DNA of 64,000 bases. Origin: a virus. Made by a program: the position numbers and the translations under genes. The stretch spans positions 3,266 through 67,265 of IMG/VR virus record IMGVR_UViG_3300012347_000286; one strand, written 5' to 3'. How positions within the stretch are numbered: the stretch's first letter is position 1; every line of letters begins with the position of its first letter. The notes beneath the pieces were generated by a model that saw only the letters and a program-made list of their open reading frames with translations, was not told the DNA's origin and made no database searches. Shown here in pieces: positions 1 through 64,000 of this stretch.

Positions 1-155
1 ACGGAATTGTAATTGGTTATTTTCTTAATCCATTTCTTGCAGTTGCTAAGGCAATCTTAGTGAATGCTTACAATGCTACATACACCCCAGGGTGTACAGG
101 TGATTGCAACCAAGGCAGAAACTGCACGTGTAAGGAGAAATGTAATGGGATTTAA
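1..155 (+). CDS. 3' end of an upstream gene (frame 3, open from the window edge); Cys-rich C-terminus ...TYTPGCTGDCNQGRNCTCKEKCNGI*
   Basis: Frame 3 is open from position 3 to TAA at 153-155. A Cys cluster resembling a zinc-ribbon tail (as in QueC-type proteins) is seen but not proven. Confidence 0.35.
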   Translation, partial: GIVIGYFLNPFLAVAKAILVNAYNATYTPGCTGDCNQGRNCTCKEKCNGI

Positions 156-381
156 GAATCCACTAGACTACAATAGAATGCACCATCAAGTTTATATGGC
201 TGGTGTTGAACTACATCACCCAGGTAACGACGGTTTCACTCAATTTGAAATTAAAAAAGACTTGCACAGAATCAAGTGGTTGCTTGATGAAATTATGGCT
301 GACGCACCTACATTTGCGGGTGAAGAAGAATTCTTAAAAGAACATGAGCAGGTGAAGATGTGGCGAACACTAAAGAAATGA
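145..381 (+). CDS. hypothetical protein (78 aa)
   Basis: ATG at 145 is preceded by AAGGAG at 133-138. The track ORF 64..381 is in the same frame but lacks an RBS. Confidence 0.5.
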   Translation: MGFKNPLDYNRMHHQVYMAGVELHHPGNDGFTQFEIKKDLHRIKWLLDEIMADAPTFAGEEEFLKEHEQVKMWRTLKK

Positions 382-662
382 CAGAAGCTGCTGATAGATT
401 CTTAGAAAAACTAAGAAACGACCCAGTCAAACTCAAAAAGTTTTTGCGTGATATCAATGGCCCTGAAAAACGAATCATTGAAGGCCAAGAACGTGAACAC
501 TTATTTCTAGTGTTCAACCTTATCGAGCCAACAAGCGAAAGCAACAATCAACATTGTTGGACGTCTGTATACCATCATGCAGGTAAAGAGTACCACTATA
601 CAGAAGGTTCAGGCTTTGACGAATTAATAGAGATTCTACCAGATGATTTTCAACAAGATTAA
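360..662 (+). CDS. hypothetical protein (100 aa)
   Basis: Track ORF with weak GGTGA RBS; overlaps the upstream gene by 22 nt. Confidence 0.5.
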   Translation: MANTKEMTEAADRFLEKLRNDPVKLKKFLRDINGPEKRIIEGQEREHLFLVFNLIEPTSESNNQHCWTSVYHHAGKEYHYTEGSGFDELIEILPDDFQQD

Positions 663-1104
663 ACACTTAAAGCAAGAAGGCAAGACAATTGGGATTACGT
701 TCAGTACTTTTGACCTACTCCACGCAGGCCACATCGCCATGCTTAGTGAAGCTAAAAACCATTGCGATTACCTTATTGCTGGGCTCCAAACGGACCCCAC
801 AATTGATAGACCTGATACTAAAAACGCGCCTGTACAATCAGTTGTCGAAAGACAAATCCAATTGGCGGCATGCCGTTATGTCGATGAAATCGTTGTGTAC
901 CAAACAGAACAAGACCTTATAGACCTAATCCTTATACTTCCGATTGATGTGCGTATCTTAGGTGTAGAGTATCAAAGTCAAGACTTTACTGGTCGTGAAC
1001 AAGGTGCTCAAAAGAATATCAATCACATCTTTAATAGTCGTGACCATTCATTCAGTAGTAGTGGCTTACGTAAGCGTGTAGCAGAAGCACAGAAGGGAAA
1101 GTAA
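643..1104 (+). CDS. cytidylyltransferase-family nucleotidyltransferase (TagD/RfaE-domain-II-like)
   Basis: N-terminal TFDLLHAGHI is the HxGH nucleotidyltransferase motif. A later RYVDEIV segment matches glycerol-3-phosphate cytidylyltransferase. Confidence 0.75.
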   Translation: MIFNKIKHLKQEGKTIGITFSTFDLLHAGHIAMLSEAKNHCDYLIAGLQTDPTIDRPDTKNAPVQSVVERQIQLAACRYVDEIVVYQTEQDLIDLILILPIDVRILGVEYQSQDFTGREQGAQKNINHIFNSRDHSFSSSGLRKRVAEAQKGK

Positions 1105-1400
1105 TGGATTTAGAAAAATTCGCTAATAGGTTTGGGTTCAAAGTAGTCAACGTCAGACACCATAGCCCATACCAATACTACGACAGTTATAACAGAACAG
1201 CTAGTTTCTATACCGATAGAGAACATACTACTATTGAAATGGAAATAGACCGTAGACGATTAGAATATTTGTCTAACTATTTTGAACAAAGTGAACGATT
1301 GGATCAACAAGACCGTGAAGAAGCATGGCTTCGTGATAAACATTCTGCACTTAAAGACGCCTACGACAAATACAAAATGTTAGTAGCACTTTACAAATAA
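1104..1400 (+). CDS. hypothetical protein (98 aa)
   Basis: Track ORF, start coupled to the upstream stop. Confidence 0.55.
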   Translation: MDLEKFANRFGFKVVNVRHHSPYQYYDSYNRTASFYTDREHTTIEMEIDRRRLEYLSNYFEQSERLDQQDREEAWLRDKHSALKDAYDKYKMLVALYK

Positions 1401-1480
1401 GGTAAATAAAGTAGCGGTCTCAGGCTCATCCCGCTTTACAAACTCTGCTGCCTATGCTATAATACACATAGGAGAAATCA

Positions 1481-1981
1481 ATGGCAAATAACCCAGTAAC
1501 ATACAAGTACACAAGTACTAAGGAATATATCGACTCATTCCCTTGCGCATATCGTCAATGGCGTGCAGATAGTCACTGTAATACAATTCATGGCTACAGC
1601 TTTTCAATGAAGTTCTATTTCGGTACAAACGATTTAGACGTTCGCAATTGGGCTGCTGATTACGGCGGCTTGAAAGAACTAAAGAAGATTCTTGAGGATC
1701 AGTTTGACCACACATTGTTAGTCGCAGAAGACGACCCAGAACTTGAAACATTCAAACTGTTGCAAGAAAAGAAAATGGCTAAACTAACAATCTTACCAAA
1801 GCTAGGTTGTGAAAGTTTAGCTGATATGCTTTACAAATATGTCAATGGTGTTTACGTCCCTGACTTATGGGGCGAAGGTGAAGCAAATAGATTGTGGTGC
1901 TATCGTGTTGAAGTACGTGAGACACAAAGCAACATGGCATTTAGAGAAGGTCACCGTGAATGGTGTGAGGAATTATTATGA
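1481..1981 (+). CDS. queD: QueD/PTPS-like protein (6-carboxy-tetrahydropterin synthase family) with non-canonical metal ligands
   Basis: [19 protein letters not shown] aligns to the QueD GHKCGRLHGHSF Zn motif, [10 protein letters not shown] aligns to LDHHYLND, and a C-terminal CE is present. Two of the expected His residues appear to be Tyr. Confidence 0.6.
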
Positions 1982-2160
1982 TGAAATTTAAATTAGGCGA
2001 TTTAGTTAAGAAAGTTTCCGGGTCACAATGGCACGGTGTTATTGTTGGTACATACTCAACTGAACTTACCCCAGAAGGTTACGCAGTTGAGAGTGATACT
2101 GAAAAGGGCTCTGTGCAGATTTACCCTGCAAAGGCACTTGAACTATGGGTCAAAGAATGA
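1978..2160 (+). CDS. hypothetical protein (60 aa)
   Basis: Track ORF, start coupled to the upstream stop. Confidence 0.45.
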
Positions 2161-2999
2161 GCAAACTTAAAGTAGCAGAACTATTTTACAGCATTCAAGG
2201 TGAAGGGCGCTACATGGGCGTCCCATCTGTGTTCTTACGAACATACGGATGCAATTTTACATGCGGCGGCTTCGGCATGCCCAAAGGACAATTAAGTGAA
2301 GAACGAAACAACGTGGATGCAGAGAGCATCAAAGATTATAAATCCTTACCGCTTGTCAGTACGGGCTGTGATAGCTATGCATCTTGGGACCCTCGTTTCA
2401 AACATCTTAGTCCTGTGCTCGATACCGATAGTATTGCTAGTAGCATTATGGATATACTTCCTCACGGTCGTTGGCAAGATGAACATCTTGTTATCACTGG
2501 TGGCGAACCTCTTCTTGGATGGCAAAGAAGCTATCCAGACTTACTTTCAAACGAAGACATGAAACGTTTGCGTGAGTTGACATTTGAGACTAATGGTACT
2601 CAAAAGTTATCTCACGAGTTTATGGCGTACTTGCAAGAGTGGAAGCGTCACAAAGAGAAGAACGCATTGACATTTAGTGTCAGTCCTAAACTAAGCAACA
2701 GTGGAGAGAAGTGGGATGAAGCAATTTTGCCTGATGTTATATATCAATACCAGTCTGTGGGTTTCGTATACCTTAAGTTCGTGGTGGCATCAGAAGAAGA
2801 TGTACAAGAGGCAGTGAAAGCTGTAGCTGAATATCGCAAAGGTGGCTTTACTGGTCCAGTATACTTGATGCCAGTAGGTGGCGTTGAAAGTGTTTACACT
2901 ATGAACGCAAAGAACGTAGCACTAGCGGCGATGAAGCTAGGCTTTAGGTACTCGGATAGACTCCAAGTGCCATTATTTAAAAATGAATGGGGTACATAA
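2145..2999 (+). CDS. queE: 7-carboxy-7-deazaguanine synthase QueE-like radical SAM protein
   Basis: [24 protein letters not shown] matches the QueE N-terminus. The cluster motif reads C-x3-C ... then GCDSYASW (QueE CDSxxTW), implying about a 34-aa insert between Cys2 and Cys3. Confidence 0.8.
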
Positions 3000-3187
3000 T
3001 GAGTGAGCAAATTACAGATATTGACGATCCGGTTGCGAGATTTTTAGCAGAGGGCGGCAAGATTACACAAGGTGCATATAAAGAAAGCGGCAGAGCGGAA
3101 GGTGCTAGTACTAACATTTGGTCTAGAAAACCAGGACGCCCTAAAGCAGACGCTATCACACCTGTAGTTGATACTGAGAAAGAATAA
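2999..3187 (+). CDS. hypothetical protein (about 62 aa)
   Basis: ATG overlaps the QueE stop (TAATG); in frame with track ORF 2987..3187. Confidence 0.4.
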   Translation: MSEQITDIDDPVARFLAEGGKITQGAYKESGRAEGASTNIWSRKPGRPKADAITPVVDTEKE

Positions 3188-3188
3188 A

Positions 3189-3812
3189 ATGTTAGAAACA
3201 ATTTGCGAAGTATTAGAAGATGCATATAATCGTAACTGGATTACAAGTCGTGACGGTAACGTGAGTATCCGTCATCACGACCGCGAACATTTTTACATCA
3301 CACCAAGCGGTGTACGTAAGCAGACACTACAACCTGACCAGTTTAAGAAGATTGGTATTGTGAGTAGCTTGATGTGGCGAGAAGAAGAATACACTGACAT
3401 TAGTTCTAAACTAAAACCCAGCGGTGAGATTCCATTACACTTCGGATTACAGAAGAACATGGGTCAACATATCAATGATGTGCGTGTAGTTGTACATGTG
3501 CATCCTACTTATTGTATTGCTGCGATGCATGCCGGTATCGACCTTTCTACTATCAGCGATGCGTTTCCAGAACTAAATCGCTACACAAAGGTAGCACCTA
3601 ATGTCGGTGATGTTGCTCCAATCAGTCAAGAGTTAGCTGATAAGTGTTTTGAGAATCTACAATTGGATAACTACGGTAACATTGCGTATGATATCGTGGG
3701 TATCAAAGGACACGGGGTAGTTGCTATTGATACAAGCCCATGGCGTGCGTATGAGCATATTGAACGGCTAGAACATATTTGCAAGATTGTGTTGGCATCA
3801 GGTAAATACTAA
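3189..3812 (+). CDS. class II aldolase/adducin-family protein
   Basis: GAGAAAG RBS. SRDGNVSIR (GNiS.R motif) and the VVHVHPTY His cluster are typical of AraD/FucA-like class II aldolases. Confidence 0.65.
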   Translation: MLETICEVLEDAYNRNWITSRDGNVSIRHHDREHFYITPSGVRKQTLQPDQFKKIGIVSSLMWREEEYTDISSKLKPSGEIPLHFGLQKNMGQHINDVRVVVHVHPTYCIAAMHAGIDLSTISDAFPELNRYTKVAPNVGDVAPISQELADKCFENLQLDNYGNIAYDIVGIKGHGVVAIDTSPWRAYEHIERLEHICKIVLASGKY

Positions 3813-4093
3813 TGATAAGCACACGTATTATAGACAATGATATGGGTGCGGTAGCAAAGGTGCCTCTTACTGGTAGAGGCACTGTGCATGGTATCAACGT
3901 TGAAATTGATAAAGTCAAACTACCCGAACTTGACATGAGTTTGTTAGAAATGTTGTCTGATGACATGGGCTTGAAACGTTTCAGCGAACATTGCGAAGAA
4001 CATCTGGGCAATAGTGAACTTGAAAAGAAGTTCATTTCAGAGTATACTACGTTTGTAACACCACTTAACAAATCAGGAAAAGCGAGATATTGA
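3812..4093 (+). CDS. hypothetical protein (93 aa)
   Basis: Track ORF, ATGA overlap with the upstream gene. Confidence 0.5.
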   Translation: MISTRIIDNDMGAVAKVPLTGRGTVHGINVEIDKVKLPELDMSLLEMLSDDMGLKRFSEHCEEHLGNSELEKKFISEYTTFVTPLNKSGKARY

Positions 4094-4305
4094 TGAATGA
4101 AAAAATAAAAGAACTTGCGGTACTAGCAAAGATACAAATGGTTAGCGAACCACGCCTTGAAGACTTTGCTGACAGATTGATTAAAGAATGTATCAGTGCA
4201 ATCGAAGAAGTAAAGAAGTCTCCGGCGACTACTTACGAGCGTGATATGACAGACTCCGAGGCTATTGATAAATGCATCCAGGCAATCAAGGATACGTTTC
4301 AATGA
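4090..4305 (+). CDS. hypothetical protein (71 aa)
   Basis: Track ORF, ATGA overlap. Confidence 0.5.
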   Translation: MMNEKIKELAVLAKIQMVSEPRLEDFADRLIKECISAIEEVKKSPATTYERDMTDSEAIDKCIQAIKDTFQ

Positions 4306-5651
4306 AGCTATATAGCAAGCGTATTGCATTTTTAATTAGCGACCAGCACTTTATACCTCACGGTGGCATTGGCTCATTCTGTAAAAGTTTTACAGAGATG
4401 TGCGGTCGACTGAATTGGAAAGTAGATATCATTTTAGACAAAGTACCTACTGGTACTTTTGATGATGTTATTAAAGGTGCAGGCGCTAACATTGTAGTAC
4501 CGGATCTACCATTGCGATATAGTGACCATACTGCGACATTCGCATTTAGCGACACTATTAACTTTGAAAAGATTATCAACTTCCGTAAAGCACTATTGAA
4601 AGCATTTGAGACAAACGTATATGATATGATTGTTTGCAATACGCAGGAAGCAATGACTGCAAGTTATGCAATGACAGTGAACAAGTACATACCTGTTGTA
4701 TTCTACACTCACTTGCATAGTATGATTTTCCGTGATACCCAAGGCAGTGATGTGTTCTTGGATTCTTATCATAACTTCTACAACAAACACATGGAGTTCT
4801 CTGACATTATAATCGGTACGCAAAGTCAGAAGAATATCGATGAACTAACTAAGTACGGCGCAAGTAACTGCGTACTACTGCGTATGCCAATGAGTGAGCG
4901 CGGTCTACTGGAACAAAACACTATTAATGAGCGAAGTGGCGTGTTGTTCATCGGTCGTTGGGAAGAAGGTAAGAACCCTGAATCATATATTAGAGCGATG
5001 AAGGAAGCAAAACTCCCATGCAAAGTTATGACAAACAATAACGGTGCTAAGAAGTTTGAGAAAGCATTTACTGACGCGGGTATCACGGATTATGAAATCA
5101 AAGCAGGCATCACAGGGCAAGAGAAAGTAGACTTCATTAAAAGTTCTAAAGTCTTCTTCATGCCTAGCTTGCGAGAGAACTACCCCTTTGCATTCTTAGA
5201 ATGTCTAGGTCATATGCCATGCGTAGTATTAGATAAGCAAGACTGGTCTGATAACTTTGATTCATCATTGTATCATAAATGCAAGCAAGATGACGTTCCC
5301 GCAATGCTCAACGAATTGTACACATCAGATTCGCGTGGTGCATTAGAGTATGTCAAGTCATTAGATGACGATGTGGCTACTGGTTGGATTAAGTTCTTAG
5401 ATGAATTTGTGGGTAAGCGTAGTAATACAAATGCTGCAAAGATTAACAACTATGAGACAATCAAATACCGTGACTATATCACTGAGTTGGAACGTACTCA
5501 TTTAGCACGTGAAGATTTTGAATCAGTACTGGCAAACAAGTACAAGTTCATTAATGTTTGGTATACTGACTCAGACACATACTTGAGCAAAGATCCAACA
5601 TATAAACCAGTGGAGGAAGTAACAGCTACAGGTCTGTTCAGTTTCGAATGA
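4302..5651 (+). CDS. glycosyltransferase, GT4 (group 1) family
   Basis: C-terminal FIGRWEEGKN ... FMPSLRENYPFAFLECLGHMPCVV matches the GT4 E-x7-E signature. AAGGA RBS sits before the ATG at 4302. Confidence 0.7.
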   Translation: MKLYSKRIAFLISDQHFIPHGGIGSFCKSFTEMCGRLNWKVDIILDKVPTGTFDDVIKGAGANIVVPDLPLRYSDHTATFAFSDTINFEKIINFRKALLKAFETNVYDMIVCNTQEAMTASYAMTVNKYIPVVFYTHLHSMIFRDTQGSDVFLDSYHNFYNKHMEFSDIIIGTQSQKNIDELTKYGASNCVLLRMPMSERGLLEQNTINERSGVLFIGRWEEGKNPESYIRAMKEAKLPCKVMTNNNGAKKFEKAFTDAGITDYEIKAGITGQEKVDFIKSSKVFFMPSLRENYPFAFLECLGHMPCVVLDKQDWSDNFDSSLYHKCKQDDVPAMLNELYTSDSRGALEYVKSLDDDVATGWIKFLDEFVGKRSNTNAAKINNYETIKYRDYITELERTHLAREDFESVLANKYKFINVWYTDSDTYLSKDPTYKPVEEVTATGLFSFE

Positions 5652-6481
5652 AAAAGATTTTAATTACAGGTAACTCAGGTTACATTGGGAGTCACTTAAC
5701 CAAGTTGTTAGGTAATGATTATGAAGTGTATGGGTTGGACTTGAAGAATCCTCAAGTTCCAGTCACTAAGCAATTCAAGCACGATATTAGACAAAACATT
5801 CCTGCTTCAAGTATTGAGTTTGATGCAGTTGTACATCTGGCTGCATTGGTTAATGTAGGTGAGAGTGAGAAACTTCCCACTGATTACTATATGACAAACT
5901 TCTGCGGTACATTGAATGTTATGAACACGGTGAAGTTTAAAAACTTTATCTTTGCTAGTACCGGTGCTGCTGAAAAGTGTGAAAGTGCTTATGGAACAAG
6001 TAAGAAAGCCGCAGAGGATTGTGTACGTGAGTGGTGCAATTATAAGAACGTCCCGTACACTACTTTTAGATTCTACAACGTAATTGGATCAGATGGATTC
6101 AAACCAACGAACCCAGATGGATTGATGTACAATTTAATTAGAGCACTAGATACTAAAGAGTTTACTATTTTTGGGGATGACTACAATACAGTAGATGGTA
6201 CTTGTGTTAGAGACTACGTACATGTAATGGAAATATGTAACGCATTGAAACTAGCAATTGATAAGCCTGCGAACAGTTTGCAGAATTTGGGTCACGGAAT
6301 CGGACACACAGTAAAAGAAATGGTTGAAATCTTTGGTATGACTAATGATGTAACTATTAATGTTACATGTGGTCCAAGACGTAAGGGTGACATTGAAAAG
6401 TCAGTCCTCTCGGACGTTAGCCCATACATGAAGAAACTCTATGAGATTGACGAACTGCTTAAGGTTGACAATATATCGTGA
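5648..6481 (+). CDS. NAD-dependent epimerase/dehydratase (SDR family, UDP-sugar epimerase-like)
   Basis: N-terminal ILITGNSGYIGSHL is a Rossmann GxxGxxG motif, and a YxxxK-type region (YGTSKKAAE) is present. Confidence 0.8.
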   Translation: MKKILITGNSGYIGSHLTKLLGNDYEVYGLDLKNPQVPVTKQFKHDIRQNIPASSIEFDAVVHLAALVNVGESEKLPTDYYMTNFCGTLNVMNTVKFKNFIFASTGAAEKCESAYGTSKKAAEDCVREWCNYKNVPYTTFRFYNVIGSDGFKPTNPDGLMYNLIRALDTKEFTIFGDDYNTVDGTCVRDYVHVMEICNALKLAIDKPANSLQNLGHGIGHTVKEMVEIFGMTNDVTINVTCGPRRKGDIEKSVLSDVSPYMKKLYEIDELLKVDNIS

Positions 6482-6493
6482 TTGTGTTATAGT

Positions 6494-7531
6494 ATGACTA
6501 TGACTACATCTACACACACAAAACGTATCGGCTTTGCTTGCAAATGGGCAGAGATTAACAAAAAAGGCGAGATTGCTAGTGCTGAGGGCCTGAACACAGG
6601 TGGCACTACTCTTGCATGGGCGAATCGCAACAAGCGTGATATCGTGGAACAAAAGATTATTGACGTTGCAAAAACTAACATTGTCAATACCCACGCACTC
6701 ATTAAGAAAGTCGCAACACTTCCTAATGAATTACGCATGTTGCGATTGACTTCGGATATGTTGTCATTCTATACACATGATGCCTATACAGACTTCTGGC
6801 AAAGCAAGTACATGCAAGATTCACTTGCTCGATGGTTCGCCCCACTAGGTGAAACAGCACGACAAAACAATGTTCGTCTAAGTTTTCACCCCGACCAGTT
6901 TGTAGTTCTTGCAAGTGACCGTGACGATGTAGTAAACAATTCAATTAGGGAGTTCGAGTATCATGCAGACATGGCCCGCTGGCTTGGTTATGGCAAGTCA
7001 TTCCAAGATTTTAAAATCAATGTACATATCTCAGGCCGCAAGGGCCCGCAAGGCATTAGAGATGTATACGGCCGTCTTAGCCCTGAAGCACGTAACTGTC
7101 TAACACTAGAGAACGAGGAATACACGCATGGACTTAATGATACTCTATTACTATCTGATATCGTTCCCACTGTACTTGACATTCATCATCATTGGATCCG
7201 GGAAGGGGAATATATCTCGCCTAGCGATGACCGCGTCAAACGTGTTATCGATAGCTGGCGCGGTACTCGCCCCACTCTACACTATAGTGTTAGTCGTGAG
7301 GATGTACTTGTGGGGCACTCAGCTACAATCAGTCCAGACCACACTCAACTGATTACTGAAGGACTAAGTAAACAAAAGCTCCGCGCTCATAGTGACTACT
7401 ACTGGAATGATTCAGTAAATAATTGGGCACTGTCATTCTTAGATAAATTCGATATGATGTGTGAAAGTAAAGCTAAGAACTTAGCCAGCTTTAAACTATA
7501 CGAAAAGGCAAAACAAGATGGGATTATTTGA
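6494..7531 (+). CDS. uvdE: UV damage endonuclease UvdE
   Basis: Blocks VRLSFHPDQFVVLAS, NVHISG, LTLENEE, DIHHHW and RAHSDYY align with Bacillus/S. pombe UvdE (SFHPNQF, NIHIGG, LENDD, HHF, RSHADY). Confidence 0.8.
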   Translation: MTMTTSTHTKRIGFACKWAEINKKGEIASAEGLNTGGTTLAWANRNKRDIVEQKIIDVAKTNIVNTHALIKKVATLPNELRMLRLTSDMLSFYTHDAYTDFWQSKYMQDSLARWFAPLGETARQNNVRLSFHPDQFVVLASDRDDVVNNSIREFEYHADMARWLGYGKSFQDFKINVHISGRKGPQGIRDVYGRLSPEARNCLTLENEEYTHGLNDTLLLSDIVPTVLDIHHHWIREGEYISPSDDRVKRVIDSWRGTRPTLHYSVSREDVLVGHSATISPDHTQLITEGLSKQKLRAHSDYYWNDSVNNWALSFLDKFDMMCESKAKNLASFKLYEKAKQDGII

Positions 7532-7940
7532 TAAATTAAAAGAGGTCTTTAATAAGAAGGAAGAAAAACTTCCTGAACCAAAGAAGGCTCCTAAGGTTAA
7601 GGAACCAACCAAAGAGCTAACTGAAAAAGAGAAAGCTACACTAGCGGGTGAACCCTATGTCTCGATTATCTCGGTTGACTTGGATCCTAATGATATAAAC
7701 AACGGGGCTTTTGAACTTGACTACAACGAAAAATTTGTTGTAAATTTGATTAGAGCAGGGTATAAGTTTAAAGACAGTGACACAGATAATACTATCGTAG
7801 ACAGATGGTTTCAAAATGTATGTCGAAATGTTGCATTAGAAGTCTATGAGCAGGTCCAAGCAGACCCATCCAATCGCAATGAGGATCTTCGTAACATTCG
7901 ACAACGAGACATTGGCAACGGTCGCACAGAAGTAAGCTAA
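7518..7940 (+). CDS. hypothetical protein (140 aa)
   Basis: Track ORF, overlaps the uvdE end. Confidence 0.55.
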   Translation: MGLFDKLKEVFNKKEEKLPEPKKAPKVKEPTKELTEKEKATLAGEPYVSIISVDLDPNDINNGAFELDYNEKFVVNLIRAGYKFKDSDTDNTIVDRWFQNVCRNVALEVYEQVQADPSNRNEDLRNIRQRDIGNGRTEVS

Positions 7941-7952
7941 AAGTACTCATAT

Positions 7953-7990
7953 TAAAAGTCAACAAAAAGGTTGACTTTTATTCTTTTTGG
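7953..7990 (+). terminator. rho-independent terminator (10-bp perfect hairpin AAAAGTCAAC/GTTGACTTTT plus T-run) overlapping the next -35
   Basis: Inverted repeat at 7953-7962 and 7969-7978 is followed by TTATTCTTTTT. Confidence 0.6.
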
Positions 7991-7999
7991 TTGTATAAT
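7971..7999 (+). promoter_or_regulatory. sigma70-type promoter (TTGACT-17-TATAAT)
   Basis: -35 at 7971-7976 and -10 at 7994-7999, upstream of the 8034 start. Confidence 0.7.
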
Positions 8000-8033
8000 A
8001 GATTCATCTTGTAAGCAACTCAATGGAGTAAAA

Positions 8034-9362
8034 ATGGCAACAGTAGTAGCAACATCTAAATTGGCAAAAACAAAAGTAAAGCCAAAAGTTAATATCAAAA
8101 CAGCACGTAAGTCAACATTCGGGCTCACCTTTGATTATTTCAAACGTGACCCAAATGGTCGTCAAATTAATAACATCCTTGAACGTAAGCCCGGGCAGTA
8201 TGCACAAATCTCAATCGAAGATTTAGTTAACAAAGTTAACACTGGTGGCAACATTGATTTTATGTCAGCTCTTGAGCGTTATCAAAAGCTGGCAATTATG
8301 TTCGACCCAGCAAACTTCCCTGTGACTGGAATGGTCCTGCTAGGCGACTTGGCAAGTGACGAAGACATTCAGCGTGAGTTAGATGTGCCTCACGCTACGA
8401 ACATTTTTGCATACTTTGATGAACAACGTGTCCAGTCTATTCAGGCTGTGAAGACACCTGGCAAGCAAGAATATACAATGGTAAACGGACAACATACTGC
8501 AACTACCGTTGCGTTGATTGTTGCATCGGGTTTGATGAAGGGTTGGAAAGCTAAAGATTGGAAGAAGTTCCCAATCTTAGTTTCATACATTGAAACACTG
8601 GATCGTAGTAAAGCACGTGAAACGTTTGCTTTGTTGAACGGCGAAATGTCAAAAGACATTACAACTTTCGACCACTGGAAGCAACACTATTTGTCAGTTC
8701 GTTTAGATGGTAGCAAGAATCCAAAGTACTTGCACACTGCAAAACTGATTCAAATCTTAAAGACTTACGAATGCATTCCCTTACCAGAAGACCATGATGA
8801 TGCAGGTATGGCAGGTGCAGTTACTCACTTGAACGCTGTGGAAACAGCAGCCAAAGGTGGTGACTATGAGAAGTTAGAATTCATCTTTGCAAATCGTAAC
8901 AAGTTCTGGAACAGTCTCCCAGTTGATAACACTGAATTTGGTTTCTACGGTACTCTGTTAGATATCACTGAGGCAGAAAATATCTTGCGTAACTCGCAAG
9001 ATTTTGAAGAATTTGTCGAAGACATTCATGCAGTGGTGCAAAAAGTATTCTCGGGTATGCCTAAGCTGAAGGGCAGTGTTACCAAAGCGTACAAAAAGTA
9101 TCGCTATGACCAATTTGTTGATAAGAACGCAAGTGTCCCATTCAACGTTGCGCTGTATGTTACCTATAAAGTTTACAAGATGCTTGGTGGTACATTTGAT
9201 ATCGCTCCGCTGAATTCAATGTACGTTCACAACAAGGTTGATGTGTTGCACTACCTCACTGATGATGAACTTGCATTCATTAACAAACTGGTTCCTGCTA
9301 AGAGCAAACTCAAAGGCAAGAACGTAGTGATTCCAAAAGCTACTAAAAAGAAAGTAAAGTAA
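8034..9362 (+). CDS. DGQHR-domain (DndB/DpdB-like, ParB-fold) protein, divergent
   Basis: GGAG RBS. MVNGQHTATTVALIV resembles the DGQHR motif of DndB/DpdB. The first 21 codons of track ORF 7971.. lie inside the promoter. Confidence 0.5.
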   Translation: MATVVATSKLAKTKVKPKVNIKTARKSTFGLTFDYFKRDPNGRQINNILERKPGQYAQISIEDLVNKVNTGGNIDFMSALERYQKLAIMFDPANFPVTGMVLLGDLASDEDIQRELDVPHATNIFAYFDEQRVQSIQAVKTPGKQEYTMVNGQHTATTVALIVASGLMKGWKAKDWKKFPILVSYIETLDRSKARETFALLNGEMSKDITTFDHWKQHYLSVRLDGSKNPKYLHTAKLIQILKTYECIPLPEDHDDAGMAGAVTHLNAVETAAKGGDYEKLEFIFANRNKFWNSLPVDNTEFGFYGTLLDITEAENILRNSQDFEEFVEDIHAVVQKVFSGMPKLKGSVTKAYKKYRYDQFVDKNASVPFNVALYVTYKVYKMLGGTFDIAPLNSMYVHNKVDVLHYLTDDELAFINKLVPAKSKLKGKNVVIPKATKKKVK

Positions 9363-9363
9363 A

Positions 9364-9783
9364 ATGTTGAATTGCTTCTTCTACATCATGGTGCTTACAC
9401 ACAATGGTAAAGTTGGATTTGGAATTACTGGCAATGTACACAATCGTATTTTCGACTACATTGCTGGTTCTGCTGAGTTACAATCGTTCAAGTATCTCTA
9501 TTACGGCTCCCGTGCTGACATTGCCGATATTGAGAAGAAACTCAAAGCTGAGTGGAAACGACACATGTGGAAAGTGTTCAAAGGTAACAAATGGACTCTT
9601 GAAATTCTTGACCCATCGTCAGGGCTGTCAGCAGAAGATGTACAAGAATGGGTAAACAATAAGATTGTTGAACTCAACTTACCTATCCGTGTCATTAAAG
9701 ATGAATGGTTGCCCTATCAAGGTGACAAGCGAGTTACCCGTAAATTCATTGAACTTAGCCCAGATATGTATCTTGAGCCTTGA
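9364..9783 (+). CDS. hypothetical protein (139 aa)
   Basis: Track ORF immediately after the upstream stop. Confidence 0.5.
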   Translation: MLNCFFYIMVLTHNGKVGFGITGNVHNRIFDYIAGSAELQSFKYLYYGSRADIADIEKKLKAEWKRHMWKVFKGNKWTLEILDPSSGLSAEDVQEWVNNKIVELNLPIRVIKDEWLPYQGDKRVTRKFIELSPDMYLEP

Positions 9784-9808
9784 CATTTTCTAAATATACG
9801 TATATAAT
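9780..9808 (+). promoter_or_regulatory. sigma70 promoter (TTGACA-17-TATAAT); FEN ATG lies only 6 nt downstream of the -10
   Basis: -35 at 9780-9785 and -10 at 9803-9808; ATG at 9815. Confidence 0.7.
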
Positions 9809-9814
9809 AGACAC

Positions 9815-10828
9815 ATGAAATACGCACTAATCGACACAGCAAACACATTCTTCCGCGCACGACACATTGCTTCTCGTCAAGCAGACACGTGGGAAAAAAT
9901 CGGAATGGCAATTCACTTGACACTCGCTAGTACTAATAGTGTGGTAAATAAGTTTGGAATTGACCATGTAGTCTTTTGCTTAGAAGGTAGGAGCTTTCGT
10001 AAGTCTATCTCCCCTGCATACAAAGCGCATCGTGCAGTAGCACGACAGGCTGCGACAGAAGCTGAAAAAGAAGAATCAGAAATGTTTTGGGAAACTTACG
10101 GCGCATTCACAGAATTCTTGCAAGAGAAAACTAACTGTAGTGTCCTGCGTCATCCCGAAGCAGAAGCAGACGATATGATTGCACGTTTCATTCATCTACA
10201 TCCCGATGATGAACATTTTATTATCAGCACAGACAGCGACTATCACCAATTAATTTCTGAAAAAGTTTCGCAGTTCAATGGAGTTACTAATGAACTCATT
10301 AAACTCGACGGTTACTACAATGATAAGGGCAAACTAATCATTGATAAGAAGACTAAAGAGCCTAAGTTGTTAGACGACCCCGAGTATATTCTATTCAAGA
10401 AAATCATTCGCGGTGACGCAGGCGACAACGTATTCAGTGCATTTCCTGGCGTACGTGAGATTGGTACTAAAACCAAAGTAGGTATTCGTGAAGCATTTGA
10501 AGACCGTAATAGTCAAGGCTTTAAATGGAATAACTTCATGTTACAGCGTTGGACTGACCATGATAATGTTGAGCATCGTGTAAAAGACAAATATGAATTG
10601 AACAAGATTCTGATTGACTTGAAAGCTCAACCTCAAGAAATTAAAGATAAAGTCGATGCGACTATCAAATCAGATGTGCGTGTTACTACTACCCCGCAAG
10701 TTGGTATTAATTTGATGAAGCTGTGTGGAAAATATGAACTTACGAAAATCTCTCAGCAGGCTGATAGCTATGCTAAATGGCTTAACCTCCCATATAAGGG
10801 CCAAGTACATGAATCACATCCTGCATAA
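9815..10828 (+). CDS. flap endonuclease / 5'-3' exonuclease (T5 D15 / T4 RNase H family)
   Basis: MKYALIDTANTFFRARH N-terminus and IISTDSDYHQL acidic clusters are typical of PIN-like 5' nucleases. Confidence 0.85.
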   Translation: MKYALIDTANTFFRARHIASRQADTWEKIGMAIHLTLASTNSVVNKFGIDHVVFCLEGRSFRKSISPAYKAHRAVARQAATEAEKEESEMFWETYGAFTEFLQEKTNCSVLRHPEAEADDMIARFIHLHPDDEHFIISTDSDYHQLISEKVSQFNGVTNELIKLDGYYNDKGKLIIDKKTKEPKLLDDPEYILFKKIIRGDAGDNVFSAFPGVREIGTKTKVGIREAFEDRNSQGFKWNNFMLQRWTDHDNVEHRVKDKYELNKILIDLKAQPQEIKDKVDATIKSDVRVTTTPQVGINLMKLCGKYELTKISQQADSYAKWLNLPYKGQVHESHPA

Positions 10829-11039
10829 ACAAATCTATGCAGGTCTCTATGAGATTATCAAAGATAGAGACTTGTATTATCATAGTGGTGTAGGTCAACA
10901 CTATAGCCACTTAACCGAACGAGGTAAAGAGGCTACGGTTAAGTGGCTTAACATGATGGCATGGGAAATGATTGAACTTGAACGAAAAGAGTTAGATGCC
11001 CGCGCCAAGAAGTTAATGTGGGAAGAGTTGAAAAAATGA
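10809..11039 (+). CDS. hypothetical protein (about 76 aa)
   Basis: Internal ATG with AAGGG RBS; the longer track ORF 10725.. overlaps FEN by 100 nt. Confidence 0.4.
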   Translation: MNHILHKQIYAGLYEIIKDRDLYYHSGVGQHYSHLTERGKEATVKWLNMMAWEMIELERKELDARAKKLMWEELKK

Positions 11040-11263
11040 CCTTTGTTACAACCGATACAACGATTAGAGAGATTCGTCAAGGTGATTACGACTTCTTTAT
11101 CTTAGATGGTGTTAAACTTTCACCTCGTGCATACATTGAAGTATCTGACGTATGCCCTCATAATATTAAATTAGCTATTCATAAAGCAATGGCTGATGGT
11201 TACCTTAAAACTGTAGCGTGTGTTAAAGAAAAAGATTATGTTTGGGAGAAACTCAGTGGATAA
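11018..11263 (+). CDS. hypothetical protein (81 aa)
   Basis: Track ORF. Confidence 0.45.
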   Translation: MGRVEKMTFVTTDTTIREIRQGDYDFFILDGVKLSPRAYIEVSDVCPHNIKLAIHKAMADGYLKTVACVKEKDYVWEKLSG

Positions 11264-11468
11264 GAATCAACAAGAACTATTTAAAATTATCCTCGATGAA
11301 GTCTTGGTTGGCATCAGTGAAAAAGAGTTAGCCAGTTTGATTGACACATTCGTTGAAATATACGAAAATAAGTTTGGTACACTCTCATTAGAAGACACTG
11401 AACCAGAAGAACCTGAACTAATGCACACAAAAGAAGCAACCGAGTACTTGAAGAAGTTCACGCTATGA
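11238..11468 (+). CDS. hypothetical protein (start uncertain; GTG at 11256 has a GGGAGA RBS)
   Basis: Track ORF 11220..11468; candidate starts are ATG 11238 and GTG 11256. Confidence 0.4.
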   Translation: MFGRNSVDKNQQELFKIILDEVLVGISEKELASLIDTFVEIYENKFGTLSLEDTEPEEPELMHTKEATEYLKKFTL

Positions 11469-11953
11469 CAAAAGAAATCTTTTACAAAAAAGTAGGTCGC
11501 AAATACGTCCCTGTCAGTGAATATGACAGTGACCTTTCCTATGCGCTACCAAAAGGTTCGCACTTGCTTGTTGTATACCCAGGGGGACAAAGCACACGCT
11601 ATAATGTCAACCCAAATCATATAGCTCTGATTGCCGCATGCAGAGTAGCAGAAGACACAATAAGTAAAGCTATCATGGATGCGACTGAGATTCGCCGTAG
11701 TACTCGCGGTAAGTCTGAGACTCCGTTGACAGAATCACAAAGAGAAGCATGGAACAATCTTGTAAAAGAATTTGGTCCTGATGCGAAACAACTAGAGTGG
11801 CCAAGCGCACGAGAAGCCGCAGAAAAAGCAGCAGAAGCAATGATGGCAGAAGCTGAAAAGCTAATGTCAGTGCCATCAGTAAAGAAAGCGTATGAGCAGT
11901 TTATGTTCATGGCAGAATTAACAAAGGATAACAACAATGAACTTGAAAGCTAA
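11465..11953 (+). CDS. hypothetical protein (162 aa)
   Basis: Track ORF, ATGA coupling. Confidence 0.55.
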   Translation: MTKEIFYKKVGRKYVPVSEYDSDLSYALPKGSHLLVVYPGGQSTRYNVNPNHIALIAACRVAEDTISKAIMDATEIRRSTRGKSETPLTESQREAWNNLVKEFGPDAKQLEWPSAREAAEKAAEAMMAEAEKLMSVPSVKKAYEQFMFMAELTKDNNNELES

Positions 11954-12398
11954 ACCAATCGTAAAGAATGAATTCTGGGTCATCACTGATGGCTCTAAGA
12001 AAGTCGGTAACGTAGTTGCTGAAGGTAGTGGGTTTGATGTTAAGATTGGGAACAATATCGAACATTACTCTACTAAGAAGGCAATTGAAAAAAGAGTACA
12101 AATTGAGTTTGAGAAAATTGTAAAGTCGAAGGCAGTTCCCGAAACTCCCCCTTTTGCAGTCTATCCAACATCGAGTAACCGCGTCTACAATAACGTATTT
12201 GACGTTAAGCGGAAACTGCATTTGTTTACAGAGACTCCTAAAAGTAAGTGCTTTCACGCCGCAGGTTGGTTTGCATTGAAACAGGGTGAAGAATTCGTTA
12301 CTACGTTATGTCCTAAGTACATTTTTGTTCAACGTTATGACTATATGGGACCATTTAAATCAGAGGAAGAGGCAAATAGTAGCATAAATAGTCTATGA
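11937..12398 (+). CDS. hypothetical protein (153 aa)
   Basis: Track ORF. Confidence 0.55.
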   Translation: MNLKAKPIVKNEFWVITDGSKKVGNVVAEGSGFDVKIGNNIEHYSTKKAIEKRVQIEFEKIVKSKAVPETPPFAVYPTSSNRVYNNVFDVKRKLHLFTETPKSKCFHAAGWFALKQGEEFVTTLCPKYIFVQRYDYMGPFKSEEEANSSINSL

Positions 12399-12580
12399 GC
12401 GAAATTAAGAAATTCATAGATAGAGTTGCTATAGTTGACGGTAGACAGGGGAGAGAAGTTTCCATGCTACTCTCAGATGCAAAGGCATTGCGTGACGAAA
12501 TAATGAAGCTAATGATTGATAACAATCAAAAAACTACTCCGGAAGTAGTTAACGTAGTCATGCAAGGTGGAAAGTGGTAA
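12395..12580 (+). CDS. hypothetical protein (61 aa)
   Basis: Track ORF, ATGA coupling. Confidence 0.45.
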   Translation: MSEIKKFIDRVAIVDGRQGREVSMLLSDAKALRDEIMKLMIDNNQKTTPEVVNVVMQGGKW

Positions 12581-12886
12581 ATGAGCAGAACACAACCAAA
12601 AGTTTTAGTCGAATTAGTTGATAAGACAACTTATAAATGTGACCAGATTGTCGAAGCGGCAGGCATCTGGGCAGTGTTCTATGACGGACAACCAATCAAC
12701 TTAAAGAGCCAGCATTACCTAGATAGCGAAGCTATTCCTAAATACAAAAAAACTAGTTTTAGCAACCCAGGACATGCTCGTAACCTGTGTCGTAAACTTA
12801 ACAATCAATTCAAAACGGATAAATTCAGTGTTGTGTTTATGAACAACGGCACGAAAGTTTATCCAGATGACGACACTAACGTATAA
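12581..12886 (+). CDS. hypothetical protein (101 aa)
   Basis: Track ORF. Confidence 0.5.
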   Translation: MSRTQPKVLVELVDKTTYKCDQIVEAAGIWAVFYDGQPINLKSQHYLDSEAIPKYKKTSFSNPGHARNLCRKLNNQFKTDKFSVVFMNNGTKVYPDDDTNV

Positions 12887-13271
12887 AGAGCAAATAACTG
12901 CGGTAGTATTAGAACAGTTACCGACAGGATTTCATCTTGGATTAACTCAGGATGAAGCTATGCGACAGTGGTGGCAAACTGGAGCACGTAGCAATGGATT
13001 GCGTCTAACTGAATTAGGTGATTTATCTTTTAGAGTAGCAGAGATAGAGTTTTACCAATACGATTTCAAAGTAAAACTTGCTGAAGGGTGGCATGGGTAT
13101 ATACTTGATATGAGTAAGAAATTACAATGCCCGTATTTCTTAGGCACTACTAAAACTCCGGGAAAGAAACAAGAACCGTATATCAGACTGTATGATAGCA
13201 AAATAGCGATGATGATTAGTTTATACGGTGATATAGATAGTTATTTAAAATCGGTCAAAATAAGAAAATGA
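12867..13271 (+). CDS. hypothetical protein (134 aa)
   Basis: Track ORF. Confidence 0.5.
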   Translation: MTTLTYKEQITAVVLEQLPTGFHLGLTQDEAMRQWWQTGARSNGLRLTELGDLSFRVAEIEFYQYDFKVKLAEGWHGYILDMSKKLQCPYFLGTTKTPGKKQEPYIRLYDSKIAMMISLYGDIDSYLKSVKIRK

Positions 13272-13335
13272 TTGTCAACGAAACTGTTGGCAAAGGCGTT
13301 AAATATATACTAGTAATATTTTTAAAGGAACTCAC

Positions 13336-13533
13336 ATGAAAAAACTATTCGCAATCTTAATTACAGCTTTCGCATTCTCAGCATTTGCCGCAGAGCCAGC
13401 AAAGACTCCTGCTACACCCGCAAGTGCACCAATGAAGTTGGCTAAGAAGAAAGACCATTCTAAGGACAAGAAGGTGGACGCCACCAAAAGTCCCAAAAGC
13501 GATAAAAAAGCCGCTGACAAAAAAGCTAAGTGA
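13336..13533 (+). CDS. secreted Lys/Ala-rich histone-H1-like small protein (65 aa, signal peptide)
   Basis: AAAGGAA RBS. Signal peptide MKKLFAILITAFAFSAFA is followed by a KKxK-rich tail. Confidence 0.55.
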   Translation: MKKLFAILITAFAFSAFAAEPAKTPATPASAPMKLAKKKDHSKDKKVDATKSPKSDKKAADKKAK

Positions 13534-13778
13534 TTTAGACGATGAGGACTATGGTCCAGCAGGACCAGAAGAACTAGACCTGCAACGTGGGTTTAGTCGC
13601 CCGAAACTATCTGAACCATTTTATGATGACGGTGTCTCTGATTATGTCGCTATTAGGTTAGCGTTGATTAGAGAGAAAGCTCTACAGAAATATAGAGAAA
13701 CCGTGTTATAATAGCATAAATAAAAGTAGTTAGAGTTCTACTTAAAAACTCAAATTAAACACACACAGGAGAAAATTT

Positions 13779-14090
13779 ATGTTTAACGTATTCGCATATT
13801 CCATGGTCGACACCATTCAGGAATCAAAAAAGAAGTTTGTCAACACAGTCATTACAAACCCAGAAATCAACACAGTTCTAAACTCATTCGTTGATTCTCA
13901 AGCCAAGTACACAAAGCAAGCTATTGACGCTGGCTCATTGGCATTCACTAAACTAGCTTCAATGGCAGTGGATAAGAAATTCTACACTGACGCAATGACA
14001 CCAGCAAAAGAAGCATTTGATAAAATGAAAGACGTTAGTTCTTTCTTCCCAACTGCTAGTTGCGCTAAGCCAGCAAAGAAGGCTAAGTAA
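13779..14090 (+). CDS. hypothetical protein (103 aa)
   Basis: CAGGAGAAAATTTATG RBS. Confidence 0.6.
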   Translation: MFNVFAYSMVDTIQESKKKFVNTVITNPEINTVLNSFVDSQAKYTKQAIDAGSLAFTKLASMAVDKKFYTDAMTPAKEAFDKMKDVSSFFPTASCAKPAKKAK

Positions 14091-14263
14091 TGTTTGGCGT
14101 TGTATTAGGTTTCATCCTATTAATCTCTATCTATCTTGCTGGAGCTTTTATTGCATTGTTACGTCAAAACGGATATCGCTTTGTTGAAACATGTAAAGAT
14201 GTAGTTGAAGCTATTCAGGACATCAAAAATTACAAAGCAAATCAAGGCACTAAAGGGTCATGA
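14090..14263 (+). CDS. small membrane protein (57 aa), not in the ORF track
   Basis: TAATG coupling. Hydrophobic N-terminus MFGVVLGFILLISIYLAGAFIALL. Confidence 0.45.
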   Translation: MFGVVLGFILLISIYLAGAFIALLRQNGYRFVETCKDVVEAIQDIKNYKANQGTKGS

Positions 14264-14838
14264 TTACATACGTCCACACTAACATCTATAAGATTAGTGA
14301 GTATGCTAGACATTTGAAGTCATTAGAAAGTGATGACCGTTATTCACGTTTCGGTCACCCTGCTAGTGACTACAATATCGACCAGCTTATCTTACAAATG
14401 TGTTATCACCCCAAAGACCATGAATTATGGTATGCACGTGATGATGAAAAGCGTGTTGGTTGGGGACATATGGCTAAGAATGACGATGGTTCTTGGGAAC
14501 TTGCAGTATCAGTGGATAAAGAGTTTCAGCGTCAAGGCATTGCAGATAAATTACTAACAGAAATGATTGAATGGGCTAAGTTCCATCATATCCCAGAAGT
14601 TTACATGCACTGCATTGAAAACAACAAAGTCATTCAACATCTTGCTACCAAGCATGAATTGAAACTTAAAGAACGAGGCGATGGTGAACGTACTGCGGCA
14701 ATCGAAGTACCAGAACCTAGCTTAGTAGAAGTGAGCAACCAGTTGTTCAAAGAGCAAACGGAGATTGTGCAAGAGATTACTAGACTACGAGGTAAACTCG
14801 CGGGTCTATGGTTGAATCCAAATCACCAAACTGATTGA
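14260..14838 (+). CDS. GNAT-family acetyltransferase-like protein
   Basis: VDKEFQRQGIADKLL matches the Q/RxxGxG/A acetyl-CoA binding motif. Confidence 0.6.
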   Translation: MITYVHTNIYKISEYARHLKSLESDDRYSRFGHPASDYNIDQLILQMCYHPKDHELWYARDDEKRVGWGHMAKNDDGSWELAVSVDKEFQRQGIADKLLTEMIEWAKFHHIPEVYMHCIENNKVIQHLATKHELKLKERGDGERTAAIEVPEPSLVEVSNQLFKEQTEIVQEITRLRGKLAGLWLNPNHQTD

Positions 14839-14882
14839 TTTTTCAATCACAAATAGACATAATACACACACAGGAGAATAAC

Positions 14883-15155
14883 ATGTCAAAATTCGAAACA
14901 CCAAAACTACCACAAGTAAAATTTAACAAAAACGGCTACGAGATTCGTGCCGACGTTCTAGCAATGGCTAAGGAAGTGGTCATGCAAGACTATCAAGTTA
15001 AGATGCATGGTTGGGAAATCACTGCCGGGCGTGACGAACGTACCGGTCAACTTACAACTACAGTAGCAATGCCAGAGTTTCCGGGCATGGACAAGATTCT
15101 AGAAGCCGCTGAAAAGATGTATGGCTTCGTCAATCAAGGATCTACTCAAAAGTAA
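14883..15155 (+). CDS. hypothetical protein (90 aa)
   Basis: CAGGAGAATAACATG RBS; the track ORF starts 16 codons earlier. Confidence 0.55.
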   Translation: MSKFETPKLPQVKFNKNGYEIRADVLAMAKEVVMQDYQVKMHGWEITAGRDERTGQLTTTVAMPEFPGMDKILEAAEKMYGFVNQGSTQK

Positions 15156-15170
15156 TACTTTTAGTTCTCA

Positions 15171-15200
15171 AAAAGGCTCCACTAGTTGGGGCTTTTTTTT
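15171..15200 (+). terminator. putative rho-independent terminator (GGCUCC..GGGGCU hairpin with G-U pairs plus T8)
   Basis: Hairpin followed by TTTTTTTT at 15193-15200. Confidence 0.5.
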
Positions 15201-15209
15201 GCCCAAAAG

Positions 15210-15238
15210 TTGACAATAAATGGGTAAAGTGATATACT
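15210..15238 (+). promoter_or_regulatory. sigma70 promoter (TTGACA-17-TATACT)
   Basis: -35 at 15210-15215 and -10 at 15233-15238. Confidence 0.65.
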
Positions 15239-15267
15239 ATGGGTAAGTTAAAGAAAAGGTGAACAAA

Positions 15268-15438
15268 ATGAATGTAGCAGATTTGATAGCATTGTTGAAC
15301 AATTTACCCGCTGATGCACCCGTAGTGCATCTAGGTCGTGACGATATGACATGCCCTGTGATATCTGTCCCTGATGTGTGTCTTGATGCTAGTGGACGAG
15401 TGGTTCTGTCTGGTGACTGGGCACCGATGAATTATTAA
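15268..15438 (+). CDS. hypothetical small protein (56 aa), not in the ORF track
   Basis: AAGGTGA RBS; placed between the promoter and the next gene. Confidence 0.45.
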   Translation: MNVADLIALLNNLPADAPVVHLGRDDMTCPVISVPDVCLDASGRVVLSGDWAPMNY

Positions 15439-15457
15439 GTTGTATAAGGAGAAAGAA

Positions 15458-15700
15458 ATGGACAAAGTTAAAATTACAGTTGGTGATATTGTATACTATC
15501 GTAGTAAGGCTGGAAACCAAGTTGTTTGTAAGGTTCGCAAAGTGAACCGAGTGAACTCCAAAGTAGAAATGCTGGCTGTGGGCGACCGAGTTGTACTACG
15601 TTATGATACAGTGGTGATACCAAAAATCAATTTGCGTAGGGCAACTCCTAGCATGATTGAATTGGTTTATGATTGCCACCTAGACCCTGCTATGTTCTAA
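15458..15700 (+). CDS. hypothetical small protein (80 aa); paralog of 16161..16391
   Basis: AAGGAGAAAGAAATG RBS. Shares the pattern GD.I.Y.S.AG..V..VR.V with 16161..16391. Confidence 0.55.
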   Translation: MDKVKITVGDIVYYRSKAGNQVVCKVRKVNRVNSKVEMLAVGDRVVLRYDTVVIPKINLRRATPSMIELVYDCHLDPAMF

Positions 15701-15705
15701 AACGG

Positions 15706-15734
15706 TTGACAATTAATCGTTTTGGGCATATAAT
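15706..15734 (+). promoter_or_regulatory. sigma70 promoter (TTGACA-17-TATAAT)
   Basis: Consensus hexamers with an A/T-tract spacer CGTTTTGGG. Confidence 0.7.
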
Positions 15735-15766
15735 ACATTCATAGTTTGAAACAAAGGAGCTTTAGC

Positions 15767-16102
15767 ATGATGAACGAAACTGAAACAAAACACAAATCAG
15801 CTGGTCAATTTGCTTGGTTCGCCGAGCGTGACGCACGTATGCGTAGTGCAGTAAATAGTTCTCTTTTTTCTGATGCCCAAAAGATTCGCGCAGAACGTGT
15901 GAAGCTGGGTCTTGAAATGGTGTTTAGTGCTGATAAAGTATACATCGAGTTTCGTAAGGGTTTCATTAGTGTTAAAGTTAACAAGCCAGAAGTGCGTGAC
16001 CGCAAGGGTCTTGCATTGTTAGAAATGTGTTACAAGAATGAGGGCTTTGAAAAGTGCAAAACTTCTCAGGGTTTCACTTATCGTTTGTTCAAAAAGGCTT
16101 GA
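15767..16102 (+). CDS. hypothetical protein (111 aa)
   Basis: AAAGGAG RBS before ATGATG. Confidence 0.55.
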   Translation: MMNETETKHKSAGQFAWFAERDARMRSAVNSSLFSDAQKIRAERVKLGLEMVFSADKVYIEFRKGFISVKVNKPEVRDRKGLALLEMCYKNEGFEKCKTSQGFTYRLFKKA

Positions 16103-16127
16103 CGATAAAACGTTTTGGGTATATAAT
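16099..16127 (+). promoter_or_regulatory. sigma70 promoter (TTGACG-17-TATAAT), a member of a 45-nt conserved promoter family
   Basis: GGCTTGACGATAAAACGTTTTGGGTATATAATATACACATAGACAG. Confidence 0.75.
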
Positions 16128-16160
16128 ATACACATAGACAGCAAACAACAGGAGTTGAAA

Positions 16161-16391
16161 ATGGAACTATCAGTTAAAGCAGGGGACAACATTCGTTATA
16201 CATCAGCCGCAGGCACACGAGTTGCTCAAGTTCGTAATGTCTCAATTAACCCAACTGCCCGCCCTGGACACTCTATTGCTTGGCTCAGTTTGTTCGTTCC
16301 AGCACAAAACGGTGGTAAATTTGATACTAATGTTACAATTCCCGCTGACGCAAGTTCTTTAAAAGCATTTAAAGTTGAGAAAATGGCTTGA
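16161..16391 (+). CDS. hypothetical small protein (76 aa); paralog of 15458..15700
   Basis: GGAG RBS. The track ORF 16038.. runs through the promoter. Confidence 0.55.
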   Translation: MELSVKAGDNIRYTSAAGTRVAQVRNVSINPTARPGHSIAWLSLFVPAQNGGKFDTNVTIPADASSLKAFKVEKMA

Positions 16392-16416
16392 CAATAAAAC
16401 GTTTTGGGTATATAAT
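16388..16416 (+). promoter_or_regulatory. sigma70 promoter, a near-identical copy of the 16099 element
   Basis: GGCTTGACAATAAAACGTTTTGGGTATATAATATACACATAGACAG. Confidence 0.75.
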
Positions 16417-16448
16417 ATACACATAGACAGTTAAGAAAAGGGCTCAAA

Positions 16449-16652
16449 ATGTCATTCGAAAAAGTTGTTCTCTCTCAAGTTGCTAAAGTTCTCGGTACTG
16501 ATAACCAAGCAAAATTTGAATACGGTACTCTCTTTGTTCAAGCTCCTGAACGTGATGCCCGTCGTGTCTTCTCTATGCTCTGCAAAGAATACAATTTCAA
16601 AGTTAGCCCAAGCAAAGTCGGTGACGAATTTGCTTACGATTTTATTGCTTGA
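16449..16652 (+). CDS. hypothetical small protein (67 aa)
   Basis: AAAAGGG RBS downstream of the promoter. Confidence 0.55.
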   Translation: MSFEKVVLSQVAKVLGTDNQAKFEYGTLFVQAPERDARRVFSMLCKEYNFKVSPSKVGDEFAYDFIA

Positions 16653-16677
16653 CAATAAAACGTTTTGGGTATATAAT
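16649..16677 (+). promoter_or_regulatory. sigma70 promoter (same family)
   Basis: TTGACAATAAAACGTTTTGGGTATATAAT. Confidence 0.75.
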
Positions 16678-16705
16678 AGAATCTTAAACAGTAAGAAAGA
16701 ACACA

Positions 16706-17005
16706 ATGACTCCATTGACTACACGCCAAAAAGCTCTGATTGTTTCTAACATTGTCAAAGCTGTAAAGAACATTGATAACCTCAACAAGACAGGTTACAA
16801 CTTCATCTACCAATGCTCGGGCTTTATTGCTCACTATGACATGTATGGTTTCATTGCAAGCTATTCAGGCGAATCATTGAAGCGTGATATCTTGTCTTAC
16901 GCAGGTCAAAATCAATGGAAAAACTTTCGCCCAGGCGAACGTGACTATGAATACTACAAAGCTAAGGCTGATGTGTATAACGAAATCGTTTCTCAAATCG
17001 TTTAA
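16706..17005 (+). CDS. hypothetical protein (99 aa)
   Basis: Track ORF after the promoter. Confidence 0.55.
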   Translation: MTPLTTRQKALIVSNIVKAVKNIDNLNKTGYNFIYQCSGFIAHYDMYGFIASYSGESLKRDILSYAGQNQWKNFRPGERDYEYYKAKADVYNEIVSQIV

Positions 17006-17014
17006 GGACTCAAA

Positions 17015-17143
17015 ATGAAAACATTTATTCTTGGTACAATCTTTGGTATCGTTGTTGCTACTGTTGGCTTCTCAGGCATTGCTCGTATGCTTGACAACGG
17101 TGTAGAGAAGACAAAAACAATCGCAGTGGAATCCGCAAAATGA
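17015..17143 (+). CDS. small hydrophobic peptide (42 aa), not in the ORF track
   Basis: AAGGA RBS; MKTFILGTIFGIVVATVGFSGIA is a single TM helix. Confidence 0.4.
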   Translation: MKTFILGTIFGIVVATVGFSGIARMLDNGVEKTKTIAVESAK

Positions 17144-17304
17144 CATTATTTGAAGTGATTGGTTTTCCAAAATCATGCCCATCTGAAACATTCAGCATTG
17201 GTACATATCAAACACTTGAGCGAGCCGAGGAAGTTAAGGCTAAGTCTTACACTGAATATTCTCGCTGTGAGTTTGAAATTGAAACAAAGTGGATGGAAGA
17301 ATGA
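17140..17304 (+). CDS. hypothetical small protein (54 aa), not in the ORF track
   Basis: ATGA coupling with the upstream peptide. Confidence 0.4.
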   Translation: MTLFEVIGFPKSCPSETFSIGTYQTLERAEEVKAKSYTEYSRCEFEIETKWMEE

Positions 17305-17669
17305 GAGTAAAAAACTGGATGATTGAAGTTAGCGTAATTGCACTAATGATTGGTGCAATAGTCGGTCTAGCTGGTTGCAATGAAAATCGTGACCGAACAG
17401 TAGGAGTTGCTGACTACGAACTCAAAGCGGAAGATTGTGTGGTCAAGTATATTGATAACCCTCGTGGTCACAACTTTTTCATCGCTAAGTGTCCGGCAGC
17501 AAGTGAGACAATTACTTACCAGCGACCGCAGGGCAAGGGTAGTGTGCCCACTGCTACAGTAATGACAAGCGAAACACTGCGTATGCAATTAGCTGAGGTT
17601 GAAGCTAAAGAAAAAGCATTGGCTAAGTTGTCAGTGCAAGAAAAAGTTTTGTTAGGCATCAAGGAGTAA
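17301..17669 (+). CDS. lipoprotein (lipobox LAGC)
   Basis: MRVKNWMIEVSVIALMIGAIVGLAGC signal/lipobox; the ATG overlaps the upstream stop. Confidence 0.55.
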   Translation: MRVKNWMIEVSVIALMIGAIVGLAGCNENRDRTVGVADYELKAEDCVVKYIDNPRGHNFFIAKCPAASETITYQRPQGKGSVPTATVMTSETLRMQLAEVEAKEKALAKLSVQEKVLLGIKE

Positions 17670-17672
17670 GTC

Positions 17673-17825
17673 ATGGATAAATGGATGAGTATTTGTTTAA
17701 TCTGTTTCGTGTTCGGTATGTTCAGCCCTGTAATTTTCATGGAGCGAGGAAAAACTGAATGCCGGGTAGAAGCTATCAAAGCACAAATGTCGGCTGACGA
17801 CATTATCAAACTGTGTGGTAAGTGA
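17673..17825 (+). CDS. small membrane protein (50 aa), not in the ORF track
   Basis: AAGGAG RBS at 17661-17666; hydrophobic N-terminus. Confidence 0.45.
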   Translation: MDKWMSICLICFVFGMFSPVIFMERGKTECRVEAIKAQMSADDIIKLCGK

Positions 17826-17857
17826 AATTTAAAAGAGCACAAGCGAGGGATAGAGTA

Positions 17858-18313
17858 ATGGGTCTAGACATGTACGCCTATGTTGGCAAGCCTGGTCAAC
17901 GTAGTGAATACTTTGAGCAAGATGGTCTTGAGTATGACGGTGTTAACCATGAGTGGGTAACACCTGTAGGTGGAGTGCAACCGGTTCATAAGTTAGCACA
18001 GTGGCGCAAGCATCCTAACTTACATGGCTGGATGGAACAACTTTGGATTCAGAAAGGTTGTCCCGGCATTGATTCTGAGTTTTACAAAGAAGAATATAGA
18101 CCTGACTTTAATGGCGTTGAGTTTGAACTAAGTTGGCAAGACTTAGACGACTTGGAACGTGCAGTACGTTCAGGTAACTTACCTGAAACTACCGGATTCT
18201 TCTTTGGTAATAATTCTGACAATGTATACTTTGACCAAGACTTGAAGTTTTGCATTGACGGTAAGGCAGAAATCTTCTTGGGTCAAAGAGTGTTCTACAA
18301 TTCAAGCTGGTGA
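17858..18313 (+). CDS. hypothetical protein (151 aa)
   Basis: GAGGGA RBS before the internal ATG of track ORF 17822... Confidence 0.55.
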   Translation: MGLDMYAYVGKPGQRSEYFEQDGLEYDGVNHEWVTPVGGVQPVHKLAQWRKHPNLHGWMEQLWIQKGCPGIDSEFYKEEYRPDFNGVEFELSWQDLDDLERAVRSGNLPETTGFFFGNNSDNVYFDQDLKFCIDGKAEIFLGQRVFYNSSW

Positions 18314-18528
18314 TGACCAAGTTACGTGTTGACATTCGTCCATACTTCCCTCGTATAGCTAACTACTATTGGGACAATATGGACCCAGCATCTGATGGCA
18401 GTATCTGGGTTTGGCTCAAGCGTGACTATGATATCGTCAAAATTGGGTCTATCGGGGATACTAAAGAACTATGGGTCAATTTTCCCGATGAAAAAACATT
18501 GATGTGGTTTAAGTTGAGGTGGTTATGA
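18310..18528 (+). CDS. hypothetical protein (72 aa)
   Basis: Track ORF, ATGA coupling. Confidence 0.5.
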   Translation: MMTKLRVDIRPYFPRIANYYWDNMDPASDGSIWVWLKRDYDIVKIGSIGDTKELWVNFPDEKTLMWFKLRWL

Positions 18529-18854
18529 GATTAATGTTAGGTACAAAAGAACGGCCCGAGTTACTTGTCAACGTCAAGCAAGAACACAGTCCTACTCATT
18601 TTGAATTTTGGGTAGTCAATGGTAATTGGGATGGCACATTCTATAACGGGTATGTCACTGTGCATCATCCTTATAACCCACATTCTAGTCTTGATAAGGT
18701 TGAAATACTCTGTGACAATCAAGACAGGTTACGTAGCAGTGACTGGAGTGGTGGCTATCAAGCAGTGTTTGATAACTTCCACAATGAAACGTATGTGGCA
18801 CCTAAGCCTAAGCCAGTAGTATATGACGATATGGATGACGATATCCCATTCTAA
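18519..18854 (+). CDS. hypothetical protein (111 aa)
   Basis: Track ORF. Confidence 0.5.
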   Translation: MVMRLMLGTKERPELLVNVKQEHSPTHFEFWVVNGNWDGTFYNGYVTVHHPYNPHSSLDKVEILCDNQDRLRSSDWSGGYQAVFDNFHNETYVAPKPKPVVYDDMDDDIPF

Positions 18855-18857
18855 GGC

Positions 18858-18886
18858 TTGACAATAAACCCATTTGGATGTATAAT
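18858..18886 (+). promoter_or_regulatory. sigma70 promoter (same family; TTGACA-17-TATAAT)
   Basis: GGCTTGACAATAAACCCATTTGGATGTATAATATACACATAGAT. Confidence 0.75.
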
Positions 18887-18913
18887 ATACACATAGATTA
18901 GATAGGAACACCC

Positions 18914-20251
18914 ATGACAGCAAGTTGGATTAACAAGTTAAACGAATCAGATAGTCGCCTTCACAAAGAAGACGTAGTAAAGCAAGCACTTGAGGCGTGT
19001 GTTCTAGGGAGTGTCAACGCACAGACTTTCTTAGGACTAGCTAAAGCAACTTATAATCCATATGTCACGTTCGGTGTCAAACAAATTCCAGATACAGTAG
19101 GTATCGTCGGCGCTGAGAACCCTTGGCAGGATTTCAACGAACTGTTGATTCAATTATCTCAGCGCCGACTTACTGGTCACGCGGCACGTGATGCTATTCA
19201 AAACATGGCTGAACGTTTTGACAGTGATGAATGGAATACATTCTGTGCGGCAGTACTGCGCCGAGACTTACGTGCAGGTATCTCTAGCACAACTATCAAC
19301 AAAATCTGTAAAAAGACTGATTGGGAAATTCCAGTGTTCGGTTGCCAACTAGCAACTAACAGTGAAGGTCGCCCTGAAATGAAGGGTATCAAACGACTTG
19401 AGCCTAAGTTAGATGGTGTGCGTATGTTGTTGATGGTCATCCCAAGTGATGATGGTGAAATCACTACAATCGCATTTAGCCGTAACGGCAAAACATTTGA
19501 TAACTTTGGTCATATCGAAGACCAAGTACGTGACAACTTTAACAAGTTGGTTCGCAAAGCCGCAACAAGTAACTTGAGCATGGGCTTTGTTATGGACGGT
19601 GAAGTGATTGGTAATAGCTTCCAAGAACTTATGCGACAAGCACGCCGCAAATCAGACGTTCAAGCTGAGGATTCAGTCTACAACGTGTTCGACATTATTC
19701 CTCTTGATGCCTTCCGTGAAGGTCATTGGAATGCTCAACTAGAAAAGCGTATCAAAATTCTTGACGACATGCGTCCAGTGTTTGATGACATGGCTAGTCT
19801 TGAATTGTTGCCACACATCATGGTTGACTTAGACACAGCAGCCGGTAAAGACCAGCTTGAGCGTTATGCACAAGATAATGTCAAGGCAGGCTTTGAAGGT
19901 ATTATGATTAAGGAAATGCAAGCTCCTTATATCTGCAAGCGTAGTACAGACTGGATGAAGTGGAAGCCAGTCATCACGGTAGATTTAGAAGTTATCGGCA
20001 TCGAAGAAGGCACCGGTCGTAACGCAGGTCGTTTGGGTGCATTAGTTTGTAATGGAGTAGATGATGGTAAGGAAATCACAGTCAATGTGGGTAGTGGTTT
20101 TAGTGACAGTGACCGAGATAACTATTGGCGTGATAGCAATTTCATCATTGGTCGAACTGCTGAGGTCATGTGTGATGTGATTACACAAAACCAAGATGGT
20201 ACTTACAGTTTGCGTTTCCCTCGCTTTGTTCGTTTCCGGGATGACAAATGA
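18914..20251 (+). CDS. ATP-dependent DNA ligase
   Basis: KLDGVR (motif I, adenylated Lys), EGIMIK (motif IV) and LRFPRFVRFRDDK (motif VI). Confidence 0.85.
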   Translation: MTASWINKLNESDSRLHKEDVVKQALEACVLGSVNAQTFLGLAKATYNPYVTFGVKQIPDTVGIVGAENPWQDFNELLIQLSQRRLTGHAARDAIQNMAERFDSDEWNTFCAAVLRRDLRAGISSTTINKICKKTDWEIPVFGCQLATNSEGRPEMKGIKRLEPKLDGVRMLLMVIPSDDGEITTIAFSRNGKTFDNFGHIEDQVRDNFNKLVRKAATSNLSMGFVMDGEVIGNSFQELMRQARRKSDVQAEDSVYNVFDIIPLDAFREGHWNAQLEKRIKILDDMRPVFDDMASLELLPHIMVDLDTAAGKDQLERYAQDNVKAGFEGIMIKEMQAPYICKRSTDWMKWKPVITVDLEVIGIEEGTGRNAGRLGALVCNGVDDGKEITVNVGSGFSDSDRDNYWRDSNFIIGRTAEVMCDVITQNQDGTYSLRFPRFVRFRDDK

Positions 20252-20493
20252 ACGACCGAGTTAATAACTTGATTGACCAGTCTGGTTTTGGCTCGTATGC
20301 TGAAATTTCAGACACTTACATTGTTCACAAAAATGATTTAGCGGAGTTCGCCGAGTTGATTGTAGAAGCAGTCTTGGATCAAGTTAAAGAACGTGCATAC
20401 TATACGGGTGACAGAGACTGGAGCGATGAAGTGGATCGCCCCTGGATTCAGTTAGAATTTGGGTACGGTCACTTAGCAGAGATGAAAAAATGA
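20248..20493 (+). CDS. hypothetical protein (81 aa)
   Basis: Track ORF. Confidence 0.5.
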   Translation: MNDRVNNLIDQSGFGSYAEISDTYIVHKNDLAEFAELIVEAVLDQVKERAYYTGDRDWSDEVDRPWIQLEFGYGHLAEMKK

Positions 20494-20657
20494 TTCCATA
20501 TACTGATTATGAGAAACTTGCCTTGCTTGAGGAAATTGAGCGGGGTGACAAAGTTGTTATCCCAACCAGCGTTGAACATGCTGAGTTTATGTTGATGGTG
20601 GCAAATGCCTATATCAACGAACACAAAAAAGAAATGCTTGACATTCTTAGGAGTTAA
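20490..20657 (+). CDS. hypothetical small protein (55 aa), not in the ORF track
   Basis: ATGA coupling. Confidence 0.4.
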   Translation: MIPYTDYEKLALLEEIERGDKVVIPTSVEHAEFMLMVANAYINEHKKEMLDILRS

Positions 20658-20812
20658 TGATGAACGATAAGAAACAAGAACTGTACACAGTGTATTGGAC
20701 ACAAGATTACCCACAATGGCAAGAAACACTTGACGAGTTGGATGAGCTTATGTTAGAATCTAGTGAGTACAAAGAAGCTAACGAGCTTATTAACCGAATC
20801 AAAGGAATATAA
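20657..20812 (+). CDS. hypothetical small protein (51 aa), not in the ORF track
   Basis: AGGAG RBS at about 20648. Confidence 0.4.
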   Translation: MMNDKKQELYTVYWTQDYPQWQETLDELDELMLESSEYKEANELINRIKGI

Positions 20813-21090
20813 TGGTAACAATCGTAAAACATGAATGGCATCAAGTTGATAGTCAATTCTTGGCAGAGATTGACGAAGACATATTGAGTCAAATCTATCC
20901 GGACTTGGATGAAGACGAAATTGCAGTTATGCTAAAGCAATTGGAAGATGGCGAGATTGATATCGATACCCTTATCGGTGAAGCCTCTGAAAATAATGTC
21001 GTAATTGAATGGGACCGCGACTACGATGACTGGTGGACAGAGCGTAAGGGTGGGTATGAAGTAACTTATGAGGTAAAAGATGAATCCTGA
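20812..21090 (+). CDS. acidic hypothetical protein (92 aa)
   Basis: Track ORF; Asp/Glu-rich. Confidence 0.5.
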   Translation: MVTIVKHEWHQVDSQFLAEIDEDILSQIYPDLDEDEIAVMLKQLEDGEIDIDTLIGEASENNVVIEWDRDYDDWWTERKGGYEVTYEVKDES

Positions 21091-21274
21091 AGAACTAGTA
21101 GGAAAAGAATTTATCTTTGAAGATGGTAACTCGATTAAAGTAATGCAAACACGCCGCCGCGATGACGGTCATTGGGTAACAGCACATATTTTTTCGGGCA
21201 GGGGTATTCCTCGACAGCTTACTATGCCTCACCAAGAATTTGTAGATACATACGGACACCTATTTAAAGACTAA
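21080..21274 (+). CDS. hypothetical protein (64 aa)
   Basis: Track ORF. Confidence 0.45.
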   Translation: MNPEELVGKEFIFEDGNSIKVMQTRRRDDGHWVTAHIFSGRGIPRQLTMPHQEFVDTYGHLFKD

Positions 21275-21284
21275 ATATTATGTT

Positions 21285-22847
21285 ATGTTAAAAAGAATCT
21301 TTTCACTAAGTAACGGGGCGTTGCTCGTTGCACTATCATTAAGTACTATTGCCGCTTGGTATAGTATCATCGGTCTAACCGCTATCTTCGCAGGTGCGGT
21401 TGTTCCCATTATCATTATGGGTACTGCACTAGAGTTTGCAAAGATTACAACCACAGTTTGGTTACGTAAGTACTGGTATCGCTGTTCATTGATTATGAAG
21501 ATATACCTAGTTCCTGCTGTTGTGTTACTAGCACTATTGACTAGTATGGGTATCTTTGGATTCTTATCTAAAGCACACATGGATCAAGGAATTGGGTCAG
21601 GCGATGTGCAGGCTAAAGTGTCCTTGCTTGACGAAAAGATTGCTACTCAGCGTGAAACTATCAAGTCAAGTAAGTCTATGCTGGCTCAAATGGATCAGCA
21701 AGTTAACGACATTATGACTAAGGGCGATAGTGAAAAGTCAGTTGAGCGTTCGGTTACGATTCGTAAACAACAGGCTAAAGAACGTGCCTCACTGCAAAAA
21801 GATATTGAAGTTGCAAACAAAGAAATCGCAAAACTAAACGAAGAACGAGCACCTATTGCTAGTGAACTACGCAAAGTAGAAGCAGAGGTAGGTCCTATCA
21901 AGTATATCGCTGCCCTTATTTACGGTGACAATGCTGATGCAAATATGCTTGAAGCTGCGGTTCGTTGGGTTATTATCTTACTCGTTGTGGTCTTTGATCC
22001 ACTTGCTATCATGTTAGTATTAGCTGCTAATCAAAGTAAAGAGTGGGACGAAAACAATGACGTAGAAGAAGAAAACAAACTACGTGAACAAGTTGAGCAT
22101 GATAAAGTAGTTGAGACTATTTTAGAAGAAGTTCCGGTAGTAGAAGAATCAGTTGTTCTTGAAGTAACTGACGAAGAGGAAGAAGCATTCAGAGAGTTAG
22201 AGCCCAAGCCTGAACCAGAAAAGAGCATGGCAGAACTTCACCCATATTTGAATCAACCATTCACTCACTTTGAGAATACTACACCAATTGTTCACAAACC
22301 AGAAGTTGAAGAACCAGCGTATGAACAAGATGACGGTCCTTTAACAGAAGAACAGGTTGAACAGATTGTTGAATCAGCAGAGGTTCCTAAAATCTTAGCA
22401 ATGGGAATTGACGATGTTGAACGTCCTGGTGACTACGTGCTTCCCAAAGATGATTACGTGCTACCTGATTTTAAAGTGATTCCTGGTAGTGATTTTATTG
22501 AGTACGAAGGCAAAAAGATGCACAAGAGTGCATTTAAGGACCGTCACCCGGAACTCGCACTTGAGGTAGATAGACCAAGAGAACCTAAGACAGACTTTGG
22601 ATCATCCTTTCCATTAGCTCCTCTTGCTGGTGACACTTTTGTGCGTGTTGACACTATCCCAAATAGTGTATACAAGTTCAATGGCATACGTTGGATAGAG
22701 ACAAACAGAAGTACTACTGACACCTACTTATCTAATGCGGATTACATACAGTTCTTGGTAGAGAAAATTGCTACTGGAGAATATGATCCTGAGCAATTAA
22801 CCGAACAAGAAGAAGAAGCAATTCGTATTCATATTGCAAACTCATAA
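21285..22847 (+). CDS. large membrane protein: N-terminal TM helices, central coiled coil, acidic C-terminal domain
   Basis: Three to four hydrophobic segments, then a KE-rich heptad region, then an E/D-rich tail. Confidence 0.6.
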   Translation: MLKRIFSLSNGALLVALSLSTIAAWYSIIGLTAIFAGAVVPIIIMGTALEFAKITTTVWLRKYWYRCSLIMKIYLVPAVVLLALLTSMGIFGFLSKAHMDQGIGSGDVQAKVSLLDEKIATQRETIKSSKSMLAQMDQQVNDIMTKGDSEKSVERSVTIRKQQAKERASLQKDIEVANKEIAKLNEERAPIASELRKVEAEVGPIKYIAALIYGDNADANMLEAAVRWVIILLVVVFDPLAIMLVLAANQSKEWDENNDVEEENKLREQVEHDKVVETILEEVPVVEESVVLEVTDEEEEAFRELEPKPEPEKSMAELHPYLNQPFTHFENTTPIVHKPEVEEPAYEQDDGPLTEEQVEQIVESAEVPKILAMGIDDVERPGDYVLPKDDYVLPDFKVIPGSDFIEYEGKKMHKSAFKDRHPELALEVDRPREPKTDFGSSFPLAPLAGDTFVRVDTIPNSVYKFNGIRWIETNRSTTDTYLSNADYIQFLVEKIATGEYDPEQLTEQEEEAIRIHIANS

Positions 22848-22860
22848 GATAACAAAAAGG

Positions 22861-22889
22861 TTGACAAATAACCCATTGTCTGCTATACT
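22861..22889 (+). promoter_or_regulatory. sigma70 promoter (TTGACA-17-TATACT)
   Basis: GGTTGACAAATAACCCATTGTCTGCTATACT. Confidence 0.65.
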
Positions 22890-22920
22890 ATCTTCATTGT
22901 TTAACTAAAGGGAATTTTTT

Positions 22921-23529
22921 ATGAAACGTATTCTTACTGCGGTCGCTGTAACAGCTTTGATTACCGGATGCTCTAGTATCAAGCCCACAGAGACTATCGC
23001 AGAGCAAAAACTATCAACCTCGTTTGTTAGTGAAAAAATCAAAATCGAGACTAAATGCTCTTGGATGGGCATGGGTAATGAGTGCAAAATCGTTGCTATC
23101 GAAGCAACCGGTACTGCACCCAGTTTCGGTTCAACTGTCAACAATCGTAAAATTGCACTAACTCGCGCCGAAATGCGAGCCAAAGCAAACGTTGCAGAGT
23201 TCTTGGATAATCAAATTAGCACAAGTCGAGTTAATACTACTATCGCAAAGAACATTGAACGAGCCACTGACAAGGTTCGTCAAGGCAAGGCTGACAGTGA
23301 GGCAGTCGAAATGACAGACACCGAAGCTAAGAACATTTCCCTTCGTGAGAATCAAAACGATACTGCATCTACTTTGACCGAAACTATCCGAACATCTGCA
23401 CAGGCAGTATTGCGTGGTTTCCGTAAAATTGATGAACGTGTAGTAGGAGACCAAGAAGTTGCAGTAACCATTCGTTGGGACATTGGGGCTAACACCTCTC
23501 GTAAGCAACTTATTCAATTGATGCAATGA
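22921..23529 (+). CDS. lipoprotein (lipobox ITGC)
   Basis: MKRILTAVAVTALITGCSS. Confidence 0.6.
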   Translation: MKRILTAVAVTALITGCSSIKPTETIAEQKLSTSFVSEKIKIETKCSWMGMGNECKIVAIEATGTAPSFGSTVNNRKIALTRAEMRAKANVAEFLDNQISTSRVNTTIAKNIERATDKVRQGKADSEAVEMTDTEAKNISLRENQNDTASTLTETIRTSAQAVLRGFRKIDERVVGDQEVAVTIRWDIGANTSRKQLIQLMQ

Positions 23530-24524
23530 AGCATCTAATCTTATTGCTCACGTTGGCACTAGTGTCAGCGTGTGCATCAAAGCCTGCGAAAACTGCGCAC
23601 AGTTTTGACGACAGTATACCTGTACAAGTAGTCGGTGTAGGTAGTACATTCAGTGAAGCCAAGACTAATGGCTTTAATCGAGCAATTGAATATGTCGTGG
23701 GTACAGTCATTGTAACCGAGAAAGAATCGAAACATGATTCCCTAACTCGAAATGAAATTATCAATCATAGTTCGGGTTATGTAGACACCTACACTATCAT
23801 ACGTGAAGATACTGTAAACGGTCGAGTTAGATTGACAATGGATGTGTATATTAAGCACAGTAAGATTGCCAATCGAATCCTCAATAAGGATAAAGAGCAA
23901 ACAACAGTAAACGGTGACCAACTAGCAACACAGTATTCTACCTACTTAAATTCTCGTACAACGGTTACTCAGGTTATCAACACAGTATTAAATGATTACC
24001 CGTCACGGGCGTTCACTGTTAAAAAGGTGAAGTCAGAATTTTTACTAGATAACGAGAACAATGCTAGGTTGTTGATAACTTACAGGTTAGACTGGAACTA
24101 TAACTATCTAGTTTCGTTGAACGAAGCATTGCAGATGGGTGCAGATGACCGTAATGCAAACATTACACAAAATCGTGTGTTGGTTAACAGCAAGAAGCCT
24201 GAGAACTGGCTCTTAGGTGAGGGTAAGAACTACTATTTCAATGATAACAAGTTATATTCCCTAATCTATGAAAAACTTCACGTAACTACAGTCGTTTATG
24301 CTATAATACTAGATGTGAGAGACAACGCAATTAGTTGCGACCAATCACACCATGACATGGTAGCAGGAGGTAGTTGGCTTTGGGTTCAAGGTCACATATC
24401 TCCCCAATCAACAATCGATATTACGATAGATCCTATCTCTGTGAAAAAGTTGAGTGGTGCGCATAACATCGAACTTGGCGTCAGCGGAGATACTAATTAT
24501 TGTAAAAATCTAAAGCGAAGATAA
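23526..24524 (+). CDS. lipoprotein (lipobox VSAC)
   Basis: MKHLILLLTLALVSACAS. Confidence 0.6.
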   Translation: MKHLILLLTLALVSACASKPAKTAHSFDDSIPVQVVGVGSTFSEAKTNGFNRAIEYVVGTVIVTEKESKHDSLTRNEIINHSSGYVDTYTIIREDTVNGRVRLTMDVYIKHSKIANRILNKDKEQTTVNGDQLATQYSTYLNSRTTVTQVINTVLNDYPSRAFTVKKVKSEFLLDNENNARLLITYRLDWNYNYLVSLNEALQMGADDRNANITQNRVLVNSKKPENWLLGEGKNYYFNDNKLYSLIYEKLHVTTVVYAIILDVRDNAISCDQSHHDMVAGGSWLWVQGHISPQSTIDITIDPISVKKLSGAHNIELGVSGDTNYCKNLKRR

Positions 24525-24532
24525 GTATTATA

Positions 24533-25732
24533 ATGACTGATGAATCAAAACAACTAAACCATTGTAGTTTCTGCGGAGCAAGCAAAGAAGCAGTTAAAAA
24601 ATTAGTAGTAGGTGAAACTGCCGCTATTTGTAGTGACTGTATTGAACTTTGTGAGGACCTAATTGAGGACGAAATCTCGGAAGAACAGGAGACTACAAAT
24701 CCTGACTACGATCCTGAATCTATCAAAGAGTTTCTGGATCAGCATGTCATCGGTCAAAATGATGCTAAAACTGTATTGAGCGTTGCCATTGCAAACCATT
24801 ACAAGCGTATCAATCACCCACCAAAAGACTTAGAGATTCAAAAGGGAAACGTTCTTATCGTAGGGCCCACGGGTAGTGGTAAAACATTGCTTGCTAAGAC
24901 TGCTGCCAAGTTTCTCAAAGTGCCCTTTGTAGTCGCTGATGCAACTAGTTTGACAGAAGCCGGATACGTCGGTGATGATGTAGAATCCATGATATCAATG
25001 TTACTTAACGCGGCTGGGGGAGACAAAGAACTAGCAGAGCGCGGTATTGTATTCGTTGATGAAATTGACAAAATCGCCCGTAAGAGCGAAGGTTCTAGTA
25101 TCACACGTGACGTATCCGGCGAAGGCGTACAGCAAGCACTATTGAAGATGGTTGAAGGCACAACTTGTCGAGTACAAAGCTCCGGTGGACGCAAGCACCC
25201 AGGCGGTGATATGGCTGAAATCAACACAAAGAACATCCTCTTTATTGCAGGCGGTGCTTTTGTTGGATTGAAAGACGTTATCGGTAAAAGAACAAACAAC
25301 TCTGGCATTGGCTTCACTGCCGGTGTCAAGGATGCTAAGGTTGAAGGTGACTTGAGTAAAGTAACACCCGACGACTTGACTAAGTTTGGTATGATTCCTG
25401 AGTTTATCGGTCGTTTCACAACTACAGTAAGCATTAGCGAATTGACCAAAGAACAGTTAATCCACATTCTTACTGATGTTAAGAACAATTATGTTGCTCA
25501 ATATAAGTATTTGCTCAAGTTAGATGGAATCGAGCTAACCTTCACTAGTGATGCATTGGATGAACTAGCAGAACGTTGCTTAAAACTCAAAACAGGTGCT
25601 CGTGGATTGCACACTGAGATTGAACGTGTACTAATGCCCCATATGTATCGTACTAGATACTACCGCCAAAATGAAATTAAGATGCTAAATATAGATAAGG
25701 AGCAGGTTATAAACCCACAAGCTATTCTATGA
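24533..25732 (+). CDS. clpX: ClpX ATP-dependent protease ATPase subunit
   Basis: N-terminal C4 zinc finger (CSFCG...CSDCIELC), Walker A GPTGSGKT, GYVG pore loop, Walker B VDEIDK and IGF ClpP-docking loop. Confidence 0.9.
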   Translation: MTDESKQLNHCSFCGASKEAVKKLVVGETAAICSDCIELCEDLIEDEISEEQETTNPDYDPESIKEFLDQHVIGQNDAKTVLSVAIANHYKRINHPPKDLEIQKGNVLIVGPTGSGKTLLAKTAAKFLKVPFVVADATSLTEAGYVGDDVESMISMLLNAAGGDKELAERGIVFVDEIDKIARKSEGSSITRDVSGEGVQQALLKMVEGTTCRVQSSGGRKHPGGDMAEINTKNILFIAGGAFVGLKDVIGKRTNNSGIGFTAGVKDAKVEGDLSKVTPDDLTKFGMIPEFIGRFTTTVSISELTKEQLIHILTDVKNNYVAQYKYLLKLDGIELTFTSDALDELAERCLKLKTGARGLHTEIERVLMPHMYRTRYYRQNEIKMLNIDKEQVINPQAIL

Positions 25733-25950
25733 GCATAAAAGGCAGACGAGTACAAGTACATGACGGCAACGTTGAAAAAGCGTTGCGCAAATTTAAGAAG
25801 AAAATTCTTGAGCAAGGTCTTATCCAAGAGATACGTGACCGACAAGAATATGTGAAACCAACGACCAGACGCAAAGTTGCTGCGGGACAAGCGGAAAGTC
25901 GTTGGAAGAAACATCTACGTAGCCAACAGCTACCCCCAAAACAATACTAA
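25729..25950 (+). CDS. rpsU: ribosomal protein S21 (bS21) homolog
   Basis: VEKALRKFKKKILEQGLIQEIRDRQEYVKPTTRRK aligns with E. coli S21 ([32 protein letters not shown]). Confidence 0.8.
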   Translation: MSIKGRRVQVHDGNVEKALRKFKKKILEQGLIQEIRDRQEYVKPTTRRKVAAGQAESRWKKHLRSQQLPPKQY

Positions 25951-26056
25951 CCCAATAATATACAAATATTTTACGCAATCATGTAAAATATATAAATACG
26001 TTATAGATGCTTAACTGGTCTATAAGTTACAATCTTGCTTTTTAAAGGAGAAAAAT

Positions 26057-27937
26057 ATGAGCAAAGTCATCGGTATCGACCTCGGTACCACAAATTCATG
26101 CGTAGCCGTTATTGAAAACGGAATCCCCAAAGTTATTGAGAATTCAGAAGGTGCTAGAACAACACCATCTATCGTTGCTTACACAAGTGATGAAATTCTA
26201 GTAGGCGCAAGCGCAAAGCGTCAGGCAGTAACAAACCCAAAGAACACAGTATACGCAAGCAAGCGTTTAATCGGTCGCAAGTTCGCCGAAGAAGCTGTCC
26301 AAAAAGATATTAATTTGATGCCATACAAAATCGTTGCTAATGACAACGGTGATGCATGGGTTCAAGTTAACGAAGATAAGTTAGCACCTCCGCAAATCTC
26401 AGCAGAAGTATTGCGCAAGATGAAGAAGACTGCGGAAGACTATCTAGGTGAAGAAGTCACCCAAGCAGTTATCACAGTTCCAGCATACTTTAACGATAGT
26501 CAACGTCAAGCAACGAAAGATGCTGGTCGTATTGCTGGTCTAGAAGTATTGCGTATTATCAACGAACCAACAGCAGCCGCACTAGCATACGGTGTTGACA
26601 AGCAAGACAAGAAAGACCGTAAAGTCGCAGTCTATGACTTAGGTGGAGGTACGTTTGACGTATCTATCATTGAGTTGGCAGACGTTGATGGTGATAAGCA
26701 GATTGAAGTTCTATCAACAAACGGCGACACTTTCTTGGGCGGTGAAGATTTCGACCAACGCATCATGGATTACTTGGTTGAAGAGTTTAAGAAAGAGTCC
26801 GGCGTTGACTTGACTAAAGACGTTCTTGCATTGCAACGTTTGAAAGAAGCCGCAGAGAAGGCTAAGATTGAATTGTCAAGTTCACAAAGCACAAGTGTTA
26901 ACTTGCCATACGTTACAGCAGACGCATCAGGTCCTAAACACTTGAACGTTACAATCAATCGTGCTAAGTTGGAACAACTAGTTGATGAATTGATTCAACG
27001 TAGTCTTGCCCCATGTAAGCAAGCGATGAAGGATGCAGGCGTTACTGCAAGTGACATTGACGAAGTTATCTTAGTCGGTGGTATGACACGTATGCCAAAG
27101 GTGCAAGAAGTTGTTGAACAATTGTTTGGCAAAGCACCTCGCAAAGATGTTAACCCAGACGAAGCAGTTGCCGCTGGTGCAGCTATTCAAGGTTCTGTTC
27201 TAGCAGGTGACCGTACTGACGTTCTATTGCTTGACGTTACTCCACTATCATTGGGTATCGAAACGATGGGCAATGTGTTCTCAAAAGTTATCAACAAGAA
27301 TACAACTATCCCTACTAAGGCTTCACAGACTTTCAGTACAGCACAGGACAATCAACCTGCTGTTACAATCAAAGTAGGACAGGGTGAGCGTGAACTATTC
27401 CAATATAATAAAGTACTTGGTGAGTTCAACTTAGATGGTATTGCACCAGCACCCCGCGGTATGCCTCAAATCGAAGTTACGTTTGATATTGACGCAAACG
27501 GTATCATGCACATCAGTGCTAAAGACAAGGGTACAGGTAAAGAGAACAAAATCACTATCAAGTCTAACTCAGGTTTGACAGAAGCAGAGATTCAGCAAAT
27601 GGTTAAAGATGCTGAGGACAATGCAGAAGCAGATAAGAAACACGTTGAATTGGTACAAGCACGTAACGGTGCTGAAGGTACGTACAACACGTTTAAGAAA
27701 GACTTTGATTCATACAAGGATCAAGTAACAGAAGAAGAACGTACCAAAGCAGAAGAAGCATTGAACGCTATTCAAGAGGCACTTAAAGGTGAAGATGTAG
27801 AAGCAATTCAAAAAGCTACTACTGATTTGTATCAATCGATTGGTCCAATCACCGCTAAGAAGCACGAAGCAGAAGAGGCTGCAAAGCCAAAAGCTGATGA
27901 CAACATCACTGATGCAGAAGTTAAGGAGGCGGTATGA
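26057..27937 (+). CDS. dnaK: DnaK (Hsp70) chaperone
   Basis: [22 protein letters not shown] and [11 protein letters not shown] are Hsp70 signatures; full-length. Confidence 0.95.
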
Positions 27938-28386
27938 GCAACAGAGGCACTTTAACACTACGTTCAATAGACGTTCCTTCTATTCATAAATTTGGTATTG
28001 GTTTTGATTCAATGATAGATGAATTGATGCGAGTCAGTTCTGCCCAAACAACAAGTAACTATCCTCCTCATAACGTCATTAAGACAGGTGAGAATACTGT
28101 TCTGATTGAAATGGCAGTTGCAGGATTCGCAGAAGGTGAGATTAATATCTCCACTGAGAACAATATCCTTACTATCCATGGTCAGCAGTTCCGCAACGAA
28201 CCCGTTAACTATGAATATTTGCATCGAGGATTGAGTAGCAGAGACTTTACCCAAAACTTCAGATTAGCTGAACATGTTGAGGTAAAAGATGCTACAATCA
28301 AGAACGGCATTCTTACCATCTTACTAGAGCGTGATGTTCCGGAAGAAAAGAAGCCCAGAAGTATTGCTATTAATTTCAATAAATAG
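27934..28386 (+). CDS. small heat-shock protein (Hsp20/alpha-crystallin, IbpA-like)
   Basis: Alpha-crystallin domain pattern (GILTIHGQQ ... [11 protein letters not shown]); coupled to the dnaK stop. Confidence 0.75.
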
Positions 28387-28395
28387 TATAATATG

Positions 28396-28430
28396 AGCAT
28401 AGTGCGGGGATAGTCCCCGCACTCTTAACA
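28396..28430 (+). terminator. perfect hairpin (AGTGCGGGGA / TCCCCGCACT) after the sHSP gene; no T-run
   Basis: 10-bp stem with 4-nt loop. Confidence 0.45.
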
Positions 28431-28441
28431 GGTCTACATAT

Positions 28442-28750
28442 ATGGCACAATCAGATACCCAAGTGACAATCAAACCCAATCTTAAATTAACTGAACCACC
28501 TTTGTATAAGGTTATCTACATGAACGATGACACGACTACAATGGACTTTGTTGTCCGTAGTCTAATTGAACACTTCAACTATACTATGGAGACTTCTGAG
28601 AATATTACAACCAGTATTCACGAAGCCGGCTCTGCGGTTGTTGCAGTACTACCCTATGAAATTGCAGAACAAAAGGGCATTGAAGTAACGTTAGATGCAA
28701 GAAGTGAAGGCTTTCCCTTGCAAGTCAAAATCGAAGTTAGTGAAGGTTAA
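28442..28750 (+). CDS. clpS: ClpS-like adaptor protein
   Basis: YKVIYMNDDTTTMDFVVRSLIEHF parallels the ClpS core (V.LLNDDYTPMEFVV.VL...F). Confidence 0.7.
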   Translation: MAQSDTQVTIKPNLKLTEPPLYKVIYMNDDTTTMDFVVRSLIEHFNYTMETSENITTSIHEAGSAVVAVLPYEIAEQKGIEVTLDARSEGFPLQVKIEVSEG

Positions 28751-29439
28751 ATCGTCACTTCAATTCGTTTAGCATAATAGGGTTCCCTATCATGCTTTGG
28801 ATTATTTAAATAGTTGATACCGTTTATCATGGTATCAACTATTTTTTCATGTGTTCCGAAAACCCAATGTGATATCTTATGCTCAGTGTCAGCGTGAGTG
28901 ACATAATCTAAGGTAATATCAGTTAACGTACCCTTTTCTCCAAAGTACAATTTGTTAGAAGGTACGCAGTTTGATGCAATAATTATCTTCTTCACATCTA
29001 CGTGTAGTTGTAGTCGCTCAATGGTTTTTTCTAAGTAACTCATATCATCAAAGAAATGAGATTTTAAATCAAACTCATCCGCAGTAGACATACTTTCATA
29101 ATTTTTATACCAACCGTTGATTCCCACGATTGCTATCCCGTCAACGACTACTACGTTGTTATGTAAATATACTGCATTCCCGATACGCGAGGTCAAGTGC
29201 CCAATCGAATCGAGGGTGTCTTCTCTTGATTGTAAGTCTTTGTTTTCAAGGGCCCCGTCGATGAAGAATACACCTTGATATAATTTACTCAAGTGATGCA
29301 ATGCTTTAGCGACCGTAAAGATATCATCCGATAGATTACCGGCTACAATGCAGTACAGACTGGTAGGTTTTCCCTCCCAGTCAAATTCAGAATCGCTGAC
29401 TAGGTGTAAGTCGCTAATGATGTCAAATCCAAAAATCAT
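28747..29439 (-). CDS. putative metallophosphoesterase-like protein
   Basis: N-terminal DIISDLHL (D-x-H) and VAGNLSDD motifs; weak. Confidence 0.45.
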   Translation of the reverse strand: MIFGFDIISDLHLVSDSEFDWEGKPTSLYCIVAGNLSDDIFTVAKALHHLSKLYQGVFFIDGALENKDLQSREDTLDSIGHLTSRIGNAVYLHNNVVVVDGIAIVGINGWYKNYESMSTADEFDLKSHFFDDMSYLEKTIERLQLHVDVKKIIIASNCVPSNKLYFGEKGTLTDITLDYVTHADTEHKISHWVFGTHEKIVDTMINGINYLNNPKHDREPYYAKRIEVTI

Positions 29440-29492
29440 AATGTATTTATGAAAAAAGGGACCGAAGTCCCCTTTAAAGTAGCATATTTAGA

Positions 29493-29738
29493 TTATGCTT
29501 TTGGCTTTTTAGCAGCTGGCTTCTTTGCTGGGGCCTTTGCAGCTGGGGCTTTCGCCTTAGCTGGGGCTTTCGCTTTCGGTGCTGCTTTTGGCTTAGCTGG
29601 TGCCTTAGGTGCTGCCTTAGGTGCTGCTTCTGCAACAACGGGGGTAGCATTTACTGCTTCAACTTTAGTAACTTCTGCTACAACGGGTGTTGCAACAGGT
29701 TCGCTACTACCAAAAATCTTCTTTAGAAATGAAAACAT
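29493..29738 (-). CDS. Lys/Ala/Pro-rich histone-H1-like (AKP-repeat) DNA-binding protein (81 aa)
   Basis: AGGAG RBS on the minus strand; PKAAPKAPAKPKAAPKAKAPAKAKAPAAKAPAKKPAAKKPKA tail. Confidence 0.6.
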   Translation of the reverse strand: MFSFLKKIFGSSEPVATPVVAEVTKVEAVNATPVVAEAAPKAAPKAPAKPKAAPKAKAPAKAKAPAAKAPAKKPAAKKPKA

Positions 29739-29802
29739 GTTTTTCTCCTTGAACTACTATTTAGACGCATACTTACGTACATATATTTTTTTAAATAAGA
29801 GT

Positions 29803-30294
29803 ATGGCGCTTACTAATCTTAGTTTGTCGGAACTCATGGATTTGCCTTTACCCAGTGTAACTGTGCAGAAGCGTCTTCCTTTTCGCCCAACAAAGTACTT
29901 CCTACATCATGCGTATGAACTCATAAACTATGAGGTTTTCGGAAATACTATGTACAAAGCTACATTAGAACTACGTCCTAACTGTAGAAAGTACTGGGGA
30001 ATGTGTGAGGGGCATATAAAACCAGTGATGACTGGTAGCTACTGTAACATCATTATGATGGATAAATGGTTCTGCCCACAGTGGTTTATCACTACTCTAG
30101 CACACGAAATGGTGCATCAATATCAATGGGATGTGCTTGGTCCTGAAAGACAAGCTAATGGGAAAGATTGGTTAATGAGTCACGGTCCTAGCTTCTATGC
30201 ATTCAGAGAAGATTTAGAGCCACACAATATCTCATTAAAAACGGCGCATTCTCAGCGCCGTTGGTTTAAACATCAAGATTTGTTTAAGGCTTAA
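29803..30294 (+). CDS. SprT-like / WLM-type zinc metalloprotease domain protein
   Basis: HEMVHQYQW is an HExxH motif. The 5' part of the track ORF is antisense to the AKP gene and is rejected. Confidence 0.55.
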   Translation: MALTNLSLSELMDLPLPSVTVQKRLPFRPTKYFLHHAYELINYEVFGNTMYKATLELRPNCRKYWGMCEGHIKPVMTGSYCNIIMMDKWFCPQWFITTLAHEMVHQYQWDVLGPERQANGKDWLMSHGPSFYAFREDLEPHNISLKTAHSQRRWFKHQDLFKA

Positions 30295-31451
30295 CGTTTA
30301 GCACGTGTAGCACGTTCGCTACCTACTTCAGGTTCTACTTCAGGTTTAGCTTCCTTAGAAACCTTCTGTTTAGCGTTAGGGTTACTTGTAACGTTTCCGT
30401 TAACGTCAACAAGAACAACGTCCTTGTCACCCTTCTTACCGATACCACGAGCTAATGTAACACCCAATGTACGCAATCCTGGAAGAGGATTGCTACGTGT
30501 ACTGTCGTTACGAATCAACCAAACCATCAAGTGACTTTCAGGAATGTCTTCTTTGCTAGTGATAACAGCATGACAGTCAACAGTTACATTGTTGCCTTCT
30601 TGCACGAAATGCTGAGGCTTGAATGTCTGAATGACGACTCCGCCCTTTGGATTCAAGTCGCTACCAAAGATAGCTGATAATCCTTCTTCTGGAGTAGGCT
30701 CAACAACGATTTCTTTGTCTAACTTGTAAACTGGATTAGTCGCACCTGTCTTCTTGTCTACTGTCTCGCTAATCTTGATTAGATTGACTGCACCTTGTTT
30801 GACAAGTTTCTTGATGATTTCTTTAGCCTTCTCACCGAACAAGCTATCAGCACTTTCCCACATGTCAGCATTAACTTTCTTAATACTGATAGGCAACGCA
30901 CCCTTTTGACTACGCAACACAACGTCAGCTTTTTTGCGGTTTGCAGTGTCACGTCCTGCAACGTCAACGTTTGTGCAGTTTTTGATAGCCATTTTCTTAC
31001 CACGAGGGTCTTTGAATGTAACGTTGACTGAGCCGTACTTGTCAACAACTGATTGAAGAATACTAGCCATTTCCAATTCGTTAGCAACGCCAGCAGACTT
31101 CTCACCCTGACCACCTGAATCTTTGATGACAATAGAAACAGGACTGTTTTGGAAGATGATGCCGCCCAAACTGCTTAGTTTAGGGTTATCACTGTAAGTT
31201 GGTTGATACTCTTTAAGTGTCTTTTGAAGACCTGCAAGAATCTCGCCCAAAATCTGATTACGGAACTCATCTTTGCGTTGACCTTCGGGAATCTGAACTA
31301 AGACTTCAATCTTGTTGCTTGCCTTATCCTTGATTTCCTCGTAGCCGATTTTAGCTAGTGCTGCGACAACTGTTGGTTTGGTCAAAGTCGTAGCGATTGG
31401 GCTAGCTGCTTCAACCAAAGTAGTTGCAAATTCATAGTGTCTCATGTACAA
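30291..31451 (-). CDS. hypothetical protein (386 aa) with Lys-rich C-terminal tail
   Basis: Track ORF convergent with the SprT-like gene; no family recognised. Confidence 0.6.
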   Translation of the reverse strand: MYMRHYEFATTLVEAASPIATTLTKPTVVAALAKIGYEEIKDKASNKIEVLVQIPEGQRKDEFRNQILGEILAGLQKTLKEYQPTYSDNPKLSSLGGIIFQNSPVSIVIKDSGGQGEKSAGVANELEMASILQSVVDKYGSVNVTFKDPRGKKMAIKNCTNVDVAGRDTANRKKADVVLRSQKGALPISIKKVNADMWESADSLFGEKAKEIIKKLVKQGAVNLIKISETVDKKTGATNPVYKLDKEIVVEPTPEEGLSAIFGSDLNPKGGVVIQTFKPQHFVQEGNNVTVDCHAVITSKEDIPESHLMVWLIRNDSTRSNPLPGLRTLGVTLARGIGKKGDKDVVLVDVNGNVTSNPNAKQKVSKEAKPEVEPEVGSERATRAKR

Positions 31452-31533
31452 TCTCTCATGTAGTTAGTGAAGTGATAATTATATCACCGATTTAGTATTT
31501 ATCGCAAATTATTTTTAACAAAGGCAAAAAAAA

Positions 31534-32127
31534 ATGAGTTTAGTTCCAATCGTAGTAGAATCTACTTCCAAAGGTGAGCGCAGTTACGACATTTACAGTC
31601 GGTTGATGCGTGACCGTGTTATCTTGCTTGAGGGCGAAGTTCACGACCAAATGGCAAACTTGATTGTTGCCCAACTACTTTTCTTGGAATCAGAAGATGC
31701 GACTAAAGACATTAGCATGTACATTAACTCTCCGGGTGGTTCGGTTACTGCTGGTATGGCCATCTATGATACTATGCAATTTATTGCCCCCGACGTTCAA
31801 ACAATCGTCATGGGTCAGGCTTGTTCTATGGGTAGTCTTCTCGCTCAGGGAGGGGCAGCTGGAAAAAGATTCATGCTCCCAAACGCACGACACATGATTC
31901 ATCAGCCCTCTGGTGGCGCACGTGGTATGCAAAGTGACATTGAGATTTCTTACAAAGAGATTACATATTTGAAAACTCGTTTGACTGAAATCTACGTTGA
32001 ACACAATAGCAAGGGCAAGACCTACGCAGAGTTTGAGAAGGATATGGATCGTGACACATTCATGTCAGCACAACAAGCGTTAGACTATGGTCTGATTGAC
32101 AAGATTGTGACAAAACGAAACGGTTGA
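31534..32127 (+). CDS. clpP: ClpP protease proteolytic subunit
   Basis: [10 protein letters not shown] (Ser), MIHQP (His) and RDTFMSA (Asp) form the catalytic triad. Confidence 0.9.
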
Positions 32128-32152
32128 CAATAAATGTGTTCGGTGATATACT
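32124..32152 (+). promoter_or_regulatory. sigma70 promoter (TTGACA-17-TATACT); the clpP stop codon TGA lies inside the -35
   Basis: CGGTTGACAATAAATGTGTTCGGTGATATACT. Confidence 0.7.
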
Positions 32153-32176
32153 AAGCACATCAATAACTATTGTAAG

Positions 32177-34132
32177 TTGAAAATGAGCCACATATCACCG
32201 AACGTAATCAAGTTCCCCGTAACATCCAAGTCAATTGATTTGGCATTCATGCGTCCATTGCAAAAGAAATATTTGCATGACAATGTGTTTCAGTCCCTAG
32301 ACGAGTCTGAGAAACTGAATGACCATAGAATCACTATTGTGCCCGCAGGCACTGGTTCAGGTAAGTCTACTATCGTTACCAAAATCACGATTGCCTCAAT
32401 CATTAGTCGTGATCCAAATGCCAAGTGCATTATCTTTACTTCACCCGATAGCGGTTGTGTTGACGGACCTTTCTCGTCATTTGTTCGAGAGTGGAATGGA
32501 AAGAAGATTACCTGTGCTGACGGTTCAGTTAAAGAGATCCGTGCTAGACAAAAAGACGAAATCGTTAAGTCTTGGGCAGTTGGTGAAAAAACCTCCAATG
32601 ATGTAGTTGACGTTTGGTTTGTTACTACTCAATGGTTGGGCCTTAAGTGGAAAGAATATCGTAATCCCAATATCTTGCAAAAGAACATTGGCATTCCTGA
32701 CTATATCATCGTTGATGAAATTCACTTTGGAATGGGCACAATCAATGCTACTACGATTTTCGAGGACCAAGGGCGCAATAATAAAAACTTTGACCCTAAG
32801 TGGCTACCTACTATTTACGGTATGGCTGTCGCCGGATCACGAGTTATAGGTTATACCGGTACTGCTACCAAGAGTCAACGTGGTGGCACGGTGTTAGGTG
32901 CATCCGTGTTTAAGACTTTGGATCGCATGCCTGAAAGCAAGAATACTAGCGTCTTTGCTGAAACATTACCTATCGAGCCACTGGTAAATTCAGCATACAT
33001 TGTCCAAGATGTTAGTAACACTTACGAATTAGCAAAACTTCAATACGAACTAACAGTATCAAAGACTTTGCAATTCTTCAAGGACATCGACCAAGACACA
33101 TGGGTAAAAGCTGAAGCCATTGGTATTTCAAAATTGATGCCAGGTTCATTCTTTAAGTTCGGTCGCTGTGACGCTACTACATCAATTCCGTTAGAGCATG
33201 ATCCGATGAGTCGTGTCCGCAAAGGTCAAAAGAAAGACTTCTTGGACTATTCATCTGACATTGGCGCTGACTCCGGTATTGTGACAAGTGACCAAAAATC
33301 GTTTCACCCAAATAAAGGTGGTGTTAACTACCACTATACTGCCAACGACATTATCAATCGTGCGAATAGTTCAAGTGTGGCACAAAACCCACTTACACTT
33401 GGGGTAATCATGCAAGGTAACATGGGTTGGGATATCCCGCGATTGAAGCAAGTATCTTTCTTGGGTCACCCGAGTGCAAAAAATGTTCACTTGATGCAAC
33501 TACAAACAATGGCACGAGCAAAACGTTTAGTGCATGGTGTATATGAACATAATACAAAAGCAGTTGAGATTGCAGAACTCGATGTATCGATGCAACAAAA
33601 AGAATTGTTGGCAAGGTACGTAGTGTTCTCGAATACCGTGAATATTGTTGTTCCCAAGTATGCACATCTGCTGAAGTCTGCATACAGTGAGTTTAAACAA
33701 CACATGCACACTCCTGCAGAGGGTTTAGATTTGTATTTGAACATTATTAAAACTCATGTTCCTACAAAATCTAATGTTTCTAAAATGACAAAGCCTCACT
33801 TTCACATGGGGTATAATCCCGGTTCACAAAATCAAGCAAGCAAGAAAGATTATTGCCAGCACTGCACTGATTTAGGTTTAGTCACTGACAAAGGTGATAC
33901 TTTGTGTTCTATTATTGGACGTGTCCAGGCTAATGATATTGCCGAGCGTAGACTGTCTGATGAGGAGTTCAAAGAGTATTGGAAGGGACAGTTGAAGTTG
34001 GACCACTTGAACGGTGTTCGTACTGACAATCGTCCTGAAAATCAGTACACTCGCTGTGGCATCAGTGATGCGTTGAAAACCTTGATTAAGAAAGACTACT
34101 TGAACACCTACAAAAAGGTTGACGGTAAATAG
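32177..34132 (+). CDS. superfamily-2 DEAH-box helicase
   Basis: Walker A PAGTGSGKST, DEIH box (IIVDEIHFG) and further helicase motifs. Confidence 0.75.
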   Translation: MKMSHISPNVIKFPVTSKSIDLAFMRPLQKKYLHDNVFQSLDESEKLNDHRITIVPAGTGSGKSTIVTKITIASIISRDPNAKCIIFTSPDSGCVDGPFSSFVREWNGKKITCADGSVKEIRARQKDEIVKSWAVGEKTSNDVVDVWFVTTQWLGLKWKEYRNPNILQKNIGIPDYIIVDEIHFGMGTINATTIFEDQGRNNKNFDPKWLPTIYGMAVAGSRVIGYTGTATKSQRGGTVLGASVFKTLDRMPESKNTSVFAETLPIEPLVNSAYIVQDVSNTYELAKLQYELTVSKTLQFFKDIDQDTWVKAEAIGISKLMPGSFFKFGRCDATTSIPLEHDPMSRVRKGQKKDFLDYSSDIGADSGIVTSDQKSFHPNKGGVNYHYTANDIINRANSSSVAQNPLTLGVIMQGNMGWDIPRLKQVSFLGHPSAKNVHLMQLQTMARAKRLVHGVYEHNTKAVEIAELDVSMQQKELLARYVVFSNTVNIVVPKYAHLLKSAYSEFKQHMHTPAEGLDLYLNIIKTHVPTKSNVSKMTKPHFHMGYNPGSQNQASKKDYCQHCTDLGLVTDKGDTLCSIIGRVQANDIAERRLSDEEFKEYWKGQLKLDHLNGVRTDNRPENQYTRCGISDALKTLIKKDYLNTYKKVDGK

Positions 34133-34147
34133 ATTTGGATGTATAAT
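34119..34147 (+). promoter_or_regulatory. sigma70 promoter (TTGACG-17-TATAAT) overlapping the helicase 3' end
   Basis: GGTTGACGGTAAATAGATTTGGATGTATAAT. Confidence 0.7.
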
Positions 34148-34173
34148 AGAGACTTCTACAGCAAGGAGTCTCT

Positions 34174-34377
34174 ATGTCTTACATTCGATTCAATCACGAC
34201 CCAAAGTGGGGCCCTCGCAAAGGACTTGAGGGCCCATTCCATTATCCCTCAGGTGTAGTACTTTATTATGACCCAAAAGCAGGTGAGTACTACGATCCTA
34301 CTACTGACTTCTATGTTCCCCATGAAGACGTTGAGGAACTGAAAAACTCTATCTTCCAACTACTAAAAAAGGCTTGA
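34174..34377 (+). CDS. hypothetical small protein (67 aa)
   Basis: GGAG RBS. Confidence 0.5.
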   Translation: MSYIRFNHDPKWGPRKGLEGPFHYPSGVVLYYDPKAGEYYDPTTDFYVPHEDVEELKNSIFQLLKKA

Positions 34378-34402
34378 CATTAATTGCTTTTGGGCATATA
34401 AT
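34375..34402 (+). promoter_or_regulatory. sigma70 promoter (same family, 16-nt spacer)
   Basis: GGCTTGACATTAATTGCTTTTGGGCATATAATAGATACTTAGACAG. Confidence 0.7.
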
Positions 34403-34434
34403 AGATACTTAGACAGTTAAGAAAAGGGCTCGAA

Positions 34435-34653
34435 ATGTTTAACGCAAAGCAAAATCGTTTGTTGACTACTCTAGGTCTCGTAAGTGATAAAGAGCGCATC
34501 GAAATGTATGAGTCTTACCAAGAAGTAGACTGCGAAATGCGGGCTAACGGTATGGGCGGCCAATCATTTACTGGTTGGTTAGAACACAAAATCCGTGTTG
34601 CAGAGTACATCGCCAAGCGTAATGCCGAAAAGTCGCTGAAACAAATGGCTTGA
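34435..34653 (+). CDS. hypothetical small protein (72 aa)
   Basis: RBS AAAAGGG, as at 16449. Confidence 0.5.
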   Translation: MFNAKQNRLLTTLGLVSDKERIEMYESYQEVDCEMRANGMGGQSFTGWLEHKIRVAEYIAKRNAEKSLKQMA

Positions 34654-34678
34654 CAAATAATCATTTTGGGTATATAAT
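34650..34678 (+). promoter_or_regulatory. sigma70 promoter (same family)
   Basis: GGCTTGACAAATAATCATTTTGGGTATATAAT. Confidence 0.75.
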
Positions 34679-34708
34679 AGAATCTTAAACAGTCAAAAGG
34701 AAGTCAAA

Positions 34709-35134
34709 ATGTCAACACGTTCAGCAATCGGTATCATGCATGGTAACAACTGCAAAGCTATCTACTCACATTCAGATGGTTATCTGTCTTACGTGGGTAA
34801 AGTGTTGCTTGAGCATTATGACAGCACCAAAGCTAACATGCTGGTCGCTATGGGCGATATGTCTATGTTGGGTAAAGAGATTGGTGAGAAGATTGACTTC
34901 AACGACCGCATGGTCTATGATACTGACAACATTGCAAAACAATGTCGTTTCTACAAGCGTGACCGTGACGAGACCGGTGTCGAGTTCAAAACATTCTTCA
35001 ACGACCAAGAGTTGTTCGCAGGTATTGACGCAGAATATTTCTACGTGATGAAGGACAACGTGTGGTACGTTTCTGAAGGTGCTGAGTGGAAAGTTTTGTC
35101 AGAAGCACTTGCAGAAGAAATGGTTGGTGCTTAA
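34709..35134 (+). CDS. hypothetical protein (141 aa)
   Basis: AAGGAAG RBS. Confidence 0.55.
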   Translation: MSTRSAIGIMHGNNCKAIYSHSDGYLSYVGKVLLEHYDSTKANMLVAMGDMSMLGKEIGEKIDFNDRMVYDTDNIAKQCRFYKRDRDETGVEFKTFFNDQELFAGIDAEYFYVMKDNVWYVSEGAEWKVLSEALAEEMVGA

Positions 35135-35505
35135 TGAAATACTTTGAAGAGGTCACTGATTGGGGCAGCACGACTGCTAAGAATCATACGTACTATTTGA
35201 ATGATGACAAGTCTAAAATGGTAGGCTACATCAAACATGGTACTACTGACCTCTTCAAGTTCAAGCAGCCAATCAGTTTCTACGGCAAGGGTCGTAAGTT
35301 TGTAGAGTTAAAGAAAATGAAGGGTGAGCCCGATTCAGTGTACTTCACTAAGTCAGAATCATTCGTTCCAAAAGCTGCTATCATTGTGCAAGGTTCGAAC
35401 GGTAAAGAGTATCACATCACAAAGATTGGTAGTAAATACTCTTGCACGTGTCCTGGATTCGCATTTCGTCACGTGTGCAAGCACGTAACGGAATTGAAAG
35501 CATGA
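35134..35505 (+). CDS. SWIM-type zinc-finger protein
   Basis: C-terminal CTCPGFAFRHVCKHV matches the CxCxnCxH SWIM motif. Confidence 0.55.
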   Translation: MKYFEEVTDWGSTTAKNHTYYLNDDKSKMVGYIKHGTTDLFKFKQPISFYGKGRKFVELKKMKGEPDSVYFTKSESFVPKAAIIVQGSNGKEYHITKIGSKYSCTCPGFAFRHVCKHVTELKA

Positions 35506-35675
35506 TTGAAATTATAAGAACATTTACTGGTGAACCAAGACCAAATGGTCAAGCAAAGATAACTGAGGCACCGATGTATCGTTGCACCAAGTGCGGCAAT
35601 ATCAAACCCTCATTCAAAGAATTGAAAGAAGAAGGTTGTACAAAACATGAGTATCATTCAAGCGTACAAAAGTGA
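35502..35675 (+). CDS. small zinc-ribbon-like protein (57 aa)
   Basis: CTKCG ... C..H pattern; ATGA coupling. Confidence 0.45.
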   Translation: MIEIIRTFTGEPRPNGQAKITEAPMYRCTKCGNIKPSFKELKEEGCTKHEYHSSVQK

Positions 35676-36366
35676 CGAAGACGGTAAAGTGTTTGAGTTC
35701 AAAGTGGACTACACTAAGCACCTGCGTAAACTAGCAACCAAGCGCCGTGCAGAAAAAAAGCGCATTCAACACCTTGCTAATCGTGAAGTATTCCTTGACA
35801 AGATGGGTCAGATTGGCTCGTTCACTGAGTTGGAACAATTCATCAAGGACAACTGGGTGTTCTTTCGCATGAACGCACAAGAAAGATCCCATGGTAGACG
35901 CTTTGGTGCAAAAGATGACAACCTGCTCGGATTAACTCTGAGGGTAGATGGGTTCAATGTGTTAACTAGCAATAGTCACAAGTGTCCTCGCAAGGGTGTG
36001 AGTAATTTTGACCGCCGAAGTGAGCACAATAAAGATAAACCAATTGGCTACCCAGGCTGGCGAGGTCGTATCATTTACTCAGTGACAAGTTCTACTACAT
36101 TTGGTAGTGCATACTTTGACCACACTCCTATCTGTACTGGTAGTGGTGGCGGTGGCGATACATCACTAAGCTATGACTTGACATTGTGGGCAAGTGACTT
36201 CCCTGTTATCTGGGAAAAACACTGCCGTGATACTTGGATAATGAAACAGAACCAAGAAAAAATGTATGTTTGGCGCAGTCTCGGTGGTAAAGGGTTGACT
36301 CCCCCGGTCACTGAAGCAGATATCCCAAGTGACTGGGTTTGTCCCGATCCTCTGACAGGTGTATAA
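35647..36366 (+). CDS. hypothetical protein (239 aa)
   Basis: Track ORF. Confidence 0.55.
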   Translation: MSIIQAYKSDEDGKVFEFKVDYTKHLRKLATKRRAEKKRIQHLANREVFLDKMGQIGSFTELEQFIKDNWVFFRMNAQERSHGRRFGAKDDNLLGLTLRVDGFNVLTSNSHKCPRKGVSNFDRRSEHNKDKPIGYPGWRGRIIYSVTSSTTFGSAYFDHTPICTGSGGGGDTSLSYDLTLWASDFPVIWEKHCRDTWIMKQNQEKMYVWRSLGGKGLTPPVTEADIPSDWVCPDPLTGV

Positions 36367-36596
36367 TGAATTCAGCACAAAGACGCAAAACAAAACGTGA
36401 GCACCCTCATAGTATCATCCTTCGCACTGTTGGGCAAGAACAGTATTTCAAATATGACGAGAAGGTTAGTAAAGCTACTAAGTGGTGCAAGAAACATTGT
36501 AAAGACAGTTGGAGAATTAGCAGTGATTGGGACCATGCTGAATTCAAGTTCAGTAGTCATAAAGACGCAACGGTGTTTGCATTGAAATGGGTATGA
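36366..36596 (+). CDS. hypothetical basic small protein (about 76 aa)
   Basis: TAATG coupling; N-terminus MNSAQRRKTKREHPH is basic. Confidence 0.45.
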   Translation: MNSAQRRKTKREHPHSIILRTVGQEQYFKYDEKVSKATKWCKKHCKDSWRISSDWDHAEFKFSSHKDATVFALKWV

Positions 36597-36910
36597 AAAC
36601 ATTTATTGACATTGAATCAGGTGGATTTAAACCCGGAGAGGTTATAGTTATGATGGCTAGACAAACAGGTAAGAGTACAATCATGCAACACCTCTTTGAA
36701 GAAGAAGCCAAGGTGACTAAATTTGCAACAGTTAGTAGCGAGTTAGTTGATGATGAACAGTGGTATACTGTTAGGACAAGTAGCCCTATTATTTCTAAAT
36801 GGATTAGAAGTCAGAATAAAAACTGGTACGTTGAGATAACTGCAAACTACCCTAACTATTTTGATGTGAATGAAAAATTGTACGTAATGCTGGAGTTAAA
36901 ATTTAAATGA
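36587..36910 (+). CDS. hypothetical protein (107 aa)
   Basis: Track ORF. Confidence 0.5.
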   Translation: MGMKTFIDIESGGFKPGEVIVMMARQTGKSTIMQHLFEEEAKVTKFATVSSELVDDEQWYTVRTSSPIISKWIRSQNKNWYVEITANYPNYFDVNEKLYVMLELKFK

Positions 36911-37197
36911 TTTTTTATAAGATTAGAAGCAAAAACGACCCTGAACTATTTGTTAAGGGCACTCCCTACTACCAAAGCTACGACAAGACTGGTCGCATCT
37001 TTCAATCACTAGGGCAACTACGCACATTCATAACTGGTGTTATGAATTCTGATAGTGGTTATAATAGAAATTCTAAAAGTCATCGCAATCGTATAGCAGA
37101 GTGGGAAGTAGTTGAATTGGAGATGGTTATTAGAGAAGTGAAGGGTATTCACGAAATCATCACTGCTAATAAACTCAAAGAATTAATAATGAAGTGA
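36907..37197 (+). CDS. hypothetical protein (96 aa)
   Basis: Track ORF, ATGA coupling. Confidence 0.5.
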   Translation: MIFYKIRSKNDPELFVKGTPYYQSYDKTGRIFQSLGQLRTFITGVMNSDSGYNRNSKSHRNRIAEWEVVELEMVIREVKGIHEIITANKLKELIMK

Positions 37198-37198
37198 T

Positions 37199-37227
37199 TG
37201 ACATTTAACCATAACTGTGATATAATC
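37199..37227 (+). promoter_or_regulatory. sigma70 promoter (TTGACA-17-TATAAT)
   Basis: GATTGACATTTAACCATAACTGTGATATAAT. Confidence 0.7.
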
Positions 37228-37232
37228 ATACT

Positions 37233-38084
37233 ATGAAAATCGCACTATGCAGTGACCTGCACTTAGAATTTAAAGACATTGAACTATTCAACACCGAAGG
37301 TGCTGAGGTATTGATCCTATCTGGCGACATTATGGTTGCCGATAGCTTGCACAATCACGAGCCACCTACTGTGACTAGTCCATACGAGCCGTATCAAAAG
37401 CTAGGGCATAACGCATTGATGGCTCAACGATATCGTGCTTTCATGGAACGTGTGAGCAAAGAGTTCCCTCACGTTGTTTACGTTGCTGGTAATCACGAGT
37501 TCTATCACGGCAAGTGGGTAGGCTCTATCCAAGACCTTCGCAATGAGGCTGCACGGTATCCCAACGTGTACTACTTAGAGCGTGATATGAAAGTTATCAA
37601 TGACGTAACCTTTGTCGGTGCGACATTATGGACTGACTGCAATAAGGGTGACCCGTTGACACTTCACGCATTGACTGACATGATGAACGACTTCCGCATC
37701 ATCCGAAACGATGAAAAGGGTTACACAAAGTTGCGTCCTGCGCATACAATGTGGCGTCATCAACAAACTCTCAACTACTACACAACTGTTATCGGTGACC
37801 GTAAAGACGAGAAGATTGCGGTCGTTGGTCACCATGCACCAAGTAAAATGAGTACGCATGAACGTTACCTTGCACCCGAGCATTCTTTGATGAACGGTGG
37901 TTATAGTTCGGACCTTAGTGAGTTCATTCTTGACCATCCTCAAATCAAATTGTGGACGCACGGGCACATGCACGACCCATTTGATTACAACATCGGTGAG
38001 ACACGCATTGTCTGTAACCCTCGCGGTTACGGTGGTCACGATCCACAAGCTGATGTGTTCAAGCTACAGTTTTTGGATATCTAA
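37233..38084 (+). CDS. calcineurin-like metallophosphoesterase
   Basis: CSDLHLE (DxH), ILSGDIMV (GDxxD) and VAGNHEF (GNHE). Confidence 0.8.
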   Translation: MKIALCSDLHLEFKDIELFNTEGAEVLILSGDIMVADSLHNHEPPTVTSPYEPYQKLGHNALMAQRYRAFMERVSKEFPHVVYVAGNHEFYHGKWVGSIQDLRNEAARYPNVYYLERDMKVINDVTFVGATLWTDCNKGDPLTLHALTDMMNDFRIIRNDEKGYTKLRPAHTMWRHQQTLNYYTTVIGDRKDEKIAVVGHHAPSKMSTHERYLAPEHSLMNGGYSSDLSEFILDHPQIKLWTHGHMHDPFDYNIGETRIVCNPRGYGGHDPQADVFKLQFLDI

Positions 38085-38109
38085 ATTGAAACAAGGTGTC
38101 CAATACTTC

Positions 38110-38138
38110 TTGCACAGAAGTAGAAAGTATCGTATAAT
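38110..38138 (+). promoter_or_regulatory. sigma70-like promoter (TTGCAC-17-TATAAT)
   Basis: Upstream of the 38182 start. Confidence 0.55.
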
Positions 38139-38181
38139 TTGTGTACGTTGCAAGACAACGAAATATTTAAAGGAAAAACAA

Positions 38182-38445
38182 ATGACAACATTAACAAAAA
38201 GCGAACGCCTAGTAGAGGCATTGAAGACAGGTGAAAAATTGACAGCGGCTCAAATCAAAGCACGTTTCGGCATTGCTAATCCAACAGCAACCGTTAGCTC
38301 TTTGCGTTTGAACGGTGGTTATAGCATTTACGGTAACCCTGCAAAAGACTCTAAAGGTCGTGCTGTTACCAAGTACCGCTTGGGTACACCTAGCCGCGCA
38401 GTTATCGCCGCAGGCTATCGTGCTTTGGCATCACAAGCACAGTAA
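38182..38445 (+). CDS. hypothetical protein (87 aa)
   Basis: AAAGGAAAAACAAATG RBS. Track ORF 37897.. is over-extended through the promoter. Confidence 0.5.
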   Translation: MTTLTKSERLVEALKTGEKLTAAQIKARFGIANPTATVSSLRLNGGYSIYGNPAKDSKGRAVTKYRLGTPSRAVIAAGYRALASQAQ

Positions 38446-38462
38446 TACATAAGTGTTACAAA

Positions 38463-38490
38463 TAAAAAGGGCACATAGTTGCCCTTTTTT
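38463..38490 (+). terminator. rho-independent terminator (AAAGGGCA..TGCCCTTTTTT)
   Basis: GC stem plus T6. Confidence 0.7.
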
Positions 38491-38502
38491 GCATTCTTTA
38501 AT

Positions 38503-38520
38503 TGGAATCTGTGTTATAAT
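38503..38520 (+). promoter_or_regulatory. candidate extended -10 promoter (TGtTATAAT) with a poor -35
   Basis: GTGTTATAAT at 38511-38520. Confidence 0.4.
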
Positions 38521-38547
38521 ACATTATCGAAACAGATAGGAGTACTA

Positions 38548-39012
38548 ATGAGTTTTTTGCATAATTTGATGGTCAAGCTAGGTCGCTATCGTTTGATTCC
38601 AGATAGACGAACAGGTGAAGACTATATGCACCGCTACTATCTGTTTCTCAAGGATCGCGTGAAGTTCCCCTTCAATGTAACATTGCATAAAATTGTGAAA
38701 AGTGATGACCCTATCATGCACGACCATCCTTGGGGTTACATGACAATCGTACTCAAGGGCGGTTACTGGGAACACACTCCTGTATTCAACAATCAAGGCA
38801 AACGTATCGCCGAGTTTCAAACATGGCGAGGACCCGGTTCTATTATCAAACGTAGTGCAAACGAATATCATTGGCTTGAGTTAGACGAGTCAGTGGGTCC
38901 AGCTACTACCTTGTTCTTTATGGGCAAGCAACAACGTGAATGGGGATTCTTACTTGGCAGCTTCTGGGTGCAATGGCAAGACTACCTAACACAAAAACAA
39001 AAGAAAGACTAA
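38548..39012 (+). CDS. hypothetical protein (154 aa)
   Basis: TAGGAGTACTAATG RBS. Confidence 0.55.
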   Translation: MSFLHNLMVKLGRYRLIPDRRTGEDYMHRYYLFLKDRVKFPFNVTLHKIVKSDDPIMHDHPWGYMTIVLKGGYWEHTPVFNNQGKRIAEFQTWRGPGSIIKRSANEYHWLELDESVGPATTLFFMGKQQREWGFLLGSFWVQWQDYLTQKQKKD

Positions 39013-39249
39013 ATGTTTATTACACTCACAAATGCTACGCCGGCACACAAAGGCAAACCCGTCTCTATCAATAGTAACTGTATCGTTACAATTAATACCG
39101 ACAAAGTTGAACGTCAGCTAGACGAGAACACTACCGTAACAGAAGATATCACTTTTGTATTTTGTCCACCACATGGCACATGGGAAGTATCAGAATCATT
39201 AGAAGAGGTGACCAGTAAACTTAATGGTAAAACAGGATTCTTTAAATGA
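39013..39249 (+). CDS. hypothetical protein (78 aa)
   Basis: Track ORF. Confidence 0.5.
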   Translation: MFITLTNATPAHKGKPVSINSNCIVTINTDKVERQLDENTTVTEDITFVFCPPHGTWEVSESLEEVTSKLNGKTGFFK

Positions 39250-39527
39250 ACGAAGACTTACGTGAAACTCTCATTATCCTACAAGAGGAACTTATCGAAG
39301 CGGCACAAGTTATTTCCAAGTGTTTTAGATTCGGTCCTGACCAACTTGTTCCAAACACAGACTACACGAATTTACAACGACTTACGGAAGAGCTTGGCGA
39401 TGTCCAAGCAATGATTGAATTGCTCGTTGACTTGCAAGTTGGTATCGATGACCAATCGTTGCTAGAAGCAAAAATGAAGAAGTTCGAAAAACTCAAACAA
39501 TGGTCTAACTTAACTATCAATAAATAA
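39246..39527 (+). CDS. hypothetical protein (93 aa)
   Basis: Track ORF, ATGA coupling. Confidence 0.5.
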   Translation: MNEDLRETLIILQEELIEAAQVISKCFRFGPDQLVPNTDYTNLQRLTEELGDVQAMIELLVDLQVGIDDQSLLEAKMKKFEKLKQWSNLTINK

Positions 39528-39531
39528 TATC

Positions 39532-39897
39532 ATGGAATTCTTTACACTTTTGCTTGTTTTCTGCTTAGGCTTTGGCATTGGTAAGCTACATGCCTACTAT
39601 AAATTTGTTGTCCTCATTAAAGACCTAGCTGATGATGCAGGAATCGATATTATCAAAGAGATTAAGAAGCAGGATGAGGACACTATTAGTGTAGACAAAC
39701 TTAAGGTCGAAGCTCACGGTGATGTATTGTACCTATTTGATATAGACACTGACACATTTATTTGTCAAGGCAAAACAGTGCAAGAACTTGCAAAAGTAGC
39801 AAACGAGTTTAAGCATATTGAATATGCAGTGGTCAAACATGGTACTAAGGTGTTCTCGTTTGAAAACGGTGAATCAAAGGAAGTCACACTCGCATGA
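39532..39897 (+). CDS. hypothetical protein (121 aa) with N-terminal TM helix
   Basis: MEFFTLLLVFCLGFGIG hydrophobic start. Confidence 0.5.
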   Translation: MEFFTLLLVFCLGFGIGKLHAYYKFVVLIKDLADDAGIDIIKEIKKQDEDTISVDKLKVEAHGDVLYLFDIDTDTFICQGKTVQELAKVANEFKHIEYAVVKHGTKVFSFENGESKEVTLA

Positions 39898-40430
39898 AAG
39901 TAAATATCGGCAAGTTTCCTAAGTACACTCCGCAAAAAGTTAAAGTCAACATTGACCGCTTTGATACTTGGAGTATGGATAATACTCTTGCACATATTAT
40001 CTATCCAATGTTGCTACAACTTAAAGACACTAAGCACGGTGTTCCCGGAGTATTTGTAGATGATGTTGGTGGCGAAGATTATGCTTCTCAAGATAGTTTT
40101 GACTTTTACAAAGAGACACATCAAGCATCTTGGGATATTGCGGCAAAACGATGGGATGACACACTTGATAAAATGATTTGGGCGTTTAGTCAAATAATCG
40201 ATGACGAGTGGGAACAACAATATCATCACGGTAAGGCAAAATATGATTGGGTAGAAACAGATTCGCTATACCCTAATCCAGTCACCGGGGTCCCTGAGCC
40301 TACTTATCAAATGGTAGATAAGAATCCTGACGAACACTGGTACGACAGTGTTGGACATCGGTTGCACGAAGAACGTATCCAAGAAGGTCTTGAGTTGTTT
40401 GGTAAGTACTATCGCAACTTGTGGGATTGA
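39894..40430 (+). CDS. hypothetical protein (178 aa)
   Basis: Track ORF. Confidence 0.55.
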   Translation: MKVNIGKFPKYTPQKVKVNIDRFDTWSMDNTLAHIIYPMLLQLKDTKHGVPGVFVDDVGGEDYASQDSFDFYKETHQASWDIAAKRWDDTLDKMIWAFSQIIDDEWEQQYHHGKAKYDWVETDSLYPNPVTGVPEPTYQMVDKNPDEHWYDSVGHRLHEERIQEGLELFGKYYRNLWD

Positions 40431-40431
40431 T

Positions 40432-40677
40432 ATGAACGTGTTTGACCAAATGATAGATAGTCTATCTAAAGAAGCATTTAAAGATTATATTTTCAAACCT
40501 ATCTCAGAAGAAAAGTTTCAAGAATTCTTAAAAGAAGCAACATTTGAAAGACTCAAGGGTAGGAAGCTAGGTGAGATTTTCGCAGAAAAGTTTAACATCC
40601 GAGACAGAGCACTAAGTATGTTTAGTGATGACCAAGATGTTATCAAGCATATTAGATATTGCAAATACGTTACATGA
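40432..40677 (+). CDS. hypothetical protein (81 aa)
   Basis: ATG just after the upstream stop; the track ORF is extended upstream. Confidence 0.45.
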   Translation: MNVFDQMIDSLSKEAFKDYIFKPISEEKFQEFLKEATFERLKGRKLGEIFAEKFNIRDRALSMFSDDQDVIKHIRYCKYVT

Positions 40678-41216
40678 AACAAAAATATATCGACTACTAC
40701 ATGGATGTAGCACAGCGTACTGGTAAACTCAGTCACGCTATTCGTAGACAAGTAGGAGCAGTCATTGTCAAAGACAATCGAATTCTCAGCTATGGCTACA
40801 ACGGTATGCCCACAGGATGGGATAACGAATGTGAATACAAAGACTACATGAGTGCTGACGCAGGCGGCTGGTTAACTGCTGATGAAATTTATGAGCGTTG
40901 GCCCTTTAAAGAAGAAGTCACTAAGATTACTGATTCAGGCGAAGAATACAAATATAATGCTCGGTACCGTCTAGTCACTAAGGATGAAGTACTTCATGCA
41001 GAAAGTAATGCTATCGCAAAAGTGTCCGGTTCAACTGAATCAAGTGAAGATGCTACTTTATTCGTAACAACTGCTCCTTGCATTCATTGTGCTAAGATGA
41101 TTTTTCAATCTGGCATCAAGTCGGTGTTCTACAAAGAAGAATACCGCGATACACAAGGTATCGACTTTTTATCTAAAGGTGGTGTCGATGTTACAAGATA
41201 CGTGGCACAAGATTGA
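40674..41216 (+). CDS. dCMP deaminase (cytidine/deoxycytidylate deaminase family)
   Basis: HAESNAI (H-A-E) and PCIHCAKMI (PCxxC) zinc-binding motifs. Confidence 0.8.
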   Translation: MKQKYIDYYMDVAQRTGKLSHAIRRQVGAVIVKDNRILSYGYNGMPTGWDNECEYKDYMSADAGGWLTADEIYERWPFKEEVTKITDSGEEYKYNARYRLVTKDEVLHAESNAIAKVSGSTESSEDATLFVTTAPCIHCAKMIFQSGIKSVFYKEEYRDTQGIDFLSKGGVDVTRYVAQD

Positions 41217-41388
41217 AGTAGACTTATCATACGGTGAACTTACCCCGTTACTAAAATGGGTAGAAAAGAACTGTACAAATAATTGGAACTACGATATAAT
41301 TGAGTCAGCAGGCAGAGAAGCAGGTATCTATCACTTCTTCTTTAAAGAAGATAAAGATGCGGTTGCGTTCACACTCTGGAAAACATGA
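41197..41388 (+). CDS. hypothetical small protein (63 aa)
   Basis: GGTGG RBS. Confidence 0.4.
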   Translation, partial: DTWHKIEVDLSYGELTPLLKWVEKNCTNNWNYDIIESAGREAGIYHFFFKEDKDAVAFTLWKT

Positions 41389-41627
41389 AGCATTATATAT
41401 TTCAACGTGAGTCGAGCAATTTTGACGATATCCTAAAGGATGTTTCAATCAAAAGTAAAATCTACACAGTGATTACTTGGAAAGGTCACCTCAGACTAGG
41501 TATACAAGACTACGATAATAAATTATCAAGCTACATCATGTTAAAGTATGGGGATGAAATTCGAACCAACTTAACTGCCGATTACTCACCAAAACCGGGA
41601 ATTGACTATATCCCAAAAAGGAAATAA
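41385..41627 (+). CDS. hypothetical protein (80 aa)
   Basis: Track ORF. Confidence 0.5.
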   Translation: MKHYIFQRESSNFDDILKDVSIKSKIYTVITWKGHLRLGIQDYDNKLSSYIMLKYGDEIRTNLTADYSPKPGIDYIPKRK

Positions 41628-41628
41628 A

Positions 41629-41991
41629 ATGGAATCTATCTTACTCGTTCTAGTACTACTACAAATTAAACATTGGTACATTGACTTTGTTAACCAATCA
41701 AATGAAGAGGTTGCTAGTAAAGGCATCTATGGTGACAGACAAGGTATTATGCATAGTGCCAAACATGGTCTAGGTACTATGCTTGCAATCACAATAGTAG
41801 TGTCACCTGCTTATATTTTCTTTGCTGTAGTATGTGGCATCATCGACTTTATTGTTCACTACCATATTGACTGGGCTAAAATGAATTACGGGAATCGTGA
41901 TATCACAACTCCCGCATTTTGGAATCATCTTGGACTAGACCAAATGGCTCATCAACTCACATATCTGTTTATTGCGTTTATGATGACTTAA
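41629..41991 (+). CDS. membrane protein (about 120 aa, 3 TM)
   Basis: AAAAGGAAATAAAATG RBS; hydrophobic segments. Confidence 0.5.
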   Translation: MESILLVLVLLQIKHWYIDFVNQSNEEVASKGIYGDRQGIMHSAKHGLGTMLAITIVVSPAYIFFAVVCGIIDFIVHYHIDWAKMNYGNRDITTPAFWNHLGLDQMAHQLTYLFIAFMMT

Positions 41992-42308
41992 ACTGATTTA
42001 TGTTTGTTATAGGGGATGACTTTTAGCTTGTCCCCTACACCGATAATGCAACTAGTGTCATCTTTAGTCGCAACAATACTCCAGCTATCATTAGCTGGAT
42101 TTGTCCATATGGTCATAATACTGCCCGCTTCGTCGGCGGCTTTTCCTGTGATGACAGGAATTTCTTGATACTTATTCTTCAATGTTTCAAAAATATGCTT
42201 AGTCGTGTCACAATACATATCACGTATCTCGACTTCTCCTGCTGTCGCAGAGCATGATAGTATCGCTGTTATTAGTACAAGTATTTTCATATAATTTAAT
42301 TTGTTCAT
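41988..42308 (-). CDS. secreted protein with signal peptide (106 aa)
   Basis: MKILVLITAILSCSATAGEV signal. Confidence 0.5.
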   Translation of the reverse strand: MNKLNYMKILVLITAILSCSATAGEVEIRDMYCDTTKHIFETLKNKYQEIPVITGKAADEAGSIMTIWTNPANDSWSIVATKDDTSCIIGVGDKLKVIPYNKHKSV

Positions 42309-42489
42309 TATTTGACCCCGATACGGTTTGCTCCCAAACGTACATCAGCATCGTTGCCACAGCTAGTATTAATATAATCAATACTCGCACTATAGCCCAT
42401 GTCTCTATTATCCAGGTGATAACTTCAACTAAACAGTCTAATACTTGTTGGGGGTGTAGCTTTCGTAAGGATCTTCTTTTCCAACTCAT
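42220..42489 (-). CDS. possible small membrane protein, overlapping 41988..42308 in another frame
   Basis: Internal ATG (MSWKRR..) of track ORF 42220..42513; one TM helix. Confidence 0.3.
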   Translation of the reverse strand: MSWKRRSLRKLHPQQVLDCLVEVITWIIETWAIVRVLIILILAVATMLMYVWEQTVSGSNNEQIKLYENTCTNNSDTIMLCDSRRSRDT

Positions 42490-42577
42490 TGTTCCCCTTG
42501 AGCAATGCCGCACATTATTTATGCGTCACTGTAATGTACTTATACTTTAGTACGAGCCATTATGTTAGTATTATATG

Positions 42578-42610
42578 GTAAAAAATCCCCTTTCGGGGAT
42601 TTTTATTTGA
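42578..42610. terminator. bidirectional rho-independent terminator (AAAATCCCC-TTTC-GGGGATTTT)
   Basis: Perfect 9-bp stem flanked by A/T runs on both sides, between convergent transcription units. Confidence 0.7.
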
Positions 42611-42815
42611 TTAAGAAATCATCTATCTTATCATTAGCTTCATCTAAATCTTCTGCATACACCTTAATGTATGCTGTACCATTTGATATTTTCATATCAT
42701 ATGGTACACGACCGTCAAATGCAAAATCAGAAGGTAATTCACGTTCTATCGTGAACTCTTGCAGATTCTTGATTCGTTTCATCAACTGATCCATGTGATA
42801 CAACGGGGTTGACAT
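42603..42815 (-). CDS. hypothetical protein (70 aa)
   Basis: Track ORF. Confidence 0.5.
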   Translation of the reverse strand: MSTPLYHMDQLMKRIKNLQEFTIERELPSDFAFDGRVPYDMKISNGTAYIKVYAEDLDEANDKIDDFLIK

Positions 42816-42824
42816 GACAAATCC

Positions 42825-43370
42825 TTAGAACCAGAGCCAAATGCCTTGGCTTAGTAAAATGATACCAATGACTGCGACTACTTCACTGACCTTGTACATT
42901 GTGTTATTAACAGCAATGATAGATGCAGACAATAGAACAATCGCTAATTGGAATGCCATTGAAGCAAATGTTAGCCATGGTGAATGTCTAGCTGCTTGGT
43001 CACGTGCTGCTTCAAATGCTTGTGCTTTTGCTAGTAACTCTTTCTTGCCTTCGCCTGACTTTGGGTCACTTTCGTAACGCTCAATCTTAGCTTCTAGCTT
43101 TTCTACGCGGGCTTTGTCGCCTTTAGCTTTAGCATCTTCTAGTTGCCCTTCAGCAATTGAGCCTTTGATACTCTTTGCTTGGAAGAAAGCGTATGTGTCA
43201 GTTGCCTTCAACATATTCTTCATTACTGCACCTGAGTGCTGGTTAGCAAAGTATGTAGTTACTGCCATGAACAATGCCATGATAACGATTACTAATCCTG
43301 CTTTGTCTTTGATTTGTGCTTCACGTTCTGAACGTGTGAGTGGTTTTGGTTGTTGTGCTGCTTCAGCCAT
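42825..43370 (-). CDS. membrane protein with central coiled coil (181 aa)
   Basis: A TM helix near residue 30, a KAE-rich coiled coil, and C-terminal TM helices. Confidence 0.55.
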   Translation of the reverse strand: MAEAAQQPKPLTRSEREAQIKDKAGLVIVIMALFMAVTTYFANQHSGAVMKNMLKATDTYAFFQAKSIKGSIAEGQLEDAKAKGDKARVEKLEAKIERYESDPKSGEGKKELLAKAQAFEAARDQAARHSPWLTFASMAFQLAIVLLSASIIAVNNTMYKVSEVVAVIGIILLSQGIWLWF

Positions 43371-43390
43371 ATATATCTCCTATGATATAT

Positions 43391-43558
43391 TTAGTGCCCT
43401 TTGAGCCACTTCATTAAGAAATAAAATGCTGCCATTACAACAGTAAAAACGGCAACCAAGAAGGAGTTCACTATCAACGTAGATAGAACTATTCCTTGCT
43501 CTAGCATCCACCACCAAAGATACACGTATTGTTCTTCAATCTCTTTGAATATCTTCAT
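43391..43558 (-). CDS. small TM protein (55 aa), not in the ORF track
   Basis: ATG overlaps the upstream stop; MKIFKEIEEQYVYLWWWMLEQGIVLSTLIVNSFLVAVF. Confidence 0.4.
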   Translation of the reverse strand: MKIFKEIEEQYVYLWWWMLEQGIVLSTLIVNSFLVAVFTVVMAAFYFLMKWLKGH

Positions 43559-43559
43559 C

Positions 43560-44342
43560 TTATCTTCCTATGTACTTCTTGGGCAACGCCTCAAGTCTAC
43601 GTTGTTCTTCTGTCTTGGGTATCCAACCCTCACCGTATTGCGGGTATTTCCTAATACGGTCTTCTACTACTAATGCGAATGATATGCCTATGCCGGCAGC
43701 TAATATTACTGCTCCGATTCCCCAAGTCGCTTCAATCCAAAGTAGTTGAATTCTTTTCTTGATCCTGCGGCTTCTTGCTTGCTCATTCTGCATCTTCTGT
43801 TGAATGAGTTTTCGCTGGGTTTCTCCCATCTTACCCATCATTGCTTCTACTTCAGAATACAATGCACCAAGTTCTGGTGGCGATTGATATACCATTAGTT
43901 CACGCAGGTCCACTGACATTTGTTCTAGTTGCTTACGCATTAGAACACGTTGCAAAGCACGTTTACCTAGACTAGCATCTCCGTCATAAACCTCTGTCTC
44001 AGCACGTAGTTCTTCTTCTTCCATGATAGCTAAACACTTATGGAAGTTATCATAGTATGCACCCAAATGCTCACCAATCTCTTGATATACGCCTGTGTGC
44101 TGCCCTTCATTGGCTTTCTTGTTTAGCTCAATTACACTATTTTTTTCTTTAATGAATTGGTTTCGTTGTTCTACTGTGGCAGGCTTTTCGGGCGGGTGGA
44201 GCTTCTTAAACTGTTCATCAAGGTCTTTGATGACGTCCTTTACTTCTCCAGCAGCACCCTTGATGTCCTTATAGAGCTTACACCCAGCTTTTACAGCAGA
44301 TACAGCCCCGTTGGCAAGCGCAAACAGCGTTAACGGATCCAT
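43560..44342 (-). CDS. hypothetical protein (260 aa) with C-terminal TM segment
   Basis: Track ORF. Confidence 0.55.
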   Translation of the reverse strand: MDPLTLFALANGAVSAVKAGCKLYKDIKGAAGEVKDVIKDLDEQFKKLHPPEKPATVEQRNQFIKEKNSVIELNKKANEGQHTGVYQEIGEHLGAYYDNFHKCLAIMEEEELRAETEVYDGDASLGKRALQRVLMRKQLEQMSVDLRELMVYQSPPELGALYSEVEAMMGKMGETQRKLIQQKMQNEQARSRRIKKRIQLLWIEATWGIGAVILAAGIGISFALVVEDRIRKYPQYGEGWIPKTEEQRRLEALPKKYIGR

Positions 44343-44451
44343 TGACTCCCTTTGTTATTCTTATTAAGTTATGGCAATTCGTATTATTATTTAGTTGATT
44401 TCGGTAAACTAAAGTATAGCTATATTACCACAAAGGTGTTATAATTACAGC

Positions 44452-44982
44452 ATGAACATACAAAAGCCACACTTATATCTAGATATGGACGGGGTTCAAG
44501 CCGACTTCTTTAGAGCTTGGGCAGATAAACACGGGGTATCACATTACAAAGAAATACCCCATCCCGAAGATGCTATCAATGAATTAGCATCGAGCAGCCC
44601 TGAGCAAGTTTATCAGTTTTTCCGAGATTTGAAACCTTTAGCAGGTGGATTACACATCATTCATTGGCTACATAGCAATAATATCCCGTTTACTGTCTTA
44701 TCTGCTCCGTTACGAGGTGAATACAAAGAAGCAAGTAAGCAAGGCAAAAGAGACTGGTTAGATGAGTTCAACCCTGGAACTAGTGAATCAGCAATCTTTA
44801 CTAGCAAAAAGTTTGAGTACGCAATGAAAGATGGTGAACCTCAAGTCTTAGTAGATGACTTTGGTGCCTACTTAAAGGCATGGAGTGATGCAGGTGGCAT
44901 AGCTGTCAAGCATGACAACGAAACAACCGGAGTAACTATTCAAGAACTTGAAAAAATCTACGCTCCTTGGCTAGCTAAATAA
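44452..44982 (+). CDS. HAD-family 5'(3')-deoxyribonucleotidase-like protein
   Basis: LYLDMDGVQADF is a DxDGV HAD motif I resembling NT5C-type deoxynucleotidases (T5 dmp-like role). Confidence 0.7.
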   Translation: MNIQKPHLYLDMDGVQADFFRAWADKHGVSHYKEIPHPEDAINELASSSPEQVYQFFRDLKPLAGGLHIIHWLHSNNIPFTVLSAPLRGEYKEASKQGKRDWLDEFNPGTSESAIFTSKKFEYAMKDGEPQVLVDDFGAYLKAWSDAGGIAVKHDNETTGVTIQELEKIYAPWLAK

Positions 44983-44989
44983 GTAATAT

Positions 44990-45166
44990 ATGACCAGTAA
45001 AACTGAAAAAGCAAGATACGAAGTAATCACACAAGAAGACCCTGACACAGGTGACCTCATTATTCCGTTGCCACCGGAGCTACTAACTGAGTTAGGCTGG
45101 AAAGAAGGTGATGACATTCAATTTGATGTGGGCACTGACGGTAGGATTATTGTTCGCAAAGTTTAA
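44990..45166 (+). CDS. AbrB/MazE (SpoVT-AbrB swapped-hairpin) family small protein (58 aa), not in the ORF track
   Basis: LIIPLPPELLTELGWKEGDDIQFDVGTDGRIIVRK matches the AbrB/MazE fold pattern. Confidence 0.5.
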   Translation: MTSKTEKARYEVITQEDPDTGDLIIPLPPELLTELGWKEGDDIQFDVGTDGRIIVRKV

Positions 45167-45168
45167 CA

Positions 45169-45564
45169 ATGGCATATACTAATCTATCTAACCTTTCCCC
45201 GACATATACAGTCACAACTGGCTCCGGTGGAGTTTCTGGTGCTTATCTTGTTTCAAACGGCAACAGCACAAATACCTGGGCAGTCACATCAGCGTCTGGT
45301 CAAACAGACTTAAAGCCAAACTCATTACAAGTTAAGGGCAAAAGTGAATTCGAAGACGATGTAAACATAATCGGAGACTTGAAACTTCAGGGTAAAAGTC
45401 TTAAAGATTCACTAGACAAAATCGAAGAAAAACTAGCTATTCTTCACCCAAACGAAGAACTAGAAGAAAAATGGGAAAACTTGCGTGGCTTACGTAAGTT
45501 ATACATGGAACTGGAAGCAGAGATTAAAGAGAAAGAGAAGATGTGGAGTATACTGAAAAAGTAG
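45169..45564 (+). CDS. hypothetical protein (131 aa): G/S/T-rich N-terminus, coiled-coil C-terminus
   Basis: Track ORF. Confidence 0.5.
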   Translation: MAYTNLSNLSPTYTVTTGSGGVSGAYLVSNGNSTNTWAVTSASGQTDLKPNSLQVKGKSEFEDDVNIIGDLKLQGKSLKDSLDKIEEKLAILHPNEELEEKWENLRGLRKLYMELEAEIKEKEKMWSILKK

Positions 45565-45567
45565 TAC

Positions 45568-45606
45568 TTGACAATAACTCTATAATCCACTATAATTGAC
45601 TATAAT
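45568..45606 (+). promoter_or_regulatory. sigma70 promoter with three TATAAT hexamers phased 10 bp apart (TTGACA ... TATAATccacTATAATtgacTATAAT)
   Basis: -35 at 45568-45573; the second TATAAT sits at the canonical 17-nt spacing. Confidence 0.55.
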
Positions 45607-45625
45607 CAACTATGAATCAAGTCCT

Positions 45626-46018
45626 ATGACCATGCATCTTCATCACCCATCACTATCAATGGGTGGCAAACGCAAAGGTAAAGTTAAATTTCGCAATGCT
45701 GACGAGGCTCGCAAAGCCCGTGAGCTTGATGCATCCTGGAAAGAGTTGCAAAAGAAGTGGGAAGTTGACCTGGAAGAAAAGAAACGTAGCAGAGCAATGA
45801 GAGCCGAGCCACTCACTTACAAACTAAGTGCACCAGTTGGACGTTCCACTTCTACGCATATCCCTAGTCGTGTAACAGAAGGTCATTCAACTTCATCCGT
45901 ACACAAGGTCTACACAGGCGACAAGATTCTAGGCATTGCAACACTGCACAAGTCAAACGCTGTTCCAGTCTTCTCCCAGCAAGAAGCTGTTGATATTTCA
46001 AAGATGCGCCGTGGATAA
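45626..46018 (+). CDS. hypothetical basic protein (start uncertain)
   Basis: Track ORF 45596..; no clear RBS. Confidence 0.35.
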   Translation: MTMHLHHPSLSMGGKRKGKVKFRNADEARKARELDASWKELQKKWEVDLEEKKRSRAMRAEPLTYKLSAPVGRSTSTHIPSRVTEGHSTSSVHKVYTGDKILGIATLHKSNAVPVFSQQEAVDISKMRRG

Positions 46019-46311
46019 TGGTATATATTACTGTGAAATAGCAGGGAATTACACCCCTGAATTCACTAAGGGTGTGACTAGCATACCCTATAGACGAGAG
46101 TACCATACAAAAATATTACGTTGTATTTCATACAGTGATAGAGTATGGATACAGGGTCCTAGGGGCGGAGTAAAGATAGTTAAAAATAGACGAGACATGA
46201 CAAACGTGTATGGTTATGTTACCAAGAACGAAAAACTAATGAAAGAGTTTATGTGGGTCAAACTACAAGCCCAAACTCTTGCATACTACAATTAAGGAGA
46301 AAGTGAACTAA

Positions 46312-46527
46312 ATGGCGAAAGAAGAAGGACTGAAAATGGATGGTAAGGTAATTGAAGTATTACCCGACACCAAGTTCAGAATCACCCTGCAAAACGGGAT
46401 AACAGTAATGGGATATCTGTCCGGTAAAATGAGACAGCACACCATCAAAATTCTACTAGGGGACACAGTAGAAGTAGAATTTAGTCCCTACGATATGACA
46501 AAAGGTCGAATCACACGTAGACGATAA
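46312..46527 (+). CDS. infA: translation initiation factor IF-1
   Basis: MAKEEGLKMDGKVIEVLPDTKFRITLQNGITVMGYLSGKMRQHTIKILLGDTVEVEFSPYDMTKGRI is about 50% identical by eye to E. coli IF1; TAAGGAG RBS. Confidence 0.85.
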   Translation: MAKEEGLKMDGKVIEVLPDTKFRITLQNGITVMGYLSGKMRQHTIKILLGDTVEVEFSPYDMTKGRITRRR

Positions 46528-46541
46528 CTAAATACTCTACG

Positions 46542-47093
46542 ATGTACGATATTGTAGAGAAAATAGAAGAATCCCGTAAAAAGAAAATAGAGATAGAACC
46601 TCTATCTTATTCCAACACCGATTTAAGCCCAGTTCTAAGTAAAGCCACTATGGATTATCACTATGGTGATTTAGCCCACGGCTATGTGAAACGCTACAAT
46701 AGCGGTGAGGGTGACAGTGACTTTAATTATGCAGGCGCCTTTTTGCATAATATCTACTTTCAACAATTTCAAAAGCCACAAGAAAGTGGTACACCCAACG
46801 GTCCTGTACTCAATCTAATCAAACGCAAGTATGGTTGGTGGAGAGATTTCAAAGAAGTATTCAAAACTGAAGCAATGAAGATCCAGGGCTCAGGCTGGAT
46901 TTATCTATCGTTCAGTGGTGACATAAAGACCATAGAAAATCACGAGGTACGTGATGACATTCTTATCTTAGTTGACTGGTGGGAGCATGCCTGGGCTCTC
47001 GACTACCAAGCTGATAAGAAAGCCTATTTAGAGAATATCTGGAAGATTATGAATTGGAGCCATATCAACACCCGTTGGGGAAAGAATCTCTGA
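46542..47093 (+). CDS. Fe/Mn superoxide dismutase-like protein
   Basis: DWWEHAWALDYQ matches the SOD D-x-W-E-H-A-Y-Y motif, and the N-terminus has His-containing helices. Confidence 0.65.
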   Translation: MYDIVEKIEESRKKKIEIEPLSYSNTDLSPVLSKATMDYHYGDLAHGYVKRYNSGEGDSDFNYAGAFLHNIYFQQFQKPQESGTPNGPVLNLIKRKYGWWRDFKEVFKTEAMKIQGSGWIYLSFSGDIKTIENHEVRDDILILVDWWEHAWALDYQADKKAYLENIWKIMNWSHINTRWGKNL

Positions 47094-47119
47094 TAAATAC
47101 TTAATAAGGATTATCAAAA

Positions 47120-50100
47120 ATGGCTATTCCAGGACAAGCAAATATTAATATTGGTGCAGAAAATCAAGTTGCAGGAAGCGACAACTTGTATGAAGCATTT
47201 CACACCATTCAAAACAACTTCACAACATTATTCAATGCCTCTAGCACTCTAACTACGTTTAGAGCCGGAGAAGGTATTCAAGTATCAGCGAATGCAAGCA
47301 ACGGCGTTGTCGATATCAACAACACTGGGGTAACTAAAATTACAGCAGGAACCGGAGTCACTATCTCTAGTGCAAACGGTAATGTAACTATTTCAACCGC
47401 TGCTCAAGGTCAGACTGGAGTTACACGAGTTGGACTAACGTCTTCAACGTTAAATGTAGGTGGCGTTTCTGGTAGTAATGTAGTTAGCTCAGGTACATTC
47501 ACTGTCGATTTACCCCGAGTGCCCACTAGCAGCAGTTTTGCAACCGGGTCTTACATTGCACCAAACGTAACAGTAGACGAGTTCGGTAGAGTTACAGCCA
47601 TTGCGAACGGTGTAGGTGTAGGTACTGTGACCAGCGTAGGTATTAATCCTGGAAAAGGTATTGCAGTTACCGGTGGTCCGATTGTTGATTCGGGTGCAAT
47701 TGATGTTATCAATACAGGTGTCACTAGCTTACAAGCGGGTACTGGTATTAGACTATCCGGATCCAATGGGGATATAACAGTATCTGCACTACAAGTAACT
47801 TCCGGTACTGTCACACAAATAGGATTAACTAGTAATACGTTGTCAGTTACTGACGGAACAGTGACCTCATCAGGCACTATCAACGTAGAGCTTCCAGTAA
47901 ACTTATCATCTAATAATTTGATACTGAGCGGAAACGCAAACGTATCCGGTAACGTGAATACGTACAAGTTAGTTTCTACATTCTCTAACGTGCAAACAGA
48001 CTTGACTATCGGTGGCGGTCCAAGCCCCGGGTCACTAACATTTAAAACACAAAATAACTCAGGAAACTACGTTTCATTAATTCCACCTGTTAACACAGCA
48101 GTAGCTGGATTAGTTTTCATGTTACCGAATACGTTGGGATCAAACTCACAAGTATTAGGTACTGACGGCGCAGGAACAATGAACTGGAGAATTCCTCCTG
48201 CTGCAGGTACAAACACGCAGATTCAATTCAATGACCCTGCAAGTAACGGAGCTCCGCAATTAGCCGGACATGCAAACCTTACGTTCAATAAAAACACCGG
48301 TCTATTAACATCACAGCAACTATCTGTTACTGCAAACGCAAACGTCGGTAACTTGAGCACTTCAGGAACTGTGACCGCATCGAGATTTATATCAAACGTT
48401 GCCACAGGCACAACACCGTTTACTGTTACCAGTACTACTATGGTAACTAACTTGTATTCTCAATACGCAAACTCTATCGTTGCTAATGCACAACCTAACA
48501 TCACGAGCGTGGGTAGACTATCTAGCCTTACTGTAGGCAATGCAACTGCAAACGTTGTGTTAGGGAACAGTACTATTACTACGTCTGATATCACTGCTAG
48601 TAATGCGTTTGTGTTGACCAATACTGCTTCATTATTATTCAATACTCAAACAAGTAATACCAAATTTACAGCGTTGCAACCACCAGATACTATTTTAGCC
48701 GGTGCCGGACTATATGCAAATGGAACCCCGGGTGGCAATGCATTCATGTTCTGGAATCTACCGAACACATGGGGCAACGTGAATCAATTCCTGACCACTG
48801 ATGGTTCAGGAACAATGCAGTGGTCTAATGTTCCTGCAAGTTCACCGGGATTTGACGGTGCAAATATAATCGCAATTTCTAACACAACCGTTTCTACAAC
48901 AACTACAACGGGTGCGTTGACTGTTGGTGGCGGGGTCGGTGTAGAAGGTAACGTAAATGTCGGTGGCAACTTAGCATTAGCTACAGGTGGCATCAATGTA
49001 GGCGGTGGTAACTTAACTGTAACTCAAACTGGTATGCTAGGTGCTAGGAATCTCACGTTGTCCAGCGGTGCTAACATTTCAGGTGATGTTAATTTTCTAG
49101 CATTCAGTGATGTACGATTTGCTGGCAATATTGCTGGTAATGTTTCCTTCAGAGGAGATTATTTTAACTTTGGTAGCAATGCTGTTATTTCAGGTGGTGG
49201 GTATATCACTAGTAAAGACATTACTGTAAATGGTAGAGTTGAAGCGACCGGTAATATTACAAGCAGTAGCTATGTTGACGGTCAGTATGTCAAAGCTAGT
49301 ACAGCATTATACGTATACGGGCAGTCACAACTAGGAAACGTCGGCAACGTGTATATTACAGGCGGCACTTCAGGACAAGTATTGTCCACTGATGGGACTG
49401 GTAACTTGTCATGGATCTCTGCTTCAAGTGGCGGTGGTAGTAGTTTTGATGCATCACAACAATTAACTATCACAAACACAAACACATCTACTAGTTACAT
49501 TACCGGTGCTGTAAGAGTTGCAGGTGGCATGGGCGTAATCGGCAACATCAACGCTGGCGGTAATGTTACATCTACGATTACTGCAAGCAATATTACCGGA
49601 AACGTAAGTTACTCAAGCTATTCAGGTGCATTTACAAATACAACAGGTGAGTGGATGCAGTCTGGTCTATATTATGACGGAACAAATATCATTATCAATG
49701 AAAGGTTCTGGAAAGACCCCATCGGTTTCGCTCAAGTCAAATCTGCAATATCAAACGGTGTTCAGTTTGGAGTTGACCCAGGTGGTTACAGTATATTACC
49801 AGTGACTCCGTCAGGTGACTGGGTAGAACAGACGATGTACGGGGCGGGTATATGGACTATTACTGTAGGTACTATTAGTGGTGTACCGAGTGGAACACTA
49901 GCAGTTATATCTATCAGCAATATAACGCTTAATGATGGTGGGTTAGTTTCTGCTAAGTTAGTATCAGGTCAAGTTCTTAAAACAGCGTTGAACGGTCAAT
50001 TAATAACTAATAAAATTTCTTCACACAATGCCGATGTTACGATATCTACGTTTGACGTAATGTTTAATGCATATCGTAAGATTTATCTAGGTGGTTTTGG

Positions 50101-50431
50101 TTCTGCAACTATCGCTCTAGATGACACCATGAAAATGGACAGTCAAGGTATAATTCAGAGAACTAATGGCAACATTACAATCATGCCGAACATTCAGACA
50201 GCCGATGACAATATTATAATGTCTCCTGCTACTGTTAGTGCAAAATTTGTAGCCACAATAGGAACTACCTTTTCTGCACTAAGTAATCAAGGAACACCTG
50301 CTGCAGGTCAACGTGCATTTATCACTGATGGTGACTTAGCCGCAGCCGGTAACTTTGGCGCAGTTGTAGGCGGAGGAGGCTCGAATGGAGTGCCCGTTTA
50401 CTATGATGGAAGTACTTGGCGCATTGGATAA
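47120..50431 (+). CDS. large repeat-rich tail fiber-like protein (1103 aa)
   Basis: G/T/S/N/V-rich beta-repeat composition and an internal ~64-aa (~190-nt) duplication. Confidence 0.65.
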   Translation: MAIPGQANINIGAENQVAGSDNLYEAFHTIQNNFTTLFNASSTLTTFRAGEGIQVSANASNGVVDINNTGVTKITAGTGVTISSANGNVTISTAAQGQTGVTRVGLTSSTLNVGGVSGSNVVSSGTFTVDLPRVPTSSSFATGSYIAPNVTVDEFGRVTAIANGVGVGTVTSVGINPGKGIAVTGGPIVDSGAIDVINTGVTSLQAGTGIRLSGSNGDITVSALQVTSGTVTQIGLTSNTLSVTDGTVTSSGTINVELPVNLSSNNLILSGNANVSGNVNTYKLVSTFSNVQTDLTIGGGPSPGSLTFKTQNNSGNYVSLIPPVNTAVAGLVFMLPNTLGSNSQVLGTDGAGTMNWRIPPAAGTNTQIQFNDPASNGAPQLAGHANLTFNKNTGLLTSQQLSVTANANVGNLSTSGTVTASRFISNVATGTTPFTVTSTTMVTNLYSQYANSIVANAQPNITSVGRLSSLTVGNATANVVLGNSTITTSDITASNAFVLTNTASLLFNTQTSNTKFTALQPPDTILAGAGLYANGTPGGNAFMFWNLPNTWGNVNQFLTTDGSGTMQWSNVPASSPGFDGANIIAISNTTVSTTTTTGALTVGGGVGVEGNVNVGGNLALATGGINVGGGNLTVTQTGMLGARNLTLSSGANISGDVNFLAFSDVRFAGNIAGNVSFRGDYFNFGSNAVISGGGYITSKDITVNGRVEATGNITSSSYVDGQYVKASTALYVYGQSQLGNVGNVYITGGTSGQVLSTDGTGNLSWISASSGGGSSFDASQQLTITNTNTSTSYITGAVRVAGGMGVIGNINAGGNVTSTITASNITGNVSYSSYSGAFTNTTGEWMQSGLYYDGTNIIINERFWKDPIGFAQVKSAISNGVQFGVDPGGYSILPVTPSGDWVEQTMYGAGIWTITVGTISGVPSGTLAVISISNITLNDGGLVSAKLVSGQVLKTALNGQLITNKISSHNADVTISTFDVMFNAYRKIYLGGFGSATIALDDTMKMDSQGIIQRTNGNITIMPNIQTADDNIIMSPATVSAKFVATIGTTFSALSNQGTPAAGQRAFITDGDLAAAGNFGAVVGGGGSNGVPVYYDGSTWRIG

Positions 50432-50434
50432 ACA

Positions 50435-50462
50435 AAAAGCCCCGAAAGGGGCTTTTTTATTT
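50435..50462. terminator. bidirectional rho-independent terminator (AAAGCCCC-GAAA-GGGGCTTTTTT)
   Basis: Perfect stem with A-run upstream and T-run downstream; marks the switch from plus- to minus-strand transcription. Confidence 0.8.
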
Positions 50463-50669
50463 CTTCATACTTCGTAGCATGTATTCGGTATAGTACACTT
50501 GACACATTGTAACTATATCCTTATGCGGCCATTCTAGTAAGAACGGACAAGTTGTTTTCCACCTACCATGCTTTTGATAGTACGCCAACTCTTTGAGGTC
50601 TTCTTTATCAGAAGGATCGAATCGATGACGATACCCAATGTACTCAGTTAGTTGGTTGTAGTCTTGCAT
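50457..50669 (-). CDS. hypothetical protein (70 aa)
   Basis: Track ORF. Confidence 0.5.
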   Translation of the reverse strand: MQDYNQLTEYIGYRHRFDPSDKEDLKELAYYQKHGRWKTTCPFLLEWPHKDIVTMCQVYYTEYMLRSMKK

Positions 50670-50858
50670 TTATTCCCGCGGTAGTGTAGTCGCATCCTTG
50701 AGAATGTCAGCGACTTCCTCAATAGTGTTGCACATAATTTTTGAAGTTTTCCAATCGTCTTGGTCGTCACGACCGGACACTTCAACCATAAAGCCATTGT
50801 CGTAAAAGTAGACCTGTGCAGAGTCGCCTACTTTAGCGAGTTTGTCGGAGACTTTCAT
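50670..50858 (-). CDS. hypothetical protein (62 aa)
   Basis: Internal ATG coupled (ATG..TAA) to the upstream gene; the full track ORF 50670..51071 overlaps its neighbour by 211 nt. Confidence 0.45.
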   Translation of the reverse strand: MKVSDKLAKVGDSAQVYFYDNGFMVEVSGRDDQDDWKTSKIMCNTIEEVADILKDATTLPRE

Positions 50859-50859
50859 A

Positions 50860-51255
50860 TTAGAGCGGTGCCTCGCCCACGACTGCCAACAATTCTTCGG
50901 CAGTAACTTCTTTTGTTTTTGCTTTAGCACGGGCTTTGATAGCATCCATACTTGGCTTTGCTTTTGCCTTAGAGATAGTAACTTTGACTGTGCCTTTCTT
51001 TGCTTCTTTTTGCTTATCTGACAATGAATCAGCAATAGTTGCTTGGTCTGCGGGTGATTGAAAATCTGCATGTGATGCTAGATATTGCAATGCCTCAACC
51101 TTAGACATTTCGCTCGGCAATTCAATGAGGTCAATGCGAGTTGCGCCACCTTTAGAGAATTGTTTGACACGGCGCACCATGTCATCAGTAAAACGGACCT
51201 TTGTACTAGTACCGTGAGTTGTGATACCTGCGACTTTGAAAGTTTGATTAGCCAT
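50860..51255 (-). CDS. Lys/Ala-rich protein (131 aa), possibly nucleic-acid binding
   Basis: AAGGAAAACAAATG RBS; KAKAKPSMDAIKARAKAKTK segment. Confidence 0.6.
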   Translation of the reverse strand: MANQTFKVAGITTHGTSTKVRFTDDMVRRVKQFSKGGATRIDLIELPSEMSKVEALQYLASHADFQSPADQATIADSLSDKQKEAKKGTVKVTISKAKAKPSMDAIKARAKAKTKEVTAEELLAVVGEAPL

Positions 51256-51295
51256 TTGTTTTCCTTAAGAAAAATTTAGTTTAAAAGATTGTCAT

Positions 51296-51336
51296 TTGAC
51301 AGTTACTATTATAACACCGGGCGTAGTAACTGTCAA
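51296..51336 (-). promoter_or_regulatory. minus-strand sigma70 promoter (TTGACA-17-TATAAT) embedded in a perfect 13-bp inverted repeat (TTGACAGTTACTA / TAGTAACTGTCAA), a candidate operator
   Basis: IR arms at 51296-51308 and 51324-51336; -35 at 51331-51336 and -10 at 51308-51313, both minus strand. Confidence 0.6.
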
Positions 51337-51358
51337 GAAGAATTTTGCCCGAAATGAG

Positions 51359-51502
51359 TTACGCCTCGCTTAAAAAGACTGCCTTACCAATTGGGCTCAT
51401 TCCTTTGCCCAAACTCTCTGCAATCCATCCAGTATCACCTGAGAGAATGATATCTTGGTATTGCGATTCACTGATGAAAACTCGGATACGATATTGACGC
51501 AT
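51359..51502 (-). CDS. hypothetical small protein (47 aa), not in the ORF track
   Basis: AAGGAG RBS on the minus strand. Confidence 0.45.
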   Translation of the reverse strand: MRQYRIRVFISESQYQDIILSGDTGWIAESLGKGMSPIGKAVFLSEA

Positions 51503-51512
51503 GATTTGCTCC

Positions 51513-51932
51513 TTAAGCTAAGATATATGGTTTGTTCCACTGACCGATGTTCACATCAACATACCAACCCACATCAAAGTAGTCAGTTTGGATGTCTGAA
51601 TTGTTGTGATTACCTTTGTTCATTTCGGCAAGAACTTCGGACAAGAATTCTTTTGCTTTACCTGAAAAGTGATCCTGATACCAGTATACATTCACATCCA
51701 ACGATTTGTTATTGCGGACGTACTCAATTTGGTCTTGAGACATTACGTTGTAATGTTTAGATCCGTTTGTACCGATATAATTTTCAATAAAGTCAATCGA
51801 ACCTGACTTAACATTCAGAACAAAAGTACTGTGATTGCGTACAGCAAGAGAACCCTTGACACCGTACTTTTTCAGGATAGCTTTGATAGCTGGGGCACGT
51901 TCAGATTTGCGTTCTTGATTGAAGTAAGCCAT
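51513..51932 (-). CDS. hypothetical protein (139 aa)
   Basis: AAGAGGA RBS downstream of a consensus promoter. Confidence 0.6.
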   Translation of the reverse strand: MAYFNQERKSERAPAIKAILKKYGVKGSLAVRNHSTFVLNVKSGSIDFIENYIGTNGSKHYNVMSQDQIEYVRNNKSLDVNVYWYQDHFSGKAKEFLSEVLAEMNKGNHNNSDIQTDYFDVGWYVDVNIGQWNKPYILA

Positions 51933-51964
51933 TTTCTAAGTCCTCTTTGTTGCTGTCTAAGTAT

Positions 51965-51993
51965 CTATTATATGCCCAAAACGATTAATTGTC
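51965..51993 (-). promoter_or_regulatory. sigma70 promoter (minus; TTGACA-17-TATAAT, TAGACAG box downstream)
   Basis: Reverse complement reads GGTTGACAATTAATCGTTTTGGGCATATAATAGATACTTAGACAG. Confidence 0.7.
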
Positions 51994-52000
51994 AACCTTT

Positions 52001-52135
52001 TTATTGGTGTAGACGGTCGATTTCTGCATCAATTTTAGCTTGGACTTGGGCGTTGCGCTCATACATAGCTTGGTACACCATGTAGCCAATGTAGATTACG
52101 CCAAAAGTCACTGCAACAATGTCAACTATATCCAT
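52001..52135 (-). CDS. small TM protein (44 aa), not in the ORF track
   Basis: AGGAAG RBS; MDIVDIVAVTFGVIYIGYMVY. Confidence 0.45.
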   Translation of the reverse strand: MDIVDIVAVTFGVIYIGYMVYQAMYERNAQVQAKIDAEIDRLHQ

Positions 52136-52169
52136 TTTTTACTTCCTGTGTTTTGCTGTCTAAGTATCT

Positions 52170-52198
52170 ATTATACAACCAAAACCATTATTTGTCAA
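52170..52198 (-). promoter_or_regulatory. sigma70 promoter (minus)
   Basis: Reverse complement reads GGTTGACAAATAATGGTTTTGGTTGTATAATAGATACTTAGACAG. Confidence 0.7.
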
Positions 52199-52203
52199 CC
52201 TTT

Positions 52204-52383
52204 TTACGAATTAATCGTTTCAAAAGGATTGAATACTTCAGTATTAGTTTCTGGTTCCATCAAATCTGAGGTTTCGTATACCCAAATGACGGGCACTTCG
52301 AGAAACTCAGCGATTCGCATGGGAGAATAACCCTGCTCCAACATTAATTCAATGTCGATGGATAGTTCGGACATTTTACTCAT
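52204..52383 (-). CDS. small HTH-like protein (59 aa), not in the ORF track
   Basis: TAATG coupling; LEQGYSPMRIAEFLEVP resembles a helix-turn-helix. Confidence 0.4.
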   Translation of the reverse strand: MSKMSELSIDIELMLEQGYSPMRIAEFLEVPVIWVYETSDLMEPETNTEVFNPFETINS

Positions 52384-52583
52384 TACTTTTTACTTGAAGC
52401 ACCTGCATTAAACATGATGCCGAACAAGATGTTCAGACCCCATGCTTGCAACCAAGTAACTTCTTTGACACCTGTAGCATCAACCAAGCAACCGTTCCAC
52501 AACATGTAGACGGGCCAAGACAAGAGGAAGCTGATGAACAAGAGGGATACGAGTCCAACGAGAACTGCGAAAAGTTTTTCCAT
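52383..52583 (-). CDS. small membrane protein (66 aa, 2 TM)
   Basis: AAGGA RBS; track ORF. Confidence 0.5.
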   Translation of the reverse strand: MEKLFAVLVGLVSLLFISFLLSWPVYMLWNGCLVDATGVKEVTWLQAWGLNILFGIMFNAGASSKK

Positions 52584-52585
52584 GA

Positions 52586-52771
52586 TTAATCCTTATCAAT
52601 AGGTAAAGCGATGATTTTACAATGCTGGTCTCGTGGGAGTGATTTTTCACATTCCTCGATAGCATTTTTTATGATGTTTTTGTCACTAGTAGGGGAGAGG
52701 TCAATAAGAGCCGCTAGTGCTACTAAGGCAATTAACGCTCCCATCCCCATTGTCATTAATGTTTCTTTCAT
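52586..52771 (-). CDS. small membrane protein (61 aa); paralog of 55227..55397
   Basis: C-terminus IIKNAIEECEKSLPRDQHCKIIALP versus YRQAIQECERTLPRDQHCKVIGVP. Confidence 0.5.
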   Translation of the reverse strand: MKETLMTMGMGALIALVALAALIDLSPTSDKNIIKNAIEECEKSLPRDQHCKIIALPIDKD

Positions 52772-53067
52772 TATGCCGCCGACAACATGTTAGCCGGAAC
52801 GCGCCAGACACCGCCGATTTGTACGCCGGGCTTGTCTTCACGCACGAGAATGAATTTACGATTGACCTTCTCAACAGTACCTAGAACAGTCATACCTTGA
52901 CGACCTGTGAACTTGACTTTAGAACCTTTGACTAGCGTACACTTTACAGTAGATGCAATTTGGGCACGAGCAAAACGAATTGCGTCACCGATTGCATTCA
53001 GTTGTTCGTTAGTAAAGTTACCAGCGATGATAGCGGCGTTGACTTGGGCTACTGATGAAACTGTCAT
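52771..53067 (-). CDS. hypothetical protein (98 aa)
   Basis: CAGGAG RBS after the promoter; the track start is an upstream TTG. Confidence 0.55.
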   Translation of the reverse strand: MTVSSVAQVNAAIIAGNFTNEQLNAIGDAIRFARAQIASTVKCTLVKGSKVKFTGRQGMTVLGTVEKVNRKFILVREDKPGVQIGGVWRVPANMLSAA

Positions 53068-53101
53068 TTTCAAACTCCTGTTTGTTGCTGTCTAAGATTC
53101 T

Positions 53102-53130
53102 ATTATACAACCAAAATGATTAATTGTCAA
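53102..53130 (-). promoter_or_regulatory. sigma70 promoter (minus)
   Basis: Reverse complement reads GATTGACAATTAATCATTTTGGTTGTATAATAGAATCTTAGACAG. Confidence 0.7.
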
Positions 53131-53357
53131 TCCTTTTCGTTGATTTTTTTCAAGGTTTCTTGGTACTCAAGGCGATTGAGGGTGACACAATACAAAATGT
53201 ATACTAACCAACTAATGAATCCAAACATGAATGCATCTATAATAACCTCTGCCGACACTGTATGTAGGACAAATACGATTGCTCCCACACCAGCGAATGC
53301 CAAGCCAAGTATGCCGAATGTGAAAAGTAATGCTTTTAGTTTAAGCGAAAGTTTCAT
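53127..53357 (-). CDS. small membrane protein (76 aa, 2 TM)
   Basis: AAAGGA RBS before the internal ATG of track ORF 53127..53471. Confidence 0.5.
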   Translation of the reverse strand: MKLSLKLKALLFTFGILGLAFAGVGAIVFVLHTVSAEVIIDAFMFGFISWLVYILYCVTLNRLEYQETLKKINEKD

Positions 53358-53487
53358 TTTTGATTTCCTTTGTAAGAATGTCGTTTGTGATGATTGTGCC
53401 GCCATATGCTTGCTGGAATGTATCAGCGACAGCCTTGAGAAAGAAAGTGAATACTTTACCGTTACGTGCAATGAGTGTGTATTTCAT
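53341..53487 (-). CDS. hypothetical small protein (48 aa), not in the ORF track
   Basis: AAGGAA RBS directly after the promoter. Confidence 0.4.
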   Translation of the reverse strand: MKYTLIARNGKVFTFFLKAVADTFQQAYGGTIITNDILTKEIKNETFA

Positions 53488-53511
53488 ACATTCCTTTGAA
53501 TCAATATATGA

Positions 53512-53540
53512 ATTATACACCCAAAATGATTAATTGTCAA
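53512..53540 (-). promoter_or_regulatory. sigma70 promoter (minus)
   Basis: Reverse complement reads CTTGACAATTAATCATTTTGGGTGTATAAT. Confidence 0.65.
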
Positions 53541-53691
53541 GTCCTCGATTGCGATGTTTTGGTTGACGATTGTACTTGCCCTTTTTGGACTCTACCACCT
53601 TGGGTTTGAACGGCGTGTCCTCACAGAATAGAACACGATGGACCCGATGTTTGGGCTGTTTAACAGTGAAGGATAGTAGTTCTTTTTTCAT
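53530..53691 (-). CDS. small basic protein (53 aa), apparently leaderless; its stop lies inside the next promoter
   Basis: ATG is 6 nt after the -10; K/R-rich (KPKVVESKKGKYNRQPKHRNRG). Confidence 0.4.
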   Translation of the reverse strand: MKKELLSFTVKQPKHRVHRVLFCEDTPFKPKVVESKKGKYNRQPKHRNRGLDN

Positions 53692-53697
53692 AACGAA

Positions 53698-53726
53698 ATT
53701 ATAGCATGAACTCTATTTAGTGTCAA
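53698..53726 (-). promoter_or_regulatory. sigma70 promoter (minus; TTGACA-17-TATAAT)
   Basis: Reverse complement reads GGTTGACACTAAATAGAGTTCATGCTATAAT. Confidence 0.65.
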
Positions 53727-54091
53727 CCGATAGTTAACTCAATTCGTTTGACGTTTTTGGTAGTAAAACTACGCCATTCTTTCTTTTCTAAGTCAAAGAC
53801 ACGCAATGCCTTTGTACTTACAGTTTCCTTACGAGGCGTCTTACCCTCTGCTAATGGGACTGCCGGTGGCAAATCTTTTGCTTCTAAGGTACACTTCATC
53901 ACACGCTCAGACCCATCTACCTTAGTGAATGTGATTGTTGCTGGACCCATTTGTAACATGCTCTTGAGCCAAGCATGTAGGTTGGCTTCTGTGATATCAT
54001 CAATGTTTTTTAAGTTATTAGGGTCAGTGAAGTTAATCATTATAATTCCAGTACGTGATATTTTGAAAAGGGGTAAGTGATTTGTAACCAC
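53723..54091 (-). CDS. hypothetical protein (up to 122 aa; start uncertain, GTG at 54091 or ATG at 54040)
   Basis: Track ORF. Confidence 0.5.
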   Translation of the reverse strand: MVTNHLPLFKISRTGIIMINFTDPNNLKNIDDITEANLHAWLKSMLQMGPATITFTKVDGSERVMKCTLEAKDLPPAVPLAEGKTPRKETVSTKALRVFDLEKKEWRSFTTKNVKRIELTIG

Positions 54092-54149
54092 TCAAGTAAT
54101 TCAGGGTCATATGGAAGATTGACTTCCCCATCTTTGTTTGTGATAATTT

Positions 54150-54443
54150 TCACAACTCAACCTTTTCACCCTCATGAGTGAAGAAGGCAGATTCTTTCTT
54201 AGCTTTAGTCCAACTCTTACAGTAGTGATTGTCTTCATCACAGATTGCAAGTGCTTCTTTCTTAGAAACAACTCGGTGCGACACAATCGTTTCACCGAGA
54301 TGCACTTGACTGAATTCTTTTGCTTCGTTCATAACTACAGTATCAAGCGCCCATTCTTTTTTGCCTTCAGGCACTTCGACCATATAGCGCATACGAAACT
54401 GAGATACAGCTTCTACCAAGACCCATTCTTTTTTCTCTGACAT
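54150..54443 (-). CDS. hypothetical protein (97 aa)
   Basis: GGAG RBS. Confidence 0.6.
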   Translation of the reverse strand: MSEKKEWVLVEAVSQFRMRYMVEVPEGKKEWALDTVVMNEAKEFSQVHLGETIVSHRVVSKKEALAICDEDNHYCKSWTKAKKESAFFTHEGEKVEL

Positions 54444-54444
54444 T

Positions 54445-54738
54445 TTAAGCTCCAGTTAACATACGAATTAAACCAATACTATCAATGGTTGTTAGCAAGA
54501 TGTAGTTTGCCAACATTCCAAAACTCTTCCTAGTGAAAGCAGCCCAAGCGTACATAGCGCAACCTGCGATCCAAACAGGATACAACATAATAAGCGGTGG
54601 GTTGGGGACAGTGAGTGCCATAGTAATACTACACCCAATAGAAATAGCCCAAGCGCACAACTCAACGCAAAAGCGCAAAGGGTGAGTTCTGTAATCATCT
54701 TTGATCCAACTAAAAATTCCAGCTAATATATCATTCAT
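54445..54738 (-). CDS. membrane protein (97 aa, 3 TM)
   Basis: ATGA coupling; hydrophobic. Confidence 0.55.
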   Translation of the reverse strand: MNDILAGIFSWIKDDYRTHPLRFCVELCAWAISIGCSITMALTVPNPPLIMLYPVWIAGCAMYAWAAFTRKSFGMLANYILLTTIDSIGLIRMLTGA

Positions 54739-54932
54739 TCGGGTCGACCTTGTTCTTTCATTCGGGGTTCTAAAACTGTATTATACAGTTCTTCCATTAC
54801 TTTGTAAAGACTTTTGGCATCGCGCTCAGTCAAGCCACTCGTCCAGGGCGGGTCACTTTCTAGTTTTCTGATGCCATAGTCATGTCTGTAATCCAGACAC
54901 ATTTCATAGATAATTTCGTCTTTTGTTTTCAT
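54735..54932 (-). CDS. hypothetical protein (65 aa)
   Basis: ATGA coupling; the track start is an upstream TTG. Confidence 0.5.
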   Translation of the reverse strand: MKTKDEIIYEMCLDYRHDYGIRKLESDPPWTSGLTERDAKSLYKVMEELYNTVLEPRMKEQGRPE

Positions 54933-55240
54933 AACCAACTGTGACCGGTCCAAGTGTTTAAGAATCTCATGCTTGCTTTACCACCAGAGGCAAAGTACTT
55001 CTTCTCAAACAGATTGTATGCTGACTTCCATTTCTTAGCAACTGGTTTGGGTGAGTGACAAGCTAGGTAATGTAACTTTTGAAACTGCTTAACAATAGTT
55101 TTCTTATTGAGTTTGTAGCCAGCTGGATACCATTCGATTCGAGTTTGGAAGTTGTAGTTATCGTTATGACCATACCTCAATCGTTCTTTCATTACGTAAG
55201 CCTTACCAAAGTCTTGTGGTCTAAACTTATTTCGGGACAT
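54929..55240 (-). CDS. hypothetical basic protein (103 aa)
   Basis: GGAG RBS before MSRNK. Confidence 0.55.
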   Translation of the reverse strand: MSRNKFRPQDFGKAYVMKERLRYGHNDNYNFQTRIEWYPAGYKLNKKTIVKQFQKLHYLACHSPKPVAKKWKSAYNLFEKKYFASGGKASMRFLNTWTGHSWL

Positions 55241-55397
55241 GAGGTACTCCAATTACTTTACAATGCTGGTCACGAGGAAGTGTTCGTTCACATTCTTGAA
55301 TAGCTTGACGATACTTAGTGTTATCGCTCCATGGGTGATTGAACAACCATATTGCGACAATAAAGCCAATGAAGGCTGCCCAAAGTGTATCTTTCAT
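55227..55397 (-). CDS. small membrane protein (56 aa), not in the ORF track; paralog of 52586..52771
   Basis: GGAGAG RBS; shared C-terminal ECE(K/R)(S/T)LPRDQHCK motif. Confidence 0.45.
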   Translation of the reverse strand: MKDTLWAAFIGFIVAIWLFNHPWSDNTKYRQAIQECERTLPRDQHCKVIGVPHVPK

Positions 55398-55573
55398 TAC
55401 TTCTCTCCGAAGATATAAGCGCCCATTTTCTTTTCAGTCGCTTCTTTGTCTTTCATACCGCAATCAAAGCAAATTTCTTCACCATTGGGACCGTATGGTC
55501 TAGTTTCGTCAATCATCCCGCACATTTGACATGCTTGGGGAGATTCTTCTTGGATGATGCCGCGACCACTCAT
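55397..55573 (-). CDS. small zinc-ribbon protein (58 aa), not in the ORF track
   Basis: CQMCG ... CFDCG (2x CxxC); TAATG coupling downstream. Confidence 0.45.
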   Translation of the reverse strand: MSGRGIIQEESPQACQMCGMIDETRPYGPNGEEICFDCGMKDKEATEKKMGAYIFGEK

Positions 55574-55749
55574 TGCATTGAATCTTTCATCATTTTGTAG
55601 TTCAGATATGCAAGACCAAAGTCAATCACTGCACTGATGCCATCGCCTCGTTCAATGCTAACTAAACCATGGGCGCAACACCAACCAATAATAAACCATG
55701 TGATTTGAAAGTAGTTTTCACGCCACCATGCTAAAAATTTATCAATCAT
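55570..55749 (-). CDS. small TM protein (59 aa), not in the ORF track
   Basis: AAGGA RBS; hydrophobic WFIIGWCCAHGLV. Confidence 0.4.
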   Translation of the reverse strand: MIDKFLAWWRENYFQITWFIIGWCCAHGLVSIERGDGISAVIDFGLAYLNYKMMKDSMQ

Positions 55750-55853
55750 TTTTCATCCTTATTTGTATACTTGCCTGCTTTGTATCCAGTGTAGATAGCC
55801 ATTGCTATCACACTGAATATACCGAGAACTAGTAGAATCTCAATTACTATCAT
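55746..55853 (-). CDS. possible TM peptide (35 aa)
   Basis: ATGA coupling; a single hydrophobic helix. Confidence 0.3.
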   Translation of the reverse strand: MIVIEILLVLGIFSVIAMAIYTGYKAGKYTNKDEK

Positions 55854-55989
55854 TTAGTTTACTCACATCGAAACGCTTACGAAGTTTTGTTGCAAAATAA
55901 CCTTTAAGGATGACTTCATCAAACATGAAGAACAGCCCAATCAACAATGTAATCGTAATTGTAATCATAAAAAAGTCAGCAAAAAACAT
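55840..55989 (-). CDS. possible small TM protein (49 aa)
   Basis: GGGA RBS immediately after the upstream stop; hydrophobic. Confidence 0.35.
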   Translation of the reverse strand: MFFADFFMITITITLLIGLFFMFDEVILKGYFATKLRKRFDVSKLNDSN

Positions 55990-55991
55990 AA

Positions 55992-57122
55992 TTAATCCCA
56001 GCTTGATGAAGAACTTGAATCACTAGAGCTAGATGAACTAGAGCTATCCGACCAGCTTGACGAGCTAGAAGATGAACTAGAGCTATCCGACCAGCTTGAG
56101 CTTGAGGACTTGCTTGGTGTGTCATCCCAGCTTGAGCTACGCGATGGGGTGCTTGGTGCGTCATCCCATGAGCTGGAGCGTGAACTAGAACTTGCGGGCA
56201 CTTCACGTTCAACAATACGTTCACGTTCCACAACTCGGGTAGTATCGTGATGCGAACCACTCAACATGTTACCAATCAACACACCAGTCAACATATCAGT
56301 GCCACTTGAGCTAGTATGCACAACAGTCGGGGCAGGCTGACTGAAAGTGTTTGCTGATGTACGATACATTCGTGCGCTTGCTTCTGCGGCATCTGCACGA
56401 GCTTGAGCAGCCAGTCGTTCACGGCGTTCTTCTGCTTCAAGGAAGAGTCGTTGCTTTTCTGCGGCTTCTTCTTTCACACGCTTAACTGTTTTCAACTTGT
56501 CAGGATTCTCTGGGTCGAAACGTTCGTGACCATAATTCTTATGTGACTTCAATGCAGCCTCTGCCGCCAATTCAGCCTTACGTTCTGCATCTTGCTTGGC
56601 AAGCATATCCATGTGTTGACGCTTACGTTCAGCTTCACGGTCTGCACGAGCTTTTTCCTCGATTGCTTTGAGTTCGGCTTCGTATTTTTCGTCAGCTTCT
56701 TTATTCTTACGATACACGGTATAGATAATGCCACCAACTGCAAACACAAACAGTACCAAGATAATGTTGCGTACAGTATGACTTTCCTCAATGGATTCAA
56801 TCTTTGCTACTTGCGGGGTAATTGCTTGTTTCAGTTTTTGCACTGAACCTTCAGGAGCAAAGTCAAGTGTTGGGTTAAGACCTGTTGCGATTGTCAGGGC
56901 TTTGTTTGCTTTTTCTAGATTGCCTAGACCTGCTTGTGCTTGCGCCATTGCGTAGAATGCTTTGGAACTCTTTGGATGATTCTGAATAATCACCTCAAGA
57001 CCTGATGCGGCTGCGGCATAGTTCTTTTGTTGAATGAGACCTTCGATTTGTTCAAACGTTGCTTCGGCTTGTGCGGCGATTGCCATCAAACCAAACATTA
57101 CTGCGACTAGAAACTTTTTCAT
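55992..57122 (-). CDS. secreted protein: signal peptide, TPR-like N-domain, charged coiled coil, Ser-rich repetitive C-terminal tail
   Basis: MKKFLVAVMFGLMAIAAQA signal; an EAERKRQ-type coiled coil; (S)nWDD(A/T)PS repeats. Confidence 0.65.
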   Translation of the reverse strand: MKKFLVAVMFGLMAIAAQAEATFEQIEGLIQQKNYAAAASGLEVIIQNHPKSSKAFYAMAQAQAGLGNLEKANKALTIATGLNPTLDFAPEGSVQKLKQAITPQVAKIESIEESHTVRNIILVLFVFAVGGIIYTVYRKNKEADEKYEAELKAIEEKARADREAERKRQHMDMLAKQDAERKAELAAEAALKSHKNYGHERFDPENPDKLKTVKRVKEEAAEKQRLFLEAEERRERLAAQARADAAEASARMYRTSANTFSQPAPTVVHTSSSGTDMLTGVLIGNMLSGSHHDTTRVVERERIVEREVPASSSSRSSSWDDAPSTPSRSSSWDDTPSKSSSSSWSDSSSSSSSSSSWSDSSSSSSSSDSSSSSSWD

Positions 57123-57148
57123 AGTTACCTCTGTGTTAATATGTGTCT

Positions 57149-57177
57149 ATTATATAGGAAAAGCGGTTTATTGTCAA
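57149..57177 (-). promoter_or_regulatory. sigma70 promoter (minus)
   Basis: Reverse complement reads GGTTGACAATAAACCGCTTTTCCTATATAAT. Confidence 0.7.
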
Positions 57178-57203
57178 CCGCTTTTCTTTGTGCTACTTGA
57201 GTA

Positions 57204-58094
57204 TTACTTTCCCAGATTGAGCATCATGTCCTTGCCACCGTTGACCACTGTGTTGGGCATCTTACCATCCCACTTGTCAATCCATTGCAACTGTACATAT
57301 TGTGCGCCACCGTTACTTTGAATAGCTTGTGCTTGAATTTGAATAGCTTTAGCTTCACCTTCAGCTTGTGCGATACGTGACTTAGCTTCAACCTCAATAC
57401 GTTGCAAGTCTTGTTCGGCTTTCAACTTACTTTGTGTAGCAACCATCTTTGCGTCAATCGCATCTTGGTATGCTTTACCAAATCCAAAGTTGACCAAGCT
57501 GATGTTACTCACTGTGATATCGAAGGGTGCGACTTTTGTTTGTAGACGTTCCAGAATCTTACCAGACACTTCTTCACGTTTGATAATCAATTCTTCACTT
57601 GTATACTGACCAGTCACGGTCTTGAACACTTCACTGATAGCTGGTGCAAGTACTTTGTCTGCTACGTTCAATCCAAACTCTTTGTAGATAGTTGGGACCA
57701 TGTTAGGAGTCAAGCGATAGTTTACAACAATGTCAGTGTGTACTTGTTGCATATCTTTAGTACCTGCGCTTTGATTTTCAAGCTGGGCACGTTGTAACTG
57801 TACGTTTACATTCTTAACTGAACTGATTGGGTTGACAAACGTAACACCTTCAGTCAATACGTTATCTAAGTTAGTTTTACCTAGAGTAACTTGCACACCA
57901 ACGTTACCTGGGGGAACGATTGTGATTGATTCAAAAGCAATTACTGCGATAACTAGCAAGAAGGGCAATGATGCAAAGCTACGAAATGGGTACGTAGTTT
58001 CGTATCCGGTGTTCGTGCGTTTGTCAACTGACATGAAATAAAACGCGCCTGCAATTACGATTGCTACGATGAATGAGAGACCAATTAAAAACAT
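57204..58094 (-). CDS. SPFH/band-7 (prohibitin/HflK/C-like) membrane protein
   Basis: N-terminal TM helix, SPFH core, and C-terminal AEGEAKAIQIQAQA coiled coil. Confidence 0.8.
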   Translation of the reverse strand: MFLIGLSFIVAIVIAGAFYFMSVDKRTNTGYETTYPFRSFASLPFLLVIAVIAFESITIVPPGNVGVQVTLGKTNLDNVLTEGVTFVNPISSVKNVNVQLQRAQLENQSAGTKDMQQVHTDIVVNYRLTPNMVPTIYKEFGLNVADKVLAPAISEVFKTVTGQYTSEELIIKREEVSGKILERLQTKVAPFDITVSNISLVNFGFGKAYQDAIDAKMVATQSKLKAEQDLQRIEVEAKSRIAQAEGEAKAIQIQAQAIQSNGGAQYVQLQWIDKWDGKMPNTVVNGGKDMMLNLGK

Positions 58095-58178
58095 TTTGTT
58101 TCCTTAAAAAATTATCGGAGAGGGCTTATTGACATTGCCTCTACGCACACTGCGGGGGTTAACTTTTATCAGCGTTGA

Positions 58179-59234
58179 TTAAAACGCATCGTAGTAGCGG
58201 TAAGACTGTTTCTTGATTCGAGTCAAGGTCAAAGTAGTACCGTTATCTTCGAACACAAACTCACCTTTGTTTGCATCGACTTTAATCAATGCGTTAGGGT
58301 TGAACACTTTGTATTCCCAATCACCTTCTTTGTTGTCTGGTTCAGGATCAAAATCTACAGAGACACCCTTTGGTTGCAATGGGTTACCCTCGAACTTGTG
58401 ACGATACTCAATTTTCTTACCCTTGTGTACAATATCAATTTCGTACTCAGTACCTGAATCGAACTCTGGCTTAGCGTTCAACATTGCCAACGCATCTTGT
58501 GGTGATTCGTTGTAACGATTCATTTCTTCAACCAATGCTTTCAGCATGTCAAAGTTGAATTCAGCGAACAGTGAACCCACGTTAACGATAGAGTTAATAT
58601 GTTCTTTGTTGTTCAACTTGTCACCGCAGTATTCACGGATGAAGTTTGCGTCCAAACCCTTGAAGTCCATCATGTAGAAGATACGACCAGGACGATTACG
58701 CATGTGTGAATCAACACGCCACTTGTCATTACATGTCAACAAGAACAATTTCTTAGTTGGGAACACACCATCAAGCAATGTCAAGACTTTCTCTTGGTCA
58801 TCACGGTCATAAGTCTTTTCAAACTCGTCAAACAAGATAGCGCAAGGCTGGTCGATTGATTGAATGAAATTGTTGAACTTGTCACCGCACCAAGGGGCGT
58901 TAATGACGATTGTTGGGATATCCATTTCAGCCAACTTCATGCAAACGTTCTTAGTAAGCAATGTCTTACCAGAACCTTTTTCACCAGTCAACATGACACC
59001 TGTAGTCGCAGGGCGATCCAAGAATGTGTTAACGATTCGGTCAGTGTTCTTTAGTGAATCACCGTATACTTTACCGATTGGTTGGAATGACTCAATCTTT
59101 TCCAAGAACAACTCGCCGGTCATTTCATTCTTCTGAATGATGTAATTACCTGCGGGCAATTTCTCAGTAAGATCCAACGCCTCTTTCTTAGTGACGCGGT
59201 ATGTATTGCCTGATTTCAAAAAGTATGCTGACAT
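58179..59234 (-). CDS. AAA+ ATPase
   Basis: Walker A GEKGSGKT, Walker B ILFDEFE, sensor-1 TCND and Arg-finger-like RPGRI. Confidence 0.7.
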   Translation of the reverse strand: MSAYFLKSGNTYRVTKKEALDLTEKLPAGNYIIQKNEMTGELFLEKIESFQPIGKVYGDSLKNTDRIVNTFLDRPATTGVMLTGEKGSGKTLLTKNVCMKLAEMDIPTIVINAPWCGDKFNNFIQSIDQPCAILFDEFEKTYDRDDQEKVLTLLDGVFPTKKLFLLTCNDKWRVDSHMRNRPGRIFYMMDFKGLDANFIREYCGDKLNNKEHINSIVNVGSLFAEFNFDMLKALVEEMNRYNESPQDALAMLNAKPEFDSGTEYEIDIVHKGKKIEYRHKFEGNPLQPKGVSVDFDPEPDNKEGDWEYKVFNPNALIKVDANKGEFVFEDNGTTLTLTRIKKQSYRYYDAF

Positions 59235-59284
59235 AAGTTTCTCTGTGTGTTTAAATTAGAAGTGTAGTATACTACCGTTTTGAG

Positions 59285-59315
59285 TTATTGTATAGAGAAA
59301 AGGGCAAATGCCCCT
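59285..59315 (-). terminator. putative rho-independent terminator downstream of nadV (AAAGGG..CCCTTT hairpin with T-rich flanks)
   Basis: Hairpin at about 59290-59310. Confidence 0.45.
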
Positions 59316-59319
59316 TTCT

Positions 59320-60720
59320 TTATTTGCGAGAGTTTGCTCGGACTTCGTCAAAAGTGTAAGACTTTGTAAGACTACCATCTTCGTAGACAGTAACCAATGC
59401 GTCAGTCCAACCACCAATGCCTTTGTCTGACCAACCTGTTGGGGCTGATACACCAGATGCATATTCGCCACCACTGTTAGTGAACAAACGAACACGACCA
59501 CCTTTACTACGTTTGCCTGAGTCAGTGATAGGATCCTTGACTACATCGATCCATTTACCATCGACCTGGACACTTGAGCATTTCATTGCGAAACGTTGGG
59601 TGTCGCGGTCCACGATTTGCAACAACGCTCCACCCATGCCAAAAGCAATATTATCAGCACTGTACCCAAGAGCCATAAAAGCACCGAGAATCCCGCGAAT
59701 AGTAAGTTCATTTACACCATCTCCTTGAATGAGGCGAACGTTGTTCAACACTTTAAAGCCTTTAGAGTTTTTCACACTACCGAACTTCATGTCCAGAATT
59801 TGTACCAACTCTTTGTTGACTGTGATAGGATCACCTGAGTCAGGACGAATCACAACCACTGCACCACTATCAATAACTTGTTGACGCAATTCTTCACCCC
59901 AGATTTTACTGGCTGCGTTGAAAATGTCGTAGCTATCAGATACAAACGCAACGATAGAGCCGGGCTTACCGTATTGTGTTAACATGTTGCTGTAGGCTTT
60001 TGCTTCGTTTTCACGGCCCCAACTTGTTACAGTGCTGTGCTCCATTGCAGGAATGCTGTAACCGCAAACGTCAGCATCATAATACTCCATAGCGTACAGA
60101 ATACCAGTAATAGTGTCGGTACCCATAAAGTTAATGAGATGTCCCGCACCACCAATCCCAGCGCTTTCAAGAGAGCTAACGCCCCGAGCACCGAAATCGT
60201 GTAACTTAAAATCAATACCACTTGGGTCTCCTGTCTTTTCTAAGTACTCGGCAATCACTTTCTTGATTGTGTAAGATTGTGTTGCCACTGTTGTGCCATA
60301 CCACACTGCACGAAGCAATGATGTTTCAAGCCAAGTTGTCAACCAGAAACAGTTAGGGTCTGTGTTCTCAATTGTTGCAAGTACGTTCGAGACCGGAACA
60401 ACAGAGCCTTCGGGTACCGCTCTAATAACAACTGGGAGATATCCGTTGTGGTTGTCAAGAATGTACTGCCATCCTTCTCGGTTAAAGGGGACACCGTGTG
60501 CTGTGAGGATTTTGTCTGCGGTGTCAATGTCAGCTTGGGTAATTGGGCTGAGTAAGTATTCTTTGATAAAAGCCTGTAATCCGAAGAATACCGTTCTATC
60601 ATAACGGCCCCCTCGTGACTCAATGTACGAGTATACACCTGTAGTTCCTACTGGATATTGTTTGAACATTGATACTTTATAGCTATCTGTGTTCAGGATG
60701 ATGTTTTTAGCGAGTTTCAT
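59320..60720 (-). CDS. nadV: nicotinamide phosphoribosyltransferase (NAMPT / NadV)
   Basis: N-terminal NIILNTDSYKVSMFKQYP and overall length are typical of NadV (as in KVP40-type phages). Confidence 0.9.
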   Translation of the reverse strand: MKLAKNIILNTDSYKVSMFKQYPVGTTGVYSYIESRGGRYDRTVFFGLQAFIKEYLLSPITQADIDTADKILTAHGVPFNREGWQYILDNHNGYLPVVIRAVPEGSVVPVSNVLATIENTDPNCFWLTTWLETSLLRAVWYGTTVATQSYTIKKVIAEYLEKTGDPSGIDFKLHDFGARGVSSLESAGIGGAGHLINFMGTDTITGILYAMEYYDADVCGYSIPAMEHSTVTSWGRENEAKAYSNMLTQYGKPGSIVAFVSDSYDIFNAASKIWGEELRQQVIDSGAVVVIRPDSGDPITVNKELVQILDMKFGSVKNSKGFKVLNNVRLIQGDGVNELTIRGILGAFMALGYSADNIAFGMGGALLQIVDRDTQRFAMKCSSVQVDGKWIDVVKDPITDSGKRSKGGRVRLFTNSGGEYASGVSAPTGWSDKGIGGWTDALVTVYEDGSLTKSYTFDEVRANSRK

Positions 60721-60775
60721 AATAAAGTTCCTTTATTTAAGTTTTGCCTAGAGTCTATCTCTAGGACTTGTTATC

Positions 60776-60804
60776 AGTATAACACAACATTATTATTGTG
60801 TCAA
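60776..60804 (-). promoter_or_regulatory. sigma70 promoter (minus; TTGACA-17-TATACT)
   Basis: Reverse complement reads GGTTGACACAATAATAATGTTGTGTTATACT. Confidence 0.65.
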
Positions 60805-60992
60805 CCTTCTTTGGGTTCCATATCAGTTGGATCGAATACATATCCACCTTTGATTCCAAGAATAGGGTCAACCATAAAGTTTGGAACCCATTTGTCCTTC
60901 TTTCCAATCAGTGAGTAAATTGGGAGTGACTTACCGTCTACTACCATTTCACCTACTTGTTTGGTTTCGTATTTGTATTCCCACCAACCCAT
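60801..60992 (-). CDS. hypothetical protein (63 aa)
   Basis: GGGGG RBS; its stop lies within the downstream -35. Confidence 0.45.
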   Translation of the reverse strand: MGWWEYKYETKQVGEMVVDGKSLPIYSLIGKKDKWVPNFMVDPILGIKGGYVFDPTDMEPKEG

Positions 60993-60993
60993 A

Positions 60994-61455
60994 TCAGCCC
61001 CCAAATTCTACCAAAGTGACTGAGCCACCTTTTGATGCGACACCGTATGCAAATGCCTCAATCATTCCAATGATTGTTTCACTGTCGCCACCTGCAAGTC
61101 CCATACCAATGTAGGGCAAGCCGATTCGTTTGTCACCGTATGCATGAATGAGTTTTTGCAAAATCAATTCAAATGCCACGTACTCAAACACATCGGTACC
61201 TTGACTCATATTGTACTGAGTGTAAGCGTTAATAATCAGAAATGTACCCTGGTCATATTCTGTCCAGTTACCTAACTTCATGTATTCACCGCGCTCAGTC
61301 AGATTGTCAATTTCAGCACACAGAGGATATCGTTCACGAATTTCTCGTGCGATGCCACCGCCCATTGTGTTAAAGCAATTACATCCCTGCACCACAACGT
61401 CAAACTCACCTGCTTCTGCTAAGTCTAGCAGATTACCTTTTGCATGTTTTAGCAT
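60994..61455 (-). CDS. macro-domain protein (ADP-ribose binding/processing)
   Basis: VVQGCNCFNTMGGGIAREI matches the macro-domain NAANxxLxxGGGV diphosphate-binding loop. Confidence 0.75.
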   Translation of the reverse strand: MLKHAKGNLLDLAEAGEFDVVVQGCNCFNTMGGGIAREIRERYPLCAEIDNLTERGEYMKLGNWTEYDQGTFLIINAYTQYNMSQGTDVFEYVAFELILQKLIHAYGDKRIGLPYIGMGLAGGDSETIIGMIEAFAYGVASKGGSVTLVEFGG

Positions 61456-61993
61456 ACCTTTTTCCTTGAGTAAAGAATTCCCAACCGCGCAATATAACGC
61501 TAAAACTAAACAACAGTATCATATCAGTAGCAAAGTCACCAACCATCATGCTTATACCTGAATCAAGACAATCGTGAACCAACACACCATTCAAAACCCC
61601 GAATAACGCGGAAATGAGTGATAGCATCATAATGTGATAATATTTCAAGTTATCGTATGTCGCAGATAATTTAAATATCTTGTTGGTTATTAACAATGCA
61701 ATCATAGGAGCACAAGCAAACACTATGACATTCAAAACCATGATATAGATTGTACCAGTCTTATCCATAAGATAAAGTGTTCCCAAAATCACACCAGTTA
61801 AGCCATACCATCCAAATACTAGTATCATCAATAGTTTGATAAAGGATGGTATAAAGATTAAGGCTGCATGTGGATGACGTTGAACCCATGTATCATTGAA
61901 CAAGAATTCATTAAAATTATACGAAGCTACTAGTATAAGAGCTATACATAAAATTTGTAATAAACGAAGTGGATTTATGCTTGTTTTAAACAT
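61433..61993 (-). CDS. polytopic membrane protein (186 aa, about 6 TM)
   Basis: Hydrophobic segments throughout. Confidence 0.55.
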   Translation of the reverse strand: MFKTSINPLRLLQILCIALILVASYNFNEFLFNDTWVQRHPHAALIFIPSFIKLLMILVFGWYGLTGVILGTLYLMDKTGTIYIMVLNVIVFACAPMIALLITNKIFKLSATYDNLKYYHIMMLSLISALFGVLNGVLVHDCLDSGISMMVGDFATDMILLFSFSVILRGWEFFTQGKRYAKTCKR

Positions 61994-62307
61994 GCCGTGA
62001 GTTTTTCAAAATAATCAATTGTTAATTGAGTAGGTTGCACTATCTTGGATCTACCGTCTTTGGTAGACTGTTCAAGTTTGATAACTCCCTTTGTCTGCAA
62101 TGTAACAAGCCGACGTTGAATAGTTGATTCGCTGAGACCATTAGCCAAATTCGCGGCATCCAGCACAGTAACTTCCTCACTAGAGTGCCACTTAGCAGTT
62201 AGTGACAGCAATAGCCTATCTTCAACTGGATCAAGTTGGGGCCATGCTGGAGTTGCTTCCTTCACTGCCCCCATTAAATTAATAAATTTTGCGTATGATG
62301 ATATCAT
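61975..62307 (-). CDS. putative winged-helix transcriptional regulator
   Basis: AAAGGAG RBS; LANGLSESTIQRRLVTLQTKGVIK resembles a MarR-type recognition helix and wing. Confidence 0.45.
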   Translation of the reverse strand: MISSYAKFINLMGAVKEATPAWPQLDPVEDRLLLSLTAKWHSSEEVTVLDAANLANGLSESTIQRRLVTLQTKGVIKLEQSTKDGRSKIVQPTQLTIDYFEKLTACLKQA

Positions 62308-62323
62308 TATACTACTCCTTTAG

Positions 62324-63343
62324 TTATGCACCCACAGCCCACATGACCATGTCATAGTGGTCTTCGAAACATTCGTCACTGCGTACTTCTGCGATTGGTA
62401 CCCAACGTGCTTTTTCAGCGTCATCACTACCTTTCACCTTAGGCAACTCACCATCAGGCAACTGAATCTTGAAACAGTGTGTGATGATACGACCACGGGG
62501 TGAACGATCCACAGCGTCAAATACACGATTGTCAACGATGCTACCACGCAACACGGGGCCTGGTACTTTAATCATTGTTTCTTCGCGCAGTTCACGAATA
62601 GCCGCATCCAATACTGTCTTGTCGGTGTTTGCGTTGACGTAACCACCGGGCAATGCCCACAAGCCACGACCGGGTTCAGCACGGCGTTTAATCATCAACA
62701 CGTGACCCGAACAGATAACAACACTGTCAGCAGTAGAGAAGATTGGAGGGTACTTCAAGCTGGCATATTGTTTGTTGTGTTCAATCAAGAATTCACGTTC
62801 GCGGATAATCTGTTCATACTCAGGAGTATCCTTGAAAGCATCCAAGTAGACGAATGTACTTTGTGGAACCACAGCTTTAATGAAGTTCATGTTTACATCA
62901 CGTTTGAAATACAAGTCACGGATGTTAACTGCACTGAGTGGTTCAATTTCTTCCACATCAACGTATTCCCATTGGGGGAACATATCCAAGTAGAAACTTG
63001 ATTCGTCTTTTTTGTGACCGATGATGGCAGTTTTAGTGCCGAGGATGCGATAACGACTTACGATACTCTGGATGCGTACTGCCCAGGCTTGGTCATTGTA
63101 CATGGTGTCAATGTTTTCTTCGATGTGAATACTCATTGACAGACCGCCTGTAGCAGCCTTAATCATTCTAGCACGTTCGGCACTAGTGAACGGGTTTTTG
63201 TAAGTGCGGGGTTGAGCAGCCGATCCTGTGATAATCACGAGGTTGTCGGTCAATGCTGTGGCTCGCTTGATAATCTCTAAGTGAGCATTGTGGAAGGGTT
63301 GAAAGCGTCCAATGAGGACTAGTGTACCATATTCTTTTGACAT
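62324..63343 (-). CDS. nadM: bifunctional NMN adenylyltransferase / Nudix hydrolase (NadM-Nudix, NatV-like)
   Basis: GRFQPFHNAH is the (H/T)xGH nucleotidyltransferase motif. The Nudix box is GGYVNANTDKTVLDAAIRELREETMI. Confidence 0.85.
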   Translation of the reverse strand: MSKEYGTLVLIGRFQPFHNAHLEIIKRATALTDNLVIITGSAAQPRTYKNPFTSAERARMIKAATGGLSMSIHIEENIDTMYNDQAWAVRIQSIVSRYRILGTKTAIIGHKKDESSFYLDMFPQWEYVDVEEIEPLSAVNIRDLYFKRDVNMNFIKAVVPQSTFVYLDAFKDTPEYEQIIREREFLIEHNKQYASLKYPPIFSTADSVVICSGHVLMIKRRAEPGRGLWALPGGYVNANTDKTVLDAAIRELREETMIKVPGPVLRGSIVDNRVFDAVDRSPRGRIITHCFKIQLPDGELPKVKGSDDAEKARWVPIAEVRSDECFEDHYDMVMWAVGA

Positions 63344-63405
63344 TGAAAAATCCTTTCAATAAATGTCTGCTCGGCGTCTATCGCTCTGCTTCTTTATTTA
63401 TACTT

Positions 63406-63434
63406 AGTATAACACCGTTTGTATTATTTGTCAA
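63406..63434 (-). promoter_or_regulatory. sigma70 promoter (minus; TTGACA-17-TATACT)
   Basis: Reverse complement reads GGTTGACAAATAATACAAACGGTGTTATACT. Confidence 0.65.
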
Positions 63435-63651
63435 CCTTTTTTGCCCATTTGCTGTCTGGATAGGGGAAAAATTCTGTCTCAATTACAAAGAATTTGTGTC
63501 TACCTTTTGGGTTCTCTTGGTTGTACTCTTTTTGAGCAAAGTCTCGGTAAAAATCAGCATCCTCTTTTCGCTGGAACCCACGACTGTCAACTTTCCATGT
63601 TACTTTTTTAGCACAGTGGCTAAGGGTATTTGTACGCATTACTAGAAACAT
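63424..63651 (-). CDS. hypothetical protein (75 aa)
   Basis: AAGGA RBS before the internal ATG; the track start is GTG. Confidence 0.45.
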   Translation of the reverse strand: MFLVMRTNTLSHCAKKVTWKVDSRGFQRKEDADFYRDFAQKEYNQENPKGRHKFFVIETEFFPYPDSKWAKKVDK

Positions 63652-63659
63652 ATCAGTCC

Positions 63660-63989
63660 TTACCACCCAATATGAATGCCGTAGTTTTGAATTGTAGGTC
63701 CGTTGCCGTTGTCGTCTGCTAGACCTCGTGGCACATAAGATTGCCCGTCTAACTTAATCTCAACACGATATCCCAATTCTTTGAGTTTCCATTCTACAGC
63801 CTTTTGTAAAGGTGTAATTGTGCTCTGTAGGTACTCAAACTGCCGCACACTACCCATATCGATAAACACATGACGCTTGCCGCCTTCGGCAGCTTCTTTC
63901 ACTTTTTTCTCAACGCTGTGTTTCAAGTAGTCAGCAACTTCTTGCCCACTTTGGTCATACAGTTCTTTGGCTTCTTTTGCGGTAATCAT
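63660..63989 (-). CDS. hypothetical protein (109 aa)
   Basis: GGGA RBS; track ORF. Confidence 0.55.
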   Translation of the reverse strand: MITAKEAKELYDQSGQEVADYLKHSVEKKVKEAAEGGKRHVFIDMGSVRQFEYLQSTITPLQKAVEWKLKELGYRVEIKLDGQSYVPRGLADDNGNGPTIQNYGIHIGW

Positions 63990-64000
63990 TTTAATCCCAA

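Follow-up and report, generated by a model that had tools for sequence, protein, structure and literature searches.

The window, as the whole 64-kb stretch of DNA analysed here is called, opens with a tightly packed, co-directional block of genes on the + strand, the stop and start codons of which mostly overlap. According to the gene order in relatives, positions 1..6481 constitute the downstream half of an island of approximately 12-17 kb, which is conserved across a large group of jumbo phages from freshwater, a family with kinship to Pseudomonas phage PA5oct. The block contains a cytidylyltransferase-like nucleotidyltransferase (CTPt; 643..1104; Pfam PF01467, 1.6e-11), a QueD-like 6-carboxytetrahydropterin synthase of the phage type (1481..1981; Pfam PTPS, 7e-17; PHROG 2389, 2e-36), a QueE-like radical SAM protein, or 7-carboxy-7-deazaguanine synthase (2145..2999; PHROG 2076, 2e-53), a protein of the class II aldolase/epimerase/dehydratase family (3189..3812; Pfam PF00596, 1.3e-27), a GT4-like glycosyltransferase designated GT-A (4302..5651) and an extended SDR resembling GalE, an NDP-sugar epimerase/dehydratase (5648..6481; Pfam Epimerase, 1e-31; NCBIfam GalE, 2e-45, below cut-off). 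The five best NCBIfam matches to the QueE-like protein were all QueE models, none above cut-off, and the QueD motif CxxxHGY was found in 67 of 69 family members as well as in the QueD proteins of phages BUCT-ZZ01 and ACP17. A promoter-like site on the same strand (1435..1463; TTTACA-17-TATAAT with an extended TG, 11/12 matches, a consensus match only) lies in the 80-nt gap before QueD.

The order CTPt-QueD-QueE-GT-SDR was found again in 80 IMG/VR loci, and a second, independent sample drawn with FolE repeated the order FolE-CTPt-QueD-QueE-GT-A-SDR; therefore, the gene order of the window is not a product of chance. Read from end to end, the island of the relatives runs PolB ... DpdA-like transglycosylase, DpdL, GT-B (the second glycosyltransferase), FolE, the window start, CTPt, QueD, QueE, in some cases the aldolase, GT-A and SDR, and the segment PolB-DpdA-like-DpdL-GT-B-FolE precedes the window part in every relative with enough upstream sequence. 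In the first sample, 36 loci had full upstream coverage, with 9.4 kb or more of sequence preceding GT-A. QueE, QueD and FolE were each present in 36/36 of these loci, GT-B in 35, DpdL in 27 and the DpdA-like gene in 22, and in all 14 loci lacking the DpdA-like gene the sequence begins no more than about 2 kb from the most upstream island gene seen. In the second sample (23 loci with at least 6 kb upstream), GT-B was present in 23, DpdL in 22 and the DpdA-like gene in 20, the three exceptions having short or incomplete upstream sequence. Since the DpdA-like, DpdL and GT-B genes were not found within the 64-kb window, we infer their presence in the window's own genome from these relatives.

A first-pass annotation had assigned the same identities to these six genes and had placed them in one co-directional block, and both points were confirmed by the model matches, the conserved GT4 motifs and the repeated gene order. 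The recurring order comprises QueD, QueE, CTPt, the glycosyltransferase and the SDR; the aldolase is an accessory found in only 7/36 relatives with full upstream coverage, the gene at 8034..9362 is optional, and a UvdE gene that had gone unlisted lies inside the block, directly after the SDR. The annotation had also recorded FolE, QueC and DpdA as not visible in the window. FolE and the DpdA-like gene were located just upstream in relatives, and in contigs L002 and L003 (95% identity) only some 20 nt separate the end of FolE from the point matching window position 1, whereas QueC was found neither in the window nor in approximately 2 Mb of related loci, and DpdL is present instead. The suggestion that QueC might end in the truncated ORF at 1..155 was rejected. 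Positions 3..155 (+ strand, frame-3 translation) are the 3' portion of a small ORF for a hydrophobic, Cys-rich peptide of 55 aa; the complete ORF in L002 (95% nucleotide identity; MFEIFIYGIVIGYF...CNGDCNQGRNCTCKEKQNGV) starts directly after the FolE stop codon.

FolE, QueD and QueE together convert GTP to 7-carboxy-7-deazaguanine (CDG). Because DpdL is present in the relatives in place of QueC, the core is that of the published dDG-type pathway, and the deazaguanine core is thus a known DpdA/DpdL system. Modification of this type (FolE, QueD, QueE, DpdL and DpdA; no QueC) has been described for Cellulophaga phage phiST, in which DpdL and DpdA3 yield plain dDG with full replacement, and predicted for Acidovorax phage ACP17 (Cui et al. 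2023, PMC10516641); DpdL is a T-fold protein with a putative activity as CDG decarboxylase. The present island shares with phiST and ACP17 the enzyme set, the absence of QueC, the position beside a DNA polymerase gene and the published DpdL signature LxxxHRHxF. Moreover, DpdL of the relatives aligned with phiST CGPG_00067 (hhalign 98.3%, E 2e-14) and was 52% identical to the ACP17 homologue gp125 (tblastn). The transglycosylase, however, is neither DpdA3, to which no similarity was detectable, nor a typical DpdA2. It represents a divergent branch of the TGT superfamily of approximately 490 aa, longer than typical DpdA2 and common to PA5oct gp168, and it retains the TGT motifs GDSGGFQ, GWAFGG, HCLGVS and FDCASP. 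The nearest known class is DpdA2: against a DpdA2 set including that of Vibrio phage nt-1, hhalign gave 94.3% (E 1e-7, 199 columns, motifs in register), as compared with a probability of 83.6% for E. coli TGT against the same set. The AF2 model of this protein was poor (pLDDT 58.8), and a fold search with it was uninformative.

Another close parallel is the gp168-gp159 backbone of PA5oct (Wroclawvirus), which comprises PolB, c43, DpdA-like (35% identity), GT-B-like, DpdL (61-63%), an SDR-like fragment, PRT-like, QueE-like, a virion protein and FEN. PA5oct differs in having no GT-A and in carrying its PTPS gene elsewhere in the genome (gp230), and FolE and CTPt were not detected in its 19-kb locus. 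The DNA of PA5oct, with its modified G, is experimentally resistant to restriction enzymes acting at G sites. In agreement with the earlier proposal of a 7-deazaguanine island directed at DNA, it is very probable that the phage family of the window modifies its DNA with deazaguanine, and this conserved jumbo-phage early-gene island most likely replaces guanine in phage DNA with 7-deazaguanine. In DNA, this base would shield against nucleases that read G.

The island probably acts on DNA and not on tRNA. A role in boosting tRNA modification has been proposed for phages with preQ0 genes and no recognised DpdA (PMC6884629), and on that model the island would supply host queuosine precursors. Without QueC, however, preQ0 cannot be made, no tRNA gene was found in the window, DpdL and the DpdA-like enzyme are conserved, and the DNA of PA5oct is restriction resistant. 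The other non-DNA product would be a glycosylated pterin, for instance tetrahydrobiopterin glucoside; FolE, PTPS, SDR and a glycosyltransferase fit, in formal terms, the pathway by which Synechococcus PCC 7942, the host of BUCT-ZZ01, makes biopterin glucoside. Nevertheless, a universal QueE would be senseless if the end product were a pterin, the SDR resembles GalE and not sepiapterin reductase, and no pteridine glycosyltransferase was among the solved structures matched by the GT-A profile. A non-DNA target is thus disfavoured and is the least probable of the readings considered.

The protein at 8034..9362 (+ strand) had been regarded as a DGQHR/DpdB-like partner of the transglycosylase. Its ParB/Srx fold and its motif NGQHT, of the (D/N)GQH type, are indeed shared with the DpdB/DndB/DGQHR superfamily, and the bacterial Dpd system (DpdA, the ParB-like ATPase DpdB and DpdC) likewise uses a TGT-family enzyme to put 7-deazaguanine into DNA. 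The model searches with this ORF, however, gave no match to DndB, DpdB or DGQHR models. Furthermore, the gene occurs in only 24/50 relatives, is unlinked to the transglycosylase and has its own promoter-like and terminator-like signals. It is also present on a phage contig of 301 kb, where the 10 kb available upstream contain no Que genes. The partner role is therefore not supported; the gene belongs to a separate optional cassette, accompanied in 22/50 relatives by the gene for a small GIY-YIG/T5orf172-like protein (9364..9783, + strand; weak PHROG 681 'endonuclease' match, 3e-4). Unlike bacterial Dpd loci, the island of the window displays neither DpdC nor restriction genes.

The island further differs from the dDG type by housing two GT4-like glycosyltransferases along with sugar-nucleotide enzymes, which are unmentioned in PMC10516641; as the first-pass annotation had held, no description of such a combination was found in the searchable literature. 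GT-A and GT-B denote the two genes, the GT-A protein itself having the GT-B fold. GT-A bears a conserved C-terminal extension of approximately 100 aa and keeps the HGGIG and PSxxE-x7-E motifs; PSLRENYPFAFLE is kept in 73 of 79 family members. Its Pfam Glycos_transf_1 match (1.9e-5; 24.7 bits) is just under the gathering cut-off of 26.4 bits, and its profile matches the GT4 enzyme WlaC/PglH (E 0.013). In a PHROG scan of GT-A, no match of any kind was obtained and therefore none to the T4 alpha- or beta-GT. In GT-B, (D/E)-x7-E is kept in six aligned proteins (three of the window's family, ACP17, PA5oct and Sulfitobacter). The nearest NCBIfam models to CTPt, a candidate NDP-sugar synthase found in 32/36 and 20/23 relatives of the two samples, are RfaE domain II (heptose-1-P adenylyltransferase, 3e-21) and TagD (2e-15), both below cut-off, and the SDR is present in 48/50 relatives.

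The novelty lies in the GT-B-like genes that adjoin DpdA and DpdL in five phage lineages (ACP17, X1/BUDD, PA5oct, BUCT-ZZ01 and the window's family), joined by GT-A and SDR in compact operons. ACP17 has an overlapping DpdA2-GT-DpdL-QueE operon and L178 an overlapping GT-A-DpdA-DpdL-GT-B-SDR-QueD operon in which GT-A lies between FolE and DpdA. In BUCT-ZZ01, a GT-A homologue (42-44% identity) is situated between FolE and DpdA2 with overlapping codons; its module genes are 37-65% identical to those of the window's family (QueE 49%), the phosphoribosyltransferase 30% and the replication gene FEN only 29%. A Sulfitobacter contig carries GT-A-like, DpdA-like and GT-B-like genes together with a sub-threshold match to a YhhQ-family transporter. 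Because GT-A, GT-B and SDR interleave with deazaguanine genes in several lineages, the link is not a positional accident, and the chance that the glycosyltransferases act in the deazaguanine DNA-modification pathway is judged to be about even.

A less probable, though possible, reading is that two unrelated modules are adjacent, with FolE, QueD, QueE, DpdL and DpdA producing plain 2'-deoxy-7-deazaguanosine DNA as in phiST, and the glycosyltransferases, SDR, cytidylyltransferase and aldolase decorating some other target, for example proteins of the virion, the host envelope or a different DNA base. Indeed, phiST achieves full replacement with no glycosyltransferase named among the 12 annotated genes that surround its DpdL, and the Cellulophaga phages gave no tblastn match to GT-A or GT-B. 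Gene order conserved inside one phage family alone is no proof of common function, and the sugar-nucleotide genes differ between relatives (a mannose-P isomerase fusion, UDP-glucose dehydrogenase or aldolase). Against separate modules stand the direct contact of GT-B-like genes with DpdA and DpdL in five separate lineages, where they are inserted between the two or adjoin them and codons often overlap, the GT-A in the FolE-to-DpdA2 interval of BUCT-ZZ01 and L178, and the rarity of GT-A homologues, found in only 5 distinct phages among 50,697 records, 3 of which fall within the 28 DpdL-bearing records. In addition, ACP17 DpdA and DpdL gave no dDG in E. coli, and a missing component was suspected by the authors.

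Of the explanations weighed, a DpdA/DpdL deazaguanine island with glycosyltransferases that decorate the base is the best, and we hold its probability to be about even. FolE, QueD and QueE would provide CDG, which DpdL, judging from relatives, would convert to 7-deazaguanine; the DpdA-like enzyme, also known from relatives, would then exchange guanine in phage DNA for this base after replication. Less certainly, the CTPt-like enzyme and the GalE-like SDR may supply or remodel an NDP-sugar for both GT4-like enzymes, which may attach the sugar either to the free base before insertion or to DNA afterwards. If the glycosyltransferases do serve the pathway, a DNA base may carry a sugar, and such wiring is undescribed. 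The glycosylated 7-deazaguanine of the first-pass annotation is accordingly plausible, with the interleaved genes in its favour and the sugar on the base inferred. The expected DpdL product, 7-deazaguanine, has no obvious hydroxyl as sugar acceptor, which favours two modules, and we know of no precedent for a GT4 enzyme that links a sugar to a nucleobase through an N- or C-glycosidic or an ester bond. Other points against base decoration are the GT-A homologue of Xanthomonas phage X1, which is found next to the NAD-salvage genes NAMPT and NMNAT at a distance of 40 kb from the deazaguanine genes, the absence of CTPt from the compact clusters of BUCT-ZZ01, L178, ACP17 and PA5oct, and phiST, which makes plain dDG and gave no glycosyltransferase in the annotation around DpdL or in the tblastn comparison. 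As in T4 DNA glucosylation (hydroxymethylcytosine with alpha/beta-glucosyltransferases), an unusual base would come first and NDP-sugar decoration against nucleases would follow. T4, however, uses a pyrimidine made at the nucleotide level, whereas a purine analogue would be introduced here by base exchange, the glycosyltransferases are GT4-like, and no hydroxymethyl handle is evident.

Accessory genes of relatives suggest a further route, in which a phosphoribosyltransferase ribosylates CDG, as in toyocamycin and tubercidin biosynthesis, and the product is incorporated by a polymerase or released as a glycosylated 7-deazapurine. N-glycosylated deazaguanine natural products do exist (huimycin, dapiramicin), and 13 loci have an XGPRT-like gene inserted between QueD and QueE, with homologues in BUCT-ZZ01 and PA5oct. 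Genes resembling GMP reductase were counted in 10 loci and those for a P-loop kinase in 23. All three are nevertheless missing from the window and are minority accessories (6-8/36 loci), and no locus with sufficient upstream sequence lacks the DpdA-like enzyme for base exchange, so that this route is considered quite improbable. The xanthine/guanine phosphoribosyltransferase of some relatives would most simply recycle the guanine released by base exchange. Finally, the gene after the SDR encodes a UvdE UV-damage endonuclease (6482..7531, + strand; Pfam PF03851, 4e-36), a neighbour outside the pathway; in BUCT-ZZ01 and in 5/50 relatives its place is taken by a Pyr_excise gene of the DenV type.

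The genes of the island run in one direction and mostly overlap by 1-4 bases in the ORF listing. In the window, this block comprises a cytidylyltransferase-like nucleotidyltransferase (643..1104), whose nearest NCBIfam model, RfaE domain II, scored below cut-off; a QueD/PTPS-like protein (1481..1981; Pfam 7e-17, PHROG 2e-36); a QueE-like radical SAM enzyme (2145..2999; PHROG 2e-53); a class II aldolase-family protein (3189..3812; Pfam 1.3e-27); a GT4-like glycosyltransferase, termed GT-A (4302..5651), with conserved motifs and a Pfam match just under cut-off; and a GalE-like extended SDR (5648..6481; NCBIfam GalE 2e-45, below cut-off). The family scans further identified a UvdE UV endonuclease (6482..7531; Pfam) and a virion-protein-like ORF (7518..7940). 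Most gene calls of the first-pass annotation were borne out by the ORF listing and the family scans; UvdE had been omitted from it, and its call of a DGQHR-domain protein at 8034..9362 did not hold. The slot after the SDR gene was always filled by a UV-repair gene of one of two unrelated kinds (window 6482-7531; related contigs L056, 2299-2886, and L001, 16766-17338), which was UvdE in 45 of 50 relatives; the other 5 and the cultured phage BUCT-ZZ01 carry a pyrimidine-dimer glycosylase resembling T4 DenV. In contigs with 95% identity to the window, an APS-kinase-like P-loop gene lies between a 98-aa ORF and QueD; its absence from the window is a clean 419-bp difference (window ~1398-1401 versus L002 3832-4260), and longer proteins in which this kinase is fused to a nucleotidyltransferase domain were present in 23 relatives.

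A megablast search of window positions 1..9800 against 50,697 phage records gave no match. Exact-pattern scans of viral and metagenome collections for the window's own upstream DNA and exact-protein look-ups with three window ORFs were also without a match, and a protein identical to GT-A was found on one 4.4-kb contig only. The scan for GT-A relatives recovered 80 IMG/VR loci with 70-83% identity, and the proteins of the block were located on contigs from freshwater metagenomes, 263-524 kb in length. Several island-bearing contigs are of megaphage size, namely L131 (Ga0209084_1000001, 524,565 bp), L160 (367 kb), L088 (362 kb) and L167 (264 kb), compared with 287 kb for the Pseudomonas jumbo phage PA5oct. 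PA5oct is the closest cultured relative by backbone synteny, which runs from PolB, c43, gp168, gp167 and gp166 to QueE, the virion protein and FEN. More than 1,300 homologues of GT-A and nearly 6,000 DpdA-like homologues were found, which makes the GT-A/DpdA-like system a very common one among freshwater viromes.

The gene order in the relatives is PolB, c43, c36, a DpdA-like transglycosylase family (c22), a DpdL family (c18), a second GT4-like glycosyltransferase (GT-B), FolE, the cytidylyltransferase, QueD, QueE, GT-A, SDR, UvdE and the virion protein, followed by an optional pair of ParB-like and GIY-like genes and by FEN. Among 36 loci in which 9.4 kb or more of sequence precedes GT-A, QueE, QueD and FolE were present in all 36, GT-B in 35, the cytidylyltransferase in 32, c18 in 27 and c22 in 22. 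A second sample, drawn independently through FolE and consisting of 23 loci with at least 6 kb upstream of that gene, contained GT-B in 23, c18 in 22 and c22 in 20. All 14 loci of the first sample that lacked c22 begin no more than ~2 kb from the furthest upstream gene of the island observed there, and the three such loci of the second sample have short or incomplete upstream sequence; the DpdA-like gene was found upstream in every relative whose sequence extends far enough. From these relatives, c22, DpdL and GT-B are predicted for the window's own genome. In some relatives (L013, L067, L076, L083 and others), a GMP-reductase/IMPDH-like gene and a DUF6071 gene separate GT-B from FolE, and in others QueD and QueE flank an FAD-dependent DAO oxidoreductase; such insertions may provide further tailoring or purine-salvage steps.

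FolE, QueD and QueE convert GTP to 7-carboxy-7-deazaguanine (CDG), and all three were found: QueD and QueE lie in the window, and FolE is directly upstream in the 95%-identical contigs as well as in the 36 relatives. In two of these contigs, L002 and L003, FolE stops ~20 nt ahead of window position 1, and the ORF at 1..155, earlier suggested to be the 3' end of QueC, forms the end of a 55-aa peptide encoded after FolE, which refutes that suggestion. The upstream search for FolE, QueC and a TGT/DpdA homologue, which the first-pass annotation had proposed, was run in the relatives and recovered FolE and the DpdA-like gene, and no QueC homologue was detected either in the window or across ~2 Mb of related loci.

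The 64-kb window contained no transglycosylase detectable with DpdA2 and DpdA-like HMMs or with a scan for the motif DSGGxQ. Pfam scans of ~30 ORFs in the window were also negative for both TGT and QueC; the Pfam TGT model also misses ORF390 of the Vibrio phage nt-1, so this negative result carries no weight for the DpdA family and was replaced by the family HMMs and the motif scan. The c22 proteins of the relatives (~490 aa) had no Pfam match, and their consensus contains the TGT catalytic motifs GDSGGFQ, GWAFGG, HCLGVS and FDCASP. By hhalign, c22 aligned with DpdA2-type proteins over 199 columns (probability 94.3%, E 1e-7), and the motifs of the two coincided in the alignment. The DpdA2 set consisted of a 416-aa ORF of BUCT-ZZ01, the X1 protein with the annotation queuine tRNA-ribosyltransferase, and nt-1 ORF390, which is equated here, by its location between FolE and QueC, with DpdA2 of Hutinet et al. 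A profile comparison of this set with E. coli TGT gave 83.6%, and hhalign detected no similarity between c22 and DpdA3 of the Cellulophaga phage phiST. The AF2 model of the DpdA-like protein, built from a shallow alignment, reached a pLDDT of 58.8, and Foldseek on it was uninformative. On sequence grounds, c22 is a candidate transglycosylase.

The motif FLGxPHRHIFHF of c18, a gene found in the relatives outside the window, corresponds to the signature LxxxHRHxF that defines DpdL, a proposed CDG decarboxylase (Cui et al., PMC10516641). The hhalign comparison of c18 with phiST CGPG_00067 gave 98.3% (E 2e-14), and tblastn gave 52% identity to the homologue gp125 of the Acidovorax phage ACP17; by these sequence matches, c18 is DpdL. 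Both features of the 2'-deoxy-7-deazaguanosine (dDG) type were thus found, namely a QueD paralogue with LxxxHRHxF replacing CxxxHGH and the absence of QueC. Because a DpdA-like family and DpdL occur together without QueC, the core corresponds to the published FolE/QueD/QueE/DpdL/DpdA arrangement, which yields dDG in phiST, and is a known kind of system. The earlier proposal of a deazaguanine island is therefore upheld, its QueD and QueE genes lying in the window and FolE, DpdL and the DpdA-like gene upstream in relatives.

Evidence for a 7-deazaguanine nucleoside in virion DNA comes by proxy, from published experiments on the relative PA5oct. Its DNA withstands five restriction enzymes whose sites contain G, and the authors inferred that G is modified in GA and/or GG contexts, pointed to gp162 (QueE) and gp230 (PTPS), named no transglycosylase and left the chemistry open (PMC12191111). 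Our comparison adds gp168 as a DpdA-like protein, gp167 as a GT-B-like protein and gp166 as DpdL. A rival explanation assigns the island a role in tRNA or pterin metabolism. Biopterin-glucoside synthesis was considered and rejected, since the conservation of QueE, DpdL and DpdA and the GalE-like nature of the SDR speak against it.

Features of the GT4 type are present in GT-A, namely a glycine-rich HGGIG loop and a PSLRE-x7-E motif, both conserved. The window protein scored 24.7 against a Pfam gathering score of 26.4, many close homologues have a precomputed PF00534 match, and the GT-A profile matched the GT4 enzyme WlaC with an E of 0.013; no characterised close homologue of GT-A was found. 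It may be argued that the glycosyltransferase genes and the deazaguanine core are separate, unconnected modules. GT-B (~395 aa, GT4-like) or a distant homologue, however, adjoins DpdA and DpdL in five lineages: c22-DpdL-GT-B in the window's family; DpdA2-DpdL-GT-B in BUCT-ZZ01 (65% identity); DpdA2-GT-DpdL-QueE with overlapping codons in ACP17; GT-DpdA2-DpdL-QueE in X1/BUDD; and gp168-gp167-gp166 in PA5oct. The (D/E)-x7-E motif is kept in the six GT-B sequences inspected for it in an alignment, three from the window's family and one each from ACP17, PA5oct and Sulfitobacter. Furthermore, GT-A lies between FolE and DpdA2 with overlapping codons in BUCT-ZZ01, and the metagenome contig L178 carries the operon GT-A-DpdA-DpdL-GT-B-SDR-QueD. 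GT-A homologues occurred in only five distinct phages of the phage database, three of which (BUCT-ZZ01, X1 and BUDD) are among the 28 DpdL records. Between BUCT-ZZ01 and the window's family, the module genes are 37-65% identical, the phosphoribosyltransferase 30% and the replication gene FEN only 29%, a contrast suggestive of a module that is transferred or maintained as one unit. This genomic context suggests that the glycosyltransferases belong with the deazaguanine core and may add a sugar.

A scan of bacterial genomes gave three weak loci, of which only a Sulfitobacter MAG contig was informative (L095; JBDWQI010000209.1, 1586-7634). It encodes a GT-A-like protein, a 585-aa protein of unknown function, a DpdA-like protein, a GT-B-like protein and a membrane protein with a sub-threshold match to the Vut_1/YhhQ family (25.5 bits, cut-off 27.2), and it adjoins a two-component system of histidine kinase and response regulator. 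This locus may be a bacterial counterpart of the glycosyltransferase-plus-transglycosylase module, fed by an imported precursor.

According to the proposed pathway, DpdL would act on CDG and the DpdA-like enzyme would exchange guanine in DNA for the DpdL product, as their homologues suggest. From gene context, GT-A and GT-B might then add a sugar from an NDP-sugar that the cytidylyltransferase and the SDR might make or remodel. A phosphoribosyltransferase is encoded in 13 loci, and BUCT-ZZ01 and PA5oct have homologues of it; the enzyme would most simply salvage the guanine set free by base exchange. The same gene would fit a rival route at the level of nucleotides or small molecules; such a route via the phosphoribosyltransferase became less likely once the DpdA-like gene was found. 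Against a pathway of the toyocamycin/tubercidin type, the window contains neither a phosphoribosyltransferase for the deazapurine base nor a GMP-reductase-like tailoring gene, and in the relatives these are minority accessories. Tentatively, and with expectation leaning somewhat against it, we propose a sugar-decorated 7-deazaguanine in the DNA of the window's family, and probably of ACP17-, X1-, BUCT-ZZ01- and PA5oct-like phages too, formed by the DpdA/DpdL core with one or two dedicated GT4-like glycosyltransferases. The main weakness of this proposal is chemical, in that 7-deazaguanine has no hydroxyl group; candidate acceptors are N2, a ring carbon and the CDG carboxylate before decarboxylation.

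To our knowledge, the known 7-deazaguanine modifications of DNA differ from one another in a small group at C7 and include no sugar-bearing form, and a glycosylated purine-type base would be the first in natural DNA. The new elements are a divergent transglycosylase branch and embedded GT4-like enzymes with sugar-nucleotide genes, which are not described in the searchable papers, including two reference studies of phage deazaguanines. A late-2025 paper still gives glycosylation only for hydroxymethyl-pyrimidines. The view that deazaguanine synthesis combined with glycosyltransferase and sugar-nucleotide genes is an undescribed arrangement thus agrees with the searchable literature. In E. coli, DpdA plus DpdL from phiST and from ACP17 did not produce dDG, and the authors suggested that additional enzymes may be required (Cui et al., PMC10516641); our proposal, if true, could explain this failure. 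If the glycosyltransferases act on the base, they would define a new chemical class of DNA hypermodification, with a bearing on restriction and CRISPR evasion, on the sensing of modified G by type IV and glycosylase defences, and on sequencing and enzymology tools. PA5oct-like jumbo phages, in which modified G is experimentally evident, gain a candidate transglycosylase (gp168 family) and DpdL (gp166). The question is directly testable in four cultured phages with versions of the module (PA5oct, ACP17, X1/BUDD and BUCT-ZZ01).

The protein at 8034..9362 had been read as a DpdB-like partner of the transglycosylase. No model, those for DndB, DGQHR and DpdB (PF14072 and TIGR03187 included) among them, was matched in Pfam, PHROGs or NCBIfam (E up to 0.1) or in PADLOC (34 members, E up to 1); no Pfam domain was found in the protein and 57 homologues, and tblastn against phages gave no match. 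Its motif is NGQHT rather than DGQHR, with N151, G152, H154 and T155 invariant and Q153 nearly so. In a good AF2 model (pLDDT 85.6), the N-terminal domain has the ParB/Srx fold (Foldseek 7e-5 to ParB-CDP), which places the protein in the same superfamily as DndB and DpdB; nothing ties the gene to the deazaguanine pathway. It was present in 24 of 50 relatives and on the 301-kb contig L090, where the 10 kb upstream contain no Que genes, and a terminator-like hairpin (7953-7980) and a promoter-like site of its own (7971-7999) separate it from the island. The gene thus shows no obligate genomic partnership with a transglycosylase, and the DpdB reading was abandoned. It travels with a small GIY-YIG/T5orf172-like gene (9364..9783; 22 of 50 relatives), and a perfect consensus promoter, TTGACA-17-TATAAT, follows before FEN (9780-9808). 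The two genes behave as a self-contained separate cassette (7953-9808), possibly a nuclease or sensor pair.

Elsewhere, the window contained no tRNA genes. A 1103-aa ORF (47120-50431, plus strand) had no PHROG or Pfam match, and a 520-aa ORF (21285-22847, plus strand) had no PHROG match and only a sub-threshold Pfam match to DUF4407. A DNA ligase is also encoded, as is a chaperone and protease set on the plus strand, composed of a ClpX-like AAA ATPase (24533-25732), a full-length Hsp70/DnaK (26057-27937; Pfam 3.7e-258) and ClpP (31534-32127; Pfam 1.4e-79). A NAD-salvage pair lies on the minus strand, namely nicotinamide phosphoribosyltransferase (NAMPT; 59320-60720) and an NMNAT that is NadR-like and carries a fused Nudix domain (62324-63343); in the Xanthomonas phage X1, the GT-A homologue directly adjoins the same pair.

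Follow-up and report, generated by a model that had tools for sequence, protein, structure and literature searches.

The open reading frame at positions 8034-9362 of the window, the 64,000-nucleotide stretch of viral DNA that was analysed, raises the question of whether its product serves the deazaguanine/sugar cluster that lies upstream or belongs to a different functional unit. A sequence-only reading had described the product as a divergent DGQHR-domain protein of the DndB/DpdB type and had connected it with DNA-modification machinery. The protein, its transcription unit, its neighbours and its relatives in other phage loci were therefore analysed. Features are on the + strand unless stated otherwise.

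The 442-aa product is a divergent ParB/Srx-fold protein

The ORF has an ATG start, is preceded by a GGAG Shine-Dalgarno sequence (8023-8026) and encodes a ParB/Srx-fold, DGQHR-like protein of 442 aa (50 kDa) with an acidic core and basic tails. The N-terminal tail (residues 1-28, 8034-8117) was predicted to be disordered (pLDDT <50) and is Lys-rich (pI 11.5), poorly conserved and missing in the majority of distant relatives. The ParB/Srx-fold core (residues 96-228, 8319-8717) is the best-conserved region, with a mean pairwise identity of 0.69. It is followed by an all-helical C-terminal domain (residues 229-420, 8718-9293), in which PGAxT (residues 260-264) and E301 are the conserved features and no His-Me/HNH-type motif was conserved across the wider family. 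The C-terminal tail (residues 421-442, 9294-9359) is also Lys-rich (pI 10.9) and is specific to the subfamily.

The sequence MVNGQHTATTVALIV occupies residues 149-163 (8478-8522), and the NGQHT pentapeptide noted earlier was located within it as N151-G-Q-H-T155 (8484-8498), a variant of the DGQHR/GxxR phosphate-binding motif. It falls at a strand-to-helix junction (strand 147-151, helix 153-164), which is the site of GxxR in ParB. In an alignment of 32 homologues (41-89% identity) residues V150, N151, G152, H154 and T155 were invariant and Q153 was present in at least 90%. The family consensus of the pentapeptide is DGQHT; among 111 members the first position was D in 87, N in 13 and E in 11, and the last was T in 96 and R in 5. 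As judged from these alignments, the replacement of Arg by Thr is a property of the whole family and that of Asp by Asn is a trait of the subclade to which the window protein belongs. ParB and SspE-type proteins need the Arg of the GxxR/DGQHR motif to bind NTP. Since Thr stands at this site and, in the subclade, Asn stands at the Asp site, NTPase activity may have been lost or altered.

Two companion motifs were found, a QR pair at Q113-R114 (8370-8375; R in 111/111 and Q in 105/111 family members) and an FxxxN motif at F198-x-x-x-N202 (8625-8639; F in 97/111, N in 105/111). Together with a nearly invariant DGQHR pentapeptide, these motifs define the DGQHR domain (PMC4619093). The window protein has the QR pair, the FxxxN motif and the ParB/Srx fold, and carries NGQHT in place of the pentapeptide. 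Its family resembles DGQHR/DndB proteins (TIGR03187/PF14072) in this fold, in the order of QR, D/N-G-Q-H and FxxxN, in its helical C-terminal domain and overall length of approximately 400 aa and in the weak but consistent profile matches of its members; it differs in the family-wide Thr and in the Asn of the subclade. The pentapeptide by itself is without significance, and it is the fold and the profile evidence that carry the assignment. The window contains a second match to [DNE]GQH[RT], an EGQHT in ORF 43560-44342 on the - strand, which was dismissed as a chance occurrence in an unrelated ORF (hhalign probability 1.9%).

When the protein itself was used as the query, there was no relevant match in Pfam, PHROGs, NCBIfam or PADLOC, and the ParB, DndB (PF14072) and DUF262 models gave none at E<=10; the proposed membership of DGQHR/ParB-like families was not borne out at this level. 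TIGR03187 (DGQHR) was weakly matched by 19 of the 111 family members, all distant relatives (best E 5.4e-6), where approximately 0.0006 members per single model would be expected by chance. In one such relative the match, which spanned the DGQH-to-FxxxN region, scored 17.4 bits compared to a curated cut-off of 58.85, and all of the sequence-profile matches of the relatives lay far under curated thresholds. The relatives that bear Arg had been expected to be those that matched TIGR03187, an expectation that proved wrong (0/10). Other weak matches within the family were to PF14072 DndB (2/111), DUF6551 (PF20188; 9/111) and phrog_1033 'ParB-like' (8/111). DUF6551 and phrog_1033 proteins share a phage-borne ParB fold with this family, and CTP or ATP is bound by phage proteins of the DUF6551 group (bioRxiv 10.1101/2025.10.10.680097), a paper that mentions no nuclease partner for them. 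The window protein differs in matching neither model.

PDB sequence searches with the family profiles A1 and A2 returned noise only. The family profile retrieved 178 clusters at 50% identity, and a repeat word-indexed search with the A2 profile added almost no new members. Neither the protein nor its distant relative P0123 had a match by megablast and tblastn among 50,697 GenBank phages, and a 1103-aa protein of the window also was without a match there. From these searches, the phage clade is one without a close cultured relative. The only match in the genome collection was a contig of 2.1 kb in the bin of a Flavobacteriales MAG. The product is a very divergent ParB/Srx-fold protein of the DGQHR-like branch, from uncultured giant (jumbo) freshwater phages.

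The gene is set apart from the deazaguanine/sugar cluster

Upstream of the gene lies an inverted repeat (7953-7980; dG -12.2 kcal/mol, z -2.9) whose 11-bp arms pair perfectly around a loop of 6 nt. A T-run comes after it, which suggests a terminator-like hairpin for the preceding 140-aa gene. The 3' arm of the hairpin also contains the -35 box of a predicted sigma-70-type promoter (GGTTGACT-N17-TATAAT, 7969-7999) of a two-gene unit, in which TTGACT-17-TATAAT (7971-7999) matches the consensus at 11 of 12 positions. The promoter and the terminator that the sequence-only reading had assigned to this gene were thus both recovered, the latter as a terminator-like element. It is a member of an extended promoter class, GGTTGAC-N18-TAnnAT, of which the window contains 7 copies compared to 0.04 expected. 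With a strict pattern, 13 of 19 related loci had a TTGAC..TAnnnT element upstream of the gene, at a distance of approximately 60 nt. The sequence of the hairpin was not conserved across related loci. At the other end, a perfect TTGACA-17-TATAAT promoter (9780-9808) of the next gene, which encodes a 5'-3' exonuclease (9815-10828), delimits the two-gene unit on its downstream side.

The gene does follow the deazaguanine/sugar cluster, as had been stated, but UvdE (6494-7531) and the 140-aa ORF (7518-7940) intervene. A helper of the DndB/DpdB type would be an NTPase that helps to insert or to regulate the modification, 7-deazaguanine or sugar, for which this cluster codes. The hairpin and the separate promoter, as well as the two intervening genes, split the gene from the cluster, and its divergence does not track that of UvdE or p140, the genes in between (r ~0.3). 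The expected co-occurrence with QueD/E was seen in one lineage only: of 23 NGQHT-group loci, 11 had QueD in the upstream flank, compared to 0/45 loci of the sister DGQHT group, where QueE was nearby in 5/45. QueD was absent upstream in L003, L004 and L019, three loci that retain the gene without the cluster upstream.

The link with Dnd or Dpd modification likewise was not supported. TGT/DpdA (PF01702), QueC and Dnd families were not found in the Pfam-annotated flanks of five loci (L001, L003, L004, L008 and L009), and there were no dndCDE-type families within +/-10 kb of these loci or among the scanned window genes. A crude, low-sensitivity motif scan for DSGGF/CxCxxC in the real genes of the window, which is part of a >300-kb genome, also was negative. 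DpdB's ATPase activity is stimulated by DNA and DpdA. DpdB, which has a DGQQR motif and works with DpdA (PMC10164549), resembles the window protein in its N-terminal ParB fold and a helical C-terminal domain without a nuclease motif; the differences are the NGQHT motif, the lack of a DpdA-like gene among those found and an association with QueD/E that is not family-wide. The proposed DndB/DpdB-type core stood in part: the ParB/Srx fold, the QR and FxxxN motifs and the weak matches of relatives agree with it, but the pentapeptide does not agree with the DGQQR of DpdB. The gene also differs from dndB in being carried by a phage, in its pairing with a GIY-YIG gene and in its lack of dndCDE neighbours (DndC is PAPS-reductase-like, DndD SMC-like). 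A role as helper to the modification cluster is very unlikely.

A GIY-YIG gene is the partner of the ParB-fold gene

The second gene of the unit (9364-9783) starts 1 nt past the stop codon of the first and encodes a 139-aa protein with the alpha/beta fold of GIY-YIG nucleases. Its top structural matches were SLX1-type nucleases, from which (with HIGLE) it differs in a sequence identity of 7-14%, in having no RING/zinc-finger domain and in a second Tyr that is Phe. Residues Y7, R28, Y32, E57 and E80 were invariant among 65 unique sequences, and the Tyr of YIG was replaced by Phe in 62 of these; the assignment of the invariant residues to the catalytic sites of the superfamily, namely the Tyr of GIY, the Tyr of YIG, an Arg and a Glu, is tentative and follows the motif spacing of I-TevI and UvrC. 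Profile matches were marginal. Pfam PF01541 was matched by 3/16 partner homologues, the best (E 0.0066) below threshold, and phrog_681 'endonuclease' matched the partner at 3.3e-4. An hhalign comparison of the partner profile with the Pfam-annotated GIY-YIG ORF of L008 aligned the first 19 residues only and was non-significant.

A GIY-YIG ORF adjoined the family gene in 50/55 clusters at 90% identity and in 9/11 at 50% identity. The intergenic gaps ranged from -31 to +8 nt, and the two genes are mostly translationally coupled. In L183 and L186 the partners were GIY-like and more divergent. The pairwise identity matrices of the two proteins were correlated with r=0.98 (Mantel p=2e-4), compared to 0.38 with FEN and 0.29 with UvdE; the correlation between these two flanks was itself 0.63. 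Linkage alone may make adjoining genes co-diverge. The pair was found intact in changed neighbourhoods, beside a ligase gene in L086 and L108 and with FEN upstream of it in L100. In L042 the slot of the partner was taken by an ORF that contains a classical HNH motif, and no GIY-YIG ORF was found there; the HNH assignment rests on the motif, the PDB sequence search was negative, and the ORF follows at a gap of 33 nt and is not translationally coupled. The functional unit is the ParB-fold gene together with the GIY-YIG gene, and not the adjacent deazaguanine/sugar genes.

If the GIY-YIG neighbour were unrelated to it, the 442-aa protein could be a stand-alone ParB-like DNA-binding protein, either a partition or condensation factor or a transcriptional regulator of the DndB/KorB type that binds the inverted repeat covering the -35 box of its own gene. 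The ParB fold, the basic tails and the perfect repeat that overlaps its own promoter agree with such a role, and DndB is an autoregulator (PMC4507180). In the most distant branch, WDGQHT (L010-L012), there was no nuclease neighbour and the neighbouring genes were not partner-like. Canonical ParB, the partition CTPase, has ParA as its partner, carries GERRxRA as box II and binds DNA through an HTH domain. In contrast, no GE[RH]R motif was present in window ORFs of at least 80 aa, the 442-aa protein included; this protein had no ParBc/HTH Pfam match, and ParA was not among the neighbours in L001, L003, L004, L008 and L009. The proposed operator is the hairpin that varies between related loci, and a near-universal, co-diverging and translationally coupled nuclease partner would stay unexplained. 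A stand-alone role is highly improbable.

The pair behaves as an accessory module

In 56 loci selected by FEN, the family gene lay just upstream of FEN in 24, of which 20 had a recognised GIY-YIG ORF directly after it. The p140|FEN junction was empty in 11/56 and held different cargo in 21/56. Because the module was missing in 32/56 loci and was replaced by other cargo, its behaviour is accessory and not core. The pair sits in a variable hotspot and shifts between genomic neighbourhoods.

These data bear on a role in phage DNA repair or recombination, in which a Slx1-Slx4-like, structure-specific GIY-YIG endonuclease with its scaffold or activator would act with UvdE, the 5'-3' exonuclease and ligase on phage DNA. 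SLX1-type nucleases require a partner subunit. The structural matches of the 139-aa protein are to such partner-dependent enzymes, the flanks of the NGQHT-group module are UvdE (20/23 loci) and FEN (33/33 loci), and ligase adjoins the module in the two loci mentioned above. However, the partner subunit here has a ParB fold and is not Slx4-like, the junction often lacks the module, the median identity of the module was 0.51 compared to 0.69-0.72 for the repair genes, and its history is incongruent with theirs. A repair function is unlikely.

Presence/absence polymorphism at a fixed junction, empty sites included, would also be produced by a selfish mobile cassette, with a GIY-YIG homing endonuclease and the ParB-fold gene as its DNA-binding subunit or as a co-converted gene. 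The varied genomic positions, the phylogeny incongruent with the flanks and the hairpin-plus-promoter elements at the cassette borders are consistent with this, and free-standing GIY-YIG homing-type ORFs occur elsewhere in related phages (L008, L009). On the other hand, the partner is 102-157 aa long and without a DNA-binding extension, compared to Seg-like ORFs of 226 aa. Homing genes typically decay, but here the pairing persists to approximately 28% identity, the genes are translationally coupled and both proteins are under strong purifying selection. Within the N/DGQHT groups the ParB-fold gene was never found intact without a nuclease. We regard a selfish mobile cassette as quite unlikely.

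A candidate split nuclease and its place among phage conflict systems

We favour, at slightly better than even odds (a probability of roughly 0.55), the reading that ORFs 8034-9362 and 9364-9783 form a two-gene accessory module of an uncultured jumbo phage clade, a split ParB-fold and nuclease system. The pair is probably a two-part DNA-cutting machine. The module would be transcribed from its host-type sigma-70 promoter. In the physical complex that we infer, the ParB-fold protein would be the nucleotide- and DNA-binding subunit, with a loading, sensing or regulating role and presumptive NTP binding, and the GIY-YIG protein would be the catalytic subunit with nuclease activity. The substrate would most plausibly be non-self DNA, of the host or of a rival phage, or alternatively branched phage DNA.

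Nucleases of various families are frequent fusion partners of DGQHR/DUF262 ParB-like domains (PMC3632139). By analogy, the split nuclease would be akin to the ParB-fold and nuclease combinations GmrS/GmrD, SspE and BrxU. A picture is emerging in which ParB/Srx-fold DGQxR domains are general nucleotide-gated modules that act on DNA in partition, in defence (GmrSD, SspE, BrxU) and in DNA modification (DndB, DpdB). GmrSD, BrxU and SspE are host defence systems in which a DUF262 ParB-fold NTPase (DGQQR) is combined, usually by fusion, with a DUF1524 His-Me/HNH-type nuclease. In contrast, the module described here has a separate GIY-YIG nuclease and a D/NGQHT motif, is phage-encoded and gave no PF03235 or PADLOC match; the likeness to GmrSD is in the general ParB-fold and nuclease logic only, and by this analogy the module may be read as a variant of the GmrSD/SspE theme.

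A bolder proposal, which we consider doubtful, is that the module is an undescribed, widespread 'restriction-like' weapon of freshwater jumbo phages. A split system of D/NGQHT ParB-fold sensor and GIY-YIG nuclease would then travel as a mobile cassette within a hypervariable hotspot. It would attack the DNA of the host or of rival phages and destroy it depending on its modification state, and the phage's own DNA would be shielded by the modification genes. If true, such a weapon would mirror the GmrSD/SspE of bacteria.

Although common among uncultured jumbo phages, the family largely escapes Pfam, PHROGs, NCBIfam and PADLOC, and no report of a DGQHT-type ParB fold tied to a separate GIY-YIG nuclease was found in the literature consulted. 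The variable p140|FEN junction offers a ready site at which to look for more accessory systems of phages. Should the pair be a nuclease under nucleotide control, the Thr that replaces a supposedly essential Arg would be a natural test of the role of the GxxR arginine, and the theme of ParB fold and nuclease would be extended to the phages' side in this conflict.

Gene organisation and transcription unit

The ORF that the sequence-only reading took for a divergent DndB/DpdB-type DGQHR protein was present at 8034-9362 (+). It has an ATG start with GGAG seven nucleotides 5' and encodes 442 aa, including MVNGQHTATTVALIV at residues 149-163; the NGQHT pentapeptide is encoded at 8484-8498 (+). The consensus promoter and upstream terminator ascribed to it were also found, as TTGACT-17-TATAAT at 7971-7999 (+) and, starting 5' of this promoter and overlapping its -35 box, a terminator-like perfect 11-bp hairpin with a T-run on its 3' side (7953-7980; dG -12.2 kcal/mol, z -2.9). 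The promoter is a member of the extended class GGTTGAC-N18-TAnnAT, which occurs seven times in the window, where 0.04 copies would be expected (7969, 15704 and 34117; on the minus strand 51997, 52200, 53728 and 57179); a hairpin arm contains the -35 box of the copy at 7969. Since a perfect TTGACA-17-TATAAT promoter (9780-9808) lies 5' of the next large gene, the transcription unit consists of ORF 8034-9362 and the 139-aa ORF at 9364-9783 (+). A hairpin directly 5' of TTGACA was common among related loci, an arrangement similar to the promoter-stem-loop cassettes associated with gene shuffling in T4-type phages.

Fold and family of the 442-aa protein

The protein was shown to have a DGQHR-like ParB/Srx fold. 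The values listed for it were 9.1 for PadC, 8.9 for SbnI, 8.6 for sulfiredoxin, 8.5 for free serine kinase, 8.3 for pNOB8 ParB-N, 7.7 for KorB, 7.0 for Atu1540, 5.3 for SspE and 4.6 for BrxU. NGQHT falls where strand 147-151 meets helix 153-164, the position of GxxR in ParB. The top BFVD match was an uncharacterised full-length phage protein (E 1e-16, TM 0.64/0.73); the next matches carried ParB/sulfiredoxin or sulfur-modification protein labels. Beyond the ParB/Srx fold, the 442-aa protein forms a helical C-terminal domain that lacks any conserved His-Me motif, and an acidic core lies between two Lys-rich disordered tails.

The proposed DGQHR/ParB placement held at the superfamily level only, as none of the Pfam (PF14072 included), PHROG, NCBIfam or PADLOC models matched the 442-aa protein itself. 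When 111 family members were scanned singly, TIGR03187 (DGQHR) was matched by 19 (best E 5.4e-6), every other model in that scan being matched by no more than two; DUF6551 was matched by nine members, phrog_1033 'ParB-like partition protein' by eight and PF14072 (DndB) by two. The one TIGR03187 match inspected scored 17.4 bits (cut-off 58.85) and covered the DGQH-to-FxxxN region. Three elements define the DGQHR domain, namely a QR pair, the pentapeptide and FxxxN (PMC4619093); the 442-aa protein keeps two of them intact, plus three of the five pentapeptide residues. Its predicted mode is similar to that of the DndB/DpdB/GmrS class, but it falls outside strict membership, lacking the DGQHR or DGQQR arginine, scoring below threshold and having no Dnd, Dpd or DUF1524 partners. 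The most apt description of the protein is a new branch, specific to phages, within the DGQHR-like ParB/Srx superfamily, one that has entered a new partnership with a nuclease.

A large metagenomic protein collection held 57 homologues (43-94% identity, all unnamed) on contigs reaching 301 and 362 kb, and a profile run against 1.84 billion representatives yielded 178 clusters of about 370-460 aa; no relative was detectable by megablast or tblastn in 50,697 GenBank phages. The sole match among 185,579 species genomes was a 2.1-kb contig (L040, CAIUKX010000078.1) binned in an uncultured Flavobacteriales MAG. This placement is probably a binning artefact, because TTGACA/TATAAT phage promoters are not expected for a Bacteroidota host.

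Alignment of 32 homologues showed V150, N151, G152, H154 and T155 to be invariant and Q153 nearly so; the same holds for D109, R114, H120, R195, F198, N202 and a WKQHYLSV block. The pattern common to the 111 full-length members was I-D-x-x-x-Q-R-x-L-x3-H-x3-I, W-D-G-Q-H-T, R-x2-F-x3-N-G-x-G-K, R-x-D and P-G-A-x-T. The last pentapeptide position was T in 96 members and R in five, so Thr-for-Arg is a hallmark of the entire family. Position 1 was D in 87, N in 13 and E in 11, and Asn-for-Asp is peculiar to the subclade of the window. An unrelated 260-aa ORF of the window, 43560-44342 (-), also has EGQHT; it was rejected as a relative (hhalign against the family profile, probability 1.9%), and because of this chance occurrence the pentapeptide alone is weak evidence and not diagnostic.

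Pairing with a GIY-YIG protein

Among related loci, 34 had sequence downstream, and all of them kept the order family gene, 139-aa GIY-YIG-fold ORF, FEN (5'-3' exonuclease, 9815-10828); within the pair the gap was -4 to +3 nt in 32. With a broader scan of IMG/VR the set grew to 113 loci carrying a full-length family gene, and a GIY-YIG-like ORF was adjacent in 50 of 55 clusters (90% identity; gaps -31 to +8 nt). Two of the other clusters ran into a contig edge, two formed a distant WDGQHT branch with other neighbours, and one (L042) had a 135-aa HNH-motif ORF (DINHKDGN...NIEILCKMCH) in the partner slot, followed by FEN. The pair is obligately adjacent, usually with translational coupling. The L042 ORF (2381-2788), beside a DGQHT relative of 31% identity, may have taken the place of the nuclease partner without being homologous to it; it had no PDB sequence match and was assigned to HNH from its motif only.

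Y7, G18, G20, R28, Y32, G48, E57 and E80 were invariant in 65 unique partners, and position 19 was Phe in 62. As judged from the sequences, predicted nuclease-type residues are under strong purifying selection. At L027 (IMGVR_UViG_3300048625_000064, 235-2009), about 91% identical to the window in DNA across the gene, frameshifts (13 gaps) break up the ParB-fold gene and a deletion of ~29 nt truncates the GIY-YIG ORF, a pattern that could reflect joint decay of both genes or assembly error.

Co-divergence and mobility of the pair

Pairwise identity matrices were compared over 26 non-identical loci. The family gene correlated tightly with the 139-aa ORF (r 0.98, Mantel p=2e-4), compared with 0.38 for FEN and 0.29 for UvdE; the two flanks, UvdE and FEN, gave 0.63. 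The pair was also more divergent, with a median identity of 0.51 versus 0.69-0.72 for the flanks. In L013 the pair was 88% and 86% identical and FEN 66%; in L005 the pair was 35% and 38%, FEN 71% and UvdE 81%. The intact pair adjoins ligase in L086 and L108, and in L100 p140 (the 140-aa ORF, 7518-7940 in the window) adjoins FEN, with the pair 3 kb downstream. The two genes co-diverge and move together. Base composition gave no sign of recent foreign origin.

Of the loci selected by FEN only, 56 had enough upstream sequence, and in 24 of these the family gene lay close upstream of FEN: 20 had a recognised GIY-YIG ORF directly 3' of it, two (L156, L179) had the pair plus one extra ORF ahead of FEN, and two apparent exceptions (L183, L186) had more divergent GIY-like ORFs (LYI...PGIT...R..Y). 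In 11 loci p140 was followed directly by FEN, and 21 had other cargo at this junction. These counts make the p140|FEN junction a variable hotspot, with the pair as accessory cargo. Given its mobility, the pair may alternatively be a selfish cassette. At the junction, which is hypervariable in this phage group (7940-9815 in the window; comparison loci L119, L121, L129, L134, L137 and L146), alternative cargo included a 193-199-aa plus 263-aa pair, the latter with 'REHIVP', recalling the EHxxP His-Me nuclease motif, and a 454-aa plus 622-aa pair in L137. The 140-aa ORF matches phrog_13349 'virion structural protein' (E 1e-12), yet lies among DNA-metabolism genes.

Relation to the deazaguanine/sugar cluster

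Upstream of the 442-aa gene are a cytidylyltransferase-like gene, PTPS/QueD, a QueE-like gene, a class II aldolase, a GT1 glycosyltransferase, an SDR epimerase, UvdE and the 140-aa ORF; the 139-aa ORF and FEN lie downstream. The functional tie to this cluster that had been proposed was not borne out, the QueD/E cluster being absent upstream in L003, L004 and L019. Co-occurrence with QueD/E was seen in the NGQHT group (FEN downstream 33/33, UvdE 20/23, QueE 14/23, QueD 11/23) and hardly in the DGQHT group (27/56, 7/45, 5/45 and 0/45, respectively); association with all four genes is lineage-dependent.

The QueE-like protein (2145-2999) has the FYSIQGEG...GCNFTC start typical of QueE, with the third Cys of CxxxCxxC substituted (CNFTCGGF) and only a weak Radical_SAM match (E 0.0033). 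A crude motif scan of the window found no QueC (SGGxDS) and no TGT/DpdA motif. The FolE-PTPS-SDR-glycosyltransferase set could make a product other than DNA 7-deazaguanine, e.g. a pterin glycoside. In the relatives L008 (332-1015) and L009 (2301-2981), free-standing Seg-like GIY-YIG ORFs of 226-227 aa are inserted in the FolE/QueD cluster; these ORFs, which the window lacks, are probably homing endonucleases.

Elsewhere, the window encodes a DnaK/Hsp70 (26057-27937) ~69% identical to bacterial DnaK, with phage relatives that include 480-735-kb megaphage contigs, and a nicotinamide phosphoribosyltransferase (59320-60720, -).

Proposed role of the pair

We infer that the two proteins would form a split enzyme, because DGQHR/DUF262 ParB-like domains are repeatedly joined with HNH, PD-(D/E)xK or HEPN nucleases (PMC3632139; PMC4619093), the motif serves NTPase activity in SspE and DpdB (PMC10164549), and phage ParB-fold/DUF6551 proteins bind CTP or ATP (bioRxiv 10.1101/2025.10.10.680097). 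The ParB-fold subunit would bind DNA, probably also a nucleotide, and would load, position or license the GIY-YIG catalytic subunit. The R-to-T change, with D-to-N in the subclade of the window, suggests that hydrolysis is altered or lost, and the 442-aa protein may act not as a motor but as a binding switch.

The pair may alternatively act in repair or recombination, given the SLX1-like fold of the partner and the UvdE/FEN/ligase surroundings. In the window, UvdE (UV-damage endonuclease, 6494-7531), FEN and an ATP-dependent DNA ligase (18914-20251) could themselves constitute an alternative excision-repair set carried by the phage. Its location in a hotspot, its fast and incongruent evolution and its early-type promoter favour a role for the pair in conflict, directed at the DNA of the host or of rival phages. 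The conserved module that joins a ParB-fold with a GIY-YIG protein is the more interesting finding.

Follow-up and report, generated by a model that had tools for sequence, protein, structure and literature searches.

The early promoters of bacteriophage T5 (N25, H207 and the P25/26/28 type) are present in many near-identical copies per genome; their conservation begins in an A-rich tract upstream, includes the spacer, the -10 hexamer and the discriminator as well as the first ~10 bases of the transcript, and extends to the SD sequence. As annotated, they form an equally stereotyped family of the form TATAAT-ATATTC-ATAAATTGA-TGAGAGGA. The transcribed region is purine-rich on the non-template strand, and experiments on N25 have shown that this region determines productive output; replacement of positions +3 to +20 (N25antiDSR) lowered the amount of full-length RNA about 10-fold (PMC12464699). 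Efficient escape has been linked experimentally to purine-rich, YG-poor initial transcribed sequences (PMC12464699, PMC5961368), and YG steps in this region slow promoter escape (PMC5961368). T4-type phages contain mobile regulatory cassettes named PeSL (promoter-early stem-loop), in which an upstream stop codon, an A/T-rich tract, a sigma-70-like early promoter, an SD sequence and an ATG form one conserved unit (Arbiol 2010, PMC2839356; Comeau 2014, PMC4122927). Tandem PeSL copies are found around small genes without known relatives and lie where related genomes differ by insertion, deletion or replacement. The early promoters of T4 depend on host sigma-70, are reported to combine excellent matches to all recognition elements with extra consensus regions and precede many small early genes (PMC2988021). 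TGn and a -35 of GTTTAC or TTGACA-like sequence are usual in them, and their Alt-dependent stimulation is also known. In lambda PR', which combines a Q-binding element with a sigma-dependent promoter-proximal pause, the spacer and the first transcribed bases are conserved as well.

We analysed a stretch of 64,000 nucleotides (the window; positions 3,266 to 67,265 of IMG/VR record IMGVR_UViG_3300012347_000286) from a large uncultured phage that is unrelated to T5. No T4 core gene was found in the window, so the phage is at most a putative member of the T4 group. The window contains 27 near-consensus TTGACA-17-TATAAT promoters (at least 11 of 12 hexamer matches, spacer of 17 bp in all 27) compared to 2.2 in shuffled sequences, all on the same strand as the coding sequence of the gene behind them. 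A near-identical family with TTTGG in the spacer, here referred to as class A, accounts for 14 (13-14) of these promoters (Table 1). Eight class A copies have the [T/A]TA[G/A]ACAG box, and a ninth has TTCTACAG. The first-pass annotation had reported about 25 near-identical modules, a number that fits the near-consensus promoters as a whole but not the near-identical family or its boxed members; every site that it listed does hold a copy. A repeat finder detected a direct repeat of 62 nt in five copies between 15698 and 18911, and a weight matrix built from metagenomic copies only identified 14 sites in the window with scores of 14-75 bits, whereas the best site in shuffled sequence scored below 0. 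As claimed earlier, the copies lie directly ahead of genes, most of them short: an ATG follows at 20-35 nt in every window copy, and 10 of the 14 genes encode 44-141 amino acids. The repeats are probably strong host-type early promoters joined to a standard leader and ribosome-binding site. The module at 15698 opens an array of four cassettes, and behind the 99-aa gene of module 16641..16708 lie seven to eight overlapping small ORFs as far as 18854.

Table 1. Class A modules in the window. Sites marked (a) were listed in the first-pass annotation, which gave those on the minus strand by the left end of the -10 hexamer; (s), the stop codon of the upstream gene is the TGA within the -35.
Module	Strand	-35	-10	Box or start region	Bits	Gene behind module
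7963..8036	+	TTGACT 7971-7976	7994-7999	no box; leader ATCTTGTA...	18.5	ATG 8034, 442 aa, 8034-9362
15698..15769	+	15706-15711	15729-15734	no CAG box; start region ATAGTTTG	47.5	ATG 15767, 111 aa, 15767-16102
16091..16163	+	TTGACG 16099-16104 (a)(s)	16122-16127	ATAGACAG 16134-16141	64.2	ATG 16161, 76 aa
16380..16451	+	16388-16393 (a)(s)	16411-16416	ATAGACAG 16423-16430	70.7	ATG 16449, 67 aa
16641..16708	+	16649-16654 (a)(s)	16672-16677	TTAAACAG 16684-16691	68.9	ATG 16706, 99 aa
18850..18916	+	18858-18863 (a)	18881-18886	no CAG box; ATAGATTA 18893-18900	34.5	ATG 18914, ATP-dependent DNA ligase, 18914-20251
34111..34176	+	TTGACG 34119-34124	34142-34147	partial box TTCTACAG 34154-34161	37.4	ATG 34174, 67 aa
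34366..34437	+	34374-34379 (a)(s)	34397-34402	TTAGACAG 34409-34416	72.1	ATG 34435, 72 aa
34642..34711	+	34650-34655 (a)(s)	34673-34678	TTAAACAG 34685-34692	68.6	ATG 34709, 141 aa, phrog_1987 (unknown function)
51930..52003	-	51995-51990 (a)	51972-51967	TTAGACAG 51960-51953	75.0	ATG 51932, 139 aa, phrog_10415 (unknown function)
52133..52206	-	52198-52193 (a)	52175-52170	TTAGACAG 52163-52156	69.9	ATG 52135, 44 aa
53065..53138	-	53130-53125 (a)(s)	53107-53102	TTAGACAG 53095-53088	67.3	ATG 53067, 98 aa
53485..53548	-	53540-53535	53517-53512	no box; ATTGATTC	13.8	ATG 53487, 48 aa (ORF)
57120..57185 (diverged)	-	57177-57172	57154-57149	no box; TTTTC replaces TTTGG	24.0	ATG 57122, 376-aa TPR and Ser-rich protein

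The ~60-nt module was also found in more than 120 related uncultured viral contigs, the shared genes of which are only 65-80% identical and the GC content of which ranges from 0.34 to 0.50; it was found in none of the cultured phages, and 185,579 bacterial species genomes gave a single match. Because the copies are phylogenetically related, the counts overstate their independence. The order of elements is A-tract, -35, AATAAAT, TTTGG, -10, AGA..C, TTAnnCAGT, A-rich leader, SD and ATG. The general spacer is AATAAAT-nn(n)-TTTGG-nnn; the earlier description, an A-tract followed by CGTTTTGGG, applies to a few copies. That conservation goes past both hexamers and includes the spacer and the start of the transcript had been proposed and was indeed seen. 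In the columns left free by the search pattern, 177 distinct metagenomic copies have C at -1 (0.89), T at +1 (0.81), T at +2 (0.97), A at +3 (0.92) and CAG at +6 to +8 (0.75-0.82), then AA and AAAGGA, with almost no information in the flanks past about -41 and +31. The keeping of TA..CAGT rather than any purine-rich, YG-free sequence goes beyond known RNA polymerase contacts, and so do the invariant TTTGG (-20 to -16) and the AATAAAT after the -35.

Class A modules share with the T5 early promoters the sequence A.A.TC[A/T]TA[A/G]A right after TATAAT and a purine-rich non-template transcribed region, but there is no sequence homology beyond generic elements. T5 has a TTGCTT-type -35, often with TGn, and ATAAATTGA as its conserved transcribed motif, whereas class A has a perfect TTGACA, no TGn, the spacer elements TTTGG and AATAAAT, and TA..CAGT. 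The absence of TGn also distinguishes class A from the usual T4 early promoter. The unit organization resembles that of PeSL, but the defining stem-loop is missing from the class A window copies and is not enriched in the wider module set (13 of 251 compared to 12.8 in a permuted control), and the transcribed start region is conserved much more strongly than in PeSL. The class A modules are a new sequence family of an already known kind and provide no evidence for a novel signal in RNA binding or processing.

On balance, we consider it probable that each module is the complete head of an early expression cassette, in which the box is the start-site and escape part of the promoter, and that the copies serve as recombination junctions. 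In the 5' part, an A-rich tract precedes a perfect -35 of the host sigma-70 type, which a spacer of 17 bp separates from a perfect -10; the discriminator A-G-A follows, with its G two bases past the -10, and then a fixed start-site region C-[T/A]-T-A. The "TAGACAG box" is a purine-rich, YG-free initial transcribed sequence, and the 3' part comprises a short unstructured A-rich leader, the SD and an ATG 26-34 nt past the -10. Host RNA polymerase is expected to hold such consensus promoters very tightly, and we propose that exit from the promoter thereby becomes rate-limiting; the box would set the start site and, much as the T5 N25 downstream region does, let the polymerase leave without pauses or abortive transcripts, and translation initiation would be the task of the leader's 3' half. 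As judged from the sequence, host sigma-70 dependence and early timing of transcription are likewise predicted.

The position of the box fits a promoter element. In all eight boxed window copies its first base is the 7th past TATAAT. Counted from the canonical start, it therefore covers about +1 to +8 and not +8 to +14 as annotated before. The canonical +1 is a T in most copies, so the RNA may start two bases later, at A, in which case the box would span -2 to +6. The window and related loci together gave 253 distinct promoters, of which 152 have [TA]TAnnCAG; in 149 of the 152 it lies at offset 6 after TATAAT. The distance from box to SD is 15 nt in 124 of 145 cases, with further modes at 12 and 16, indicating that the box is coupled far more rigidly to the -10 than to the SD. 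This also bears on the reading of the box as mainly a translation signal, an enhancer or ribosome standby site that belongs to the ribosome-binding region and not to the promoter. The prevailing spacing of 15 nt, the A-rich unstructured leaders and the near-constant distance to the ATG would fit such a role, but the offset to the -10 is invariant where that to the SD is multimodal, module 16649 combines a box with a poor SD, and TTAA..AAAGG follows some window promoters of a second class, class B (TGn-TATACT; for example 15210 and 22861), that lack the box, so the two halves of the leader are separable. We regard a mainly translational box as very unlikely; within the leader, only the 3' half (TTAA..AAAGGA) is a plausible candidate for the translation enhancer suggested earlier.

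The composition of the transcribed region agrees with a function in promoter escape. Positions +1 to +20 of the eight boxed window copies are 70-80% purine and have zero YG steps, and in 160 distinct initial transcribed sequences 81 YG steps were observed compared to 137 ± 9 expected, a depletion of ~6 sd. The first-pass annotation had argued that conservation of the initial transcribed sequence suggests an additional function. The conservation is real, but the premise is too strong, since a conserved initial transcribed sequence is documented to act on promoter output by itself. The further suggestion of a site for an RNA-binding protein or RNase of the phage is not supported: the box lies at the start site, the leaders are unstructured (z-scores -1.0 to +1.0), an Rfam search matched no family, and TAGACAG outside the modules is at chance level (10 seen in total, 6 of them in modules, compared to 8.1 expected). 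Neither is an anti-termination (Q-type) site, as the -10-like sigma-dependent pause element TAnnnT, present in lambda PR', is absent from all eight boxed leaders. Moreover, lambda PR' is a single promoter before the late operon, whereas class A has dozens of copies before single small genes, and a scan of 14000-20500, spanning the array at 15.7-16.7 kb, found no plus-strand terminator-like site that would have to be read through.

What survives of these suggestions is the idea that TA..CAGT in the start region, perhaps with the spacer TTTGG, is recognized by a clade-specific phage factor. Such a factor might switch the whole early class off or on, as a repressor that binds DNA or as a modifier of RNA polymerase, or it might be a protein or RNase reading the 5' ends of early mRNAs. 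Conservation is bipartite, with TA and CAGT kept and the two middle bases varying (GA, AA, TT, AT), which is not predicted by a constraint on composition only, and neither TTTGG nor AATAAAT is among the standard contacts of sigma-70. Of the TTTGG promoters, 59% have the box, compared to 16% of the other consensus promoters on the same contigs; about half of these others carry the extended -10 TGn instead. The box marks one class, before small genes annotated without function, whereas class B precedes larger enzyme genes, a division that would suit class-specific timing. The near absence of the module from bacterial species genomes indicates that it is not simply the promoter style of the host. 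However, the box has no dyad symmetry, the leaders no RNA structure and the motif no occurrences away from promoters above chance; the box is locked to the -10, no candidate factor was found in the window, and T5 is conserved in a similar way with a transcribed region that acts on promoter output itself. A dedicated factor is therefore rather unlikely.

Comparison of the window with related contigs supports the proposed role of the modules as recombination junctions. Seven of 11 synteny breaks fall at promoters, with edges of homology at the -35 (examples are contigs L082, L007/L010, L015, L101, L096 and L080), although breakpoints at gene starts would meet promoters to some degree through geometry alone. 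The module at 34111..34176 is the breakpoint with both L096 and L080. At least two different following families were found for 9 of 11 cassette gene families, and cassette genes have no known function. Seven ligase orthologs in related contigs were compared: that of L082 is preceded by a class A module resembling the one in the window, another by a class B promoter and the remaining five by neither. The ends of the cassettes are placed such that the -35 hexamer often provides the stop codon of the preceding gene; the TGA in TTGACA ends the upstream ORF in 102 of 247 modules. Module 16388 is a mosaic, its promoter half being as in 16099 and its leader half as in 34374, and modules within a contig differ at 17.6 positions compared to 22.2 between contigs (0 of 1000 permutations as low). 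These observations bear out the earlier suggestion of recent duplication or concerted evolution, although copies 16099 and 16388 are not identical over more than 44 nt as reported: they differ by one mismatch (TTGACG and TTGACA) and their longest exact run is 37 nt. The sequence comparisons indicate that recombination among related phages uses the ~60-bp near-identical copies as junctions, where it duplicates, removes and shuffles small-gene cassettes, and that it also homogenises the copies. In this respect the modules act like PeSL cassettes that have no stem-loop.

The same data could mean that the box has no function of its own and travels with the ~60-bp module as a whole, while duplication, gene conversion and cassette exchange among co-infecting relatives copy and homogenise the module. 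The mosaic modules, the near-identity of the neighbours 16099 and 16388, the greater likeness within contigs, and the breakpoints and shuffled cassette order at modules would all be expected. A good box is absent from 6 of 14 window copies, that of the ligase included, and is therefore not needed for persistence of the module, and the conservation of orthologous modules exceeds that of adjacent coding DNA only slightly (82% compared to 76%). Against this, the same bases are kept over more than 120 diverged contigs, positions within and around the box vary freely while the box bases stay, and the purine richness and YG depletion are directional, which drift plus conversion does not predict. We consider a functionless box improbable and favour a start-site and escape function. 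In the diverged module at 57120..57185, a hairpin (AGCGGTT...AACCGCT) surrounds the -35.

The window contains 27 near-consensus TTGACA-17-TATAAT promoters, defined as matching at least 11 of the 12 hexamer positions, compared to 2.2 in shuffled sequences. All 27 have a spacer of exactly 17 bp and are located on the coding strand of the gene downstream. The first-pass annotation had described about 25 near-identical promoter modules; the family is real and a copy is present at each coordinate listed for it, but the number was an over-count that fits the complete set of 27 near-consensus promoters instead. The family itself, referred to here as class A (copies are named by the start of their -35), consists of 13 copies and a diverged copy (57177, minus strand), with TTTGG at -20 to -16 and a perfect TATAAT that is usually followed by A-G-A. 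A weight matrix trained on metagenomic copies only identified 14 sites in the window with scores of 14-75 bits; shuffled sequence never scored above 0. TATAAT and the 17-bp spacer are found in all 14 modules, with TTGACA in 11 and a single -35 mismatch in three, and all modules show the -35/-10 hexamers and the spacing (17 ± 1 bp) of sigma-70 promoters. A repeat finder detected a 62-nt direct repeat with five copies in 15698-18911. The copies at 16099 and 16388, previously reported as identical over more than 44 nt, differ at one base and share an exact run of 37 nt.

A second group of promoters, class B, carries TGn immediately 5' of TATACT or TATAAT and has no TTTGG. Class B has its -35 in common with class A and lacks the box described below; some copies also have the AATAAAT start of the spacer, and the A-rich TTAA..AAAGG half of the leader is found in some class B promoters of the window. 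The genes behind class B promoters are larger and encode enzymes (UvdE, a helicase-like protein, a phosphoesterase, NadV and NMNAT), and class B may represent a separate timing class.

The box [T/A]TA[G/A]ACAG is present in only eight class A copies of the window. It had been placed at +8 to +14, which is about seven bases too far downstream. Its first base is the seventh after TATAAT and coincides with the canonical +1, so the box covers +1 to +8, or -2 to +6 if the RNA begins at the A of TTA. Among the matches listed, 152 promoters have the looser form [TA]TAnnCAG, and in 149 of them it is found at offset 6 from TATAAT; the distance from the box to the Shine-Dalgarno (SD) sequence is 15 for 124 copies, 12 for 13 and 16 for 7. 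The box is thus linked rigidly to the -10 and less rigidly to the SD. It occurs in 59% of class A promoters compared to 16% of the other consensus promoters in the same contigs (among the matches listed).

The earlier proposal that the conserved start region has an additional function is partly supported, and the RNA-binding or processing signal suggested for it was not supported. Outside the modules the box occurs at chance frequency, and a free-standing processing site was dropped for this reason. An RNA motif or hairpin was dropped because the folds of the 50-nt leaders are no more stable than those of their shuffles (z-scores of -1.0 to +1.0, minimum free energies of -0.6 to -4.7 kcal/mol) and the whole window gave no Rfam match at the gathering threshold. 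A Q-type antitermination promoter such as lambda PR' was rejected because the pause element is missing: the -10-like TAnnnT, an element able to hold sigma-70 for a Q-type factor, is absent from the leaders of all eight box copies. A reading in which TAGACA would be another -35, paired with GAAAAT as the -10, was also rejected, since the RNA would then begin within the ORF and the AAAATG context fits better with A-rich start-codon surroundings.

The pattern used to search for further copies (TTGACR-N9-TTTGG-N3-TATAATAKA) ends three bases past the -10, and positions -1 to +3, +6 to +9 and +11/+12 are conserved outside it. In 177 distinct copies among the matches listed, the column frequencies are 0.89 for C(-1), 0.81 for T(+1), 0.97 for T(+2), 0.92 for A(+3) and 0.75-0.82 for CAG (+6 to +8), followed by AA and an AAAGGA SD; beyond about -41 and +31 there is almost zero information. 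Orthologous modules are 82% conserved compared to 76% for the adjoining coding DNA. This excess is modest and calls for caution in judging how strong selection is, and the idea that the modules are much more strongly conserved than coding DNA was dropped.

The composition of the start region is directional. In the eight box copies the non-template strand from +1 to +20 is 70-80% purine and has no YG steps, and in 160 distinct sequences among the matches listed 81 YG steps were observed compared to 137 ± 9 expected. The simplest reading of these sequence features is that the box would comprise the start site and the initial transcribed bases of an early promoter that is very strong and limited by escape, and that the remainder of the leader would act as a standard unstructured ribosome-binding region. 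Dependence on host sigma-70, early timing and the start site are likewise predictions from sequence. A G two bases past the -10 has been reported to stabilise open complexes via sigma region 1.2, and this G is present in the module (TATAAT-A-G-A); preferred start sites are marked by a pyrimidine-purine step. The purine richness and YG scarcity of the box copies are properties that experiments have tied to easy promoter escape. When +3 to +20 of the phage T5 early promoter N25 were exchanged for a pyrimidine-rich "anti" sequence, full-length RNA fell about 10-fold (PMC12464699), and YG steps near +6 slow escape (PMC5961368). The annotated T5 early promoters constitute a family of this kind, with a conserved upstream A-tract, spacer, -10, ATATTC, ATAAATTGA and SD, and have A.A.TC[A/T]TA[A/G]A after the -10 in common with the module. 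Both features of the T5 type, a conserved region from +1 to about +20 and a purine-rich, YG-free transcribed region, are found in the module. T4 early promoters have also been described with an extra consensus (PMC2988021).

Known contacts leave the invariant TTTGG (-20 to -16) and the AATAAAT after the -35 unexplained, as well as the specificity for TA..CAGT rather than for any purine-rich sequence. A factor specific to the clade could recognise TA-NN-CAGT and TTTGG as the common mark of an entire temporal class, acting on the DNA or on the 5' end of the mRNA to raise or switch off expression of all immediate-early cassettes together. We consider such a factor unlikely; if true, it would mean a phage-specific promoter element on top of a perfect host promoter. 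TTTGG and TA..CAGT are concrete targets for testing phage-specific control. The modules amount to several hundred natural variants of a single very strong promoter and leader; such a library could be used to study how the start region and the first transcribed bases tune promoter escape, or as a source of parts for expression design.

Class A modules form tandem arrays at 15.7-16.7, 34.1-34.7 and 52.0-53.5 kb. The genes behind the array modules encode products of 44-141 amino acids without known function or functional annotation and directly adjoin the next module. In six window copies the TGA within TTGACA is the stop codon of the upstream ORF, and the same holds for 102 of the 247 distinct modules among the matches listed (upstream ORFs of at least 40 codons); in about 70 more of the 247 the stop is 3-8 nt upstream. 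Because the -35 hexamer supplies the stop codon, many cassette proteins end in ...K-K-A, ...K-M-A or ...Q-M-A. The cassette unit is unusually tidy: the -35 provides the stop of the preceding gene and the module finishes at the next ATG. After the gene at 16706, about eight small overlapping ORFs (42-163 amino acids; 17015-18854, plus strand) follow without a promoter of their own; they presumably form one operon that is transcribed from the 16649 module as far as the ligase promoter.

Positions of promoters and genes in the window and of repeated promoters in a cultured phage
Feature	Strand	Positions
-35 TGA used as stop codon of the upstream ORF	+	16100-16102, 16389-16391, 16650-16652, 34375-34377, 34651-34653
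-35 TGA used as stop codon of the upstream ORF	-	53127-53129
Class B-type promoters	+	1435, 6465, 15210, 22861, 32124, 37198
Class B-type promoters	-	51336, 53726, 60804, 63434
ClpX-like ATPase and full-length DnaK		24533-25732 and 26057-27937
Promoter copies of Methylophilales phage Melnitz-3		L123 2939, 3447, 4028 and others

Comparison with loci from related contigs (L-numbers) showed that 7 of the 11 synteny breaks are at promoters, with the edges of homology at the -35. An ATPase gene is joined to different cassettes in L082 and L007/L010, the 15.7-kb cassette is located within the 52-kb array in L101, and L096 lacks the 2-kb gene 32177-34132, the gap lying exactly between the promoters at 32124 and 34119. 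For nine of 11 cassette gene families, the genes that follow belong to two or more different families. Among seven ligase orthologs in related contigs, one has a class A promoter like that of the window (L082), one has a class B promoter and five have none. Copy 16388 is a mosaic of a promoter half of the 16099 type and a leader half of the 34374 type, and modules are more similar within a contig than between contigs. Pure hitch-hiking of the box through such recombination seems improbable and fits poorly with the directional composition of the start region and with its conservation among contigs that differ in GC.

This organization resembles the promoter-early stem-loop (PeSL) cassettes of T4-type phages, in which flanking copies recombine and genes are thereby excised as mini-circles (PMC2839356, PMC4122927). 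The modules share with PeSL a sigma-70-like promoter, an SD and start codon on the 3' side and the stop codon of the upstream gene on the 5' side, as well as clustering in variable regions with small genes of unknown function and indels or replacements between relatives. In contrast, the defining stem-loop of PeSL is not present, and the modules were therefore classed as working like PeSL and not as PeSL members. Promoter-bounded cassettes, described for a small number of cultured T4-type coliphages and vibriophages, are thereby extended to a clade of large environmental phages that is very abundant.

A megablast search with positions 15000-22000 against 50,697 cultured or deposited phage genomes gave no match, and an exact 46-mer from the window had no match in IMG/VR. 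The window has a GC content of 41%, no tRNA genes and no T4 core genes; one cassette protein has homologs in T4-related phages such as phiM12, Atu_ph07 and Melnitz. It codes for an ATP-dependent DNA ligase, a DnaK with about 68% identity to proteobacterial DnaK, a ClpX-like ATPase, UvdE, a 5'-3' exonuclease, sugar-modifying enzymes, an SPFH protein, NadV and an NMNAT/Nudix protein, and many ORFs have no family match. An identical DnaK was found on a 67-kb JGI metagenome contig and relatives with 82-95% identity abound in metagenomes, where their contigs reach 364 kb, indicating that the window belongs to an abundant, uncultured clade of large phages. The product of 55992-57122 (minus strand) is a protein of 376 amino acids that has a signal-like segment at its N-terminus, a TPR-like region and a charged coiled region; its long C-terminal tail is nearly all serine and contains SSW(D/S)D repeats.

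The module pattern was found in at least 120 IMG/VR stretches. Among the matches listed, the stretches have a GC of 0.27-0.50 (mostly 0.34-0.50) on contigs of up to 359 kb, and the majority of the contigs come from relatives of the window phage, with shared genes at 65-90% nucleotide identity. The module is absent from cultured phages and essentially absent from bacterial genomes. A blastn search of the phage collection with the consensus module yielded weak generic promoter matches in Bacillus phages and nothing else, and a scan of 185,579 bacterial species genomes yielded one match and no clue to the host. This match to TTTGG...TATAAT...TAGACAG (TTGACTTTTTTTCCTTTTGGGAATATAATATAACCATAGACAGCAAAGG; L122 1431-1458, contig CAMDZD010000006.1 of a Clostridia metagenome-assembled genome) does not resemble the window elsewhere and is probably a chance likeness to a strong Gram-positive-type promoter. 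Longer, module-specific strings were absent from the searchable literature, and none of the papers listed dealt with phage promoters. The sequence family is new; phage early promoter-leader cassettes that conserve the start region are already known as a kind, and what stands out is the breadth of the family in uncultured large phages and the tidiness of the cassette boundaries. In metagenomic phage contigs, the module could serve as a simple sequence tag with which to find early genes, probably ones involved in host takeover.

Contigs with TTGAC-N9-TTTGG also carry other stereotyped promoter sub-families, found in L077, L088, L090 and L102 (e.g., AACCCTACGGTTGACAGGGTTTCTTTTTGG) and in L009, L026, L029, L032 and L035 (TGaTACAATACTTGTATTGA). 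One sub-family has a terminator-like hairpin around the -35, the T-run of which is the spacer, and another has an inverted repeat across the -10 and the first transcribed bases. In the cultured, T4-related Melnitz-3 (L123), which infects a marine methylotroph, a promoter family of its own (GCCTTGAC...TGGTATAATAG) is repeated, and one of the copies is immediately 5' of the homolog of window gene 51513-51932.

In the 45 nt 5' of the class A copies of the window no significant hairpin was detected. Stems of at least 6 bp around the -35 were found in 13 of 251 copies among the matches listed, compared to 12.8 in the permuted control, and a stem-loop of upstream CCAAAA and spacer TTTTGG, convincing at first in a few contigs, was dropped as it did not exceed this control. 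Two modules are exceptions: 57177 has AGCGGTT-GACAATA-AACCGCT followed by TTTT around its -35 (57150-57185, minus strand), and L082 has a clean intrinsic terminator (AAAAGAGCACTTCGGTGCTCTTTTTTT; 1180-1207) immediately 5' of the -35. The class B promoter with its -35 at 51336 contains a perfect 13-bp inverted repeat (TTGACAGTTACTA / TAGTAACTGTCAA; 51296-51336, minus strand), one arm of which is the -35 hexamer plus 7 bases and the other the first bases after TGTTATAAT. In the L033 ortholog both arms are changed and pairing is kept (GTTATTA...TAATAAC). The repeat suggests an operator, or a hairpin across the entire promoter.
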